Source: Arsenophonus sp. aPb
GTDB lineage: Bacteria > Pseudomonadota > Gammaproteobacteria > Enterobacterales > Enterobacteriaceae
Direction of reading: 5' to 3'
Assembly: GCF_029873475.1 (NCBI RefSeq)
Contig: NZ_CP123499.1
Coordinates: 999,616 to 1,039,615, forward strand
DNA length: 40,000 nucleotides
Shown: one piece after another, positions 1-40,000 of the stretch
How the letters are laid out: each line of letters opens with the position of its first letter
Position numbering within the stretch: position 1 is the stretch's first letter
Position numbers and translations under genes: made by a program
Notes under the pieces: model-generated
What the model was told of the DNA's origin: nothing
The model's database searches: none
What the model saw: only the letters and a program-made list of their open reading frames with translations

Positions 1-1
1 A

Positions 2-493
2 ACTTTTATTAATCAATGCAATGCGAATATTAATAATGTGTTTGGTGACATTCCTGCTTGCTATAAGCAAGCTAGCCAGCTACTGCACAATTTGCAACTA
101 CTTATGCAACAGGAGAAATGGCAGAAATATAGTCTTTCAACCAGCGGTCATTCATTAGGCGGAGGCTTAGCGGCTTATTCTGCGCTAAAAGTATCTACTA
201 CAGAAAAGGCTATTCGAGCAGAATGTTTTAGCAGCGCTCAACTTGGCTTAGGTTTACAGAACGACTTGTTAGCGCAATATAGCAATTTAGCCAACTTAAA
301 AAAAGTTAAGGGTAATATTAATCACTACTATGTTGATGGTGATATTGTGCCAAAGTTGGATAAATTTTTTGCCGTTGATCATATTGGTAGCGTTAATATT
401 ATTCCGCAGATAGCGGAGAAAAAAGATAGCGCCTTAGCCGCACATAGCAGATATGTAGCGCATATTCGTACTTTGTATCAGCAAGCAGTTTGA
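2..493 (+). CDS. C-terminal part of a larger class-3-lipase-like alpha/beta hydrolase (5' end outside window)
   Basis: The frame is open from base 2; the ORF-track start at 38 is an internal GTG. Nucleophile-elbow motif G-H-S-L-G-G in STSGHSLGGGLAAYSA. Confidence 0.6.
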   Translation, partial: TFINQCNANINNVFGDIPACYKQASQLLHNLQLLMQQEKWQKYSLSTSGHSLGGGLAAYSALKVSTTEKAIRAECFSSAQLGLGLQNDLLAQYSNLANLKKVKGNINHYYVDGDIVPKLDKFFAVDHIGSVNIIPQIAEKKDSALAAHSRYVAHIRTLYQQAV

Positions 494-653
494 CAACCTA
501 GTTGCTACCACTTTTTGACCCTATTTTGATAAGTGTTAAAATATTTCTTTGATGTAATGAATACACTTTCAAGCCGTGCGCGCAGGATCGTAAAAGAGAA
601 ATAAACGTTATTAACGCTTCCATTGATAATCAAAATGGAAGCGACGATTAATA

Positions 654-926
654 TTAATCCTCGGGAATATTGCTAATTTGTTGTTCAGCAGATTTTTGTA
701 GTTGCATTAAAGCAGGTAGCAAAATAGCAATAGCTGACAATCCATGACCTAATTGACATAGGCTTTCCAGAGAGAACTCTGATACTTTATTATCTGCCAA
801 AGAAAGCAAGGTTTTCGCCAAAAAATGTAAATTATGGCATAATCCAGCGCAACACTCTTCGCTGCTGTTTGCTAACTGTAGGATATTATCGGTACTCAAA
901 TGTGAGATATCTAGCTTGCGAAGCAC
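654..926 (-). CDS. hypothetical small protein (GTG start, uncertain)
   Basis: 90-codon ORF convergent with the lipase-like gene. No recognisable motif and no clear RBS. Confidence 0.3.
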   Translation of the reverse strand: MLRKLDISHLSTDNILQLANSSEECCAGLCHNLHFLAKTLLSLADNKVSEFSLESLCQLGHGLSAIAILLPALMQLQKSAEQQISNIPED

Positions 927-1298
927 ATTAGCTCATTCGGAAAAAAGAATATTGCTATCAGACAGCATTGTGCACCCCCAATGATTGACGACAGATAAGT
1001 AATAATGGAAACGTGGTCAATATCGCGTGGGCTTGCACTTTTTCTCTCGCCAATATGAAAATCAAACGTAATAACTGGCTTTTCGAGCCCATCTTATGGG
1101 TATGATAGTGAAGGAATGTATAGCGCTTTAGATATGTGTTTGTGATACTATTGGTACTAGCCATAGCATTAGCCCTGTTAATGTTGTGGTGAGAGGCTCG
1201 TAGGTGTTGGTAGCACCTGCGGGCTTCGTTGTTTTATGGTGACTGTATCATTACAATAATGGTTACCATCTAAACATCATAATATCTGGTAATTACCA

Positions 1299-1472
1299 AT
1301 GTCAATACCAAAAGAAAAACGTTCGCCACAATATCAAATGCGTCTTACGGAGAAATTTCGTGAGCAGCTCGAAGAGCAGGCCAAAAAAGATGGTGATACT
1401 TCTTTAGCGATGTGGATCAAGCGTATCTTAAGGAAGGAGTTACGTAAGCGGGGAATTGAACCGCAAGGGTAA
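1299..1472 (+). CDS. Arc/MetJ-type ribbon-helix-helix DNA-binding protein, 57 aa (below the ORF-track cutoff)
   Basis: Hand translation gives MSIPKEKRSPQYQMRLTEKFREQLEEQAKKDGDTSLAMWIKRILRKELRKRGIEPQG. The PQ(Y/F)xxRL..L...A...G.S.N..I pattern is typical of Arc-like RHH proteins. Palindromes TGGTTACCA (1260-1268) and TGGTAATTACCA (1287-1298) lie just upstream and could be operators. Confidence 0.55.
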   Translation: MSIPKEKRSPQYQMRLTEKFREQLEEQAKKDGDTSLAMWIKRILRKELRKRGIEPQG

Positions 1473-1712
1473 GCTGCATGTCAAGCAAGATGTTAGCGCT
1501 ATAGCCTACAATAGGCCAAGCATATATTATTTGTTGTATCATACTTAAGGATATTATACATGAGCGATTATTTGTAGCTGAATAAGCTGTAACAGTGTTA
1601 GGCATAATACTTTTCAACTGATATCTCATTGTTTGCAAGGTAAAATGAAAAAATTGTTAAAATCTGGGCTAATTTTTAGGTTGAACAATAAAGTAAAATA
1701 TTACGGTTAAAT

Positions 1713-1744
1713 AAAAGGAGAAATACGCTTGCTATTCTCCTTTT
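1713..1744 (-). terminator. rho-independent (bidirectional) terminator downstream of fur
   Basis: Perfect 10-bp stem AAAAGGAGAA/TTCTCCTTTT with a 12-nt loop, flanked by A- and T-runs. Confidence 0.7.
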
Positions 1745-1784
1745 ATTTTCAATTGATTAATAACAAAAACAGTGATAGGCAGGG

Positions 1785-2252
1785 TTATTTTTCTTCTTTA
1801 CTATTGCGGGCTGGGTGCCCCAAGTCGTTTTCATCACAATGGTCTTTTTTGGAGCAATGTCCATAGAGATAGAGACTGTGATTAGAGAGTTTAATACCAT
1901 GACGTTCGGCGATGTTTTTTTGTCTTGTTTCAATCGATTCATCACTAAATTCAATAACTTTACCACAATCTAGGCAAATTAAGTGATCGTGGTGATGTTG
2001 TTGTGTCAGCTCAAAAACTGATTTACCGCCTTCAAAGTTATGGCGAGTAACAATACCCGCTTCATCAAATTGGTTTAGAACACGATAAACCGTTGCGAGG
2101 CCAATCTCTTCCCCCATATCAATGAGTTTTTTATAGAGATCTTCCGCACTGACGTGATGGCACTCTGGCTCTTGTAATACCTCTAAAATTTTCAAACGTG
2201 GAAGTGTTACTTTAAGCCCTGCATTCTTCAATGCTTTATTGTTGTCGGTCAT
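1785..2252 (-). CDS. fur: ferric uptake regulator Fur (155 aa from the MTDNNKALK start)
   Basis: MTDNNKALKNAGLKVTLPRLKILEVL...HHHDHLICLDCGKVIEF...HSLYLYGHC is near-canonical enterobacterial Fur. The ORF-track start at 2297 is an upstream in-frame extension. Confidence 0.95.
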   Translation of the reverse strand: MTDNNKALKNAGLKVTLPRLKILEVLQEPECHHVSAEDLYKKLIDMGEEIGLATVYRVLNQFDEAGIVTRHNFEGGKSVFELTQQHHHDHLICLDCGKVIEFSDESIETRQKNIAERHGIKLSNHSLYLYGHCSKKDHCDENDLGHPARNSKEEK

Positions 2253-2408
2253 GCGGATCCTACCTTGTTGCATTAGTAGTGAATTCAATAATATCAAAAC
2301 ATTGTTAACAGTAGCATACTGTTTCTTTCAAACTAATTTTACAATTATATATGTCTTAATATCATTACACAATTTGCAGGAATTATCATGTACAAAAAAA
2401 ATTGGCAT

Positions 2409-2942
2409 CTATCTATGGATGATGGCTGGCAATTCTAGCTCGTCGGATATTTGTTTTACCCAATTTTTCACCCGCTCATCGGTTAGTTCCGGTTGCCGGT
2501 CTTCATCAATGGCAAGACCAATAAAATGAGTGTCATCAGCGAGTCCTTTTGATGCTTCGAAGTGGTAACCTTCGGTTGGCCAGTGACCAATAATGCTAGC
2601 ACCGTTAGGTTCAATAATCTCTTTCACAGTTCCCATTGCATCACAAAAATATTCCGCATAATCCTCTTGATCGCCACAACCAAAAATAGCGACCAGCTTA
2701 CCTTCAAAATCAATTTCTTCCAATGTCGGAAAGAAATCGTCCCAATCACACTGTGCTTCACCATAATACCAGGTAGGAATACCGAATAGTAAAATATCAA
2801 ATGCTTCAATATCCTCTTTACTGCTTTTAGCAATATCATGAATTTCAGCAATATCAGCGCCGCCAAGCTTTTCTTGGATCATTTTGGCAATATTTTCTGT
2901 ATTGCCAGTATCACTGCCGAAGAAGATACCTATGATTGCCAT
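2409..2942 (-). CDS. fldA: flavodoxin FldA
   Basis: MAIIGIFFGSDTGNTENIAKMIQ... is the long-chain flavodoxin signature. It sits upstream of fur as in E. coli. Confidence 0.95.
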   Translation of the reverse strand: MAIIGIFFGSDTGNTENIAKMIQEKLGGADIAEIHDIAKSSKEDIEAFDILLFGIPTWYYGEAQCDWDDFFPTLEEIDFEGKLVAIFGCGDQEDYAEYFCDAMGTVKEIIEPNGASIIGHWPTEGYHFEASKGLADDTHFIGLAIDEDRQPELTDERVKNWVKQISDELELPAIIHR

Positions 2943-3129
2943 AAAGTAAATAAACCTCTTAATTTTAATTTGCGTTGTTTAGTTATCTTATTGTTACTAA
3001 TAGTAGTAATAGGAAAGATAATAACAGTTGATTAATAAATAATTAAATGACCATTATTTTGACGAAAATAACTGCATAATTCTGTCAATTTTGTGTGTTT
3101 TAGACAAAATAAACCAGTAAAACTGCAAT

Positions 3130-3411
3130 TCATCGGTTTTTCTTTGCTAATTGTGTCAGTAATATTTGTTCTATTAGTTCACTACGGCTTATTTTTTGTT
3201 CTTGGGCTAGCATATTTAATGCCGCAACAGCCCGCTCATTGATTTTTAATTCGACACGACGTAAGCCTTTACTTTTATCACGTTTTAATTGATTACGTTT
3301 ATTAATTTTTAATTGTTCATGTCGAGATAAGGGATTAGTTTTCGGACGCCCAGGCCTAAGTTCATCGGCGAATAGATCCCGGGTTGTGCGATCAGTCTGC
3401 TCTTTTGCCAT
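3130..3411 (-). CDS. ybfE: YbfE-like CopG/RHH family protein
   Basis: The basic N-terminus and the C-terminal ISRSELIEQILLTQL RHH-like end fit YbfE. The conserved position next to fldA supports the call. Confidence 0.8.
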   Translation of the reverse strand: MAKEQTDRTTRDLFADELRPGRPKTNPLSRHEQLKINKRNQLKRDKSKGLRRVELKINERAVAALNMLAQEQKISRSELIEQILLTQLAKKNR

Positions 3412-3592
3412 AAATTTAAATGTTGATGGAAATTTGCTAGTTACTTAAAACAATCATACCCTAGCAAGATAACTATCGCTACTATCAGATAAAATATATC
3501 CTATTGATAAAGCAGCCTATTAGTGAGCAAGTGAAATTAGACATAGCCAGTAAAACAGATAAATGAGAGCTTACTGGCAACTTATGTCATGT

Positions 3593-5716
3593 TTAAGCGT
3601 TAATTTTTGCCTTTGATCCTATTTGCTGATACCAGAGTTGAGCATAAAACCCATTTAACCTGAGTAGATTATCATGGCTATCGCATTCAACGACTTGTCC
3701 TTCATTTATCACACAAATTTTATCAGCATGACGGATGGTATTAAGCCGGTGGGCAATACTAATTACTGTTCGACCAGCAGATAGATAATGCATATTTTTC
3801 ATGATAGCGGCTTCTGAATCGTAATCTAGCGCAGAAGTGGCTTCATCAAGAATTAAAATGCGTGGTTGTGTTAACAGGGCACGGGCAAGCGCTATACGTT
3901 GCCGTTGGCCACCTGATAAATTCATCCCCCTCTCTGCTAACTGGGTATTGAAACCCTGCGGAAGTTGTTGAATAAAATCGAGTGCGCCTGCCATTTGCGC
4001 GGCCTGGGTCACGGCTTCGTCAGAAGTTGCCGGCTGGCTTAAGCGGATATTGTCTGCTATTGAGCCTGCAAACAGAATACTTTCTTGCAGTACTACACTC
4101 ATATTAAGACGTAAAGCCATGGGATCAGTGACAGCCAGATCCATACCATCAATTGTAATTTGACCCTGCTGAGGAATATAAAGTCGTTGTAATAGTTTCG
4201 TTAAGGTACTTTTTCCGGATCCTGAAGGGCCTGTGATACCAATAAATTGTCCGGCTTTAATTGACAAGGATAGGTTTTGCAATACTTCTGGCATATCACT
4301 AGCATAACGAAATCTGATGTGATTAAATTCTATATTACCCTCAAGAGATGCTGTATTAGTTAACCCTGTTTGGCCAAATTCGGTAGGTTCATCAAGAATA
4401 TCACCAACACGTTTTAGCGCGATAAGGGTATGTTGAAAATCTTGCCATACTTGTGCCAGCCGGAGAATCGGTTGGGTTACATGAGCACTAAGCATATTAA
4501 ACGCAATTAATTCTCCAGGGCTAAGCTGGCCTTGCATGACGGCTTTAACACCAAACCATAATAAAATAGCGGTAGTTATTTTATTGACCAGTGTTATGAT
4601 TTGACTGGCTATCACACTACTTTTTTGCACCTGAAAGCTTTTTTGTAATTGGTGACTTAAAATTTTCTGCCAGCGTTGTAAAAACCTATTCTCTGTGGCA
4701 GTTGTTTTAATGGTTTCAATACCAGTGATTGATTCAGTAAGAAAAGTGGTATTTTCGGCTTGAGCTTCATACTCTTTTTCTACCCGTTTACGGATAATGG
4801 GGCCAATTAATAACCAAAAGATAAAATAGATAACCAATGAACCAACGACGATACCAGCGAGCAGTGCACTGTAATTGAACAACACAGCAATAAATAAGGT
4901 GACAAAAACGAGATCGATAAACAACATTAAAGTTGAGCCAGTGAGGAATTGCCGAATTTGAGCCATTTCACGAACCCGGGCAATAATTTGTCCTGTTTGT
5001 CGTTGTTTAAAATAATCGAGTGGTAGCCCTAATAAATGACGATATAAGCGGCCAGATAATTCAGCATTAATTTGGCTAGAGGTATGGTTAAAAATTTTAT
5101 TACGAATAAAGCTATAAATAGGTTCGGCTATTGCTAATGACACCATAGCAAATGCTAAAACATGTAAGCTATTTAGGCTACGACCCACCAAGACTTTATC
5201 AATGAGATGTTGAAAAAGGATTGGATGAATAAGGGCAAATATTTGCACTACACTGGCGAGTATAAAAATATCTCTTAGTTGTTTATTTTGTCTAAGAACC
5301 GAAGGGGAAAACCAATCTAATCCAAACTTGATTTTTTTGGCAGTTAATTTTTTTTCAGCCACCAGCAATATTTTAAATTTGATTGGGCTATTTGGGTTAT
5401 TATGATGGGGAAAAGTTAATGTTTTCTCAGAACACGGATTTATTACTTCAATGATTTGTTGCGTTATATTGGTAAATACCCACCATATTCCTTCTATTTC
5501 AATTAATGCGGGTAACGGAATTTGCTCCAGTTCAGAGGGTGTAAGAAAGTTTACTTTGCTTCTTAATTGCATAAAATCCGCACACTCTCGTAACTGCCAG
5601 TCGGTTAGATGTTCAGATTCTAATCCTAAAGAGTGAGTTAATTGTTCAATTGTAATGGATTTACTCAGTTGTTTACCAAGCCAGATTATTGCATCTAAGG
5701 CTTGGTTAGTTGACAT
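3593..5716 (-). CDS. HlyB-family type I secretion ABC transporter (C39-like domain + TMD + NBD)
   Basis: Walker A GPSGSGKST, signature LSGGQRQRIALARAL, Walker B ILILDEATSALD. The TMD region resembles HlyB (..VARVRE..QIR.FLTG.). The N-terminal ~125 aa are C39-like but lack the catalytic Cys. Confidence 0.9.
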   Translation of the reverse strand: MSTNQALDAIIWLGKQLSKSITIEQLTHSLGLESEHLTDWQLRECADFMQLRSKVNFLTPSELEQIPLPALIEIEGIWWVFTNITQQIIEVINPCSEKTLTFPHHNNPNSPIKFKILLVAEKKLTAKKIKFGLDWFSPSVLRQNKQLRDIFILASVVQIFALIHPILFQHLIDKVLVGRSLNSLHVLAFAMVSLAIAEPIYSFIRNKIFNHTSSQINAELSGRLYRHLLGLPLDYFKQRQTGQIIARVREMAQIRQFLTGSTLMLFIDLVFVTLFIAVLFNYSALLAGIVVGSLVIYFIFWLLIGPIIRKRVEKEYEAQAENTTFLTESITGIETIKTTATENRFLQRWQKILSHQLQKSFQVQKSSVIASQIITLVNKITTAILLWFGVKAVMQGQLSPGELIAFNMLSAHVTQPILRLAQVWQDFQHTLIALKRVGDILDEPTEFGQTGLTNTASLEGNIEFNHIRFRYASDMPEVLQNLSLSIKAGQFIGITGPSGSGKSTLTKLLQRLYIPQQGQITIDGMDLAVTDPMALRLNMSVVLQESILFAGSIADNIRLSQPATSDEAVTQAAQMAGALDFIQQLPQGFNTQLAERGMNLSGGQRQRIALARALLTQPRILILDEATSALDYDSEAAIMKNMHYLSAGRTVISIAHRLNTIRHADKICVINEGQVVECDSHDNLLRLNGFYAQLWYQQIGSKAKINA

Positions 5717-5757
5717 TATAATTAAGCGTTAATTATCAGTATAATAGAAATGCATTA

Positions 5758-5785
5758 TCACTATAATTCACTATTCATTCACTAT
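5758..5785. promoter_or_regulatory. three tandem Int arm-type binding sites (P'-arm-like) of attL
   Basis: TCACTAT occurs at 5758-5764, 5768-5774 and 5779-5785 (10-11 bp spacing). This is the core of the lambda arm-type consensus (C/A)AGTCACTAT, and it lies immediately 3' of int. Confidence 0.55.
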
Positions 5786-5788
5786 AAA

Positions 5789-6832
5789 TTATAACTCAAC
5801 CCAACCGTTATTTCTTTCATCTTGATATTTTTCTGTCATTTCAATTGACTTATGACCAAGTAGTTTTTTGGCAAAATCTGTTCCCATAGTCTCAGTATAT
5901 AATCTAGCTGATAAACTCCTAATTTCATGAAAAGAGGGTGGATTTCCCTCCCATTTCAACTCAGATTTATCTCTAAACTTAGCAAATGTCTTAGATATTT
6001 TATCTGTTGACAATTTTTTATCTCCATTTGTAATAATATATTCTGATCTTTCGTTTTTTAGTTCTAATAACTTTGATAACTTAATATTTGCTATTTCAAT
6101 ATTTAAAGGAATTGCTATTTTGGATTCTGTTTTTTGTTGAATAATCCATAATTTATTATCATAAATATTTTCCCATTTTAATTTAGAAATATCAGATATT
6201 CTTTGTCCTGTTACTAGAGCTATTTTCATTGATTTTGTCAGCCAATGATTTTCATCATTAATTAAATTTAATATAGCTGTAAAATCATTAAAAGATAGTC
6301 TTGCTCTTTGTATTTTTATTTTCGGTATTTTTGTTGGGGTAACTGGATTTATTTTTAATATACCTAATGATATAGCCTCTTTAAAATAGTCATTTAAAAA
6401 TACACGCATTAATTTTGCTGTTGTTATCTTTCCTTTATTAATAAAGGGATGAAGTAAATCAGCAATATTTTTAGTTGTTATACTTTCAATTGGTACATCA
6501 ATCATTTCTTTTCTTATAACACTAATCCTATGTTTATAATCTTTCATTGTTTTTTCTTTCAAACCTCTGGAATATAGAATTTCCTCATACCTATCCAAAA
6601 ACTCATAAAAAGAGACCGATCCGTGTCCCTCTATTCTTTCAGTTAAAGGCTTTGAGACTTCGTGATTAAGTAATAGTTGATTAGCGCTAACTGCTTCGTT
6701 GATTGCGTAGGCTTTCTTTCTGCCTAGGCTATATTCTTTTCTAGTGCGAGGGTCGCGATAGGAATAGTAACCGTTTCTGACATATAAATTAGGTGGTAAA
6801 TCCCGATTTTTTTGACTTCTCACGCGCGGCAT
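5789..6832 (-). CDS. int: lambda-family tyrosine integrase (347 aa from MPRVRSQKNRDLPPNLY)
   Basis: The N-terminus RDLPPNLYVRNGYYSYRDPRTRKEYSLG and the C-terminus HEIRSLSARLY...LLGHKS..M...Y parallel lambda Int. Confidence 0.95.
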   Translation of the reverse strand: MPRVRSQKNRDLPPNLYVRNGYYSYRDPRTRKEYSLGRKKAYAINEAVSANQLLLNHEVSKPLTERIEGHGSVSFYEFLDRYEEILYSRGLKEKTMKDYKHRISVIRKEMIDVPIESITTKNIADLLHPFINKGKITTAKLMRVFLNDYFKEAISLGILKINPVTPTKIPKIKIQRARLSFNDFTAILNLINDENHWLTKSMKIALVTGQRISDISKLKWENIYDNKLWIIQQKTESKIAIPLNIEIANIKLSKLLELKNERSEYIITNGDKKLSTDKISKTFAKFRDKSELKWEGNPPSFHEIRSLSARLYTETMGTDFAKKLLGHKSIEMTEKYQDERNNGWVEL

Positions 6833-7031
6833 GTCCGATCCTCTGCAACAAATTAGGTGAACCTGTTTCATTAATGCTGTTAACTTTGACGGCAAATTCG
6901 TCTACTAGATACTCTCTGCCATCTTTAACGGGTGGGGGCTGGATTAGCCCATTTCTAACCCATCCCCTTACTGTGTCCATCCTTCTAGGCCTATCCCTCC
7001 TTGCATTCCATTCTGCTAATGTTATTTTCAT
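6789..7031 (-). CDS. xis: excisionase (lambda Xis-like)
   Basis: MKITLAEWNARRDRPRRMDTVRGWVRNGLIQPPPVKDGREYLVDEFAVKV parallels lambda Xis (YLTLQEWNARQRRPRSLETVRRWVRECRIFPPPVKDGREYLFHESAVKV). It overlaps the int 5' end as in lambda. Confidence 0.9.
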   Translation of the reverse strand: MKITLAEWNARRDRPRRMDTVRGWVRNGLIQPPPVKDGREYLVDEFAVKVNSINETGSPNLLQRIGHAAREKSKKSGFTT

Positions 7032-7059
7032 TGGATGTCCTCTGATTTACACGCAAATC

Positions 7060-7605
7060 TCACGCAATTTTTGTTTGTTTGATGATTTTGTTTCCTATTG
7101 ACATTAATTCGTCACGATCGACATAGTTTGTTATATTTCTAGGTTTAATGAAGGGTCTCCAGATAAACAAAACAGATCCTTTCGTATTGCCATCTTTCTT
7201 TTTGTTTTCGCCGGCAGGAATAAAGTTAATCCGGCCATTTTCAATAAATCTGACTTCATCAGCCGTTTTTCTTGCTGTACAAAACCATTTAACCGATATA
7301 TCAGCAGGCAGAAGCATAACAACCGTCTGCATTTGTTTTCTGCACTCTTCATTTGCTTTTATTACCCATGGCAAAATTTTTGAGTAGGGCGGATTACAAA
7401 ATATCGCTCCGTAGCTAATCCAGTCACAATTTAAAGCATCATTTTTTTCCGTCAGATAATGGCTGCATAGCGCATTGTTATGCGCTGCCGCAGCGTCTAA
7501 ATAAAATCCGAATTCTGAATCAAGTGCTAAAAAGAGTGAAAGGGGAGTTTGCCATCTGTCACGTATTTCTTTTGGTGTGTGGCTGCCACCAAAGTCTGTT
7601 TTCAT
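7060..7605 (-). CDS. phage N6-adenine DNA methyltransferase (Dam-like, orphan)
   Basis: RWQTP...FDLD-like FYLDAAA motif plus the catalytic CNPPYS (NPPY) motif, with the size of the phage Dam family. Confidence 0.85.
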   Translation of the reverse strand: MKTDFGGSHTPKEIRDRWQTPLSLFLALDSEFGFYLDAAAAHNNALCSHYLTEKNDALNCDWISYGAIFCNPPYSKILPWVIKANEECRKQMQTVVMLLPADISVKWFCTARKTADEVRFIENGRINFIPAGENKKKDGNTKGSVLFIWRPFIKPRNITNYVDRDELMSIGNKIIKQTKIA

Positions 7606-7611
7606 GTGTTC

Positions 7612-7857
7612 TTACACCTCGACCAACGTATTTTTACCGTCTTTATTATCTAAATCTACTATTGCAACTGGACAGGGTTGCCCTCTATTTGGCACCCACA
7701 CCTTAGCCACACAATCGTATTTTGGCATCTGAAGATAGCCAAAAACACAACCATCATCGTCAGTAGCTAAAAAATTAATATCAGCATCAACCGTTAATTC
7801 AATGCCAAAATAATTGACGTCTTTAGTTTCTCTTTCACATTTTTCAATTAATTTCAT
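7612..7857 (-). CDS. hypothetical early protein (paralog of 14065..14442)
   Basis: Packed in the minus-strand operon. Shares the motif (F/Y)LATD..G...G(Y/F)...W...VD(L/V)D...TL with the 14065 gene. Confidence 0.6.
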   Translation of the reverse strand: MKLIEKCERETKDVNYFGIELTVDADINFLATDDDGCVFGYLQMPKYDCVAKVWVPNRGQPCPVAIVDLDNKDGKNTLVEV

Positions 7858-8066
7858 TTTTTATTTTCTAAATGATTAATTAGTTCTGCGGTAAGTCTTT
7901 TTACTTTGTACACATCTAATTCAGTTGCTTTAGTTGATTTGATATCTACTAATTTTTCACCACAAGTTAATTCTTCCATTTGTTTTTCTCTAGTTAATTC
8001 AGCCATTATTTCTTTATCATGTAATATGTTTATAAGATTATATACTCTTACATCTAGCTTTTTCAT
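7854..8066 (-). CDS. hypothetical early protein
   Basis: Start and stop overlap the neighbouring genes (4-nt overlaps). Confidence 0.55.
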   Translation of the reverse strand: MKKLDVRVYNLINILHDKEIMAELTREKQMEELTCGEKLVDIKSTKATELDVYKVKRLTAELINHLENKK

Positions 8067-8350
8067 TTCACTTTAAACCCCTGTTCTGTTAGTTTTTGTT
8101 TTACTTCTTTAACTTTATAAAACCCACCATCACGTAAACTGTAAATACCAGAGTATTCGCTAGGCAACTCTACTTCAAGATTTTCTCTGGATGCTTGCCA
8201 AGCCTCCCACATCCTTCTCACGTAAGGGCTATAGTACTTACCACTAATAGGGCATAAATTCTCTACGCTCGATCTAGTGTACCCTTTGCTAGTCACTAAC
8301 CACCTCTCAAACTCTTCCCGCATTTTTTCGTTAGTCATTTTCTGCCTCAA
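8063..8350 (-). CDS. hypothetical early protein
   Basis: Operon packing, 95 codons. Confidence 0.6.
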   Translation of the reverse strand: MRQKMTNEKMREEFERWLVTSKGYTRSSVENLCPISGKYYSPYVRRMWEAWQASRENLEVELPSEYSGIYSLRDGGFYKVKEVKQKLTEQGFKVK

Positions 8351-8552
8351 TATTTTCTATAGCCCCCATCACATCAGAGCCTCTAATTTTTTCAAAAGCT
8401 AAACAAACCATTTCAAAAATTAACTGTTCCTGAGGATGGCTGGATTCCCAATATTTGAAATTCTTTCTTGCTACATAACCATGTAAGCGATAAAAATCGT
8501 TAGCTAAAGCTATTGCGGCATTAACTAATTCCTCATCAGTCATTGTTTCCAT
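8331..8552 (-). CDS. hypothetical early protein
   Basis: Operon packing, 73 codons. Confidence 0.55.
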   Translation of the reverse strand: METMTDEELVNAAIALANDFYRLHGYVARKNFKYWESSHPQEQLIFEMVCLAFEKIRGSDVMGAIENIEAEND

Positions 8553-9514
8553 TTCAAAACCTCAAAGCTGATTGCCCATACCCATGGATTAGTTTCCCAG
8601 CTACCTTTGCCATAAATTGAGTCCCATGTTTGAGCAAACCATGAGCGTGAGAAATCTGAAAACCAGGGTTCTTGTGATGAGGTATTTACAGCTGGGTGAT
8701 CTGGAATAACTCCTTCTGCTATCGTATCTACCAGGCTGATATCATTCAATTTCTCTACACGAACACCAGTAATTTTTAATGTGATGCGAGAAGCCCAGCG
8801 TGGCATGTTAGGTGGGTTAGCTACTGGGTTTTCATTCCAGGTCTTAGCGTTCCGCACTGACCAGATGGTTGATTGCGATACCCCATACTTAACGGAGAGG
8901 GCTCTTTGGCTTAGTCTAGACTCCCGGATATCATTTACGATTTCTGTCGTGAGCTTGGAGTTGTGATGATCTTCACCAAGTGATATCCCATTAACGAGTC
9001 GGTCTGACCAGTTCTGCTCCTGGGTTCCATAATCCAAATTTTCAGGAGCATTGTTTCTCTGGAAGCCATCAAGATGTCGAATTTGCATCCCGTCCGGCCG
9101 CTCCCCAAGAAAAGCCTCCGAAACCAAATCATGAACCAGCCTAGTTTTGTACTTCCCATTACTCGCCGGAGTTACTGTTAAATACCCTTTGCCGTTGGCG
9201 GAGCCAGAAAGTCGCCTCCATTCACCACCTGAATTAGCTCGTGACCAAATATAACCAAACACATCTGCGCAATATCTTCTGTCGAGTGATGGAATGTACA
9301 TTGCTGGGATTAGCCGATCGCCAACATTTCCGAACGGACAAGGTAAAGGCCTGCCATGCTCATCTTCATAACCTGCATGACCATTAAAAATGACATTGCT
9401 ATATCTAACAATGTTTGGATTACTTTTTATTGGTCTCCTGGTCTGCGTTTTACGTCCGTCTAAAATAGCTCTTACCATTTCTCCGTTAAAAATTATTGGT
9501 CTTTCTTTAGTCAT
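8540..9514 (-). CDS. ASCH-like phage protein carrying an in-frame HNH homing-endonuclease module
   Basis: The ends (IIFNGEMVRAILDGRKTQTRR...GDRL and MPRWASRITLKITGVRVEKLNDIS...AEG) match a common phage ASCH-like family. The middle (GKGYLTVT...RLVHDLVSEAFLGERPDGMQIRHLDGFQRNNAPENLDYGTQEQN ... SKLTTEIVNDIRE...LSVKYGVSQSTIWSVRNAKTW) is a NUMOD4/HNH_3 + HTH pattern. Confidence 0.8.
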   Translation of the reverse strand: MTKERPIIFNGEMVRAILDGRKTQTRRPIKSNPNIVRYSNVIFNGHAGYEDEHGRPLPCPFGNVGDRLIPAMYIPSLDRRYCADVFGYIWSRANSGGEWRRLSGSANGKGYLTVTPASNGKYKTRLVHDLVSEAFLGERPDGMQIRHLDGFQRNNAPENLDYGTQEQNWSDRLVNGISLGEDHHNSKLTTEIVNDIRESRLSQRALSVKYGVSQSTIWSVRNAKTWNENPVANPPNMPRWASRITLKITGVRVEKLNDISLVDTIAEGVIPDHPAVNTSSQEPWFSDFSRSWFAQTWDSIYGKGSWETNPWVWAISFEVLKWKQ

Positions 9515-9770
9515 GATTGCTTCCTAATTTTTTCGCTGGAAAAGACGGCCAGAATTCCATTTCTACCTTAAAATCTCCTATTATTTCATTATTAGCAAAA
9601 ATTCTGATAACTAGCGGCCAATCAGATTCCCAGCCATCATGATTATTGTGATAATCTTCCGCGCATTGTGTTGCTATAAGATCAGACCATTTTTCGTCAT
9701 ATGAATTAATTTCAAGTTCATATCTATCTTCTTCATCATTAATATCATGTATTGCATATTGAATTAACAT
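9507..9770 (-). CDS. hypothetical early protein
   Basis: 87 codons with an acidic product; overlaps the next gene by 8 nt. Confidence 0.6.
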   Translation of the reverse strand: MLIQYAIHDINDEEDRYELEINSYDEKWSDLIATQCAEDYHNNHDGWESDWPLVIRIFANNEIIGDFKVEMEFWPSFPAKKLGSNHD

Positions 9771-9883
9771 AACTCACCTTTATTAAATACATGTAAATAA
9801 TTACAGTATTTTGTTTAATTTATGTTATAATTGAGACTTAAAACTACAATATAATTCCCTGGTGTTGGCCAGCCTTGCGCTGG

Positions 9884-10819
9884 CTATTTTTTATTTATCA
9901 TTCGTATATATGCGCTTATAAATTCTTTCGCGACCGGCGCGACAAGGGCATTACCGTAGGCGCGCAGGCGTCCCACTCTGTTGGTAACCCCATTAGCCAG
10001 CGGGAATGTGCCGGATTCAATCGGGCGCAACTTTCCATCTCTACACAAGATCCAGTCTGTATTTTCCCAGAATCCAGATACATAATTGCTTGCTCTTCCA
10101 GATTCCCCGGGCTTAATGATGACCTTCCCGTTATCAACCTTTTTCTCTGACGTTCTGCTAGCGCATCCGGTGATCGTGTTGAATTCACCGTTGTCGGCGT
10201 TAACCATCCTGTTATCATCATTCCTTGTTCTGTTGCATAATCCAGTCTGCTGAACATCCTGTTTTTTCCATCCTTCCGAATTATTGTTGGTCCACTTCCT
10301 TTGCAGTCGTTCGCCGTTGGTGTTGGCCACCCAGTAGAGTCTTTGCCTGATGTGCGGCGCACCGAAGCCCGCAGCGCATAAATCAAGCGCTGTTGTGGTG
10401 TAGTTCTCTGCTTCCAGGTCAGTTTGTACAATGTCGAGCCAAGTGAGTCCGTCTTTGCTTGCAACCTGTTCACCAAAGATAACGTCAGGGTTGCACTGGC
10501 AAATGAGGTGGAAAAACGCGGGCCATAAGTGCCGCTCATCAGCAAACCCATTTCTTTTGCCTGCCGCGCTGAAAGGCTGGCAGGGGCAACTTCCTGTCCA
10601 TACTGGTTTATCATCTGGCCATCCTGCCTTGCGTAATGCGTATGACCAGACGCCGATTCCTGCGAAGAAATGACATTGTGTATATGCTTTAAGGTCATCG
10701 GGTTTAACATCCTCTATTGAGCGTTCATCGACATCGCCATCGGCAATATGTCCTGCTGAGATTAAATTACGCAACCATTGAGCTGCGTAAGGGTCAATTT
10801 CATTGTAATAAGCAGCCAA
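9884..10819 (-). CDS. phage DNA (cytosine-5) methyltransferase (orphan; TTG start)
   Basis: Motifs FAGIG (I), SCPCQPFSAAGK (IV), FGEQV (VI), HIRQRLYWVA (VIII), RLRAYGNALVAPVA (X). GGAG RBS lies before the TTG. Confidence 0.9.
   Translation of the reverse strand: MAAYYNEIDPYAAQWLRNLISAGHIADGDVDERSIEDVKPDDLKAYTQCHFFAGIGVWSYALRKAGWPDDKPVWTGSCPCQPFSAAGKRNGFADERHLWPAFFHLICQCNPDVIFGEQVASKDGLTWLDIVQTDLEAENYTTTALDLCAAGFGAPHIRQRLYWVANTNGERLQRKWTNNNSEGWKKQDVQQTGLCNRTRNDDNRMVNADNGEFNTITGCASRTSEKKVDNGKVIIKPGESGRASNYVSGFWENTDWILCRDGKLRPIESGTFPLANGVTNRVGRLRAYGNALVAPVAKEFISAYIRMINKK
9916..10551 (-). CDS. candidate overprinted ORF in the +1 frame of the C5-MTase gene (211 aa from the ATG at 10551; frame is stop-free up to 10710)
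   Basis: 264 stop-free codons lie fully inside 9884..10819. The product has GSTLYKLTWK, ALRASVRRTSG, GWPTPTAND, GWLTPTT and a terminal LNPAHSRWLMGLPTEWD motif. Expression is unproven. Confidence 0.4.
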   Translation of the reverse strand: MGLLMSGTYGPRFSTSFASATLTLSLVNRLQAKTDSLGSTLYKLTWKQRTTPQQRLIYALRASVRRTSGKDSTGWPTPTANDCKGSGPTIIRKDGKNRMFSRLDYATEQGMMITGWLTPTTVNSTRSPDALAERQRKRLITGRSSLSPGNLEEQAIMYLDSGKIQTGSCVEMESCARLNPAHSRWLMGLPTEWDACAPTVMPLSRRSRKNL

Positions 10820-10872
10820 AAGGACTCCTTACCTTGCGGCATTGGTTATTTACATTGGGTAATTAGGGAAGG

Positions 10873-11049
10873 TTACTTCTTAACGCATATAGCCCTGGCG
10901 TTAACATCAAGCAGTTGTTTAAACTTTTCTTTGAACTTGTCTGCTGCGATTAAGCAAGTTGTTTCTGTACTAAACTCTTGTGTGTTGATAGTAGAAAACT
11001 TACCGTCTGAGTACTGATTTGCGTACATTGCTAAGATGAGTATCCACAT
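10873..11049 (-). CDS. small hypothetical protein, 58 aa (below the ORF-track cutoff)
   Basis: Hand translation gives MWILILAMYANQYSDGKFSTINTQEFSTETTCLIAADKFKEKFKQLLDVNARAICVKK. A GAGGT RBS lies 7 nt upstream. It fills the gap between the ATPase and MTase genes. Confidence 0.45.
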   Translation of the reverse strand: MWILILAMYANQYSDGKFSTINTQEFSTETTCLIAADKFKEKFKQLLDVNARAICVKK

Positions 11050-11064
11050 GATAGTTACCTCGTT

Positions 11065-12132
11065 TTAATGATTAATAGCCTCTTCATTTTGCATAAACTT
11101 TGATTTTATTTTCAAAAATCCCTCTTTTAAGATACTGCTTTTCATGTTTTCAATGGCTGTCCAGCTCCTAGTTCCGAAAAACTCCTCCATGATATTCTGT
11201 CGCTGTTCTTTGGCCTGCTGGCCATTTCCGTCCATGCTGTATTTAACAAACAACCCTTTGATTTCTTCACACATAATCTCTCTTTGCTTTTTCTCATAAG
11301 AAAAGCCATTGTCTGTAATTTCATTTTCAAAGAGAGATGAGCTATCTTTTGTTTCCATTGAGCCAAAATGCTGGCCGCCAATATTTAAGAAATCAAAGTG
11401 GGGTGAAAATGTCTCAAAATTAGGAAAGTCGAATTCTTTACCGTTTAGTCTGTCAGTTCTATCTTTTTCAACCAACGCACGATTTATGATCCGTCCATCT
11501 TCTCTGTGCTTAATCATTTCGATAAGCAGTGATGGCTCATATCCCATTTCTTTTTCTGTGGCCATCTTAGTACCGCTGGTGATGAGTTCCATTTTTCCGG
11601 TTTCATCATTTTTTTGATATTCGTAAATAGAACCCGCTCTGCCGCAAACTATTGCATGTATTTTTGACGACAGGAATAAATCTGTGAACGATGACCATTG
11701 TGCTTTGATCGGCTTCCAATGATGAAATTCGAGTTGATACATCGGCCTTGCTCTTGGATTTGTTTCTCTTCTTTTTGCGTTAAGCGCTTTTAAATATGAG
11801 TCCTGACAGTCTTTCCAAATGTGCGTAATACTATCAACGATGATGACGGAACATGCTTTCTCTGCTTCATGCCAAAATGAAACTAAATCTTTCAACGCGC
11901 GGCTTTCGTCATAAACATAAAATTCAATACCGGCTTTCTCAAAAAAAGGTATGATATACGTAGCGGCCGGTTCAGTATCGAACATTGCAACGGGTTTTTT
12001 CAGGTCGTATTGTTTCCACAATCCAATTGCTATTTCAGTTGCAGTTCGTGTTTTACCTGAACCGGCATCACCGTAGATGCCGATTTTTGCATAAGCCTGT
12101 TTTCTTTCTGCCTTTTTTAGATAGCTTTTCAC
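11065..12132 (-). CDS. AAA-type ATPase (AAA_24/Sak4-like recombination-associated NTPase)
   Basis: Walker A GIYGDAGSGKT and Walker B-like VIIVDS. Positioned in the early-left recombination region. Confidence 0.75.
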   Translation of the reverse strand: MKSYLKKAERKQAYAKIGIYGDAGSGKTRTATEIAIGLWKQYDLKKPVAMFDTEPAATYIIPFFEKAGIEFYVYDESRALKDLVSFWHEAEKACSVIIVDSITHIWKDCQDSYLKALNAKRRETNPRARPMYQLEFHHWKPIKAQWSSFTDLFLSSKIHAIVCGRAGSIYEYQKNDETGKMELITSGTKMATEKEMGYEPSLLIEMIKHREDGRIINRALVEKDRTDRLNGKEFDFPNFETFSPHFDFLNIGGQHFGSMETKDSSSLFENEITDNGFSYEKKQREIMCEEIKGLFVKYSMDGNGQQAKEQRQNIMEEFFGTRSWTAIENMKSSILKEGFLKIKSKFMQNEEAINH

Positions 12133-12386
12133 AATAAACCTCGCTTATCTTTTAAATAGATTTCAATTGTTGCTTTGAGACTGTTTTCAAAATTGTTTTG
12201 TGCTTTTAGACTTTCTCTTAATATGGGCTCTAGTATTTTTGCTGCCTCATCGCTTAATAAATTAACTGGCAGTTCGTTATAAATATCATTAGCATCATTA
12301 ACCGCCATTTCATTTAGAAAATCTAATTCATCTGATTTATCCATACGTTCATTTTCTATTTTGTCTTTGAGATAATAAGCATTCAT
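12129..12386 (-). CDS. hypothetical early protein
   Basis: 85 codons; 4-nt overlap with the ATPase gene. Confidence 0.6.
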   Translation of the reverse strand: MNAYYLKDKIENERMDKSDELDFLNEMAVNDANDIYNELPVNLLSDEAAKILEPILRESLKAQNNFENSLKATIEIYLKDKRGLL

Positions 12387-12541
12387 GTGACTTTTCTTGA
12401 TATTAATAAAACGAGGGTGGCTAATAAGATGGTTACTATTGTTGGTATTAACTTTATTTTTCCGTGTTCTGGAGGATTTCTATTTTTAAAGCTATCGCTA
12501 TTTAAACGATAGCGTAACTCCTGCTGTTTAAGCATATTCAT
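12383..12541 (-). CDS. possible 52-aa membrane peptide
   Basis: Hand translation gives MNMLKQQELRYRLNSDSFKNRNPPEHGKIKLIPTIVTILLATLVLLISRKVT. It has a C-terminal TM segment and an ATGA overlap with the next gene. The RBS is weak. Confidence 0.3.
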   Translation of the reverse strand: MNMLKQQELRYRLNSDSFKNRNPPEHGKIKLIPTIVTILLATLVLLISRKVT

Positions 12542-12590
12542 AAGTTAGTCTCGATTATTATTAGAAGTGAAGAACTAGAAATGTTATTTA

Positions 12591-13469
12591 TTAATATATT
12601 ATTTTTGTATGACTAATTAATCCTTTCGCGATTAATTTAATACATAATTTAGCGTATTTTTCTGATACGTGATTTTTAATAAAATCATTTAATATTTCAT
12701 TATGTATATTACGTTGATGTTCTATGTCTGCTTGTCGTTTTAATTCCTCTTGTTTTAAGCGTTCAATTTCTGCCAAGCGCATTCTTTCAGCTTGTTCTGC
12801 TTTTCTACGTTCGGCTTCAATTGCTTCCTGCTTTTCACGTTCAGCTCGCTCAATCGCTAACTGCTTTTCTCTCTCTGCACGTTCGGCTGCTAATTTAAGT
12901 TCAGCCTCACGTCTTGCTGCTGCTTCTATCTCTTCTCTGGCTTTATTCTCAGCTTCAATTCTTGCCTTTTCTGCTGCTTGACGCTTAAGCTCATTCTCAT
13001 GCTCAATACGCTTACGTTCCGCTTCTGCTTTACGTAAATCAAAAACCTCATTCATCTGTATCGCTTCTGCATGATCAGACTCTATTTGCTTTTTAAGCTG
13101 TTCTGCTGCAATACGTTCTTTTTCTGCATTCTCCCACGCCGTCACTGGCTGTCTGATATCTTCACTTAGCTTATCGAGTTCATCTCTTATTTGCTTACGT
13201 GCAGCATCAACTTTCTTTGGCATCTCTTTTAATTTTGCAGCCAAGTCTTTGCCAAAAGTTTCAATGTAAGTTTTTGTTCTTGTGACATCAGAAGATAATG
13301 AAATAATTTTCTTTCTGTTTGTGCCAACCGATAAATCAAGTTTTCCGAGTTCATTTTGCTTTTCTGCTGCAATCTGTTTTACTTGATTAATTAATGACTC
13401 TACTTTGTCATTCTCAGTAAATAAAACAAGCGCACTAGATTGCTCAATTGAAATTAATTCATTTGACAT
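12591..13469 (-). CDS. DUF1351-like phage protein with a long charged coiled coil
   Basis: The N-terminal region resembles DUF1351 proteins that accompany phage recombinases. The C-terminal half is an E/R/K/A-rich repeat (AERAEREKQLAIERAEREKQEAIEAERRKAEQ). Confidence 0.6.
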   Translation of the reverse strand: MSNELISIEQSSALVLFTENDKVESLINQVKQIAAEKQNELGKLDLSVGTNRKKIISLSSDVTRTKTYIETFGKDLAAKLKEMPKKVDAARKQIRDELDKLSEDIRQPVTAWENAEKERIAAEQLKKQIESDHAEAIQMNEVFDLRKAEAERKRIEHENELKRQAAEKARIEAENKAREEIEAAARREAELKLAAERAEREKQLAIERAEREKQEAIEAERRKAEQAERMRLAEIERLKQEELKRQADIEHQRNIHNEILNDFIKNHVSEKYAKLCIKLIAKGLISHTKIIY

Positions 13470-13513
13470 GATATTTACTCTTTATTTGTTTATTTGAAAC
13501 TGAATTGAAGATA

Positions 13514-13765
13514 TTAAGCGATGAAAAGTTTTGATATTTTGTTTTTGAGATATGCTTTTTTATTTATTCTTTTTCTTATTATTTCAGAACGTTTAATTGT
13601 TGTTTTTAACAAATAATCAAGTGATTTATCTGACTCCGTTGTTTCATGAGTTAATTTATTATAAACAATATCGTTAAGTATTCTTGCTAATACTTTTTCT
13701 TCACCGTTATTGTCTACATATGTGATATAAGTAATAAAGTTATTCTTTGGTTTGTGCATTTTCAT
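13514..13765 (-). CDS. hypothetical early protein
   Basis: 83 codons in the operon. Confidence 0.5.
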   Translation of the reverse strand: MKMHKPKNNFITYITYVDNNGEEKVLARILNDIVYNKLTHETTESDKSLDYLLKTTIKRSEIIRKRINKKAYLKNKISKLFIA

Positions 13766-14075
13766 TTCTCACCTCTAGTATTGCGTCAGCCATCTCATAA
13801 GCCGCTTCTGCTAATGCTGTGTATTCCACTATTTTCCTGTAATCGTGCTGGTGTCCCATGGCATTTATAACAGCCATCGCAAACTCATCGCGGAGGGTTT
13901 TTTGTGCCACATCTTTATCATGATGTATAACCTCCAATAGATGGCAGCATTTGCGGATGAAGTATATATCACCTGCATCATTTATGATATACGCATCCAA
14001 ATCGTCAGCTATGTACACATCATAAATCTTACCTAATGTTAAGAAATACCCTTCATTAATACATTTAACTTTCAT
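13740..14075 (-). CDS. hypothetical early protein (start moved to MKVKCINEG)
   Basis: A GAGGA RBS precedes the ATG at 14075. Confidence 0.55.
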   Translation of the reverse strand: MKVKCINEGYFLTLGKIYDVYIADDLDAYIINDAGDIYFIRKCCHLLEVIHHDKDVAQKTLRDEFAMAVINAMGHQHDYRKIVEYTALAEAAYEMADAILEVRNENAQTKE

Positions 14076-14442
14076 TTTTATCATCCTCAACCACATATGG
14101 AATACCTATCGTCAGTTCACGATTATGTATTTTAATTAATGTATCAGGTGGATTAATACCATTTAAATCAACATCAACAAGATGGTATTTTTGATAATCA
14201 CTACTATAATTGTTAAAATCCCACTCCCAATTTCCCGTATATTCATCGTAATGAAGTCCATTATTAGACGTAAACCCGATAATTCTCCCGTATCTATCTG
14301 TTGCCAGATACTCAATAAACTGTGGGATGGATAGCGTTAAACCTAAGTATTCTGTTTTATAAATATCCAGTGTATTATTTTGTTTTAAAATTAATTCTCG
14401 CATTTCAAACTCTTCCATATATTTAAATATTCTTTTTTTCAA
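14065..14442 (-). CDS. hypothetical early protein (paralog of 7612..7857)
   Basis: Shares the YLATD..G...GF...W...VDLD motif with the 7612 gene. Confidence 0.6.
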   Translation of the reverse strand: MKKRIFKYMEEFEMRELILKQNNTLDIYKTEYLGLTLSIPQFIEYLATDRYGRIIGFTSNNGLHYDEYTGNWEWDFNNYSSDYQKYHLVDVDLNGINPPDTLIKIHNRELTIGIPYVVEDDKNES

Positions 14443-14635
14443 AATGATTTACCATTGACGTTACAAAATATTCAGCTTCAACCAATTCATTTCTTAGTTG
14501 TGATATTTTTTCTTCGTGTTTATTTCCGCACATTATTTCGATATTCTTTGCTGATAACTCAAAAAACTCCCTCTCTTTTTTAATATGTTTTAAATCCCAT
14601 TTAAATATTAGTAAACTTGCTTCGTTAGGGGTCAT
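14423..14635 (-). CDS. hypothetical early protein
   Basis: 70 codons in the operon. Confidence 0.55.
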   Translation of the reverse strand: MTPNEASLLIFKWDLKHIKKEREFFELSAKNIEIMCGNKHEEKISQLRNELVEAEYFVTSMVNHFEKKNI

Positions 14636-14637
14636 TA

Positions 14638-14952
14638 TTATTCCAAATCATCTTGGCTATTTAATTTCGTAACTTGATCTTGCAAATAGACAACATGCTC
14701 CATTGTCTTTGTTATTTCTGTATTTAAATAGTTCTCTATCCAGTAATTTTTAGCGCTTTGATAATCATTAAATAAAATATACCAGCGACTTTGAATAGTT
14801 GTTGAATAACCATTTTTATATTTTTTTACTTTAACTTGTTTTGCGGTTGGATGAGATAGAGCTATAAACTTATTAAAAAGAGGGAATTCACCATCTATTT
14901 TTACTGCATAAAATACATCACCACATTTGATGTCTTTAATTTGTATTTTCAT
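14638..14952 (-). CDS. hypothetical early protein
   Basis: 104 codons in the operon. Confidence 0.6.
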   Translation of the reverse strand: MKIQIKDIKCGDVFYAVKIDGEFPLFNKFIALSHPTAKQVKVKKYKNGYSTTIQSRWYILFNDYQSAKNYWIENYLNTEITKTMEHVVYLQDQVTKLNSQDDLE

Positions 14953-15233
14953 TATTTAACCACCATCAACTTCATAATTAAATTATCTATTCTTTTCTTT
15001 GATTCTTTGGTAATATTTTTTATTTCATTGCTATCAGTAGAAATAAAAATAAAACAACTTAGCGGTATATTTAAAGCATTACAAATATTTTCAATATTTT
15101 CTAAACTTGGTATTTTTCCATTTTTGATAATATGTGTTATATAAGAGTTAGATAAATTACATTTTTTTGCCAGCTCTATTTTTTTCATGTTGCGTTTTTT
15201 TCGTAAAATATCAATGGCTTCTCCTATGTTCAT
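14952..15233 (-). CDS. XRE-family helix-turn-helix regulator
   Basis: IGEAIDILRKKRNMKKIELAKKCNLSNSYITHIIKNGKIPSLENIENICNALNIPL is a classic HTH_3 pattern. Confidence 0.75.
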   Translation of the reverse strand: MNIGEAIDILRKKRNMKKIELAKKCNLSNSYITHIIKNGKIPSLENIENICNALNIPLSCFIFISTDSNEIKNITKESKKRIDNLIMKLMVVK

Positions 15234-15496
15234 TATTTAACCTCACACTCTTCAATAGCTCTTAAAGTAGCTTTCCAATCCATTGCCTCTAAGTCAACAA
15301 TAGCTAGTACGTGTGTTTCATTCCCATCCACATACGAATGCCAGTAATCTTTACTTAATTCATTTTCATTACCAAGCTCATCAGGAACGATATAGTGAGT
15401 ATTATCTTCCTATTTAATAACATATAATTTGTCCTTTTTGTAAATGAGGTCTCTTTTGAAAATACAATCTTCCAAAAACTTAATTTGCTTTGTCAT
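15233..15496 (-). pseudogene. 87-codon early gene interrupted by one in-frame TAG (at 15410-15412)
   Basis: Hand translation gives MTKQIKFLEDCIFKRDLIYKKDKLYVIK-TAG-EDNTHYIVPDELGNENELSKDYWHSYVDGNETHVLAIVDLEAMDWKATLRAIEECEVK. Both ends are translationally coupled to neighbours (ATGA at 15493-15496, TAATG at 15231-15235). Confidence 0.5.
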
Positions 15497-15738
15497 AATT
15501 TTTTACTCATTAACTTTAATTGATTTAAATTAAAAAACACTGTGTCTTTTAAATTATCAAATTCAATTTGAAGCTCTATCTCATTTTTATTCATGTTAAC
15601 TTTTATACAATTAGCTTTGTAATATAAAGCTATAAATCTTAAATAAATAATAAATATTTCTTCTCCTTCCTCTGCTTTGTATTTAACTCCATAGACGTGT
15701 TCTTTATTTTTAAGTTTGTAGTGACTTATAATTTCCAT
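15493..15738 (-). CDS. hypothetical early protein
   Basis: 81 codons in the operon. Confidence 0.5.
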   Translation of the reverse strand: MEIISHYKLKNKEHVYGVKYKAEEGEEIFIIYLRFIALYYKANCIKVNMNKNEIELQIEFDNLKDTVFFNLNQLKLMSKKL

Positions 15739-15739
15739 T

Positions 15740-16057
15740 TTATATATGTCTTATGACTCCATCATTCTCGATAGATATTTCGGCATGAGATGGCATTTCT
15801 AGAATAGTTTTAACTGCACACTCAGCCTCTTGCTTATATAACCTGAATTTAGTTTCTAATTCTTTGTATTTTCTTTCCCAGACATCGTTATTTGTTTGTG
15901 CTATATCTGAAGGTGAGGGATAGCTATGTGCCAGACTGTAATTTTCAAATGTACCCTCAACACTTCCGGCCAGGCATTCAACCTGTTCTTTCGTTAGTTG
16001 TAATCCGCATTCTTCTGCGCCGATTACAATACTTTCTTTCCAACATTCAATGCACAT
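15740..16057 (-). CDS. hypothetical early protein
   Basis: 105 codons; first gene after the 16085 terminator. Confidence 0.6.
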   Translation of the reverse strand: MCIECWKESIVIGAEECGLQLTKEQVECLAGSVEGTFENYSLAHSYPSPSDIAQTNNDVWERKYKELETKFRLYKQEAECAVKTILEMPSHAEISIENDGVIRHI

Positions 16058-16084
16058 TTTTTATCCTTAATTTAGGTAATAAAA

Positions 16085-16109
16085 AAGACCGGTTAGGTCT
16101 TGTTTTTTT
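16085..16109 (-). terminator. bidirectional intrinsic terminator inside the early-left operon
   Basis: AAGACC-ggtta-GGTCTT hairpin flanked by AAAAAA and GTTTTTTT. Confidence 0.6.
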
Positions 16110-16115
16110 ATAATT

Positions 16116-16391
16116 TTAATCCTCTTGAAACATGGTTATTTTTATTGTGGCCTTTTTATCTTTACTAAATATTTCAGAAATAACATCAGATATAATTAAT
16201 AAAGAAGATATTGTTTCTATTCTTTCAAACCCGTATTTACTAAGAACGCTTATCTTATAAGCTTCTCCCGTAATCCATAATTTATTGTGTTTAGCCTTGG
16301 ATTTTTTTAGAATTTCTTTAGCCTCAGATTCTCTATTAAAGAATAGAGTCTCACTTTGTCCGTCATCATAAACTTTCGTTAAATAAATCAT
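16116..16391 (-). CDS. hypothetical early protein
   Basis: 91 codons. Confidence 0.55.
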   Translation of the reverse strand: MIYLTKVYDDGQSETLFFNRESEAKEILKKSKAKHNKLWITGEAYKISVLSKYGFERIETISSLLIISDVISEIFSKDKKATIKITMFQED

Positions 16392-16510
16392 TTATTCATC
16401 CCAAAATTAATTTTATTAAAAAGGCCACTTATGCGATTTAAGCGGCCTTGGAACATTAAAAATTTACTACGTGATTGCCTGCTTTTAACCACGTCAGGCG
16501 AGGTGGTTTG

Positions 16511-16561
16511 TGTATTTACCACAACACACAAAAAACGCTACTATGTGCTTACCACAACACA
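16511..16561 (+). promoter_or_regulatory. two 18-bp direct repeats (16/18 identical) upstream of the sieB-like gene, with a possible promoter
   Basis: TGTATTTACCACAACACA (16511-16528) and TGTGCTTACCACAACACA (16544-16561) have starts 33 bp apart. TTACCA-17 nt-TACTAT could be the -35/-10. Confidence 0.35.
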
Positions 16562-16580
16562 TAGAAATGAGATTTTAATT

Positions 16581-17102
16581 ATGCCTGATTGGGTTATGTC
16601 TGTTATTTCCTTTTTAAAGGGAAAAATTTCGGTGAGTTTTAGTATGTTTTGGTTAATGTTTGGTTTGATATTGTGGATATTTTTACCTGAGAGTTTTTTC
16701 ATTTATGTGGATTATAGGCCCATCTTGCCTAATGTTTCTAATTCACTTCTTCTAATTTTTTTCACAGGTTTCTTTGTTTCTAAGTTAGTGAAATTTAGTA
16801 TAATATTTTTTTCTACATTAAGAAAAAAGATAAAATTAGCAAAAGAAAAAAAAGATAGTGAAAACCTGATAAACAATCTTTCCAGTAAAGAATTAAATAT
16901 TTTGTATGATGCCATAATTGACGGTAAAAGGCTTTTTAAATTTCACAATAGAAGTCCATCTGCATTGAGATTGATTGAAAAAAACATATTAAAATATCAT
17001 GGCACTATCAAAGATAAACCAATTATGGGATGGTTTGAAATAAATAAAAAATATTATCAGATAATATTAAAAAAGTATGCTGATAAGATAAATCATCGTT
17101 AA
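16581..17102 (+). CDS. sieB: superinfection exclusion protein B-like membrane protein (173 aa from MPDWVMS)
   Basis: Two N-terminal TM segments (..LILWIFLPESF.., ..LLLIFFTGFFVSKLV..) are followed by a KKIKLAKEKK linker and ..LSSKELNILYDAI.. The layout is typical of the SieB family. It lies opposite to the early-left operon. Confidence 0.6.
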   Translation: MPDWVMSVISFLKGKISVSFSMFWLMFGLILWIFLPESFFIYVDYRPILPNVSNSLLLIFFTGFFVSKLVKFSIIFFSTLRKKIKLAKEKKDSENLINNLSSKELNILYDAIIDGKRLFKFHNRSPSALRLIEKNILKYHGTIKDKPIMGWFEINKKYYQIILKKYADKINHR

Positions 17103-17127
17103 CACTTTGCCGTCACCTCTCCAGACA

Positions 17128-17316
17128 TCAGAATAGGGCGGCGGCGTTTTTGACAATTAACTTATTTCCGCATCCTGGACAGTAGTTCATATCGTTTTCT
17201 TTCGGACCACCATCCATGAATTGAAATGTAAACCCGCAAGATGCTTCCCAGAAATAATCTGAATCAATCCAAGACCACTCACATTTTTTGTGATCTTTTT
17301 CGTCATTATCAGGCAT
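17128..17316 (-). CDS. small Cys-rich (zinc-ribbon-like) protein, 62 aa from MPDNDEKDH
   Basis: Has C..W...SCGF...YCPGCGNKL. The ATG at 17316 overlaps the stop of the N-like gene by 8 nt. Confidence 0.5.
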   Translation of the reverse strand: MPDNDEKDHKKCEWSWIDSDYFWEASCGFTFQFMDGGPKENDMNYCPGCGNKLIVKNAAALF

Positions 17317-17686
17317 TAGCGCTAATTCCAAACTGTGTTTTAGGCTTGCTGTTAAAACGTTTGGTGCTGTACATAGCAGTAGTTGGCATACAACAGTTAT
17401 CAAACGTATCTTTAACTTTTTTCTCAACATTTCCCTTAAACTGAACGATTAAATCAACGATAACATTTACCCATGTGTTAATTTTTTTACGTTTTGTGGT
17501 CAACTCTTTTTGAACACTGTTTTTTATGCCAAAGGCTTTATCGATAATGCTTTCAAGAAATTTTCTTTTAGAACGGCGGATATTTTCTTCAAGACGACGG
17601 ATCATCATTAAACGACCGCGCTTTTCATAACGACGCATTTTTGAGTTAGTACGACCGGTTCTGGGTAAGTAAATGATTGTTGCCAT
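17309..17686 (-). CDS. N-like transcription antiterminator (arginine-rich N-terminus)
   Basis: MATIIYLPRTGRTNSKMRRYEKRGRLMMIRRLEENIRRSKRKFLESIIDKAFG resembles P22 gp24 as I recall it (MTVITYGKSTFAGNAKTRRHERRRKLAIERDTICNIIDSIFG). Strong GGAG RBS. It sits left of pL. Confidence 0.55.
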   Translation of the reverse strand: MATIIYLPRTGRTNSKMRRYEKRGRLMMIRRLEENIRRSKRKFLESIIDKAFGIKNSVQKELTTKRKKINTWVNVIVDLIVQFKGNVEKKVKDTFDNCCMPTTAMYSTKRFNSKPKTQFGISANA

Positions 17687-17952
17687 AAATTCTCCGCTTG
17701 TAGATTAGATGCCGTCTTTCCGGCTGTCATCACTCCCACTGTTACACCGGTATTTCTCTCGTAATACTCAGCCGTTACTCGATTGCGATACCCTAACTAT
17801 TAGGTCACCCGTTAAGGGAGGGAGTGAACCCACCCATCAGTTCGAAAATGGCACCTGCTTTTGTATACCGCTCAGGTGGCGCGGTTCCTTGCTTTCCACA
17901 GTCAAGGAAAATTGATATAGTTGTAATTCCACAGTCAAAATAAGGAAATAAA
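17687..17952 (-). other. ORF-free, G+C-elevated leader upstream of the N-like gene (candidate nutL / structured RNA)
   Basis: No credible ORF. The minus-strand hairpin UUCC-UUGACUGU-GGAA (17894-17909) resembles the nutR hairpin. Mutually exclusive stems ACCGC/GCGGU and CACCUG/CAGGUG are present. Confidence 0.35.
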
Positions 17953-18231
17953 ATGGCAGACTTTACTGTTCGTGTAGAATTACATGGTGCAAATGCTGAT
18001 GATTACGTATTACTCCATGACAAGATGCAAGCAAAAGGATATTTCAAAGAAATCATCCATTCAGATGGAAAAAGATATAAATTGCCCATGGCTGAATATA
18101 TAACTACTAAAAATAAAGCAGCATCTGATATATGCAGAGAAGTTGTAAATATAGCATCTGAGGTTAAAAAATATCCTGATGTGCTAGTTACAAAATCAGA
18201 AACCAGAGCTTGGTCTCTAAGTATCGCTTGA
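17953..18231 (+). CDS. hypothetical 92-aa protein, antisense to the pL transcript
   Basis: AGGAA RBS. Its promoter region carries two TTCCACAGTCAA repeats (17894-17905, 17927-17938). Confidence 0.65.
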   Translation: MADFTVRVELHGANADDYVLLHDKMQAKGYFKEIIHSDGKRYKLPMAEYITTKNKAASDICREVVNIASEVKKYPDVLVTKSETRAWSLSIA

Positions 18232-18414
18232 ACCAAATTCAGGTAATTTTTCTTCGCTTTCTAGTTCCACAAATGCTTTTCTTATTTTGTGGGCTAGAAA
18301 GGTAACCACATCGTCATCGAGAACAAATACTTGTTGATACTTAATACGCAATAATTCAGCTAAAACTTCCCGTGCTTTTTCTTGCGATTGTTCGCTTAAC
18401 TCTTCAAACTTCAT
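18217..18414 (-). CDS. hypothetical acidic 65-aa protein
   Basis: Strong AAGGAGAGG RBS. It is the first ORF downstream of pL, and its 3' end overlaps the 17953 gene by 15 bp. Confidence 0.65.
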   Translation of the reverse strand: MKFEELSEQSQEKAREVLAELLRIKYQQVFVLDDDVVTFLAHKIRKAFVELESEEKLPEFGSSDT

Positions 18415-18980
18415 AACCTCTCCTTGAATAAATAAGTTTTAGCGATGTGTGACAGGTAACCTCTCCTGCTCAGTGCCGCGGTGTTTTTAATCATAGCCGA
18501 CCGTTCCATCAACGTATCTTTGGCCTTAGATAGCATATCCTTATGTTCGCTTAGGACGTTTAGGCTGCTTATCTTGTCCCGACCGTTTGACGATTGTCAT
18601 TCGTCATTCACACATCCCAAAACTTACTTGCTTGGCGCTACACTCTCGTAGTAGCCAACGCTCATGCCCTTGAGTCTATGTCGCCTCAGCCGCTAATAAC
18701 CGGTGAGAGTCTGGCTTTCTCTCTGCATGCTTTACCGGCGCACCTTCTTCTTTAATTAACCCTAACTAGCGTGCGTTGAAGTTTGCACCTTCATCTAGCT
18801 CTCAAGGAGACTCGGGGCTACTTCATGACAGTAGCTTGCAAGTTGCCCATCACTTAATTCACCATGATTAATATCTCCGTAGATGAAAACTTAACTACTA
18901 AATATTTTCAGGTAGTTCAAAACTAGGTGAAAATAAGAATTAACAGAGTATTAATCTATCAACTTGATATTGCCTCTCCA
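18415..18980 (-). other. ~570-nt ORF-free, G+C-elevated transcribed leader (candidate structured ncRNA)
   Basis: A hand count of seven 60-nt lines (18421-18840) gives about 47% G+C, against about 28-33% in two lines of the adjacent cassette. No ORF of 60 codons or more on either strand. Many local stems, e.g. UGACGA-7nt-UCGUCA, CCGGU...ACCGG enclosing GAGAG...CUCUC, and the long-range pair GAUGUGUGA/UCACACAUC. Confidence 0.35.
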
Positions 18981-18988
18981 CAAGAGCG
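18981..18988 (-). promoter_or_regulatory. boxA-like element (CGCTCTTG) about 30 nt downstream of pL
   Basis: 7/8 match to lambda boxA CGCTCTTA. No convincing boxB follows it. Confidence 0.3.
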
Positions 18989-19025
18989 GAGCATTCGTTT
19001 TTGTACTTCTGTGTTGATAGAGTTA

Positions 19026-19054
19026 ATTATCACTGATGGAGGTTTTATTGTCAA
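19026..19054 (-). promoter_or_regulatory. pL promoter
   Basis: The minus strand reads TTGACA-17 nt-GATAAT (-35 at 19049-19054, -10 at 19026-19031) and overlaps operator-like sites. Confidence 0.6.
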
Positions 19055-19069
19055 CACCGCCAGTGATTA
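19028..19069. promoter_or_regulatory. oL operators
   Basis: TATCACTGATGGAGGTT (19028-19044) and AACACCGCCAGTGATTA (19053-19069). The latter shares CACCGCCAGTG with lambda OL1 TATCACCGCCAGTGGTA. Confidence 0.55.
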
Positions 19070-19180
19070 TTTTAATTAAAAAAACACAACACATTGATTC
19101 AAAAAGAATTATTTTTTGTAAATTTTTTTGGAAAGGTAAGAAATGGAGAGGAGGGCAATAAAAAACCCTCGGGGAAGCGA

Positions 19181-19537
19181 TTAAAATTTGGGTATGATAG
19201 GTAGATTCTCTATATTGAATCCTGACATATTTAGCAGGTTTACAATATACGTTCTAATATAAGGATAAGCTAATCGATGAAAGTTAATCTCAGCCATAAA
19301 ATCATTTAATTTACTACTTGAAATTTCTTTTTTAAATTTTAGGAAAAAGTTGTATTTGAAAGATAATTCTAATGTGTCAGCAATTAATAGTACTGTTTCC
19401 ATGGTTGCTTTAATGTTTTTTTTATCTTTCTGATCAATAAAGTAAAACGATGTTATAATTATGTTGCTTTTAGTATGAGATGTATTTTCTTCAAGCTTAA
19501 TCTCTGAAACGTTTGCTTTAGTTATTGTAAATTCCAT
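19181..19537 (-). CDS. SecB-like chaperone (118 aa)
   Basis: The N-terminus FTITKANVSEIKLEE resembles SecB FQIQRIYTKDISFEA. The C-terminus AYPYIRTYIVNLLNMSGFNIENLPIIPKF resembles SecB [28 protein letters not shown]. GAGG RBS. Confidence 0.6.
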   Translation of the reverse strand: MEFTITKANVSEIKLEENTSHTKSNIIITSFYFIDQKDKKNIKATMETVLLIADTLELSFKYNFFLKFKKEISSSKLNDFMAEINFHRLAYPYIRTYIVNLLNMSGFNIENLPIIPKF

Positions 19538-19544
19538 TTAAACC

Positions 19545-19775
19545 TCAAAGAGACATTCTCATAGTGTTATGAGTAACAGATTGACATTCAATCCAATGGT
19601 GAACTTCTTGCTTAATTGAAGATGATTTAACGTTAATCGTAATAGAGGTATTGCTTTGATCTAATTGATTGCTATCAGCAATTCCTGCACTAACAAGTTC
19701 AGATAATAACTCATTTCTACTCATTGATTTCAGACGAGCAATAGATTCTTTTGCTAGTTGCATTTGGCTTTTCAT
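19545..19775 (-). CDS. 76-aa protein, candidate antitoxin of the cassette
   Basis: ATGA overlap with the upstream gene, and a strong GGGAGGG SD inside that gene's 3' end. No recognised domain. Confidence 0.6.
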   Translation of the reverse strand: MKSQMQLAKESIARLKSMSRNELLSELVSAGIADSNQLDQSNTSITINVKSSSIKQEVHHWIECQSVTHNTMRMSL

Positions 19776-20344
19776 ATCACCCTCCCTCGTTGTACAACTG
19801 TCAATGAATTTTTGTCAATAGAACGTAATGGCTCCCTTATGCTTATAATTGTACAATTTTGAATCCTAGAGTTGTATATATTTTTTCTTGACCACAGATC
19901 AAGCTTGATATATTCACTCCTAATAATAGCATCACAACCTATTGCTTTTGCTATATAGTTGCATACCTCACAATCATTCTTGAGTGATTTTTCGAATGAT
20001 TTAGTTGATGAGATGTTATTTTTCTTCATAATACCAATTAGTTCATCTCTATAGTAATTAAATACTTTTTTCCCTTCTATAGAATCCAGGTTTAGTGGGT
20101 TATTTATACTAATATTAGCTTTAATTACAGAAAATTGTGTATATTTATAACGTTTTCTAATTTTATCGTATGAATGTCTTTTAGCCCAACACGAAGCATT
20201 ATGTTCTGGATCGCTAACTCCATCGATAAAAAAATAAGCCCCAGTTCCTAGCCATTCATCTTCCTTTGTACTGACGCGAAAATTACCACTCAGAATCATA
20301 TCTTCATTTTCAGCATTTGTACCGTGATAACCTATTAATTCCAT
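19772..20344 (-). CDS. 190-aa protein with H-Y-E ADP-ribosyltransferase-like motifs (candidate toxin; possibly DUF3990-like)
   Basis: IGYHGT (res 4-9; compare ExoA VGYHGT and DT SYHGT), GTGAYFF (res 33-39), RSEYI (res 142-146; compare DT SVEYI). Weak RBS. Confidence 0.55.
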   Translation of the reverse strand: MELIGYHGTNAENEDMILSGNFRVSTKEDEWLGTGAYFFIDGVSDPEHNASCWAKRHSYDKIRKRYKYTQFSVIKANISINNPLNLDSIEGKKVFNYYRDELIGIMKKNNISSTKSFEKSLKNDCEVCNYIAKAIGCDAIIRSEYIKLDLWSRKNIYNSRIQNCTIISIREPLRSIDKNSLTVVQRGRVI

Positions 20345-20407
20345 ATTAAAACCAATAAATTTGCATCCATTATTGTAATTACTCTTTTTTACTGCTCTCT
20401 ACCCACC

Positions 20408-20869
20408 TCACGATGCTCTTTTGGATTTTTTCTCTTTTTCTTTTAAAAACTCAGCTATCTCGTCTATGTGTTTCTTTTTGTTAATAATTGCTTTGATAAT
20501 GTCTTCTTGATCCTTTTCAGTAATGTTATTGAAGAGATCTAAGAAAATTTTGTCTTTTCGTGAAATCTCAATAAAATCTTGTTTGTGATGATCTAGGTCG
20601 ACAGCTTGATACATTTTGACTATTTCTTTGGCAATAGTAGGACTGAAATCATTTACAGATACTTTCAGAAGTTTTGCTAAAGCAACAGCATTTCGTAAAT
20701 TTAATGCATTTATTCCATTGAAAAGAGAATTAACAGCACTTTGTACAATGCCTAAATGATCAGCAACTACTGCTTGAGATAAGCCCAATTCCTTTTTTTT
20801 GGCGTTATATATAGCCTTTAATCGCTTAGCGTCTGCGAGCTGTTCCGCATTTAATGGTTTCTTTTTCAT
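20408..20869 (-). CDS. cI: CI-like prophage repressor lacking an S24 autocleavage domain (153 aa from MKKKPLN)
   Basis: The N-terminal ~95 aa closely parallel the lambda CI NTD. The C-terminal ~60 aa are charged and helical, with no S24 motifs. The ORF-track start at 20986 would run through pR and the operators. Confidence 0.9.
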
Positions 20870-20880
20870 AAAAAAAATTT

Positions 20881-20944
20881 TATCACCAAACGGGATAATT
20901 CCCAACCTCCTGCGGTGTTGACAATGAAATCTCTCAAGGTGATA
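20881..20944. promoter_or_regulatory. oR operators (three 17-mers, centres 23-24 bp apart)
   Basis: TATCACCAAACGGGATA (20881-20897), AACCTCCTGCGGTGTTG (20904-20920) and AATCTCTCAAGGTGATA (20928-20944). The last matches lambda OR1 TACCTCTGGCGGTGATA at 12/17. Confidence 0.6.
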
Positions 20945-20946
20945 AT
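20918..20946 (+). promoter_or_regulatory. pR promoter
   Basis: TTGACA (20918-20923)-17 nt-GATAAT (20941-20946), followed by the AAGGAG RBS of cro. Confidence 0.7.
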
Positions 20947-20970
20947 GAATAAGCACCAAAGGAGATTGAA

Positions 20971-21174
20971 ATGAAACAATTAACACTAGCTGAATATGTA
21001 AATATTCACGGACAAGAAAAAACAGCTAAAACTTTTGGGATTTATCAAAGCGCTATTAATAAAGCCATTCATTCTAAAAGAAAAATTACAGTTTTTATTT
21101 ATGAGGATGGAAAAGTAGAGGCCAAAGAATTAAAGCCATTTCCATCTCAGCGTCCTAACAAAAAATTAAATTAA
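20971..21174 (+). CDS. cro: Cro repressor
   Basis: [56 protein letters not shown] parallels lambda Cro [56 protein letters not shown]. Confidence 0.92.
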
Positions 21175-21182
21175 ATTTTTAC

Positions 21183-21220
21183 TGTTCTTTAACAACTAAC
21201 CAGTTCCGCCTATGTGGAAC
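21183..21220 (+). promoter_or_regulatory. nutR-like site (boxA + hairpin)
   Basis: TGTTCTTTAACAA (21183-21195) matches rrn boxA TGCTCTTTAACAA at 12/13. Seven nt later comes the hairpin GTTCC-gcctatgt-GGAAC (21203-21220). Confidence 0.5.
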
Positions 21221-21314
21221 ACTTTTTAACCGCTGCATTTTTTGCAGTAGTTACCTATTTAACATTCCCTCACAGGGAGGGGTAAGTATTACTTTACGGA
21301 AATTATTATCACAA

Positions 21315-21653
21315 ATGGAAAGTACAGTTACACGTAAATCGAACGTAAAACAAATAGAAGCACGTATTAGGAATGCTATTCAAATGCACTCAGGAGTGAA
21401 GATAGCAGAAGTAGTGGGGTTAAGCTCAGCACAGATAACACGCTGGCAATATGAGAATGGCATCATAGAGAAGATGGCTAAGTTACTCGATTTCATCGGC
21501 TACGACTCACCCAATCAGGATTTAGTAATTACAAACATATCAGGTGATGAAATTCGAAAACTAATCGACATGTTAGAGCACTTAAGGTTGCCAAAAAAGA
21601 GAGCCTCGAAGGCGGCGACCAATGAGGCTAAATACAATTTTGGTTTTGAATAA
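21315..21653 (+). CDS. cII: CII-like transcriptional activator
   Basis: IEARIRNAIQMHSGVKIAEVVGLSSAQITRW parallels lambda CII IESALLNKIAMLGTEKTAEAVGVDKSQISRW. It sits in the position after cro/nutR. Confidence 0.7.
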   Translation: MESTVTRKSNVKQIEARIRNAIQMHSGVKIAEVVGLSSAQITRWQYENGIIEKMAKLLDFIGYDSPNQDLVITNISGDEIRKLIDMLEHLRLPKKRASKAATNEAKYNFGFE

Positions 21654-21684
21654 AAAGTAAACTGTTAAAGCAAGGTAATTATAC

Positions 21685-21852
21685 ATGAAAACGAAATTTT
21701 ATCATAGCGCTGTGCATAAAAATATCCAGCGCGAGCGAGTTTATCGCGCTTTCACCAAGTTGGGCGTTAAAAAATTAAAGGCTGCATTTGAAGATGCAAA
21801 ATTAAGACTGAAACATCGTAGGGAATTAACAGGAGATAACCATCATGAGTAG
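21685..21852 (+). CDS. small basic protein, 55 aa (below the ORF-track cutoff)
   Basis: Hand translation gives MKTKFYHSAVHKNIQRERVYRAFTKLGVKKLKAAFEDAKLRLKHRRELTGDNHHE. Its end overlaps the replication gene start by 8 nt. Confidence 0.4.
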   Translation: MKTKFYHSAVHKNIQRERVYRAFTKLGVKKLKAAFEDAKLRLKHRRELTGDNHHE

Positions 21853-22627
21853 ATTGCTAATTAATGAGCCTCCTATCGTGTTTTCTCCTTCATTGGCTGC
21901 ATTAATTGGGACTAATGAGGCGATAGCTCTTCAACAGATACATTATTATGTGGAAATATCTAACAATCTTCATGATGGATGTCGATGGGTATACAACAGT
22001 GTTACCAAGTGGAAAATTAATCATTTTCCTTTTTGGAGTGAATCAACAGTTAAAAGAACCTTATTAAATTTAGAAAAAAGTGGATTACTCATTACTGGAA
22101 ATTACAACAAAGATAGTAGAGATAGAAGTAAGTGGTACACAATTGATTATGCCAAATTAAATGAACTCGAAAACAACGATAAAGATAAGGATGAGGAAAA
22201 TGCATTAGGTCAAAATGACCTAATGGACGATGTCAAAATGACCCAACCATTACCAAAGACTACTACAAATATAAATAATAAAAACCAACAAAAAATATCG
22301 TCTGACGACTCGAAACCTGCAAAACAGGTTTCACGTAACCGGCAAAGTAAAATTCCCTATCAGGAGATTATTCAGGCGTTCAATGAGGCTGTCGGTGATA
22401 CACTGCCTAATGCTGAAACCCTGAATGACAAACGAAAACGGGCAATATCCAAGTTCTGGAAAGAACTCAAAGAACCATCACTGGAAGCGGTCAAAAACTA
22501 TTTTGGGTATTTCATGGAAACGGCAACGCCTTGGTATTTCGGTGAAAATGATCGGGGCTGGAGAGCTAATTTTGATTATCTGTTACGGCCTGACACGATA
22601 ACAAAAACACGGGAGGGTTCACTTTGA
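21845..22627 (+). CDS. replication initiator / replisome organiser (lambda O position)
   Basis: An N-terminal winged-helix-like region (..VKRTLLNLEKSGLL..) and a conserved C-terminal region (..PYQEIIQAFNE..LND.RKRAI..FW..) are typical of phage replication proteins. It contains internal iteron-like repeats. Confidence 0.7.
   Translation: MSRLLINEPPIVFSPSLAALIGTNEAIALQQIHYYVEISNNLHDGCRWVYNSVTKWKINHFPFWSESTVKRTLLNLEKSGLLITGNYNKDSRDRSKWYTIDYAKLNELENNDKDKDEENALGQNDLMDDVKMTQPLPKTTTNINNKNQQKISSDDSKPAKQVSRNRQSKIPYQEIIQAFNEAVGDTLPNAETLNDKRKRAISKFWKELKEPSLEAVKNYFGYFMETATPWYFGENDRGWRANFDYLLRPDTITKTREGSL
22208..22243. repeat. iteron-like repeats inside the initiator gene (candidate ori)
   Basis: GGTCAAAATGACC (22208-22220, a perfect palindrome) and TGTCAAAATGACC (22231-22243) start 23 bp apart and are followed by an A/T-rich tract. 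Confidence 0.4.
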
Positions 22628-24012
22628 TACACCAGGTACCTCACAACTATCTGGCTGAGCAAAGTGTGATTGGTGGATTACTGATTGATCCTCAGGGTGA
22701 AAACTCCCAACAGGTGTTTTCCCTGATAAGCCCAGATGATTTTTACTCACACCACCACAGTGAAATTTATGCCCAGATGCGAGTAATGAACAGTCACAGA
22801 GAGCCGATAGATATTATTACTCTATCGGATAGAATAACCAAATGCGGGAAAAATGAATCAACAGGCGGTTTGGCTTATCTGGCTGAAATAGCCAAAAATG
22901 TTCCTAGTGCTGCAAATATTGTGAATTACGCAAAGAGTATCAAAGACTGTGCGCTCAGCCGATATGCGATTGAAAAAGCAAAAGAAATTCAGCGATTATT
23001 TACAGAAAATACGCTCATGCAATTTAGTGAAAAAATCAATATAGCCCAAAGGTTGATCGATGATGCAGCCAACTTTGGTAAAACTGGCCAAAAGACAGGT
23101 CTTCGTAGAATTGATGATGTGGTTGATGATGTATTTACTGAAATATGTGAGAGGCAGGATGATCCGGAAAAACATCGTGGTTTAAAAACGGGTTTTCAAC
23201 ATTTGGATGAATTATTTGCACCGAAACAGATCATGGCTGGTTCATTGTTTGTGATCGGAGCAAGACCAAAGATGGGGAAAACAACCGTACTGACGGAAAT
23301 GGCAAAAAATGTTTCAAGGCAGGATAAGTCTGTTTTGTTATTCAGCATGGAAATGACCGAGAAACAAATTGTGGAAAGGTCGCTATCACAACAATCAAAT
23401 ATCAATTCAGACAGATTTTATGAGAAACTTGAGCAACAAGAATGGGATATGCTCTATAAAGCGATAGGAGAATTAAAAAACGAACCGAACATTTGGATCG
23501 ATGAAACCCCTGCAATGACTTTGCAGCATATTCAATCTGAATGTCGGAAGATAAAACGTAAAATTGGCAGTATAGGATTTATCGGCGTTGATTATTTAAC
23601 CCTGATGCAAACTGAAAAGGCTGACAGAAATGATTTAGCATATGGAAATATTACAAAGGGTTTGAAAATATTAGCAAAAGAATTGAATACAGTTGTTGTG
23701 TTATTGACTCAACTTAACCGTAAACTGGAAGACAGGGCAAATAAGCGTCCTATCCCCAGCGATAGTCGAGATACTGGACAGATCGAGCAGGATTGTGATT
23801 ATTGGCTCGGTGTTCACAGAGAAGCATTCTATGATCCGAATGCAGATAAAACCTTGACAGAATTAATTGTACGATTAAACCGACATGGTAAAACAGGAAC
23901 CATTTATGTAGACCAGAAAGGGCTCTGTATTTTTCCCCTTGATCAGCATCTCGCCGCAGCAAAAAGCCAACCAAAGAAAGAACCCAAGCGTTATTCAGAC
24001 AAGAAGTTTTAA
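22624..24012 (+). CDS. dnaB: replicative DNA helicase DnaB (TTG start overlapping the upstream stop)
   Basis: N-terminus LAEQSVIGGLLID, Walker A GARPKMGKT, then ..LFSMEM.., ..QLNR..E.R..KRP..SD.R.SG.IEQD.D.. Confidence 0.92.
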   Translation: MIHQVPHNYLAEQSVIGGLLIDPQGENSQQVFSLISPDDFYSHHHSEIYAQMRVMNSHREPIDIITLSDRITKCGKNESTGGLAYLAEIAKNVPSAANIVNYAKSIKDCALSRYAIEKAKEIQRLFTENTLMQFSEKINIAQRLIDDAANFGKTGQKTGLRRIDDVVDDVFTEICERQDDPEKHRGLKTGFQHLDELFAPKQIMAGSLFVIGARPKMGKTTVLTEMAKNVSRQDKSVLLFSMEMTEKQIVERSLSQQSNINSDRFYEKLEQQEWDMLYKAIGELKNEPNIWIDETPAMTLQHIQSECRKIKRKIGSIGFIGVDYLTLMQTEKADRNDLAYGNITKGLKILAKELNTVVVLLTQLNRKLEDRANKRPIPSDSRDTGQIEQDCDYWLGVHREAFYDPNADKTLTELIVRLNRHGKTGTIYVDQKGLCIFPLDQHLAAAKSQPKKEPKRYSDKKF

Positions 24013-24035
24013 TTGAAAGGATCATGATGACCTAC

Positions 24036-24314
24036 CTAATCGAAGCAACCATTGTTAAAGATATAAACTAAATTGAAAAGTTGAATGTTTTTTCTGGAAA
24101 AAATATCATTTAATTCTTCATATGGGTTTATTTGATCACAAGTTATAATATCTTGTGTTTTTTTATCAAGACAAAGAGGTTTAGCAGTTATATTTGGATC
24201 TTTATTGTTAATACAAATAATTCCATTTATATTATGTTTTGTATATCCATTAGGACAACTAACAATATTATTTGAAAATACAAATATGAGAATTAATAAA
24301 ATTGAATTTTTCAT
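24036..24314 (-). CDS. small secreted Cys-rich protein (moron)
   Basis: Signal-peptide-like N-terminus MKNSILLILIFVFSNNIVS and 6 Cys in the mature part. It lies on the opposite strand to the surrounding operon and is very A/T-rich. Confidence 0.6.
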   Translation of the reverse strand: MKNSILLILIFVFSNNIVSCPNGYTKHNINGIICINNKDPNITAKPLCLDKKTQDIITCDQINPYEELNDIFSRKNIQLFNLVYIFNNGCFD

Positions 24315-24520
24315 ATTTTTATCTTCCTGTTGTTTTATTTAACTTTATAGAAATTATTTTTTAATGATGAAAAATTTATTCCTTAAAGTGAGTAGCGAGG
24401 ATGGATTAAAATGATCAATCATGAAGTTTGTTATATTTTGTAATTAAAGCAGAATAAAAAATAAACAAGAAAAAGTAAAAAGAATTTTTGTCAATTAAAT
24501 AATTGGATGAAGGAGTAAGA

Positions 24521-24964
24521 ATGGAAGATAAAGTAATCCTTCACGACTCAACAAGACACAATGTCTGGCCAATACTTCAAGCAGTACTAGCAACAAAACA
24601 ACCTCACTATCTCATCATCAAGCCCTATAAACAAACTAGAAGCCTATCGCAAAATGCCACAGCCCATTTGTGGTTTGGAGAGATAAGCAAGTATCTGTGT
24701 GCAAATGGCGCTAACTATACGCCTGAGCAAGTGAAAGAGATGCTTAAGCACACATTCTTAGGCTATGAAGTCGTAGAGCGTATTGATGTGACAACACAAG
24801 AACCTGAGCGTGTGAGAGCGCTCAGGAGAACTTCTAAGTTAGACACGGGTGAGATGTATATCTTTATGCAAAGAGTGGAAGCATGGGCGGCTAGCATACG
24901 TTGTTTCGTGACAATACCTTGTAACTCAGAGTATATCAAATTAAAAAATAGGCAGGAGGAATGA
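24521..24964 (+). CDS. ninB: NinB/Orf-family recombination protein
   Basis: ..IKPYKQTRSLSQNATAHLWFGEISKYL.. is the NinB pattern. An AAGGAG RBS precedes the ATG at 24521. Confidence 0.85.
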   Translation: MEDKVILHDSTRHNVWPILQAVLATKQPHYLIIKPYKQTRSLSQNATAHLWFGEISKYLCANGANYTPEQVKEMLKHTFLGYEVVERIDVTTQEPERVRALRRTSKLDTGEMYIFMQRVEAWAASIRCFVTIPCNSEYIKLKNRQEE

Positions 24965-25296
24965 TGACAGATTTTAAAATAGCAATTTGTTGTTTTTGTA
25001 ATAAGATATTAGGTCTTTATGAGCATAAATATAATAACGCCTGGGATGTTGAATTAAATAAAATGATTGATAACTGTGAGGTTATTCAATGTAACGAATT
25101 CAGAATATCATTTAAAACAGGAGAAAAAATAACTGAGGTGTGGATAGGAAACCCATTTTATGCTTATGCTAATAAAATAAAAGATGGCCACCTTAGCTAT
25201 TCTTATTTTGGAGGAAAACACAGGCCATCATATAAAACAATGAAGAAGTTATATCGATTAGTTGAATCGTTGGAAAATAAAAAATGGATAGCTTGA
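24961..25296 (+). CDS. hypothetical nin-region protein
   Basis: 111 codons; ATGA overlap with ninB. Confidence 0.6.
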   Translation: MMTDFKIAICCFCNKILGLYEHKYNNAWDVELNKMIDNCEVIQCNEFRISFKTGEKITEVWIGNPFYAYANKIKDGHLSYSYFGGKHRPSYKTMKKLYRLVESLENKKWIA

Positions 25297-25361
25297 TAAT
25301 TTTTATTATCATCTTTGTCATCATTTTTTGGTTATTAATAGCACTCGGAAATTTGTAAAAT

Positions 25362-25919
25362 ATGAACTCAGCTAAAAAGCTGAGGCCAAAAGTCTGTAAA
25401 ATCTGCAAGAATAAATTCACTCCTATTAAATCTCTTCAATTAGTTTGTAATCACCAATGCGCAATTCAATATGCACGTCAAAATCTAGATAAGTTAGCTA
25501 AAAAGCGAGTTATCGAAGAAAGACGTCTATTGAAACAAAGAAAGACAGCATTAAAACCGCTTTCGCATTGGCTACGCATGACACAAAGAGTATTTAACGA
25601 TTATATTCGAGAGCGAGATAAAAACGATGGCTGTATTAGCTGTGGCAGTAAAACAGCTATTAGTTATCATGCAGGACATTACAGAACAACAGCCTCGGCA
25701 TCACAACTTAGATTTAAAGAAAATAATTGTCATAAACAATGTTCTGCATGTAATACACATAAATCAGGATCAATAACTGAATATAGAATTGGGATAATAA
25801 ATAAAATAGGAATTAATAAAGTAATCGAATTAGAAAATAACAATGAAATAATTAAATACACGCCTGAAGTTTTAAAAGAAATTCGCAATAAATATAGAAA
25901 GAAAATAAAAGAACTTTGA
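25362..25919 (+). CDS. ninG: NinG/Rap-family protein
   Basis: KVCKICKNKFTPIKSLQLVCNHQCAIQYA... and the later CISCG...HAGHYR...CHKQCSACN Cys clusters are typical of NinG. Confidence 0.85.
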   Translation: MNSAKKLRPKVCKICKNKFTPIKSLQLVCNHQCAIQYARQNLDKLAKKRVIEERRLLKQRKTALKPLSHWLRMTQRVFNDYIRERDKNDGCISCGSKTAISYHAGHYRTTASASQLRFKENNCHKQCSACNTHKSGSITEYRIGIINKIGINKVIELENNNEIIKYTPEVLKEIRNKYRKKIKEL

Positions 25920-25942
25920 TATAATATCAACGGAGAATATTG

Positions 25943-26323
25943 ATGCGAGACATACAGCAAGTTTTAGAGCGTTGGGGCGCATGGGTCGCTGATAATCCAA
26001 ATGATGTGGCGTGGTCTCATATTGCGGCTGGGTTTAAAAGCGTGATACCGAGAAAGGTAAAATCAAGGCCACAATGTTGTGAAGATGATGCAATGATAAT
26101 CTCCAGCTGTGTAGCAAAACTAAATAAAAATAATCGCGATATTCATGACCTAATATTTGAGTATTACGTTTTCGGAAAAACTTTTATTCAATTAGCTAGA
26201 CAATATAGTTGTTCAGATACACATATAGGAAAAAAATTACAAAAAGCGGAAGGGGTAATTGAAGGTATGTTGATGATGCTTAATATTAAATTAGAAATGG
26301 ATAAATTTGTTCAAAAGAATTAA
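25943..26323 (+). CDS. Q: late-gene antiterminator Q
   Basis: [18 protein letters not shown]...[13 protein letters not shown]...[15 protein letters not shown] matches the Q/QuuD family of lambdoid prophages. Confidence 0.9.
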
Positions 26324-26514
26324 ATAAATAACTTTACGATCGTAAAAATAATGATATTGTGATAGTGTCTGTGTTTATAAAGACAATTAGACACGAAATA
26401 AAATATTATCGATATTATCCAAAAGCCCACATTTAAAGTTCAATACCAATAGTTAACAGTATTCTAACTGCCGATGTGGCAAGTATTTATAACCTCGCTT
26501 ATGCTGGGTTTTTA

Positions 26515-26543
26515 TTGATTTTTAGTATATATATCGTTATTAT
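26515..26543 (+). promoter_or_regulatory. candidate pR' late promoter
   Basis: TTGATT-17 nt-TATTAT, followed at about +1 by a perfect 8-bp hairpin TTCCATTC-cata-GAATGGAA (26549-26568). Confidence 0.4.
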
Positions 26544-26614
26544 TTACTTTCCATTCCATAGAATGGAATAGATTTACCCTTTATGTTTAATTATGATTAT
26601 TATATCCATTATAA

Positions 26615-26638
26615 AGGTCGCTAAATGCGGCCTTTTTT
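26615..26638 (+). terminator. tR'-like intrinsic terminator
   Basis: AGGTCGC-taaat-GCGGCCT followed by TTTTTT, located between the candidate pR' and the holin start. Confidence 0.6.
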
Positions 26639-26681
26639 CATTTTGACTAACGTACAGGGAAACACTCTATCGGAGTGGCAT

Positions 26682-27035
26682 ATGCGCATGCCTGAAAAAA
26701 ATATCGGATTCTGGACTCAGGTATTCATCTGGTTACAGGTTAATGCTCCTTTTCTATTCGGAATTTTATTAGCTGCTGCAACGGCTTTTATCAGAGAACG
26801 TAAAAATGGAACTACTCGTAAACAGTCCATTTTTGAAGCGCTTTTATGTGCATTCATTAGTGTGGGTGTAATGAGAGCGCTGCAATGGTTATTTTTATAT
26901 TACGGGATAGACAGCTCTTTTAACTTGCTCTCTGAATTCTGCGGAGTATTTATTGGCTTCATTGGAACGAAAAAAATCATGGGAATTATCGATTTTATTT
27001 TAGCTATTTTTCGCGATAAGTTCGGAATTAATTAA
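26682..27035 (+). CDS. S: lambda S-like class I holin with a dual-start motif (M-R-M)
   Basis: MRMPEKN.. parallels lambda S MKMPEKH... Three hydrophobic segments. GGAG RBS at 26672-26675. Confidence 0.8.
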   Translation: MRMPEKNIGFWTQVFIWLQVNAPFLFGILLAAATAFIRERKNGTTRKQSIFEALLCAFISVGVMRALQWLFLYYGIDSSFNLLSEFCGVFIGFIGTKKIMGIIDFILAIFRDKFGIN

Positions 27036-27072
27036 CGCATATGATTTAAATGTAATTGTTAGATATTTTCTT

Positions 27073-27267
27073 TCAGTGATTAGCAGAGCTATTATTTTTA
27101 TTACAAATAGAACCTTTATTCATTTGACAAATTTTAAAGGGGCAAAATTTTGATAAATCAATATCTTGTTCATTATCAGTTTCTGTAGTTTTCTTTTGTT
27201 CATTCATATTTGCAGTAGATGCAAAAGATAAAAAAATAAGAATGAAAATTAATAAAAATTTTTTCAT
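27073..27267 (-). CDS. small secreted Cys-containing protein (moron)
   Basis: Signal-peptide-like N-terminus MKKFLLIFILIFLSFASTA. It lies on the opposite strand, between the holin and endolysin genes. Confidence 0.55.
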   Translation of the reverse strand: MKKFLLIFILIFLSFASTANMNEQKKTTETDNEQDIDLSKFCPFKICQMNKGSICNKNNSSANH

Positions 27268-27431
27268 AATATAATCCTCTTTAATTTTATTTACTATGTT
27301 ATTAAGTTTAGTAAAAAAGAAAATTTAAAAATAATTATATATTTGTTCTGGTTTATTATTTGAATTATTTGATATGTTTACCTGTGTTCTATTGTAAGGG
27401 TGTTTCGAGATAAATTTCAAGGGAATTATTT

Positions 27432-27845
27432 ATGCAATTAGGGAGAGGAATAAGAAACAATAACCCTGGAAATATTGATTATAACAACTCGAATAATTGG
27501 CGTGGTCAGCTTGAGCATGATCCGGCAATTGAAAGCCGGTTTTGTCGCTTTGCATCAGCAGAGTACGGTATTCGAGCAATCATGTGTCTACTAAGAACTT
27601 ATCAGCGTAAATATCATTGCGATTCAGTGCTTGCATTGATTAATAGATATGCGCCCGATATTGAAAATGACACTAGTTCTTACGTTAAAAGTGTCTGCAA
27701 TGCTTTAAGTGTTAACAGTAATGAGAAAATATCAACTGATGATAAAAAAACACTTATCGCATTGACTAAAGCTATTATTCAACATGAGAACGGCCAGCAA
27801 CCCTATTCTAACGACGTATTCGAAAAAGCTTATTCATTAATCTAA
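27432..27845 (+). CDS. putative endolysin / peptidoglycan hydrolase (assigned mainly by position)
   Basis: It lies between the holin and the spanins. The N-terminal IRNNNPGNI motif is known to me from a family of phage lysis/virion proteins, but I did not identify a catalytic class. Confidence 0.5.
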   Translation: MQLGRGIRNNNPGNIDYNNSNNWRGQLEHDPAIESRFCRFASAEYGIRAIMCLLRTYQRKYHCDSVLALINRYAPDIENDTSSYVKSVCNALSVNSNEKISTDDKKTLIALTKAIIQHENGQQPYSNDVFEKAYSLI

Positions 27846-28309
27846 TGAAATTTAAAATTATTTTATCTTTAATCTCAGGGATTGCTTTACTCACAATTAT
27901 CATTATTTACGACAGATATTCACATCTTAAATATAAATATCAGGTCTTAGAAACTGAGTTAAGCAAACAAAAATCACAAGCACAGCAATATCTCACTCAA
28001 GTAAAACAACTTCAAGCAATCGACGAAAAACAAACTGAGAATCTCAATAATGCAAAAGCTCAAATACTTAAGCTTAGTGATGATCTGCACAGCAACAATA
28101 AGCGGCTGCTCGTCAAAGCCGTGTGTGCAAAGTCCGACAATATTACCGCCACCGCCTCCAGCGTGGATGATGCAAGACCCACCGAACTGGCGCCTGACGC
28201 TGAGCGAAATTATCTCCGTCTCAGACGTCAGCTCGAAACCTTAGAGGCTCAGTTTTTGGGATTGAGGGAGCGGGTTAAAGAAGTCTACAAACAAAAACAG
28301 GAATATTAA
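27845..28309 (+). CDS. Rz: i-spanin (Rz-like)
   Basis: N-terminal TM segment followed by a coiled coil. TAATG overlap with the preceding gene. Confidence 0.8.
   Translation: MKFKIILSLISGIALLTIIIIYDRYSHLKYKYQVLETELSKQKSQAQQYLTQVKQLQAIDEKQTENLNNAKAQILKLSDDLHSNNKRLLVKAVCAKSDNITATASSVDDARPTELAPDAERNYLRLRRQLETLEAQFLGLRERVKEVYKQKQEY
28050..28244 (+). CDS. Rz1: o-spanin lipoprotein (Rz1-like), embedded in the +1 frame of Rz
   Basis: Lipobox TISGC (Cys20) and a proline-rich mature part (PTILPPPPPAWMMQDPP). It lies fully inside Rz. Confidence 0.8.
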   Translation: MQKLKYLSLVMICTATISGCSSKPCVQSPTILPPPPPAWMMQDPPNWRLTLSEIISVSDVSSKP

Positions 28310-28311
28310 AT

Positions 28312-28506
28312 ATGTTTAAACATGAATTAGATCAAAACGTAAAAATTACTGTTAGTAATGAAAATGGACGCATAAAAGGACGAGCTGAATATGCTAATAC
28401 GGCCAATCAATATCTCATTCATTATAAAGTTGCTGATGGAAGAGCTGTAGATGGATGGTTTTATGAGGATGAAATATCACCTTTAACACCTAATCAAAAA
28501 ATGTGA
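28312..28506 (+). CDS. hypothetical protein
   Basis: 64 codons immediately after Rz. Confidence 0.5.
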   Translation: MFKHELDQNVKITVSNENGRIKGRAEYANTANQYLIHYKVADGRAVDGWFYEDEISPLTPNQKM

Positions 28507-28782
28507 TGAATATAACTTATAATAAAAATAGTAAATAAAATCATTTAGTTAATTAATGTTACCCTCATCGGTGAGGGTAAGAAACTCACGTTATGGTGAT
28601 TACCATATCGGAATTAATTCAAGTAGTTACATTTCACTGCGTAACGAAAGCGCACTCAAATAAACCACCGAACCTGACTTTATAGAAATGTGCCCTTGAG
28701 GATGTCAGTAGAGCTGACGAGCCTCGGTGGGCTGACATTCCTATTTCGGCAAGGGTTCATTTCATAGAGAAGGTAATACGTT

Positions 28783-29373
28783 ATGTCTAAAACATTAGTA
28801 TTCAAAGATCGTGAAGTTATTCCTTTTGATAAAGGGGATGACAGAATTTGGTTTACAAGCAAACAAGTGGCTGAATTACTAGCTTACTCAAGAGCAAAAT
28901 CGGTAACTAATTTGTACAATGCTAATGCTGATGAATTTACCTCAGCAATGACCGAGGTCATTACAACAGTGACCTCGAATAAATCAAAGAGAGGTCGGAA
29001 TCTTCAAACAAAAGTACGTTTATTTTCTCTTCGTGGACTTCATCTATTAGGTATGCTTGCGGATACCCCTGTTGCTAAAGAAATTCGCAGGTGGGTACTT
29101 AATTTAATAGAAAAAGAAGAAATCGATAAAACGACTTTATCCTCTTTAGATATTAATAAATTGAAGGATTTGACCCTTGGAGAAATGCAAAATCGGGTTG
29201 TAGCGGCAGATAAATGGTCATCTGCTACTTTTGGCCGTCCAGGAAGCAAGATGATGAATGTGCGTAAAAGACATTTAAAAAAATTACGGGAAGCAGAAAA
29301 GACTATTATGGCACTTTCTCAATTGACTTTGCCTGGATTTGAAGACTCAACAGGGGGAGAGAATCCAGCATGA
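28783..29373 (+). CDS. BRO-N domain antirepressor-like protein
   Basis: ..VIPFDKGDDRIWFTSKQVAELLAYSRAKSVTNLY.. and ..LFSLRGLHLLGMLADTPVAKEIRRWV.. match the Bro-N pattern. Confidence 0.75.
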   Translation: MSKTLVFKDREVIPFDKGDDRIWFTSKQVAELLAYSRAKSVTNLYNANADEFTSAMTEVITTVTSNKSKRGRNLQTKVRLFSLRGLHLLGMLADTPVAKEIRRWVLNLIEKEEIDKTTLSSLDINKLKDLTLGEMQNRVVAADKWSSATFGRPGSKMMNVRKRHLKKLREAEKTIMALSQLTLPGFEDSTGGENPA

Positions 29374-29573
29374 ATCATGAACAATTCATTGAGAAAAACA
29401 TCAAGGCCGAGTTAATAAAGCTCGGCTTTTCTTCATCAATAGCCGCAACAGCAACAAATGAAGCTATCAGATACTATCGACAATCCAAATCAACTCAACG
29501 CGGTAAAATGATGGCCAACTGTCTTGAGGTTGCTAAAAAGTGGGCGGGAAGAAATTCAGTAAAACAGCGGTAG
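29370..29573 (+). CDS. hypothetical protein
   Basis: 67 codons; ATGA overlap with the Bro gene. Confidence 0.5.
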   Translation: MNHEQFIEKNIKAELIKLGFSSSIAATATNEAIRYYRQSKSTQRGKMMANCLEVAKKWAGRNSVKQR

Positions 29574-29653
29574 ATTTGTGATGAACCTCTTCAAAGTAAG
29601 AAGAGGTATAAGAATTTCATAGTGAATTGCCCATTTGTAAATCGATATTGATT

Positions 29654-29845
29654 TTATCTGGGGCAAAGTAGAAGTGTTTTACCATCTTTAACTACAGAAT
29701 CTATTGCGGGCACTTTCCCAAACTGAGTATCACACATTAGTTCTGTGTTTACTGATTTATCAGATGAATCAGTATTATTAGCTAAAGAAAAAAAGCTGCA
29801 ACCTAAAAAAGCAATAAATGTCAATTTCTTGAATAACGATTTCAT
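29654..29845 (-). CDS. small secreted/lipoprotein-like protein (moron)
   Basis: N-terminus MKSLFKKLTFIAFLGCSFFSLA (signal peptide or lipobox-like FLGC). It lies on the opposite strand. Confidence 0.55.
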   Translation of the reverse strand: MKSLFKKLTFIAFLGCSFFSLANNTDSSDKSVNTELMCDTQFGKVPAIDSVVKDGKTLLLCPR

Positions 29846-30093
29846 AATTGATTCTCCGTAATTAAATGAAAATTATTATTAATTAAATCTTTCATGTAAC
29901 AACACATTAACACATTAACACATTTTGTGAATTATATTTTCAAGAATCGCTCAATTCCCCTACGCAACGCACGCGTAAACAATAAACACAGAACCTTACA
30001 GAAAGTGTACCTGAAGAATTGTCGCTAATGCTGGCGAGCAATCTGTGGGCGGCTTTTCTGTGCGGACAGGTTCACTTTCTCTAAGGATACGCA

Positions 30094-30783
30094 ATGAAAA
30101 ATCTCATTAAAAAAGTAAAAGATATTCCTGTTGTTACAACCTATGTTATTGCAGACGAATTTGGTAGAGACCATTTCAGAGTAATGAACAGCATAGATTC
30201 TCTGATTATGTCTAATCATTTAGGAAGCTCCGATTTCAGAGCCTCCTCATATATCAGTAAGCAAAATAAAGAGTTGCCTTGTTATGAATTAACTGAACGT
30301 GGTTTTTTAATTGCAATGCCATTTATTGGTGGCAATAAAGCAAAAGATGGACAAGTTAGATTGGTTGATAGTTTTATAGAGTTTAGGAAAATAGCAGAGA
30401 AAGAAGCTAAAACAAAAGCTGAACGTGAATTAGCGCGTATGGAATACCGCCCGATGACTGATGCTATTAAAAAACTGAAAGAAGATGAAGGTAAAGAGCC
30501 TAAGCATTATCACTTCAGTAATGAAGCAGACATGATCAATCGGGTCGTTTTAGGTAAATCAGCAGCTAAGTTCAAGAGTGAACATAACATCGACAAAAAA
30601 GCACAGCTTAGAGATTGTCTAACGCCCGATCAAATCAAGAGCATCACTGAGTTACAAAGAGCTAACACAGTATTCATAACATGTATGAACTGGGATTATG
30701 AGCAACGTAAAAATGCATTAATTGCTGCTTATCAAAACAATCAAAAAAATTACATCAAAAGTAATTTTAAATTAAATAACTAG
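30094..30783 (+). CDS. Rha-family phage regulatory protein
   Basis: The N-terminus VVTTYVIADEFGRDHFRVMNSIDSLI fits the Rha pattern. The C-terminal helical domain was not assigned to a family. Confidence 0.7.
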   Translation: MKNLIKKVKDIPVVTTYVIADEFGRDHFRVMNSIDSLIMSNHLGSSDFRASSYISKQNKELPCYELTERGFLIAMPFIGGNKAKDGQVRLVDSFIEFRKIAEKEAKTKAERELARMEYRPMTDAIKKLKEDEGKEPKHYHFSNEADMINRVVLGKSAAKFKSEHNIDKKAQLRDCLTPDQIKSITELQRANTVFITCMNWDYEQRKNALIAAYQNNQKNYIKSNFKLNN

Positions 30784-30893
30784 AATTTTATTCCTAATGG
30801 TATCAAAAAATACCGGTGATTTATTAAATTTAGCAGAATAATGTTCTGAAAGAGTTGAATTTGATAATTGTCAAAAATGAATAAGGCAAAAAT

Positions 30894-31412
30894 ATGGCAC
30901 TCACAGACAAGCAGGAAGCCTTTTGTCGCGAGTACCTGATTGATTTAAACGCGACGCAGGCAGCAATTAGAGCAGGGTACAGTGAAAAAACTGCAAAAGA
31001 TATCGCATGTCAAAACTTAGCAAAACTCAACATTCAAAAACGAATTCAAGAATTACTGAATGCACGTAATGATCGTTTAGAAATTAATGCTGACTATGTT
31101 CTTGAACGATTAGTTGATATCGATCAAATGGATGTACTCGATATTCTGACCGATTCTGGCGATCTAAAGCCTGTCAAAGATTGGCCAAAAGTTTGGCGTA
31201 CTACATTAGGTGGTTTAGATATCATGGCGATTTCATCAGCTGAAGAGTCAACTGAAACACTACTAAAGAAAATTAAGTGGCCAGACAAGATTAAAAACCT
31301 TGAGTTACTTGGTAAGCATGTCTCAGTACAGGCTTTTAGAGAGCAAGTAAAAAATGAGCATGATGTGGTCGGAACATTATCTGATCTTATGGACGAACTT
31401 TCACAAAAATAA
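30894..31412 (+). CDS. terS: terminase small subunit
   Basis: LTDKQEAFCREYLIDLNATQAAIRAGYSEKTAKDIACQNL is the Terminase_2 N-terminal pattern. Confidence 0.85.
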   Translation: MALTDKQEAFCREYLIDLNATQAAIRAGYSEKTAKDIACQNLAKLNIQKRIQELLNARNDRLEINADYVLERLVDIDQMDVLDILTDSGDLKPVKDWPKVWRTTLGGLDIMAISSAEESTETLLKKIKWPDKIKNLELLGKHVSVQAFREQVKNEHDVVGTLSDLMDELSQK

Positions 31413-31414
31413 CT

Positions 31415-32899
31415 ATGAAGCCACAACATTTAGCGTTATTACGCGATAAGCTTTGGCGACTAAATCATCTCTATTGGATAACGGATAAAACCGGAAAACC
31501 CATTCGTTTTGACATGACGCCTGAGCAGTTATTCTATTTTGAAGGCATGCATACCAGAAACATTATTCTTAAAGCGCGTCAGCTCGGTTTCACGACTGAG
31601 GTGTGTATTATTCAGCTTGATGCGGCATTATTTGAGTCAGCTAAATGCGCTTTAATTGCTCACACACTAACTGATGCAAAGCGTTTATTTAGAGAAAAAG
31701 TAAAGTACGCTTACGACAAATTGCCTGCCGAAATAAAGGCAGCCAATCCTGCTAGTAATGATTCTGCTGGAGAACTGGTTTTCAAAAAGGGTGGGTCAAT
31801 TTACATTAGTACATCATTTCGTGGTGGCACATTGCGTTATTTACATATCTCTGAATTTGGGAAAATATGTGCAAAATATCCCGATAAGGCACGTGAAATT
31901 GTAACAGGTGCCTTTGAAGCAGTATCCAGTGAGTGTTTTACGACAATAGAAAGCACGGCAGAGGGGAGAGCAGGCTACTTCTATGATTATTGTCAGTCTG
32001 CTGAAAAAGCACAACTCCAGGCAAAAAAACTTTCATCATTAGACTGGAAATTCTTTTTCTTTCCATGGTGGAAAAATAATAATTATGCAATTGATCCGGT
32101 GGAGTCCATTCCACAGCGGCTAATTGATTATTTTACTGAGCTATCCGGTGAACATGGCATTCGGTTAACTGACAAACAGAAAGCGTGGTATTACGCCAAA
32201 GAGAAAACCCTCGGTGATGATATGAAGCGGGAATATCCCTCACTTCCCGCTGAAGCTTTCCAGCAGTCAGTAGAAGGCGCTTACTATGCCAGGCAGTTTC
32301 GTTATCTTTATCAAAATAAACGCATTGGCACATTGCCTGATAATTCACATTTGCCAGTACATACATATTGGGATATTGGGGTTGGTGACTCAACGTCAAT
32401 CTGGTTTGTGCGTGAAGTAGGAAGTGAATTTCATGTCATAGATCACTACTCAAATAGTGGTGAAGGGTTGCGTTATTACATGAAGGTACTAAAAGATAAA
32501 GGCTATACCTATGCTAGTCACAACGCCCCTCATGATATCGATAATCGTGAGTTTGGATCTGACGCAAAATCCAGGCGTGAAATTGCCAGAGAAGGCTATG
32601 AAATTGATGGACAGAAATACGCAATACGATTTGATGTAGTGCCAAAACTTTCCATTGATGAAGGGATTGAGGCGGTGCGTGAAATATTGCCACATTGCGT
32701 ATTTGATGAATGTCGATGTGCCGATGGAATTACTAATTTAGAAGCGTATCGCAAGGAGTGGGATGACAAACGGGGTTGCTGGAAAGATAAACCGCTACAT
32801 GATTTTACGTCACATGATGCCGATGCATTTCGGTATTTTGCTATAAGCAAAGTCAATCGTAAGAAATTCATCAAGAAACTTAATTTTAACTGGAACTAA
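31415..32899 (+). CDS. terL: terminase large subunit
   Basis: 494 aa. ILKARQLGFTTE is a Walker-A-like segment. Nuclease-region acidic motifs (..WDIGVGDSTSIWF.., ..HDFTSHDADAFRY..). Confidence 0.9.
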   Translation: MKPQHLALLRDKLWRLNHLYWITDKTGKPIRFDMTPEQLFYFEGMHTRNIILKARQLGFTTEVCIIQLDAALFESAKCALIAHTLTDAKRLFREKVKYAYDKLPAEIKAANPASNDSAGELVFKKGGSIYISTSFRGGTLRYLHISEFGKICAKYPDKAREIVTGAFEAVSSECFTTIESTAEGRAGYFYDYCQSAEKAQLQAKKLSSLDWKFFFFPWWKNNNYAIDPVESIPQRLIDYFTELSGEHGIRLTDKQKAWYYAKEKTLGDDMKREYPSLPAEAFQQSVEGAYYARQFRYLYQNKRIGTLPDNSHLPVHTYWDIGVGDSTSIWFVREVGSEFHVIDHYSNSGEGLRYYMKVLKDKGYTYASHNAPHDIDNREFGSDAKSRREIAREGYEIDGQKYAIRFDVVPKLSIDEGIEAVREILPHCVFDECRCADGITNLEAYRKEWDDKRGCWKDKPLHDFTSHDADAFRYFAISKVNRKKFIKKLNFNWN

Positions 32900-32900
32900 T

Positions 32901-34280
32901 ATGGATAACAATGTTGATTACCGCCATCCTGCTTATACTGAGTTTCTACGGGAATGGGACATGATCGGCGATTGTGTTGAAGGTGAGCGGGTTATTAAAA
33001 GTCAGCGTGAACGATATCTACCCCATCCGGCTGATAACAGGGAAAAAGAAGATAAAAAAGGTGAGCGCTATAAAAAATACTTAATGCGTGCCCCTTTTAT
33101 TAATGCGACCGGTAGAACACTCAGCGGATTGATAGGCATTGCCTTTAGTAAACCGGTATCGGTTGATATCTCTTCGGAGATTGCGTATCTGGAAGATGAT
33201 ATTGATGGCGAAGGTCAGCCGCTGTCACAAATGATAAGGGATGCCTTATCGCAAAACCTGCAAAGAGGACGGGCGGGGTTGCTGACGGATTTTACCGGCT
33301 CAGGGATTCAGTCTGAGGCGAATAAAGGCCGTCCCTTTGTCAGATTATTTACTGCCAAACAGATTATCAACTGGCGGGTTACTCACGGTAAAACCTCACT
33401 GGTCGTTTTAAAATATCAGGAGCCCGTTGATTCAGATGACTTTGAATTCCAGCTACAGGATAACTGGATTGAGTTGAGACTACGCGAGGGGAAAGCGTAT
33501 TCACGTCACTGGCGTCAGGATAGTAATTTGATTGTCAGTGACTGGGTAGCGTTAACGGATGCAAAAGGTGCTCCGCTCACAGAATTACCCTGGTCATGGA
33601 TTGGTGCGGTTAATAACGACCACACGCCTGATGCGCCGCCATTGGCAGATATCGCCTATATCAACATCAAGCATTATCAAACCGAAGCAGATATTGCCGA
33701 AACTTCCCATACGGTTGGACAACCGATGGTGGCAATAACCGGCCTGACGGATGACTGGGCTAAAGAATATTTCCCCGATGGATTTACAGTCGGTTCACGC
33801 AGAGGGATTGCACTCCCTGTTGGCGGCGATATGAAGTTTGCCCAACCCGAGGAGCGTAATTTTCAGTTAACTGTTGCCGAGCGACGTGAAAAACAGATGG
33901 CCATGTTAGGCGCCAAGCTGATAGAAAGGGGCACATCGTCAAGAACCGCAACACAGGCGCAGGATGAAGCCCAGACAGATCATTCAGTCTTGTCCCTTTG
34001 TTCCGGCAATGTTGAACAGGCGATTAATCGGGCATTACAGTTCTGCATTCTGTTTGCAGGGAGCGGTAAGGCGGTTGTGACGTTAAACAAACAGTATGAA
34101 GTGGCTAAACTGGATTCATCATCCATTACGGCATTGTTAGCGGCTGTCCAGTCAAATAATCTGCGCAAAATCGACTTTATTCGCTATTTACAGCGCATTA
34201 ATATTGCCCCGCCGGATGAAAAGCCTATGGATATTATTACCGAACTGGAAACCTCAGCCAATAATCTGTTAGGGATGTGA
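32901..34280 (+). CDS. portal protein
   Basis: 459 aa immediately after terL. The N-terminal ..Y..F...W....D...G...VK.....YLP.. pattern fits DUF4055-type portals. Confidence 0.8.
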   Translation: MDNNVDYRHPAYTEFLREWDMIGDCVEGERVIKSQRERYLPHPADNREKEDKKGERYKKYLMRAPFINATGRTLSGLIGIAFSKPVSVDISSEIAYLEDDIDGEGQPLSQMIRDALSQNLQRGRAGLLTDFTGSGIQSEANKGRPFVRLFTAKQIINWRVTHGKTSLVVLKYQEPVDSDDFEFQLQDNWIELRLREGKAYSRHWRQDSNLIVSDWVALTDAKGAPLTELPWSWIGAVNNDHTPDAPPLADIAYINIKHYQTEADIAETSHTVGQPMVAITGLTDDWAKEYFPDGFTVGSRRGIALPVGGDMKFAQPEERNFQLTVAERREKQMAMLGAKLIERGTSSRTATQAQDEAQTDHSVLSLCSGNVEQAINRALQFCILFAGSGKAVVTLNKQYEVAKLDSSSITALLAAVQSNNLRKIDFIRYLQRINIAPPDEKPMDIITELETSANNLLGM

Positions 34281-35335
34281 GCATGCAGTCAGATCCCATT
34301 ATCGATAATGCGCTAATGATTCAGATTATGCTTGAGCGGGTTAAATCGGAGGTGATTAATAACAGAAATCTGGCTTCTGATTTAAGAAAAACGGTTGCAA
34401 AAGCCTTAGCGGAATTTTCAGGGCACATCTCATCACGAAATAAACTGAGACTGATTGTCAATTCACTGAAAAAAGAATTAAAGCCATTATTACAGAATTA
34501 TTCTGATGTTCTCTTGAATTTTGTTATTCAAACAGCTATTGAAATGGCGCATCTGGAATATCTTGGACTTTCTCAATGGTTTGATGATGTTAATGCGGTT
34601 GATGATAAAAAAGTAGAATCATCAATGAATAACACACCAATTTCATTAACGCAATGGAACGGATCGCTCTTTCTCGACAGGTTTATCGCTACCTGGATTG
34701 ATAATTCGCTGCAACAGATTGAAAACCAGGCTGTATTGACGATGGCATCAAGTGAAGATGTCAATTATCTAAAAGATAGTATTAACGGCACGTCAGTTGA
34801 GCCGATGATAATTGCTGCCGCTGTTATTGGTCGCATTATTCGCAATTATCAGACAATAGCAAGCACAGCATTACAGCATGCCCATAGTGTCGCGGCGGTC
34901 GATTTCTATAAAGAAAATCCTGATATGATTGAAGAGGAAGAATTTAGCGCAATTCTGGATTTAAAGACATCGACGGTGTGTCGTTCGCTATCCGGCAATC
35001 GTTATCCTCTTGGTACTGGGCCAATGCCGCCGCTTCATCCCCGCTGCCGTAGTCGTCTGTTACCAGTATTAAAACCTGAATTGATGAAAAAACTGGTAAC
35101 AAAGCCAGCAAGAAAATCGGAATGGGGAGAGGAAACGTATTACGAGTGGTTAACTAGACAATCAGCAACACGACAGGACATTGTATTAGGATCAACAAGG
35201 GGTAAGCTGTTTCGTGACGGCGGTTTGTCTCCCGCACAGTTTGCTAAATTGCAATTACACAAAAATTTCAAACCGATGACGCTTGAAGAGATGCGACGAG
35301 TAGCTCCCGATGCATTTAAGCGAGCCGGAATTTAA
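34277..35335 (+). CDS. head morphogenesis protein (Mu F / SPP1 gp7 family)
   Basis: ..TSTVCRSLSGNRYPLGTGPMPPLHPRCRSRLLPV.. is characteristic of Mu F-like minor head proteins. Confidence 0.8.
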   Translation: MSMQSDPIIDNALMIQIMLERVKSEVINNRNLASDLRKTVAKALAEFSGHISSRNKLRLIVNSLKKELKPLLQNYSDVLLNFVIQTAIEMAHLEYLGLSQWFDDVNAVDDKKVESSMNNTPISLTQWNGSLFLDRFIATWIDNSLQQIENQAVLTMASSEDVNYLKDSINGTSVEPMIIAAAVIGRIIRNYQTIASTALQHAHSVAAVDFYKENPDMIEEEEFSAILDLKTSTVCRSLSGNRYPLGTGPMPPLHPRCRSRLLPVLKPELMKKLVTKPARKSEWGEETYYEWLTRQSATRQDIVLGSTRGKLFRDGGLSPAQFAKLQLHKNFKPMTLEEMRRVAPDAFKRAGI

Positions 35336-35345
35336 TTAACTCAAG

Positions 35346-35370
35346 CCCGTCACCAGACGGGTTTTTTATT
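35346..35370 (+). terminator. intrinsic terminator inside the late operon
   Basis: CCCGTC-acca-GACGGG followed by TTTTTTATT. Confidence 0.6.
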
Positions 35371-35408
35371 ATCTGTAGTTGGCGACTACACCATCAAACC
35401 CGAGGTTA

Positions 35409-36119
35409 ATGATGACATTAAGGTATCAGTTAAGCAAAGAAGAATTTGATTCATTAAGTGATGAGCAAAAAGTGTTATATAAAGTATCTGGCGATAATTA
35501 CCAGATGCACATTGAAGGTCTACCTGAATTTCCTGACGTTTCAGGACTGCAAAAGAAAGTAAATGAGCTGCTTTCCGAGAAAAAAGCAGAGCAGGAGAAG
35601 CGACGTCAGGCCGAAGAGGCGGCAAAAAAAGCCGCAGAAGAGCAGGCAAGAAAAAACGGGGATATTGCCGCACTGGAAAAAAGCTGGTCAGAAAAGCTTG
35701 TCTCCCGTGAAAATGAATTACTGAAGCAGATTGAAGAAAAAGATACAAATTTAAGAACGTTACTGGTTGATAATGTTGCTCAATCTTTAGCGGCCAAACT
35801 GGCCGGTGACAGTGCTGAATTACTTTTACCCCATATTAAATCCAGGCTGACAGTAGAAGAAGGTAAAACCCGTATTATTGATGCAGAAGGAAAACCCTCT
35901 GCGGCAACCCTTGATGATTTAGAAAAAGAAATGCGTAGCAACAGGTTATTTGCACCTGTTGTTATTGGAAGTAAGGCGACTGGAACAACCCGAGGTGAAC
36001 CGCGCCATACCACTACTGGGGGTGGTGGTAAAATCTGGAAGGATTATACGGAAGCTGAACGCATTCGTATTTTCGAAGAAAATCCGGCGGAATTTAAACG
36101 CCTGGCCGAAACACAATAG
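35409..36119 (+). CDS. scaffolding protein (start moved to the ATG at 35409)
   Basis: A charged helical protein located between the MuF and capsid genes. The ORF-track TTG at 35379 is only 12 nt past the terminator stem (it sits in the trailing T-rich tract), and a GAGG RBS precedes 35409. Confidence 0.65.
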   Translation: MMTLRYQLSKEEFDSLSDEQKVLYKVSGDNYQMHIEGLPEFPDVSGLQKKVNELLSEKKAEQEKRRQAEEAAKKAAEEQARKNGDIAALEKSWSEKLVSRENELLKQIEEKDTNLRTLLVDNVAQSLAAKLAGDSAELLLPHIKSRLTVEEGKTRIIDAEGKPSAATLDDLEKEMRSNRLFAPVVIGSKATGTTRGEPRHTTTGGGGKIWKDYTEAERIRIFEENPAEFKRLAETQ

Positions 36120-36128
36120 GAATGAATT

Positions 36129-37115
36129 ATGCCAACAGTCGCAACACGATTATCTGATATTTTTATCGGTGACTATTATCAGACCATTCAACCCCAAAAC
36201 AGTCCTGAAAAAACGGCAGTCTTTGAATCGGGAATTATCAGCAAATTACCGCAGCTTGATGCCATTGCATCAGAGGGGCAAGGTACAGCAACCATTAGCT
36301 ACTGGAATGACCTTGACGCAGATGAAGCGCCAAATCAAACAACTGATGACCCCGATCAAATTGGTACAGTTGGTAAAGCTGACCAGTCAAAATTAAAAGC
36401 CCGCGTATTATATCTCAATAAAGGTTATGGTGTGGCGGATTTAGCCGCCGAGCTTGCCAACAGTGAGCCGATGACACATATACGAAACCGCTTCGGTGTC
36501 TATTGGACACGACAATGGCAGCGCTATTTAATCGGTTCTGCGAGAGGCATTATCGGCAGTAATATCGCCAATGATAAGAGTGACATGATCATTGAAGGTG
36601 GGGATAAAATTTCGGCAGATAATTTAATTGATGCTGCCTTTACTGCGGGTGATGCTGCAAGTGCTTTCAGCGCACTCGGTGTTCATTCTGTTGTCATGAA
36701 ACAAATGGCAAAACAGGATTTGATTGAGACACTTAAAGACTCAACCGGCCGCATTATTCTGCAAACCTATCTGGGTAAACCCATCTTTATGGATGATAGT
36801 TTAAAATATACCGATGGTCGTTATTTGACGGTTTTCTTCGGTAGTGGGGCTTTTGGTTATGGTAATGGGAATCCGCATACGCCGGTTGAACTGGAGCGGA
36901 AAGCGTCTGGTGGTAACGGGGGTGGTGCAGAGGTTCTGTGGGAGAGGAAAACATTTATTCTTCAGCCAGCAGGGTTTAGCTGGAAAGGAGAAGATGATCC
37001 GAATAAAACCCCATCTATTGATGATATTGCCAAACCTGACAACTGGGAACGTAAGTTTGAGCGTAAAAATGTTCCTTTTGCAGCAGTATTGAGTGGTAAT
37101 GAATCAGGTAGTTGA
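36129..37115 (+). CDS. major capsid protein
   Basis: 328 aa, positioned after the scaffold gene. Followed by a terminator. Confidence 0.8.
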   Translation: MPTVATRLSDIFIGDYYQTIQPQNSPEKTAVFESGIISKLPQLDAIASEGQGTATISYWNDLDADEAPNQTTDDPDQIGTVGKADQSKLKARVLYLNKGYGVADLAAELANSEPMTHIRNRFGVYWTRQWQRYLIGSARGIIGSNIANDKSDMIIEGGDKISADNLIDAAFTAGDAASAFSALGVHSVVMKQMAKQDLIETLKDSTGRIILQTYLGKPIFMDDSLKYTDGRYLTVFFGSGAFGYGNGNPHTPVELERKASGGNGGGAEVLWERKTFILQPAGFSWKGEDDPNKTPSIDDIAKPDNWERKFERKNVPFAAVLSGNESGS

Positions 37116-37120
37116 TAACA

Positions 37121-37141
37121 GGGGCATCAAGCCCCTTTTTA
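37121..37141 (+). terminator. intrinsic terminator after the capsid gene
   Basis: GGGGC-atcaa-GCCCC followed by TTTTT. Confidence 0.6.
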
Positions 37142-37149
37142 GGTGACCT

Positions 37150-37527
37150 ATGTCGGTAAAAATCACATTAGAACAAGTGAAATCTCAATTATCAACGATG
37201 GGGTTCACTACACCTGACTTTATTATTGAAGCCATGTTATCTATTGTTGATGAGATAGATGATTGTCTCGATGAGGCTAACTATTCAGACTCAGTGAAAA
37301 CGCTGATAAAGATTTATGCTGTTGTCATTATGTTGTCAGCCACTGATGTACGAAAAGTTTCGTCTGAATCATCACCTTCAGGCGCATCCAGATCTTACAA
37401 CTATTTTGATGATGGTAGAAAATCATTATTAAAATTGCTTTCTGTATTAGATACGGCTGGCTGCACTAACTCACTGCCTATCAATCAATCATCGGTAATT
37501 ATTCAGTTTAATGTTGTGCGAGGTTGA
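37150..37527 (+). CDS. head-tail connector / head completion protein (by position)
   Basis: 125 codons in the structural operon. Confidence 0.55.
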   Translation: MSVKITLEQVKSQLSTMGFTTPDFIIEAMLSIVDEIDDCLDEANYSDSVKTLIKIYAVVIMLSATDVRKVSSESSPSGASRSYNYFDDGRKSLLKLLSVLDTAGCTNSLPINQSSVIIQFNVVRG

Positions 37528-37528
37528 T

Positions 37529-37897
37529 ATGGGCGCAAAAGTAAAGGGAATAAACCAGGCAAGAGATAATCTGGCAAAACTGGTTGACCATGAGATATCT
37601 AATAAAGTGATGAGAGCACTTCATCGAGCAATGGATATCGGCGGGACACAATCAGCTATTTATACACCAATCGACACCAAGAAACTGATCAACTCTCAAT
37701 TTCGTGAAATTACTGATAATGGCACATTGATTACTGGCAGAGTGGGCTATTCAACTAATTATGCTGCGTATGTTCATGATCCGGCTGTTAAACAAAAATT
37801 CAAACGTCCTACGGCGAAAAAAGAATTTTTACGGCTTGGGTTTGATGAAAATAAGCCATTAATAGATAAAGTTGTAATGGAAGAGTTGAAACTATGA
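37529..37897 (+). CDS. HK97 gp10-family head-tail joining protein
   Basis: ..TQSAIYTPIDTKKLINS...GRVGYSTNYAAYVHD.. fits the gp10-family pattern. A GAGGT RBS precedes the ATG at 37529. Confidence 0.6.
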   Translation: MGAKVKGINQARDNLAKLVDHEISNKVMRALHRAMDIGGTQSAIYTPIDTKKLINSQFREITDNGTLITGRVGYSTNYAAYVHDPAVKQKFKRPTAKKEFLRLGFDENKPLIDKVVMEELKL

Positions 37898-38241
37898 GTT
37901 CACTGGCAAACTGGAGTTATACCGCAATCTGTACTCTATGGCGTAATTTGGGCATTGATGAAAATGGCGATCATATTGGCTGGTCAGAACCTATTTCAAT
38001 TTTATGTGACTATCAAGGTAATTCAACAGCAAAAATAGGCAACATTGGTATTGAAATAAATATCAAAAATACGTTTTGGACAGAATATGCAGAGGCAAAG
38101 CGTGGCGATTATATTGCTATTGGCCAGTCAGCTTACTGTGATCCAGTTTTGGCCGGTGCGGATGAAATCATGCAGGTTATTCGTTATGCGGACACTTTTG
38201 AGAGAGCAAAAGATGATTTTGCCATTATTACTGGGGCTTGA
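37894..38241 (+). CDS. head-tail/tail completion protein (by position)
   Basis: 115 codons; ATGA overlap with the upstream gene. Confidence 0.55.
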   Translation: MSSLANWSYTAICTLWRNLGIDENGDHIGWSEPISILCDYQGNSTAKIGNIGIEINIKNTFWTEYAEAKRGDYIAIGQSAYCDPVLAGADEIMQVIRYADTFERAKDDFAIITGA

Positions 38242-38642
38242 TAATGACGCCACCTATGTATAAACGAGTGAGCAATCTGTTCATTGATGCAGGATTAACT
38301 GAGGGATTTATTGTTCAGTATCTTCTATGGACAGATGATCCTAATGATAGAGGTAAAGCAAAAAGTTATCTGGTTTTTCGTCCTGGTGGCGGTACAAACA
38401 TCGATAAAGATATTGGCAGTGACTATTTCGTTATGGTCGATGTGATTTCGGCTAAAGGACAGCACGCCTATAAAAATGCCGATGAAGCCGTTAATCGCAT
38501 GATTGACTATATCAAAGACCATCCGCTTGATGATAAATGTGTGGGACAAATAACCAATTTCGGCGGTATTCCATCACCAATTTTAACGGAAGAAGGGCGT
38601 CTGGTTTTTCGCTTAATGTTCAGTTGTCTATACGGTGAATAA
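38238..38642 (+). CDS. tail terminator/completion protein (by position)
   Basis: 134 codons; 4-nt overlap with the upstream gene. Confidence 0.55.
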   Translation: MIMTPPMYKRVSNLFIDAGLTEGFIVQYLLWTDDPNDRGKAKSYLVFRPGGGTNIDKDIGSDYFVMVDVISAKGQHAYKNADEAVNRMIDYIKDHPLDDKCVGQITNFGGIPSPILTEEGRLVFRLMFSCLYGE

Positions 38643-38671
38643 TTTACAAAATTCAAGTTAATTAAAAACAG

Positions 38672-38696
38672 GGTCGGCTAATGCCGGCCTTTTTTA
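38672..38696 (+). terminator. intrinsic terminator before the tail-tube gene
   Basis: GGTCGGC-taat-GCCGGCC (one G-U pair) followed by TTTTTTATTT. Confidence 0.55.
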
Positions 38697-38712
38697 TTTA
38701 AAGAGGTCACAA

Positions 38713-39204
38713 ATGGCAATTTGTAAAAGTAATAATACCAAAATGTTTGGCAGGGCGGTCATTGTTGAAGTGGCTGATGGATGTCCTGATGAAGTTCCTT
38801 CAGAAAATGATTTTATGTTACTGGCGGCTGGAACCAGTAAAACATTTGATATGTCACCGAATACTGTGACATCTTCAGCTGATGATACCAAAGGCTGGGT
38901 TGAAAATATCGTAACTTCAAATGATTTAACCATTTCGTTTGAAGGTGAGGTCAGGGTTAATGACAGATCAGATCAATACGGCGTTTATAAATTTATTAAA
39001 TATTATGTCAACGAGGCGACTAATGCACGGCAACCTACGATTTGGGTAAGAATGTATTTTGGTCAGATTATGATACAAGCTTACATGGTCATAACGGCAC
39101 TCAGTAATGACGGTGGCACAGATGATATAGTGACATTTTCGACAGAATTTAAAGTCGCTGATGGTTCAACTGTCAAAGTTGATGATATTGAATCTGGTAG
39201 TTAA
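38713..39204 (+). CDS. major tail (tube) protein
   Basis: 163 aa with a beta-rich composition; position and size fit siphophage tail tube proteins. Confidence 0.7.
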   Translation: MAICKSNNTKMFGRAVIVEVADGCPDEVPSENDFMLLAAGTSKTFDMSPNTVTSSADDTKGWVENIVTSNDLTISFEGEVRVNDRSDQYGVYKFIKYYVNEATNARQPTIWVRMYFGQIMIQAYMVITALSNDGGTDDIVTFSTEFKVADGSTVKVDDIESGS

Positions 39205-39217
39205 TAAATATAGTTAT

Positions 39218-39235
39218 CCTCGTCAATTGACGAGG
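39218..39235. repeat. perfect 18-bp palindrome CCTCGTCAATTGACGAGG
   Basis: Read directly from the sequence. No U-tract follows, so it is not a canonical terminator. Confidence 0.6.
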
Positions 39236-39262
39236 TAAATAACAGATAAATCAGGGTATAAA

Positions 39263-40000
39263 ATGGACGTGACGATTAATGGAGTCAGTTACTCACCGAA
39301 TACTTATAAGATCGGCATCGCTATCACAACATATAATCGAACTGATGTGTTAATTGATACTATCAGGCAGCATAAAAAATATCTTCCAGCAGGTGCAACA
39401 TTAGTTGTTATTGATGATGGCTCTAAGGATGAAATCGTATTGAGTGAAGACATAAAAGTTATTCGTCATCAAAAATCAAAAGGGATTGTTGCCGCTAAAA
39501 ATACAAGTCTGGAAGTTTTAATGGATGCAGGATGTGATCACCTTTTCTTATGGGATGATGATGCTTATCCAATCGCTGAAAACTGGCATATTCCATATAT
39601 AAACTCACCTGAGCTACATTTGTCATATCAATTTCTTGATTTGGCTGGCGAAAATAAACTTAATGATATTGCTATCCTGTATAAAGATAATAGACACATT
39701 GCATATACAGGACAACGCGGCGTAATGCTCTACTATCATCGCTCAGTTATCGAGAAAGTCGGTGGCTTTGACCCTGTTTATGGACGAGGTATGTATGAGC
39801 ATGCTGACCTGGCCATGCGTATTTATCATGCAGGGTTAACAACTTGGGCTTATGCAGACATAGCAGGTTCAGACAAACTCATTTATTCACTTGATGAGCA
39901 TGAAAAAGTGATGCGTTCAGTTCCCAGGGTAGAAAGAGAGCTACTGGTTCATAGTAATATCGGTACGTATAACCTAAGAAGGGAGGAGGGTTACACAGCT
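39263..40000 (+). CDS. family-2 (GT-A) glycosyltransferase, 3' end outside the window (absent from the ORF track)
   Basis: Hand translation of 246 stop-free codons gives MDVTINGVSYSPNTYKIGIAITTYNRTDVL...ATLVVIDDGSKDE...GIVAAKNTSL...HLFLWDDDAYP...GVMLYYHRSVIEKVGGFDP. The layout is typical GT2, with a DxD motif. Confidence 0.8.
   Translation, partial: MDVTINGVSYSPNTYKIGIAITTYNRTDVLIDTIRQHKKYLPAGATLVVIDDGSKDEIVLSEDIKVIRHQKSKGIVAAKNTSLEVLMDAGCDHLFLWDDDAYPIAENWHIPYINSPELHLSYQFLDLAGENKLNDIAILYKDNRHIAYTGQRGVMLYYHRSVIEKVGGFDPVYGRGMYEHADLAMRIYHAGLTTWAYADIAGSDKLIYSLDEHEKVMRSVPRVERELLVHSNIGTYNLRREEGYTA

Follow-up and report, generated by a model that had tools for sequence, protein, structure and literature searches.

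The interval 18415-19018 of the 40,000-nucleotide stretch of Arsenophonus sp. aPb DNA analysed here (the window) is almost certainly the untranslated leader of a pL operon. It is composed of three parts: an A/T-rich stretch with a boxA-like octamer, a structured module of 261 nt and a long helix of the lambda type. The module belongs to a family, named R1, which we regard with very high confidence as a widespread and previously undescribed structured RNA of temperate enterobacterial phages and of some conjugative plasmids. The interval is best annotated as a composite leader, with no link to the neighbouring CmdTAC cassette.

General features of the leader

Transcription of the interval would start from a promoter that had been proposed from the letters alone and was borne out by our analysis. 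The promoter and the first part of the leader have the following features:

19026..19054, minus strand: pL-like sigma-70 promoter TTGACA-17-GATAAT, 11/12 matches, within lambda-like operator sequence
18887..19018, minus strand: A/T-rich 5' leader, 31.7% G+C, with the boxA-like octamer inside
18988-18981, minus strand: boxA-like octamer CGCTCTTG (= CGCUCUUG), 7/8 bases of lambda boxA CGCUCUUA

The positions of a cI-like repressor gene (20408-20986, minus strand) and a Cro-like gene (20971-21174, plus strand) identify it as the early-left promoter. The octamer stands at a distance from the promoter similar to that of boxA in lambda. No boxB-like hairpin was recognised between the octamer and the module, and blastn found no homologues of 18887-19018 outside the genus.

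Regarding coding content, an earlier sequence-only reading had reported no open reading frame (ORF) of 60 codons or more in 18415-19018, and this was confirmed. The largest start-codon ORF overlapping the interval has 56 amino acids, and the longest stop-free stretch has 63 codons. A tRNA/tmRNA scan found none. The G+C content of the island at 18421-18840, previously counted by hand as about 47%, was measured as 47.4%; the window as a whole has 36.7% and the cassette (19181-20344) 30.2%. All the motifs listed by the earlier reading were recovered where it had placed them. Its proposal that the island is a structured minus-strand RNA transcribed from pL was examined by comparing homologous prophage regions, and both conservation and covariation are present. 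The idea of one large RNA, on the other hand, was not upheld: the gap is a mosaic of three parts, of which the conserved family covers only 261 nt.

Identity and distribution of R1

The central part of the leader was identified with a covariance model of the family:

18626..18886, minus strand: structured RNA module of 261 nt, covariance-model match to family model R1

The match in the window is full length (model positions 1-253), with a score of 169.9 bits and an E value of 2e-54. The module lies 140 nt 3' of the pL start and is encoded by the same strand as the early-left genes, and a scan with the same model found it to be the sole copy in the Arsenophonus genome. It is a divergent member of the family, scoring 169.9 bits against 190-270 bits for enteric copies. 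Both family signatures, CACCGGUUA and CUCAAGGGCAUGAGCG, are exact in it, and no tandem repeats were seen at the module.

Exact-pattern scans identified copies in more than 120 viral contigs and in 42 species genomes, mostly of Enterobacterales, and a further 22 plasmids carry the module. By blastn, the module matches gaps that carry no annotation in mEp213, mEp237, Stx2c phages, Hafnia yong1, Klebsiella RothC, Providencia PSTCR7lys and vB_EcoS-733R5. Rfam 15 gave no match in the window at gathering scores, and nothing in the core of the gap at E values up to 10. At nine loci with enteric-type copies Rfam again gave nothing on the module, the only matches being tRNAs and an isrJ match upstream of one copy. 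No existing annotation covers the module, and no published description of this RNA was found in the literature, including by searches with the signature sequences. Two other regions of the window were considered as further copies and rejected. A weak R1 match of 11.3 bits at 35812-36037 falls within a 246-aa ORF and was taken as noise, and the G+C-rich island before N (17687-17952), a candidate second, degenerate copy, gave only negative R1 scores with filters off. The loop UACGAGAG and GUUAGGGU recur in the island 17687-17952.

The module is rare, being present in about 15 of 50,697 deposited phage records, and patchy, as the covariance model has matches in 9 of 150 other genomes sampled from the host's family (150 genera in all). 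It is also absent from lambda, where the long helix begins 19 nt after boxB. Such a distribution would suit a selfish passenger, leaving the lambda-type helix that controls the first gene as the sole working part of the gap. We consider this improbable, as purifying selection acts on both sequence and structure of R1 across Escherichia, Klebsiella, Hafnia, Providencia, Xenorhabdus, Arsenophonus and plasmids. Moreover, a translatable mini-ORF is kept in the module although its codons vary, and neither transposase, repeats nor target duplication was seen.

Secondary structure of R1

The family fold comprises about nine helices, of which the following were located in the window:

18840..18855, minus strand: candidate hairpin H1, AAGU-8 nt-ACUU, weak (4 bp)
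18842..18845 with 18656-18659, minus strand: long-range closing helix P1, CAAC with GUUG, from the R1 alignment
18817..18835, minus strand: hairpin H3, GCUAC-UGUCAUGAA-GUAGC, with both-side changes at all 6 pairs and 96.4% of cells paired
18758..18816, minus strand: three-way junction, CCC (18816-18814) with GGG (18762-18760)
18700..18738, minus strand: helix H6, outer CCGG/CCGG and inner GAGAG/CUCUC, with both-side changes at all 5 inner pairs
18661..18674, minus strand: hairpin H8, CUCA-AGGGCA-UGAG, near-invariant sequence with 99.6% of cells paired
18637..18655, minus strand: hairpin H9 at the 3' end of the module, GCUAC-UACGAGAGU-GUAGC, with both-side changes at 3/5 pairs

Covariation among 68 R1 copies carries this fold. 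Overall, 97.3% of the cells are paired, and compensatory changes on both sides of a pair were counted in 126 cells, compared with 17.7 in shuffles. As a control, the 3' partners were slid by 1-3 columns, which left only 9-27 cells with both-side changes. In the alignment of the Arsenophonus module to the family model, H3, both the outer and the inner part of H6, H8 and H9 are present with no non-standard pairs. In G090 and G322, R1 takes a short form without the middle domain. Folding of the core as a single sequence was no better than chance (z = +1.04 against shuffles), and its minimum-energy fold mispairs H3 with H9. The GCUAC/GUAGC stem noticed in the sequence-only reading in fact occurs twice (18835/18821 and 18655/18641), and both occurrences are helices supported by covariation. 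So is the CCGGU...ACCGG stem around GAGAG...CUCUC, which corresponds to 18738-18700.

The three-way junction encloses H4 (UCUC-CUU-GAGA, 18810-18800) and an extended H5 (18800-18764). Its pair C83-G121 is standard in 100% of cases, with three pair types, and H4 itself reads UCUC/GAGA in Arsenophonus; most copies have UCGC/GCGA, and copy L026 has UACCC/GGGUA. H8 is UCCA/UGGG in the distant copy L134. At the other end of the module, the enteric equivalent of H1, GCGG-AUAGA-CCGC, is nearly invariant. P1 shows a double change, from CGC/GCG in enteric copies to CAAC/GUUG in the Arsenophonus lineage, and in both lineages the 3' arm of H1 overlaps the 5' strand of P1.

The loops and junctions of R1 are very highly conserved, and AGGGCA (in H8) and GCCAGA (in the loop of H6) are near-invariant. 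This conservation suggests a specific partner and not a generic barrier. Three additional contacts were tried and rejected. Pairing of the Shine-Dalgarno sequence with the conserved GCUCC before H6 shows no covariation, because the GCGCC/GUGCC subfamily keeps GGAG(G). The H3 loop GUCAUGA was considered as a mimic of an anticodon and as a partner for the AUG, but the loop varies (CAU, AAU, AGU, CGU) while the AUG is fixed, and there is no mutual-information signal between them. A long-range GAGUC/GACUC pairing, proposed by RNAalifold from nine sequences, fails because the UC of GAGUC is part of the locally covarying H4.

A start-stop frame at the 5' end of R1

A Shine-Dalgarno sequence followed by a mini-ORF of three codons is the most distinctive feature of the module, and does not appear in the earlier reading:

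18875..18878, minus strand: Shine-Dalgarno sequence GGAG, 9 nt ahead of the mini-ORF start
18854..18865, minus strand: mini-ORF AUG GUG AAU UAA (Met-Val-Asn-stop), with the start codon of the family column

The start codon occupies a single alignment column in 66 of the 68 R1 copies. Among these 66, the mini-ORF has three sense codons or fewer in 57 and an SD-like 4-mer is found in 61; for comparison, other ATGs within the element precede an equally short frame in 68 of 279 cases. The mini-ORF is retained in the most distant copies. Its codons vary freely (MVN, MVH, MKQ, MHQ, M-stop and others), including the last sense codon, which may be AAU, CAC, CAA, CAG, AAG or none. The arrangement suggests that the R1 RNA may need a ribosome in order to work. 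The stop codon overlaps the 5' arm of H1 by its final two bases.

Genomic contexts of R1

Copies of R1 are found behind Q genes from two Pfam families that are unrelated to each other, and also behind cI/pL and ahead of N-peptide genes. Two late-operon copies have an isrJ or tRNA annotation beside them: in L037 the module directly follows an Rfam isrJ match, and in Klebsiella RothC it lies after Q and just before tRNA genes. Another context is after lysis genes and before DUF2560 and terminase. In T1-like contigs the module adjoins an Acb2/Tad1-like gene, and in MPF_I conjugative plasmids of Pantoea, Pectobacterium and Rahnella it precedes the type IVB pilus operon. A link to a NusG paralogue was also considered and dismissed, as a NusG-domain gene is upstream in only one of three plasmids examined. 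In all ten annotated copies examined, R1 is co-oriented with the flanking genes on both sides, and it is downstream of the repressor, RexAB or Q in the five annotated contexts that show one of these. The neighbouring genes are diverse: the downstream ORFs form 64 clusters among 96, and the upstream ORFs 44 clusters (about 100 copies). A terminator-like hairpin stands immediately after 18 of 98 copies, just behind H9, and a further conserved hairpin is found in 19.

Such contexts bear on whether the gap might be a decayed protein gene, a hidden small protein gene or the RNA partner of the CmdTAC cassette, all of which we regard as very improbable. An antisense stop-free stretch reaches 85 codons in some copies, and antisense hypothetical proteins are annotated in RothC. 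The open stretches, however, fall in differing columns and frames between copies, the helix insertions are not multiples of three, and no conserved frame was found on either strand. The suggestion that the gap encodes the RNA of a defence module was prompted by the adjacent cassette. Both a terminator-like hairpin and pL lie between that cassette, which is upstream, and the gap. Furthermore, no such cassette is next to R1 in any of the ten annotated contexts examined, three of which are conjugative plasmids with R1 before the pilus operon. Nor was there the constant linkage to protein genes, or the tandem repeats, that would mark the RNA of a defence system, for example a type III antitoxin or a retron-like RNA.

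A more serious alternative is that R1 is the gene of a stable trans-acting RNA, excised from the pL transcript or from the late one; in Arsenophonus it would be released from between the 5' leader and the helix of the RNase III type. In the lytic phase this RNA would target a partner of host or phage origin, for instance the ribosome, a translation factor or a defence protein, and the mini-ORF would serve for ribosome docking or RNA stabilisation. Because of the terminator-like hairpins in 18 of 98 copies and the diversity of the genes downstream, a portable stand-alone RNA gene fits the data. The near-invariant loops, the further hairpin in 19 copies, the position in accessory-gene slots (near tRNA genes in RothC and the Acb2/Tad1-like gene in T1-like contigs) and a predicted expression from lytic promoters only also speak for it. 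Against it stand the lack of an evident promoter of its own in the copies examined, the striking position at the head of operons, the exactness with which the module is placed between nutL and the N-leader helix, and the lack of a nameable target or partner. Although unlikely when taken by itself, this alternative comes close in probability to the cis-acting device that we prefer.

The lambda-type helix and the first gene

The third part of the leader and the gene that follows it have these features:

18608..18629, minus strand: 5' strand of the long helix, AAGUAAGUUUUGGGAUGUGUGA, homologous to lambda GCUUUGGGGUGUGUG and conserved in two related genomes
18453..18607, minus strand: variable interior of the long helix, not conserved
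18430..18452, minus strand: 3' strand of the long helix, UCACACAUCGCUAAAACUUAUUU, lambda counterpart CACACACCACCAAAGC
18425-18417 (SD) and 18414-18217 (ORF), minus strand: Shine-Dalgarno sequence AAGGAGAGG and 65-aa acidic ORF, phrog_26625, function unknown

The helix folds with 21 pairs, and the 9-bp pairing GAUGUGUGA/UCACACAUC (18616/18452) that had been noticed as a long-range contact forms part of it. Folding of this 3' part gave z = -2.55, driven by the long helix. In G014 the 3' strand carries a compensatory A-to-U and U-to-A change. The interior holds a UGACGA/UCGUCA hairpin (18606/18593), a UAUCU/AGAUA hairpin (18532/18519) and two copies of the 9-mer AACGGUCGG (18497 and 18579). It differs in sequence in G014 and is much shorter in G016, as judged from blastn offsets and alignment. 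The motif of its 5' strand is found after 27 of 98 R1 copies.

The leader of the lambda N gene is 222 nt long, and its helix is cleaved by RNase III. It consists of nutL plus the long helix, so the statement in the sequence-only reading that lambda has only a short nutL leader at this position does not hold. Its proposal of a processing RNA stands for the 3' part of the gap, as a lambda-type N-leader helix. The 65-aa ORF occupies the place that N has in lambda, and an N-like gene (phrog_271) is found further on, at 17309-17686.

Possible function of R1

Our preferred reading, to which we give a rough probability of 0.35-0.4, is that R1 may be a cis-acting, ribosome-docking leader device that heads long antiterminated operons. 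A ribosome would load on the mini-ORF and, on reaching the stop codon, would melt H1, since the stop codon abuts this hairpin. The freed 3' arm of H1 could then pair about 190 nt downstream, forming P1, which would close several helices into a compact fold. With the ribosome on it, this block would protect or license the RNA downstream at the head of a long antiterminated operon, perhaps as a barrier to 5'-end decay or Rho loading, or as an elongation modifier of the put type. Subsequently the lambda-type helix would, like its lambda counterpart, control how the transcript of the first gene is processed and translated. The analysis establishes R1 as a family, together with its fold, mini-ORF and positions and the homology of the long helix to that of lambda; translation of the frame, the switch between H1 and P1, any effect in cis and the cleavage by RNase III are inferred. 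As H1 and P1 are almost invariant, the switch rests on one lineage-specific double change. The conserved loops and junctions count against a generic barrier, and an extra antiterminator seems redundant, given that the polymerase modified by N or Q already resists termination.

In a more specific and rather doubtful form of the cis-acting reading, translation of the mini-ORF would drive the compact fold at the head of long operons gained by horizontal transfer, whether pL, late or plasmid pilus operons, giving them resistance in cis to Rho, RNase E scanning or termination. If true, such a ribosome-gated leader would be an RNA counterpart of N, Q and RfaH-type factors, dependent on the first ribosome.

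The size and number of helices of R1, comparable to a large aptamer, and its invariant junction nucleotides also raise the idea of a sensor, either a riboswitch for a small ligand or a monitor of translation status reading out ribosome availability, which would set the expression of the genes behind it. The 5'-leader position agrees with this, and the mutually exclusive H1 and P1 could act as an expression platform. However, the downstream genes have no common function, the module has its ribosome site at the 5' and not at the 3' end, and no conserved terminator or SD-sequestering platform follows H9. We therefore consider a sensor to be improbable.

Comparison with known systems

Lambda-like phages are the textbook system for antitermination and leader RNAs, yet an RNA of about 250 nt, present in many genera, had been left unannotated in them. 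Its insertion point is precise: in some cases it stands exactly between nutL and the N-leader helix, in others immediately behind tR'. Like the lambda N leader, the Arsenophonus leader directly follows a lambda-like pL and has a boxA-like octamer at a similar spacing. The helix strands UUUGGGRUGUGUGA (5') and CACACA..AAA (3') are recognisably homologous, and the helix stops a few bases short of the Shine-Dalgarno sequence and start codon. In contrast to lambda, the Arsenophonus leader has a 261-nt module before the helix, a different helix interior and no recognised boxB, and the helix is followed by the 65-aa acidic protein, with N about 0.75 kb further on.

Regarding the mini-ORF, the closest parallel is found in the bar minigenes of lambda, which read AUG AUA UAA behind a Shine-Dalgarno sequence, are transcribed from pL, need the rare AUA codon and are toxic when peptidyl-tRNA hydrolase is limiting. 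R1 likewise combines a strong Shine-Dalgarno sequence, a start codon and, 1-3 codons later, a stop, in early-left transcripts of lambdoid phages. The bar sites, however, are not joined to a conserved structured RNA, and the codons of the R1 mini-ORF vary, its last sense codon differing from the AUA of the bar type. Because the codons vary freely, sequestration of a single tRNA by the mini-ORF is unlikely. The leader ORFs of mgtL/mgtA and of the classical attenuators are 8-30 codons long and respond to particular amino acids. As in R1, a short ORF lies beside alternative pairings, and the position of the ribosome could choose the fold. In contrast, a frame of 1-3 codons can report only initiation and termination, and the R1 structure is far larger and is conserved independently of the downstream gene.

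Among large phage RNAs, the Rfam families ROOL and GOLLD are ornate, optional prophage RNAs of Firmicutes, of unknown function and often located near tRNA genes, as R1 is in RothC. R1 differs from them in having no sequence or model match to either, in its smaller size, in its occurrence in Enterobacterales and in its ribosome site and mini-ORF. The putL and putR RNAs of HK022 and the EAR element of Bacillus subtilis are structured cis RNAs, defined by the read-through of terminators further on without protein factors. They modify the very polymerase that transcribed them and stand close to the 5' end of long operons, of phages or for polysaccharides; R1 is also a structured RNA at the head of long operons. 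The put RNAs have about 70 nt and two hairpins with no ribosome site, whereas R1 has about 250 nt, nine helices and an obligatory mini-ORF, and is found in phages that possess N and Q; HK022 is not among the blastn matches of R1. If a ribosome is indeed needed, R1 could represent a new coupling of the first ribosome to RNA folding, RNA stability or polymerase processivity, and its presence before plasmid pilus operons and in Shiga-toxin-converting phages gives it relevance beyond phage biology.

The gap downstream of the early-left promoter

The feature is real. A near-consensus promoter lies between a cI-like/Cro-like pair and leftward genes that include an N-like antiterminator, and it is therefore the early-left promoter (pL) of a lambdoid prophage. 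The gap downstream of it (18415-19018, minus strand) is poor in ORFs, as the sequence-only reading had proposed; from the promoter up to the ATG at 18414, no start-codon ORF is longer than 56 aa. The G+C content of 18421-18840 is 47.4%, against 30.2% in the adjoining CmdTAC defence cassette (19181-20344) and 36.7% in the whole window, and the motifs listed in that reading are all present where it placed them. As the promoter, ORF, G+C and motif checks all agree, the observation was correct.

Features of the prophage region in the window
19054-19026, minus: near-consensus promoter, 11/12 matches
20408-20986, minus: cI-like repressor gene, with a Cro-like partner
18626-18886, minus: structured RNA module
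18878-18854, minus: SD and mini-ORF of the module (GGAG, 9 nt, AUG GUG AAU UAA)
18196-18220, minus: terminator-like hairpin and U-run, 3' of the 65-aa gene
17953-18231, plus: 92-aa gene, antisense
17309-17686: N-like antiterminator gene, among the leftward genes

The N-like gene, about 1.3 kb away from pL, is therefore preceded by a possible terminator and by a gene on the opposite strand.

An RNA family of phages and prophages

A permissive blastn search of the gap against deposited phage genomes matched non-coding gaps only, always co-directional with the flanking genes. Copies were identified in mEp213 (ahead of the second N gene), Hafnia phage yong1 (after rexB), Providencia phage PSTCR7lys (downstream of cI), mEp237 (after Q), Klebsiella phage RothC (after Q, just ahead of tRNA genes), two Stx2c phages and siphovirus vB_EcoS-733R5, and compensatory changes were already obvious in an alignment of nine sequences. 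A pattern of two invariant blocks matched more than 120 viral contigs among the matches listed, and 42 species-representative genomes, mostly of Kluyvera, Xenorhabdus, Citrobacter, Pseudocitrobacter, Morganella, Enterobacter, Tatumella and Pectobacterium. Four exact matches (L173, L179, L184 and L188) fall in assemblies that bear the labels Vagococcus, Alphaproteobacteria MAG, Bacillales MAG and Rhodanobacteraceae MAG; contamination or mis-binning, not a true host, may account for them.

A covariance model (R1) was built from 52 aligned copies with less than 90% identity. In the window it identifies one copy, the module at 18626-18886 (169.9 bits, E 2e-54), and no second copy was found elsewhere in the genome; a weak match at 35812-36037 (plus strand, 11.3 bits, with E roughly 0.005) falls within a 246-aa ORF and was taken as noise. 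In a sample of 150 further genomes of the GTDB family (150 genera in all), R1 matches 9; in a sample of 150 others drawn across the order it matches 2, both of these being divergent copies. The proposed Rfam scan was run on the window and on enteric copies, and Rfam 15 gave no match to the module at gathering or permissive thresholds. No annotated feature lies under the matches in RefSeq E. coli genomes, and a literature search that included signature sequences found no description of the module. It represents an RNA family without a description in Rfam 15 or in the literature found.

Conserved fold

Fold statistics were obtained from a model-based alignment of 68 copies, in which standard pairs make up 97.3% of cells and both partners have changed in 18 of the 27 pairs. 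Cells with both-side changes number 126, against 17.7 in column shuffles, and only 9-27 are left when the partners are slid by 1-3 columns; that the module is a functionless passenger is improbable. A mutual-information scan adds a three-way junction (CCC with GGG, pair C83-G121) and a small GNRA hairpin, H2. The compensatory cells confirm the expected covariation in homologues, and the term "structured RNA" holds in substance; its unit had to be redrawn, as it comprises 18626-18886 only and the lambda-type helix is separate.

A protein gene was considered and rejected: stop-free stretches, on either strand, fall on different columns in different copies. It is very improbable that the gap is a decayed gene or a partner of CmdTAC, and the suggested link to the defence cassette is judged wrong.

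By sequence comparison, the Arsenophonus copy is a divergent member of the family. Its helix H4 is UCUC/GAGA, not UCGC/GCGA, H5 is longer by one extra hairpin, and H6 has a 4-nt insertion. The long-range closing helix P1 is CAAC/GUUG, against CGC/GCG in enteric copies. This divergent insect-symbiont copy is new, and it contributes a compensatory change for this helix. H3 (18817-18835) and H9 (18637-18655), both on the minus strand, have the same stem sequence (GCUAC/GUAGC) in this copy; as a result, minimum-energy prediction pairs one with the other and does not recover the conserved fold. The whole middle domain (H6 to H8) appears to be missing from two divergent copies, L133 (genome G090, 320-555) and L142 (genome G322, 1501-1688). 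These retain H3, H9, the junction and the mini-ORF and could represent a short form of the family that occurs naturally.

A conserved start and stop

The family layout is a Shine-Dalgarno sequence, a start codon 6-9 nt on and a stop almost directly after it. In counts anchored on an alignment column, which are not independent events because the copies are related, ATG, TTG or GTG occupies the same column in 66 of 68 copies; 57 of these 66 have at most three sense codons, and 61 have an SD-like 4-mer. Of 279 other ATGs within the element, 68 are followed by a comparably short frame. The residues encoded differ between copies (MVN in the window; MVH, MKQ, MHQ, MKH and M-stop in others), and the mini-ORF is kept even in the most distant members, which belong to other families within the order. 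Judging from the alignment, starting and stopping are conserved, not a peptide.

Genomic contexts

In viral contigs, the upstream ORF often encodes a cI repressor or a Q antiterminator, the latter from two unrelated Pfam families; the downstream ORF is sometimes an N peptide, otherwise very diverse (64 clusters among 96). A recurrent slot has lysis genes, then the module, then DUF2560 and terminase. An Rfam isrJ match (locus L037, 2084-2162, 69.7 bits) abuts the 5' end of a late-operon copy, suggesting that isrJ-type RNAs are short terminated pR' transcripts of such prophages. Plasmids also carry the family (22 of 72,556 records). MPF_I conjugative plasmids of Pantoea, Pectobacterium and Rahnella have full-length copies immediately ahead of their type IVB pilus operon; the two copies that were scored with R1 gave 192 and 248 bits, and a NusG-domain gene precedes the module in just one of the three plasmids. 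In T1-like viral contigs (L025, 6780-7070, minus), the ORF just upstream has an Acb2/Tad1 hairpin domain (E 1.8e-16), of an anti-CBASS/Thoeris sponge family.

For late-operon copies, a strict scan places a terminator-like hairpin within 100 nt upstream of 18 of 94; such a hairpin also follows directly after 18 of 98 family copies. A further conserved long hairpin lies 20-75 nt after H9 in 19 of 98 (L092, L033 and L030 among them); its compensatory changes (outer GCAUUA/UAAUGC against CCAUUA/UAAUGG) are in keeping with what may be an optional tenth helix. Some late-operon copies (L012, L024, L076, L089, L115 and others) have intrinsic terminators on both sides: tR' upstream and, 10-14 nt after H9, a strong GC hairpin with its T-run. 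These classes of 3' flank, and host ranges given by name, are new. That some copies have their own terminator, that the module is portable and that its loops are near-invariant would suit a stable trans-acting RNA, a rival nearly as likely as the preferred reading given below; a sensor or riboswitch has little probability.

Possible function

The module has a conserved fold and a conserved translatable start-stop frame, is co-oriented with operons and prefers the first few hundred bases of long operons read by antiterminated polymerase; its predicted expression is from lytic promoters only. Our preferred reading, with a probability of roughly 0.35-0.4, is a leader device that would act in cis: the first ribosome, on the mini-ORF, would help the RNA to fold. 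The first hairpin, H1, starts at most 1-2 bases from the mini-ORF stop codon, and its 3' arm overlaps the 5' strand of P1 in both Arsenophonus and enteric versions. Because H1 abuts the stop codon, a terminating ribosome would cover it and free the 3' arm, and P1 could then pair; this putative switch draws on very little variation. The folded, ribosome-bearing block would shield or license the long transcript, and the lambda-type helix would serve processing and translation of the first gene.

Comparison with the lambda leader

The 5' stretch of the gap (about 130 nt) is A/T-rich and includes an octamer that agrees with lambda boxA at 7/8 positions and is spaced from the promoter much as in lambda; no boxB was identified in this stretch. 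Immediately 3' of H9 comes a 21-bp helix, formed by 18629-18608 with 18452-18430 and enclosing about 155 nt. Both strands are kept in two related genomes, one with a compensatory change, and the interior varies in length and sequence between them. Two stems of the sequence-only reading, UGACGA/UCGUCA and UAUCU/AGAUA, and its repeated 9-mer do exist, all in this non-conserved interior, and no meaning is attached to them. The TTTGGGR motif of the helix recurs downstream of 27 of 98 unique copies of the family. The direct alignment of the helix to lambda is new: in lambda, GCUUUGGGGUGUGUG pairs with CACACACCACCAAAGC, and the SD and AUG of N come next; in the window, the paired strands are GUUUUGGGAUGUGUGA and UCACACAUCGCUAAAAC, after which come AAGGAGAGG and the start (ATG) of a 65-aa acidic ORF. 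On this likeness the long helix is a homologue of the lambda N-leader helix, so that, relative to lambda, the module is an insertion between nutL and the helix.

Follow-up and report, generated by a model that had tools for sequence, protein, structure and literature searches.

What is the three-gene cassette that lies between the repressor gene and the leftward promoter of a prophage in an insect symbiont, and what function can be assigned to it? We analyzed a stretch of 40,000 nucleotides of the Arsenophonus sp. aPb chromosome (hereafter the window, to which all coordinates refer), which carries a lambdoid prophage with three intact minus-strand genes between a cI-like repressor gene and a lambda-like pL promoter. 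An earlier note on this DNA had read them as a toxin gene (gene 1, 19772..20344, 190 aa), a gene for a small protein (gene 2, 19545..19775, 76 aa), and the gene for a SecB-like chaperone (gene 3, 19181..19537, 118 aa), and we recovered the same positions, lengths, and strand. Both the ATGA overlap of the first two genes and the GGGAGGG Shine-Dalgarno sequence that it described are present, and gene 2 is followed after a 7-nt spacer by gene 3, with a GAGG overlapping the gene 2 stop codon. The product of gene 1 is 100% identical to QE177_04435 of Arsenophonus sp. aPb. Just 3' of gene 3, a weak hairpin (19151..19170, minus strand; GAGGGU, 8-nt loop, GCCCUC; -10.1 kcal/mol) is at best a weak terminator and is absent from the output of the terminator scan.

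We then looked into the surroundings of the cassette, where the order is cII, cro, pR, cI, cassette, pL, and an N-like gene. The cI-like repressor (20408..20869, minus strand; 153 aa from the ATG at 20869) matches Pfam HTH_3 (E = 5e-10) and PHROG transcriptional repressor families, and its domain content is HTH_3 only, without an S24 peptidase domain. On the opposite strand, a pR-like promoter found by the promoter scan (20918..20946, plus strand) drives cro (20971..21174, plus strand; PF09048, E = 9.6e-25), and a CII-like gene is present beyond the divergent Cro. At the other end, 127 nt beyond the end of gene 3, there is a pL-like, sigma-70-like promoter (19054..19026, minus strand; TTGACA-17-GATAAT, 11/12) with the lambda-like operator half-site TCACTGGCGGTG; it matches the divergent pR region at 32 of 47 positions, with GCGGTGTTGACAAT common to both. 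An N-like antiterminator gene (17309..17686, minus strand; phrog_271, E = 4.4e-8) identifies the DNA beyond the cassette as the pL operon. The earlier placement of the cassette in the "rexAB slot" is thus correct, because a pL-like promoter resembling pR and then an N-like antiterminator follow it. A SieB-like exclusion gene is found close to the cassette, on the pL side.

The gap between the cI stop codon and the toxin start (20345..20407, minus strand), noted earlier as 60 nt, measures 63 nt; it is without a terminator-like site and has a weak promoter-like match (20401..20372, 9/12). Judging solely from this terminator-free gap of 63 nt, cI and the cassette probably share a transcript that starts at pRM in the lysogen, as cI and rexAB do in lambda. 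The base composition had been taken as a sign of a mobile moron. The cassette is indeed A/T-rich (30.2% G+C versus a window mean of 36.7%, at the 8.8th percentile among equal-sized windows), but this holds equally for cI (32.3%) and cro (28.9%), and only the pL-to-N leader is richer in G+C (40.6%), so that the G+C case for a moron is weak. In the G+C-rich, ORF-poor part of this leader (18540-18900), we rejected a structured RNA (no Rfam match, no tRNA, and a folding z-score of +0.59).

The layout of the cassette, with toxin-antitoxin-chaperone (TAC) order, a small antitoxin gene, and tight coupling through the ATGA overlap and the 7-nt spacer, is that of CmdTAC, or PD-T4-9 (Vassallo et al. 2022, PMC9519451; Vassallo et al. 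2024, PMC11618068; Mets et al. 2024, 10.1101/2024.02.24.581848). CmdTAC combines an ADP-ribosyltransferase (ART) toxin of the diphtheria toxin family with a SecB-like chaperone and a small antitoxin whose tail is disordered. Infection by T-even phages is aborted through ADP-ribosylation of GA sites in mRNA, and the system is triggered by a capsid protein that displaces the antitoxin from the chaperone (PMC11618068). Two characterized systems served as comparators. The ECOR22-type cmdTAC was located in E. coli N2250 via a cloning primer given in Table S8 of PMC9519451. The O112ab:H26 system was reached via an IMG/VR relative 100% identical to an E. coli locus (L027), the proteins of which (WP_097333619.1, WP_053886482.1, and WP_053886483.1) are the CmdT, CmdA, and CmdC tested by Mets et al. 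2024 (10.1101/2024.02.24.581848).

We then analyzed the protein encoded by gene 1, which the earlier note had assigned to the H-Y-E clade of ADP-ribosyltransferases. The three motifs it cited lie where it had placed them (IGYHGT at residues 4 to 9, GTGAYFF at residues 33 to 39, and RSEYI at residues 142 to 146) and contain H7, Y37, and E144. These three residues are invariant among 12 close homologues obtained by a word-index search, and H7 and Y37 are nearly universal across the family, so the motifs are not due to chance. A profile search of 1.84 billion representatives gave a family of 1192 clusters, nearly all single-domain proteins of 180 to 200 aa. In an alignment of 148 representatives, H7 was conserved in 147, Y37 in all 148, and N163 in 144, and G33 was also essentially universal. 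The E144 column contains a glutamate in 17/148 sequences and mostly F, V, or L, within the motif x-[N/D]-[F/L/V/E]-Y-I-K; the clade of the Arsenophonus toxin has the glutamate, as does the validated CmdT of O112ab:H26. Because it is kept only in these proteins, we rejected the idea that Glu144 is a catalytic residue throughout the family, and since it is not conserved more widely, its catalytic role in the Arsenophonus toxin is assumed. This variation resembles that of the PARPs, which vary between H-Y-E and H-Y-I/L/Y.

Alignment with the validated CmdT (WP_097333619.1) covered residues 2 to 189 of the toxin (BLASTP, 35% identity, E = 3e-34). Pairwise similarity to the ECOR22-type CmdT was weak and limited to the N-terminal ~45 residues (E = 0.01); in this alignment, H7 is opposite H9, and Y37 is opposite the essential Y41. 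The profile built from the 148 relatives matched the ECOR22-type CmdT with a probability of 94.2% (hhalign, E = 1e-7). The PADLOC profile PD-T4-9_A hit the toxin weakly (E = 5.5e-4) and matched 46 of the 148 family representatives, with no competing defense family. Pfam, NCBIfam, and single-protein PDB sequence searches returned nothing significant for the cassette proteins, and neither a tblastn search with the toxin against 50,697 phage records nor a megablast search with the cassette region against phages gave a match. When the toxin-family profile was compared with the PDB, PARP10/14/15/16 were matched exactly over the His and Tyr motifs. A first AlphaFold2 model of the toxin, built from 12 sequences, had a pLDDT of 68 and no significant Foldseek match and was replaced by a model built from the 148-sequence alignment (pLDDT 95.5, pTM 0.91). 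With this model, Foldseek retrieved the catalytic domains of PARP2 and PARP1 (probability 1.00, E from 1.6e-4), the ART-fold toxin MbcT, and exotoxin A (2ZIT/3B78, TM 0.42 to 0.44). The ART fold expected for gene 1 is thus found in the predicted structure, which is of the diphtheria-toxin/PARP type. Homology, the modeled fold, and H7/Y37/E144 all support the assignment to the H-Y-E clade, and gene 1 is a homologue of CmdT.

Whether the toxin also shares the substrate of CmdT is a separate matter. ART toxins that target DNA, rRNA, or protein are known, the identity to the validated CmdT is just 35%, and the third catalytic position varies family-wide, all of which would suit an enzyme that kills by a different mechanism, through modification of protein, tRNA, rRNA, or DNA rather than GA sites in mRNA. 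We consider this unlikely given that homology to the mRNA-modifying O112ab:H26 CmdT extends over the full length, with EYIK and SRxPN kept, and that the toxin is without any extra domain.

Gene 3 is a homologue of CmdC, the SecB-like TAC chaperone. Its product aligned with the validated CmdC (WP_053886483.1) over 117 aa (BLASTP, 23% identity, E = 3e-9) and with the PADLOC profile PD-T4-9_C over its full length (E = 1.4e-7), a profile matched by all 10 members of the chaperone family that we scanned. The family profile also aligned with the ECOR22-type CmdC over the full length (hhalign, probability 97.2%). These matches support the SecB-like assignment made from the sequence alone. Pfam SecB (PF02556) matched 5/10 family members (best E = 2.1e-8), and the Pfam SecB scan of the gene 3 protein itself gave no match. 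In the PDB, the top match of the family profile was Haemophilus influenzae SecB (1FX3/1OZB, E = 0.095), and hhalign aligned the chaperone with E. coli SecB over 33 C-terminal columns (50.8%), in the same register as the C-terminal alignment proposed earlier.

The protein encoded by gene 2 occupies the antitoxin position, where a small ORF is found in each of the 5 genome loci with three genes and in each of the 14 viral loci. Codons 1 to 33 form a conserved N-terminal module rich in helix formers (fraction 0.67), and codons 34 to 76 encode a variable, polar (fraction 0.47), ChAD-like tail. No similarity to CmdA was detected: PD-T4-9_B did not match, BLASTP gave no alignment to the O112ab:H26 CmdA, and hhalign with the ECOR22-type CmdA reached a probability of 0.2%. 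The 43-residue tail contains 1 aromatic residue, versus 4 to 8 in relatives, and ChADs have been shown to rely on aromatic residues for their recognition. In both E. coli systems, activation through ClpXP requires that CmdA end in Ala-Ala; this LAA-type degron is absent from the C terminus of the Arsenophonus antitoxin, which ends in MRMSL. Endings in relatives are LSF, LAF, IVF, or FAF, and AA is found only in the E. coli and Saprospiraceae proteins.

The atypical antitoxin tail is one reason to ask if the cassette is an inactive relic, decaying in a degrading endosymbiont prophage; another is that Arsenophonus genomes carry many degraded elements. Yet the three ORFs are intact, with Shine-Dalgarno sequences and translational coupling, the catalytic residues are preserved, and so are the regulatory, replication, and structural genes of the prophage. 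Furthermore, near-identical chaperones (99% and 87 to 89%) are present in other samples. A relic thus appears very improbable.

We conclude that the cassette very probably belongs, as a divergent member, to the CmdTAC (PD-T4-9) family of abortive-infection systems and is a moron in the cI-adjacent slot of this lambdoid prophage, with abortive infection or exclusion as the likely role. If it works like its E. coli homologues, the toxin, antitoxin, and chaperone would form an inert complex in the lysogen, with the 1:1:4 stoichiometry expected of CmdTAC, where the chaperone would hold the disordered C-terminal tail of the antitoxin and thereby keep the antitoxin stable. Upon superinfection, a newly made structural protein of the incoming phage would compete for the chaperone; with the chaperone occupied, the antitoxin would be lost and the toxin freed. 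The freed toxin would then use NAD+ to ADP-ribosylate single-stranded mRNA, so that translation would stop and the infection would abort.

We then compared the related loci. The TAC gene order read from the sequence was borne out: all the three-gene loci that we examined have it, namely 5 genome loci (one of them in a Bacteroidota MAG), 14/14 viral contigs, and 4 chaperone-anchored loci (3 from Providencia and 1 unassigned). A Photorhabdus cassette sits in the same cI-to-N slot and is followed by an N-like homologue; its toxin is 79% identical to that of Arsenophonus, versus 37% for cI and 34% for N. Other relatives are located in a slot of the tail/baseplate module in myovirus-type prophages, in the Arc/Ant region in Providencia, and, in E. 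coli, in P2 hotspots and at an integrase-proximal site. A blastn search with the Serratia cassette against E. coli genomes gave no match. It is this comparison of related loci, and not the G+C content, that shows the mobility of the cassette.

These contexts also bear on the possibility that the same three-part system serves mainly in prophage addiction or stabilization, by killing cells that lose the prophage or by locking lysogeny. Toxin-antitoxin systems can stabilize mobile elements, the cassette lies in the immunity region and is probably coexpressed with cI, and phage exposure may be limited in an insect endosymbiont. Nevertheless, both characterized CmdTAC systems are prophage borne and act as abortive-infection defense, the slot is a known defense hotspot (rexAB; HigBAC) with a SieB-like exclusion gene nearby, and relatives occupy tail-module and P2 hotspots typical of defense morons. 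Addiction as the main role is thus quite unlikely, and we retain abortive infection as the preferred reading.

A "warhead" block (19680..20344, minus strand), made up of the toxin gene and the ~32 codons at the start of the antitoxin gene, is shared with Xenorhabdus and Photorhabdus cassettes: sliding DNA identity to these cassettes is 67 to 93% inside the block and 25 to 50% on either side. Module by module, identity to Xenorhabdus is 81% for the toxin, 88% for the antitoxin N terminus, 14% for the antitoxin tail, and 32% for the chaperone. The corresponding values for Providencia are 52%, 45%, 16%, and 59%, and the W-[IV]-E-C...H motif of the antitoxin tail is shared with the Providencia type only. 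From these module-wise identities and the Providencia-only tail motif, it is therefore quite possible, and we propose tentatively, that the cassette is a recombinant that joins one warhead type to another sensor type: a chimera, formed by recombination around antitoxin codon 32, of a Xenorhabdus/Photorhabdus-type warhead (~80%) and a Providencia-type tail and chaperone (59%). Such an arrangement would resemble the hybrid CmdTA-HigC engineered by Mets et al. Variable ChADs that covary with the chaperone have already been noted for HigBAC, so that the putative chimera would illustrate a principle that is already known. If it is real, the aromatic-poor, Ala-Ala-free tail would imply a different trigger protein and ClpXP-independent loss of the antitoxin.

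With regard to novelty, the earlier note knew of no described TAC system with an ART-type toxin and of none in a lambdoid immunity region. The claim of novelty fails on both counts, because the CmdTAC family, described in 2022 to 2024, is such a system and the toxin and chaperone studied here are homologous to its components, and because a TAC system in the rexAB slot, HigBAC, is already published (Mets et al. 2024). In the literature searched, we found no report of CmdTAC specifically in the cI-adjacent slot. What is mildly new is therefore the host, this slot for CmdTAC, and a sensor module that appears to be chimeric and has an unusual antitoxin tail. With this locus, the range of the CmdTAC family comes to include a prophage of an insect symbiont and the defense hotspot next to cI. 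The locus may also be a natural case in which toxin and sensor modules were recombined at a distinct junction within the antitoxin gene. It reveals no new kind of system and could be of use in studying how TAC systems change phage specificity. More generally, a reading of raw sequence can recover the architecture of a locus, and calls of novelty need a check against recent catalogues of defense systems.

Finally, we compared the cassette with known systems. As in lambda RexAB, it is positioned between cI and pL, and an exclusion function expressed in the lysogen is expected; the mechanism of RexAB is entirely different, and Pfam and PHROG scans of the locus showed no Rex family, so that position alone is common to both. 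Mycobacterium tuberculosis HigB1-HigA1-SecB(TA) (Rv1955-1957) follows the same logic of toxin, ChAD antitoxin, and SecB-like chaperone, but its toxin belongs to another family and the system is chromosomal, outside a prophage immunity region. Closer in location is HigBAC of E. coli NT1F31 (Mets et al. 2024), another TAC system, which occupies the variable locus that follows cI in a lambdoid prophage and whose SecB-like chaperone is the phage sensor. The HigA tail has no ClpX degron, like the Arsenophonus antitoxin, whereas the HigBAC toxin is the RNase HigB and the Arsenophonus toxin is an ART.

The ECOR22 CmdTAC (RCP66309-11.1) has proteins of 192, 77, and 129 aa, similar in size to the 190, 76, and 118 aa found here; its CmdA ends in LAA where the Arsenophonus antitoxin ends in MRMSL, and it sits in a P2 hotspot, between a replication gene and a portal gene. 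There is also a large difference between the two characterized CmdA proteins (77 versus 121 aa). The O112ab:H26 CmdA, with 121 aa and an AA end, is unrelated in sequence to the 76-aa Arsenophonus antitoxin with its MSL end. The O112ab:H26 CmdTAC adjoins the integrase of a P2-like prophage, whereas the Arsenophonus cassette adjoins cI, but both are prophage borne, with T-A-C order and a 4-nt overlap between the toxin and antitoxin genes, and the GYHGT, WLGTGAYFF, EYIK, and SRxPN motifs are common to the two toxins.

We then looked at the repressor gene and at the other ORFs of the prophage arm that carries the cassette. The cI-like repressor (positions 20408 to 20869, minus strand) contains HTH_3 as its sole domain and lacks an S24 peptidase domain, which suggests that induction of the prophage may not run through RecA-stimulated self-cleavage of this protein. 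At the related Photorhabdus locus (L002), two HTH repressor-like genes are located in tandem ahead of the cassette (positions 4897 to 5892 of that locus). A plus-strand ORF of 223 aa in the window (16431 to 17102) matches PHROG families of SieB-type superinfection-exclusion proteins (E values of 2e-5 and 9e-5); with this SieB-like sequence, it is, next to the cassette, a second candidate for an exclusion function in this arm of the prophage. Another plus-strand ORF, of 92 aa (17953 to 18231), strongly matches phrog_8894 (E value of 1e-32); it lies within the pL operon region but on the opposite strand, and part of its DNA is 79% identical to a Salmonella phage.

In the leader between pL and the N-like gene, a segment of ∼360 nt (18540 to 18900, minus strand) has a G+C content of 46 to 49%, versus 37% for the window. 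No minus-strand ORF of at least 40 aa was found between position 18536 and pL. A structured RNA was considered for the leader and rejected, because the segment had no match in Rfam, contained no tRNA, and gave a folding z-score of +0.59.

We then analyzed the relatives of the cassette proteins. In the alignment of 148 sequences related to the toxin (A2), the column of Glu144, the presumed catalytic residue of the window toxin, is occupied by F, V, or L in most relatives, and the Asn163 column, in the S-R-x-P-N motif, is nearly invariant (144/148). Distant homologues of the toxin (27 to 37% identity; L006 to L011) were found in high-G+C genomes from Akkermansiaceae, Roseateles, Noviluteimonas, Methylocella, and others. 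They have ∼200 aa, with one of 272 aa, and no obvious antitoxin or chaperone ORF was detected downstream of them; these may be ART genes that stand alone or that have other kinds of partner. One relative with a window-type chaperone (L031) encodes an antitoxin of 164 aa (1083 to 1577 of that locus), more than twice the usual length, which suggests that the antitoxin tail can undergo large expansions. As for the characterized cmdTAC systems, complete E. coli genomes rarely carry either type: the ECOR22-type junction (L012) occurs in 1 of 5,426 and the O112ab:H26-type cassette (L027) in 2 of the same 5,426.

Follow-up and report, generated by a model that had tools for sequence, protein, structure and literature searches.

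Why do the major capsid and tail tube proteins encoded by a prophage of Arsenophonus sp. aPb end in the same four residues, and what is the role of the glycosyltransferase gene that lies directly beyond them? We analysed these genes in a stretch of 40,000 nt (hereafter the window) and compared them with related phage loci. The initial annotation had called the element an enterobacterial prophage, which is right as far as the order Enterobacterales is concerned; Arsenophonus sp. aPb itself is an insect symbiont of the Morganellaceae and no classical enteric bacterium.

Capsid and tail tube proteins share a C-terminal ESGS tag

The two structural genes, their 3' ends and the hairpins next to them are as follows.

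36129..37115, + strand: major capsid protein gene (328 aa), predicted glycan acceptor; Pfam Gp13-like, phrog_247 (E 1e-95), NCBI WP_280551525 'phage coat protein'
37101..37112, + strand: capsid C-terminal tag E-S-G-S, codons GAA TCA GGT AGT, then stop TGA at 37113-37115
37120..37141, + strand: terminator-like hairpin and T-run just 3' of the capsid gene; stem 37120-37136 with 5 G-C pairs, then TTTTT
38670..38701, + strand: terminator-like hairpin and T-run just upstream of the tail tube gene; 9-pair stem 38670-38691, then TTTTATTT
38713..39204, + strand: tail tube (major tail) gene (163 aa), predicted glycan acceptor; Pfam Phage_tail_2, phrog_853 (E 2e-70), NCBI WP_280551530 'phage tail tube protein'
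39190..39201, + strand: tail tube C-terminal tag E-S-G-S, codons GAA TCT GGT AGT, then stop TAA at 39202-39204

The Pfam and PHROG matches bore out the identities that had been assigned to both proteins, and the translations confirmed the shared ESGS ending: the capsid ORF (36129-37115) ends in ..AAVLSGNESGS and the tail tube ORF (38713-39204) in ..VKVDDIESGS. The tag DNA, which had been described as almost identical, agrees at 14 of 16 positions between the two 16-nt strings quoted, and the likeness between the two genes stops at the four tag codons, with none upstream. The tag had also been held to be exclusive to these two proteins, and a G-S ending was indeed present on only 2 of the 196 window ORFs of at least 40 aa on both strands. 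G-S endings are otherwise rare: among ORFs of at least 100 aa, they make up 3/964 in loci of related phages that lack the transferase and 5/712 in unrelated ones. Two of them, placed precisely on the two virion proteins of highest abundance, are therefore not expected by chance.

The match of the tail tube protein to phrog_853 covers profile positions 1-159 of 254. Most of its relatives at 78-86% identity have 246-253 aa, with an Ig-like domain following residue ~160, and ESGS stands exactly where these homologues attach this domain of ~85 residues. Since the tag replaces the domain, its position should be exposed. In the window family and the HK97 family, tail tubes carried either the Ig-like domain or a G-S tag, never both, and we hypothesize that the two have a common function.

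A soluble GT2 glycosyltransferase gene follows the tail tube gene

Two features lie between the tail tube gene and the end of the window.

39218..39235, no strand: 18-bp perfect palindrome CCTCGTCAA/TTGACGAGG, between the tail tube and transferase genes; 9+9 nt, 100% complementary, spacer-free
39263..40000, + strand: soluble GT-A (GT2) glycosyltransferase, first 246 codons of ~481 aa; Pfam Glycos_transf_2 (E 2e-6), phrog_1579 'glycosyltransferase' (E 7e-112)

The palindrome noted earlier behind the tail tube gene is present at 39218-39235; it has no T-run behind it and is absent from the terminator calls, so that it is no canonical terminator. The GT2 ORF starts at 39263, is open at the window end and contains the motifs that had been read from it, IAITTYNR (19-26), VVIDDGS (48-54) and WDDDA (97-101); all window ORFs from terminase to transferase are intact. 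An AlphaFold model of the transferase (pLDDT 90) has a GT-A fold, and its best PDB matches in a fold search were B4GALNT1 and polypeptide GalNAc-transferases. The initial annotation had taken the gene to stand in place of the tail chaperone genes. Judging from the gene orders of phage ENT47670 and of a related locus, L203, it appears instead to be inserted between the tail tube and DUF6246 genes.

The DNA of L203 is 91.8% identical to window positions 32777-40000 and continues past the point at which the window ends. L203 encodes a 481-aa transferase that matches the window fragment at 94.7% identity; next come a 199-aa protein (phrog_854) homologous to mycobacteriophage Che8 gp110 (E 9e-23) and then a DUF6246 gene. 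Of 42 genome loci, 41 had such a small partner enzyme after the large transferase. From L203 and these loci, a gp110-type enzyme is predicted just beyond the window end. Neither enzyme of the cassette has membrane or hydrophobic segments. In the comparison of the window with L203, tags, transferase and second enzyme were all intact, with 92-95% conservation. L203 has no tape measure gene and no tail-tip genes after the cassette, and its left arm differs from that of the window; because the tape measure gene is missing there, the Arsenophonus elements may be decaying and might not make virions.

Terminal Ser co-occurs with the transferase

Absence of the tag from related phages, or a lack of correlation with the transferase there, had been named beforehand as the result that would refute a link between the two; the outcome favoured the link. 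Among relatives of the window capsid protein, G-S ended 9 of 9 proteins with the transferase and 0 of 19 without it (Fisher p = 1.4e-7, kinship among the sequences being ignored); this count and those below take in related sequences and are not independent events. The ends were AAGS, GAGS, ASGS and GSGS with the transferase, and TATP, TETP, KTEA and similar without it. Capsid and tail proteins in 44 transferase loci were then identified tag-blind, by blastp with queries lacking their last 6 residues. Terminal Ser was found on 34 of the 35 capsid proteins recovered (GS 26, TS 7, NS 1, other 1) and on all 19 tail tube proteins recovered (GS 16, SS 2, TS 1). Some capsid and tail ends in these loci are TS, SS or NS, not GS.

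The Ser-ending proteins of transferase loci span at least four capsid and at least four tail-tube PHROG families. When 10 representative G-S-ending proteins were checked against PHROG, nine were major head or tail proteins (phrog_10, 617, 247, 283, 584 and 158) and the tenth was annotated as a minor tail protein (phrog_290). G-S was the commonest C-terminal dipeptide in transferase loci (53/1670 ORFs), and 52 of these 53 ORFs lay on the transferase strand. What is conserved of the tag is its terminal G-S, above all the terminal Ser, and not the full ESGS by which it had been defined. In the loci examined, the cassette always lay within the late/structural operon and shared the strand of the structural genes. 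It was present in 59 of 62 HK97-type IMG/VR loci with adequate upstream flank, and the isolated phages mEp390, ECP1, AsXd-1 and FSL SP-016 all show the cassette-tag pattern. HK97 has a capsid end ..FSSGS and no transferase, and one locus (L173) has both tags with the cassette absent within 10 kb; the tag alone thus proves nothing.

The cassette enzymes are related to mycobacteriophage enzymes

The analogy with mycobacteriophage glycosylation that had been drawn earlier goes further than proposed: by sequence, the enzymes are homologous and not merely analogous. With gp100 of the cluster-F phage SuperGrey, the window transferase shares 49% identity, and a tblastn search with this transferase as query matched 670 phage records, 567 of which were Mycobacterium phages at ~49% identity. 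SuperGrey gp100 at full length is 43-44% identical to the transferases of L203 and ENT47670 (44% over 488 residues for ENT47670 GT485). The small enzyme shows 36-38% identity to Che8 gp110 and 31-38% to SuperGrey gp102. No similarity was found between the window transferase and Che8 gp108 or gp109; since the large transferase is not homologous to these, the glycan here probably differs from that of Che8 and need not resemble it.

The Che8 capsid and tail proteins end in ..NKTGS and ..YSDGS, and those of Corndog in ..PLVGS and ..IKGDS; these ..TGS/..DGS and ..VGS/..GDS ends have the same form as the ESGS found twice in the window. In SuperGrey the ends are ..KTGS (capsid) and ..SDGS (tail tube). 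Virion O-glycosylation was reportedly described in Che8 (cluster F) and Corndog (cluster O) by Freeman et al. 2023 (Cell Host Microbe 31:1216). In Mycobacterium phages, capsid and tail tube subunits bear glycans at their C-termini (PMC12619734), and the linkage is of the O type (PMC11652166); gp110 of Che8 and gp38 of Corndog are reported to be required for capsid glycosylation, gp110 being one of two such glycosyltransferases (PMC12363180).

A proposed virion-glycosylation system and alternative explanations

Comparison with other phages strongly supports the reading that the window contains the first portion of a virion-glycosylation system encoded by the phage, a Gram-negative relative of the mycobacteriophage one. 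Two soluble cytoplasmic glycosyltransferases, a large GT2 enzyme encoded from 39263 and a small GT25-like enzyme of the Che8 gp110 family, would be made late in infection alongside the structural proteins and would jointly furnish the short tails at the C-termini of the major capsid and tail tube proteins with an O-linked glycan. The element recognized as acceptor would be the extreme C-terminus, with the consensus [A/S/Q/P]-G-S-COOH as the likely acceptor motif, represented here by E-S-G-S on both proteins. We infer that a sugar is actually attached to the two proteins and that the terminal Ser is its attachment site. Head and tail would as an outcome be covered with several hundred glycan chains, and on the tail tube the tag would take the place of the relatives' Ig-like decoration domain.

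The transferase could instead be a lysogenic-conversion moron that modifies the host lipopolysaccharide or another surface glycan, the tags being unrelated. Both enzyme families are filed in PHROGs under 'moron, auxiliary metabolic gene and host takeover', O-antigen-modifying transferases are generally known to be frequent in temperate phages of Enterobacterales, and the fold search brought up GT-A enzymes of a generic kind, polysaccharide synthases and TarP among them. Seroconversion, an alternative that the initial annotation had left standing, is nevertheless disfavoured because the enzymes lack membrane segments and the cassette lies in the late/structural operon, on the structural strand and never beside an integrase or attachment site. 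We saw no flippase or membrane transferase partner, the terminal-Ser pattern over unrelated capsid and tail families would be left unexplained, and the Che8 and Corndog homologues act on virion proteins (PMC12619734, PMC12363180); we regard this explanation as very unlikely. Glycosylation of phage DNA against restriction, in the style of the T-even glucosyltransferases and with incidental tags, would fit the label 'glucosyltransferase' that the small enzyme bears in several records, and DNA-hypermodifying phage transferases are known (cited in PMC12619734). However, no hydroxymethyl-pyrimidine synthesis genes were seen in the window, mEp390 or ECP1, the tag correlation would again go unexplained, and the Che8 gp110 family is reported to be essential for capsid glycosylation (PMC12363180), all of which makes this extremely unlikely.

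We give almost no credence to the view that the tag, as a flexible Gly/Ser tail, serves structure or proteolysis and has no link to the transferase, with which it would co-occur from shared ancestry only. Relatives without the transferase do have short Ser/Thr/Gly-rich tails (..SGTATP, ..SGSETGGTEGE), and the HK97-like head-tail adaptor ends in ..EEGS whether or not there is a cassette; but ancestry cannot give G-S on at least four capsid and at least four tail PHROG families in hosts of 37%-68% GC, nor the same ends in Che8 and Corndog, whose C-termini are the glycan sites (PMC12619734). There is a small but real chance that the system is of the virion-glycosylation kind and yet idle here, the Arsenophonus prophage being in decay and the tags and gene mere relics kept by descent. 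This would agree with the tag that HK97 keeps without an enzyme, with the missing tail genes and different left arm of L203, and with the fact that the window stops short of the second enzyme and the remaining tail genes. It is opposed by the intact ORFs from terminase to transferase, by the conservation of tags and both enzymes described above, and by the nearest capsid and tail-tube relatives (~85% identity), which are untagged, so that the tags are a recent, maintained feature of this lineage.

Comparison with known systems

Gtr serotype-converting systems consist of membrane proteins, work with lipid-linked sugars and O-antigen, and lie beside the integrase. Like the window transferase they are phage-borne, GT2-type and found in temperate Enterobacterales phages, but the window enzymes are soluble and encoded in the structural operon, whereas Gtr is membrane-bound and integrase-side. 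In Pseudomonas aeruginosa 1244 pilin, a surface protein that polymerises, PilO/TfpO attaches an O-glycan to the C-terminal Ser, and the type of acceptor is thus alike. PilO/TfpO, however, works in the periplasm as an oligosaccharyltransferase with a lipid-linked donor and is unrelated to the window enzymes in sequence and compartment. C-terminal Ig-like decoration domains of the lambda gpV type occupy the same tail tube position as the tag and are presumably alike exposed, but they are folded protein domains, whereas the tag consists of four residues that would bear a glycan.

The same cassette, at 62-67% identity, is carried by the HK97-like coliphages mEp390, HK542 and ECP1 and by AsXd-1 (Aeromonas), FSL SP-016 (Salmonella) and ENT47670 (Cronobacter), whose capsid and tail tube proteins end in G-S, except for TS/SS in ENT47670. 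The gene order of ENT47670 is that of the window: tail tube, transferase, small transferase, DUF6246 and then tape measure. The capsid and tail families of these phages differ from those of the window (HK97 gp5 type, protease-capsid fusions), and HK97-like phages have the cassette between the lysis and terminase genes, unlike the window. The literature searched held no report of glycosylation in any of these six phages, and within that literature the earlier statement that such a system had not been described in enterobacterial prophages holds.

The proposed virion-glycosylation system of the window would have the same targets as those of Che8 and Corndog, the C-termini of capsid and tail tube. 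Their small transferase (gp110/gp38 type) is homologous to the small enzyme of the window's relatives, and the enzymes are phage-encoded and soluble. The host of Che8 and Corndog is an actinobacterium, that of the window a Gram-negative insect symbiont of the Enterobacterales, and their cassette lies at the right genome end, whereas that of the window directly follows the tail tube gene. The cluster-F cassette of SuperGrey has the same two-gene architecture, gp100 (536 aa) and gp102 (207 aa), but likewise sits at the right end of the genome, a long way from the structural genes; to our knowledge, this variant is not the one that has been dissected experimentally. Enzyme plus tag, the arrangement known from mycobacteriophages, is also common in phages that infect E. 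coli and related bacteria.

Capsid and tail tube proteins of the prophage share a C-terminal tag

The window contains a prophage, with the host genes for a flavodoxin and a type I secretion ABC protein at its left side. The host, Arsenophonus sp. aPb, is an insect symbiont of the Morganellaceae (Enterobacterales) with a G+C content of ~37%. Rightward from the integrase, the genes encode a DnaB helicase, an Rz lysis protein, the terminase large subunit, portal, scaffold, capsid, connectors, tail terminator and tail tube. Megablast of positions 36100-40000 against the phage collection gave zero matches.

Features of the prophage (window coordinates)
5789-6895 (-): lambda-type integrase
31415-32899: terminase large subunit
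36129-37115: major head protein, 328 aa, C-terminus ..LSGNESGS; Pfam Gp13-like, phrog_247 (E 1e-95)
37120-37136: terminator-like hairpin with T-run, 3' of the capsid gene
Between the connector proteins and the tail tube gene: tail terminator (PF23842)
38670-38691: terminator-like hairpin with T-run, 5' of the tail tube gene
38713-39204: major tail (tail tube) protein, 163 aa, C-terminus ..VDDIESGS; Pfam Phage_tail_2, phrog_853 (E 2e-70)
39218-39235: 18-bp perfect palindrome
From 39263 (+), past the window end after 246 codons: GT2 transferase; Pfam PF00535, phrog_1579 (E 7e-112)

The initial annotation had claimed that the capsid protein and the tail tube protein both end in ESGS and that no other protein in the window does so. 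Translation of the ORFs confirmed the tag on both proteins, and among the 196 ORFs of at least 40 aa in the whole window these two were the only ones ending in G-S. The near-identity of the DNA encoding the two tags was given no weight, as the likeness spans four codons only. The palindrome described after the tail tube gene was also found; it was rejected as a terminator, having no T-run and being absent from the terminator calls. Elsewhere in the prophage, the early leftward region has an HNH_3 endonuclease ORF (8540-9514, -) adjoining a C-5 cytosine DNA methylase ORF (9884-10819, -), and the segment 14001-16000 is very low in G+C (28.5%).

A GT-A transferase is encoded downstream of the tail tube gene

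The ORF starting at 39263 had been read as a GT2 enzyme, and its PF00535 and phrog_1579 matches bear this out. D52 and D98/D100, located in the motifs VVIDDGS and WDDDA, were near-invariant in an alignment of 27 sequences, and the AlphaFold model of the transferase had a pLDDT of 90.4 and a pTM of 0.88. Pfam match, conserved aspartates and model together assign the enzyme a GT-A fold with a DxD-type metal/nucleotide-sugar motif. Searching the PDB with the model by Foldseek returned B4GALNT1, ppGalNAc-T2/T3/T7, heparosan synthase and TarP as top matches (TM ~0.6), with a probability of 1.0 for B4GALNT1, the GalNAc-transferases and heparosan synthase. As these matches are generic to GT-A enzymes, the fold search cannot separate a protein-directed from a glycan-directed enzyme; the modelled fold is compatible with a peptide acceptor, not diagnostic of one. 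When the large transferase and the small transferase described below were each searched alone by sequence against solved structures, no match was found, and a profile search of solved structures gave weak matches only, to heparosan synthase.

To place the enzyme among phage proteins, we ran tblastn against 50,697 phage records and obtained 670 matches, 567 of them to Mycobacterium phages at ~49% identity. The top matches (58-68% identity) came from enterobacterial and Aeromonas phages and from Klebsiella jumbo phages. The larger transferase has a homologue in the glycosylating cluster-F mycobacteriophages, namely gp100 of SuperGrey (Cheoctovirus; 536 aa), which is 49% identical to the window fragment (E 1e-75). 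Che8 gp108 and gp109 were ruled out as homologues, showing no significant similarity; the window enzyme is of the SuperGrey gp100 type. The large transferase is also present, at 56-59% identity, in virulent Klebsiella and Serratia jumbo phages (e.g. NC_061418, ~297 kb), and the small transferase is matched by Klebsiella and Serratia phage records too. Some homologues of the transferase N-domain (P0099, P0101, P0109 and P0114), with ~40% identity, are joined to an O-methyltransferase domain of the TylF/Methyltransf_24 type. A parallel is found in Che8 gp108, whose C-terminal part has 54% identity to the Corndog gp35 methyltransferase, and the glycans of some lineages may be methylated.

In relatives, a small transferase of the Che8 gp110 family follows the large one

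The proteobacterial cassette consists of an enzyme of ~485 aa and one of ~197 aa. The small enzyme is 36-38% identical to Che8 gp110, which matches Pfam Glyco_transf_25, and to SuperGrey gp102, which is encoded downstream of gp100 and is 85% identical to Che8 gp110. Of 42 genome loci, 41 have its gene after that of the large enzyme, and in 27 it overlaps the stop codon of the latter. The gp110/gp38-family gene of the window itself would fall past base 40000; besides those 41 loci, it was seen in a close relative, a contig of Logan accession SRR5642298 (L203). This contig aligns with positions 32777-40000 of the window at 91.8% DNA identity and has ESGS on its capsid and tail tube proteins as well. 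Its transferase (481 aa) is 94.7% identical across the window part, and its end is overlapped by the gene of a 199-aa gp110 homologue (31% identity, E 9e-23; phrog_854), followed by a DUF6246/phrog_791 gene.

The initial annotation had placed the transferase where tail chaperones are expected. The ORF that follows the tail tube gene is indeed a transferase, and no overlapping, frameshifted pair of the lambda G/GT type was found there; the notion that it stands in place of the chaperones did not hold. Cronobacter phage ENT47670 has the same order as L203 (transferase, small transferase, DUF6246), and then the tape measure gene. The order in these two elements argues that the cassette was inserted between the tail tube gene and its usual followers and replaces none of them.

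No tape measure or tail-tip genes were found on the L203 contig after the cassette and the DUF6246 gene; KilA-N, C5 methylase, HEPN, GmrSD, Arc and ANT genes lie downstream on this contig (1-20525). On the upstream side, the terminase large subunit of the window is replaced by a D5-type primase together with another capsid-like gene of phrog_247 (2202-3191), whose product likewise has a G-S ending (..VEHGS). L203 may be a satellite-like or decaying element. Another recurrent neighbour, often just 5' of the transferase, is a protein of 216-341 aa ending in ..(K/Q)PGG(L/M)(I/L)W.. (L002 9276-9989, L015 9093-9998, L201 34972-35745 and others). It has a weak Phage_Tail_Tip match, is annotated as N15 gp59-like in Salmonella phage FSL SP-016, and could be a third cassette component or a mere neighbour. 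Its identity as a methyltransferase was unsupported, with no Pfam match and PHROG matches only to families of unknown function.

Tag and transferase occur together across phages and prophages

We then compared relatives of the window capsid in IMG/VR. All nine loci with the transferase directly after the capsid gene had capsids ending in AAGS, GAGS, ASGS or GSGS, versus none of the 19 loci without the transferase, which ended in TATP, TETP, KTEA, TEGE and similar sequences, with one GASS (Fisher p = 1.4e-7, uncorrected for relatedness). The survey was extended to 44 transferase-carrying loci from 40-odd species, in which capsid and tail proteins were found by blastp using queries stripped of their last six residues. 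Terminal Ser was present on 34 of 35 capsid proteins found (GS 26, TS 7, NS 1; the one other ending is doubtful) and on all 19 tail tube proteins found (GS 16, SS 2, TS 1). The correlation between tag and enzyme on which the initial annotation had staked its reading came out favourably.

G-S was the commonest C-terminal dipeptide in the transferase loci (53 of 1670 ORFs of at least 100 aa, 52 of them on the transferase strand), compared with 3 of 964 in related loci without the enzyme and 5 of 712 in unrelated loci. Ten representative G-S-ending proteins were searched against PHROGs: nine were major head or tail proteins from six families (phrog_10, 617, 247, 283, 584 and 158), and the tenth was annotated as a minor tail protein (phrog_290). 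The capsid protein and the tail tube protein end in ..FSSGS and ..YASGS in the HK97-like coliphages mEp390 and ECP1, in ..FSSGS and ..IESGS in Aeromonas phage AsXd-1, in ..GAGAGS and ..IDPGS in FSL SP-016, and in ..GEATS and ..SEPSS in ENT47670. Distinct C-terminal hexamers numbered 38 for capsid and 25 for tail proteins, and every one ended in Ser; position -1 was G in 53 of them, T in 7, and one of S, N or D in the other 3, and position -2 was mostly A, S, Q or P. An actinobacterial prophage of 68% G+C (L037) also fits this pattern, with a transferase 62% identical to that encoded by the 39%-G+C gene of the window. These data indicate that a pair of homologous enzymes and one shared putative C-terminal acceptor are common in Enterobacterales prophage lineages, including E. 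coli K-12 coliphages.

Transferases 61-65% identical to that of the window, with G-S-ending capsid/tail proteins nearby, were found in genomes labelled as the actinobacterium Puerhibacterium puerhi (L037), as Pseudomonas lundensis (L028) and as an alphaproteobacterial (Rhizobiaceae) MAG (L032/L036/L038). Since gene composition matches each host, the spread looks old and not like an artefact of contamination. HNH endonuclease genes lie in or beside the cassette of mEp390 (L099, 38222-38734) and ECP1 (L100, 9282-9842 and 11871-12212); the mEp390 record notes similarity of its HNH gene to Corndog gp56, which hints at how the cassette might move between phages of different phyla. The HK97-like head-tail adaptor Ad1 ends in ..EEGS with or without the cassette (L099 5170-5496, L167 11192-11518), and the mEp390 side tail fibre (18977-20326) ends in ..DSGS; both may be further acceptors or background.

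Tags also occur without the enzyme and alternate with Ig-like domains

HK97 (NC_002167) has a tagged capsid (4028-5185, ..FSSGS), an Ig-type tail tube (6733-7437) and no transferase, and is a natural acceptor without the enzyme. One locus (L173) has both tags and no cassette within 10 kb, another (L078) ends in ..GASS with no cassette in range, and a third (L156) combines the cassette with an untagged Ig-type tail tube. Of the HK97-type loci with enough flanking sequence, 59 carried the cassette as well as a tagged capsid, 2 had a tagged capsid but no cassette, and 1 lacked both. Module exchange is expected to leave some tags with no enzyme, and such cases show that the tag alone is no evidence of glycosylation.

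The nearest relatives of the window capsid (85% identity; L067-L069) have neither transferase nor tag and carry Lys-rich tails. The nearest tail tube relatives (78-86% identity; L181-L195) are also without the transferase, and most are 246-253 aa long, with an Ig-like domain joined exactly at the ESGS position of the window protein. Tag and transferase were thus probably acquired recently in the window's lineage. Among HK97-like tail tubes, the short forms (147-156 aa) end in G-S; the 234-aa Ig-type ends in ..CTLTIS. In two unrelated tail tube families (seen in the window, L181-L198 and L101-L180), a protein has either an Ig-like domain (234-253 aa) or the short G-S form, never both.

A proposed cytoplasmic virion-glycosylation system is favoured over serotype conversion

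The analysis shows the genes, the tags, the homology and the co-occurrence of tag and enzyme. In the mechanism that we propose, the late operon would yield two soluble enzymes together with the structural proteins. Acting in the cytoplasm, ahead of virion assembly or while it proceeds, these enzymes would construct an O-glycan on the C-terminal Ser tail of capsid and tail tube subunits. Sugar attachment, the Ser used, the enzyme order and the glycan structure are inferred. The last Ser is invariant and residues before position -2 vary, which suggests that recognition depends on the terminal Ser and perhaps on its free carboxylate. As an insect symbiont never meets antibodies, the natural function of the glycan is probably something other than shielding from them; since the tag alternates with Ig-like domains, it is a reasonable guess that the glycan takes part in surface interactions or protects the particle.

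A different role for the transferase would be seroconversion, and PHROGs labels both enzymes as morons. A Gtr module has a membrane-embedded transferase with a flippase partner, is expressed in the lysogen and lies beside the integrase or attachment site; in contrast, the window transferase has no membrane segment. Neither enzyme contains a hydrophobic segment (maximum 19-residue hydropathy 0.6-1.3), and the transferase gene lies within the structural operon, 32 kb from the integrase. No Gtr-type arrangement was found.

For virion glycosylation in its general form, we lean slightly towards the view that [A/S/Q/P]-G-S-COOH is a portable, cross-phyla glyco-tag read by a cassette of the gp110 and SuperGrey gp100 types. 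Glycan-coated virions would then be usual in HK97-like and several other Enterobacterales prophage lineages and no peculiarity of actinobacteriophages, with the tail tube tag and Ig-like domain as interchangeable decorations. If so, virion glycosylation could be tested in E. coli, the most tractable phage-host system: HK97, whose capsid is the best-studied of any phage, should have it glycosylated when given the cassette. Appending the tag to further proteins could allow them to be O-glycosylated in the cytoplasm of E. coli. Glycosylated virions would become predictable from sequence alone, by the combination of phrog_1579, phrog_854 and a terminal G-S on both the capsid and the tail tube protein. 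There would also be a bearing on phage therapy and gut phage biology, given that glycans are described as shielding particles from antibodies in the mycobacterial case.

Comparison with glycosylated mycobacteriophages

To our knowledge, glycosylation of phage particles was first described in 2023, for actinobacterial phages only, and the abstract by Freeman and colleagues reportedly notes little evidence of it in the broader phage population. Our full-text literature search turned up no account of glycosylated virions among enterobacterial phages. Of the papers that cite Freeman and colleagues, one locates the Mycobacterium phage glycans on the C-terminal ends of the subunits that form capsid and tail tube (PMC12619734), and another describes them as O-linked and as lowering antibody binding, which shields the particles (PMC11652166). 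Che8 gp110 and Corndog gp38 are named in a third as transferases essential for capsid glycosylation (PMC12363180). In Che8, capsid gp6 ends in ..FNKTGS and tail tube gp11 in ..QYSDGS, and the SuperGrey endings are the same; in Corndog, capsid gp41 ends in ..VPLVGS and gp49, at the tail tube position, in ..IKGDS. The window likewise has its putative acceptor at the extreme C-terminus of both capsid and tail tube: like Che8 (TGS/DGS) and Corndog (VGS/GDS), it carries a terminal Ser, mostly as G-S, on both proteins, in its case ESGS twice.
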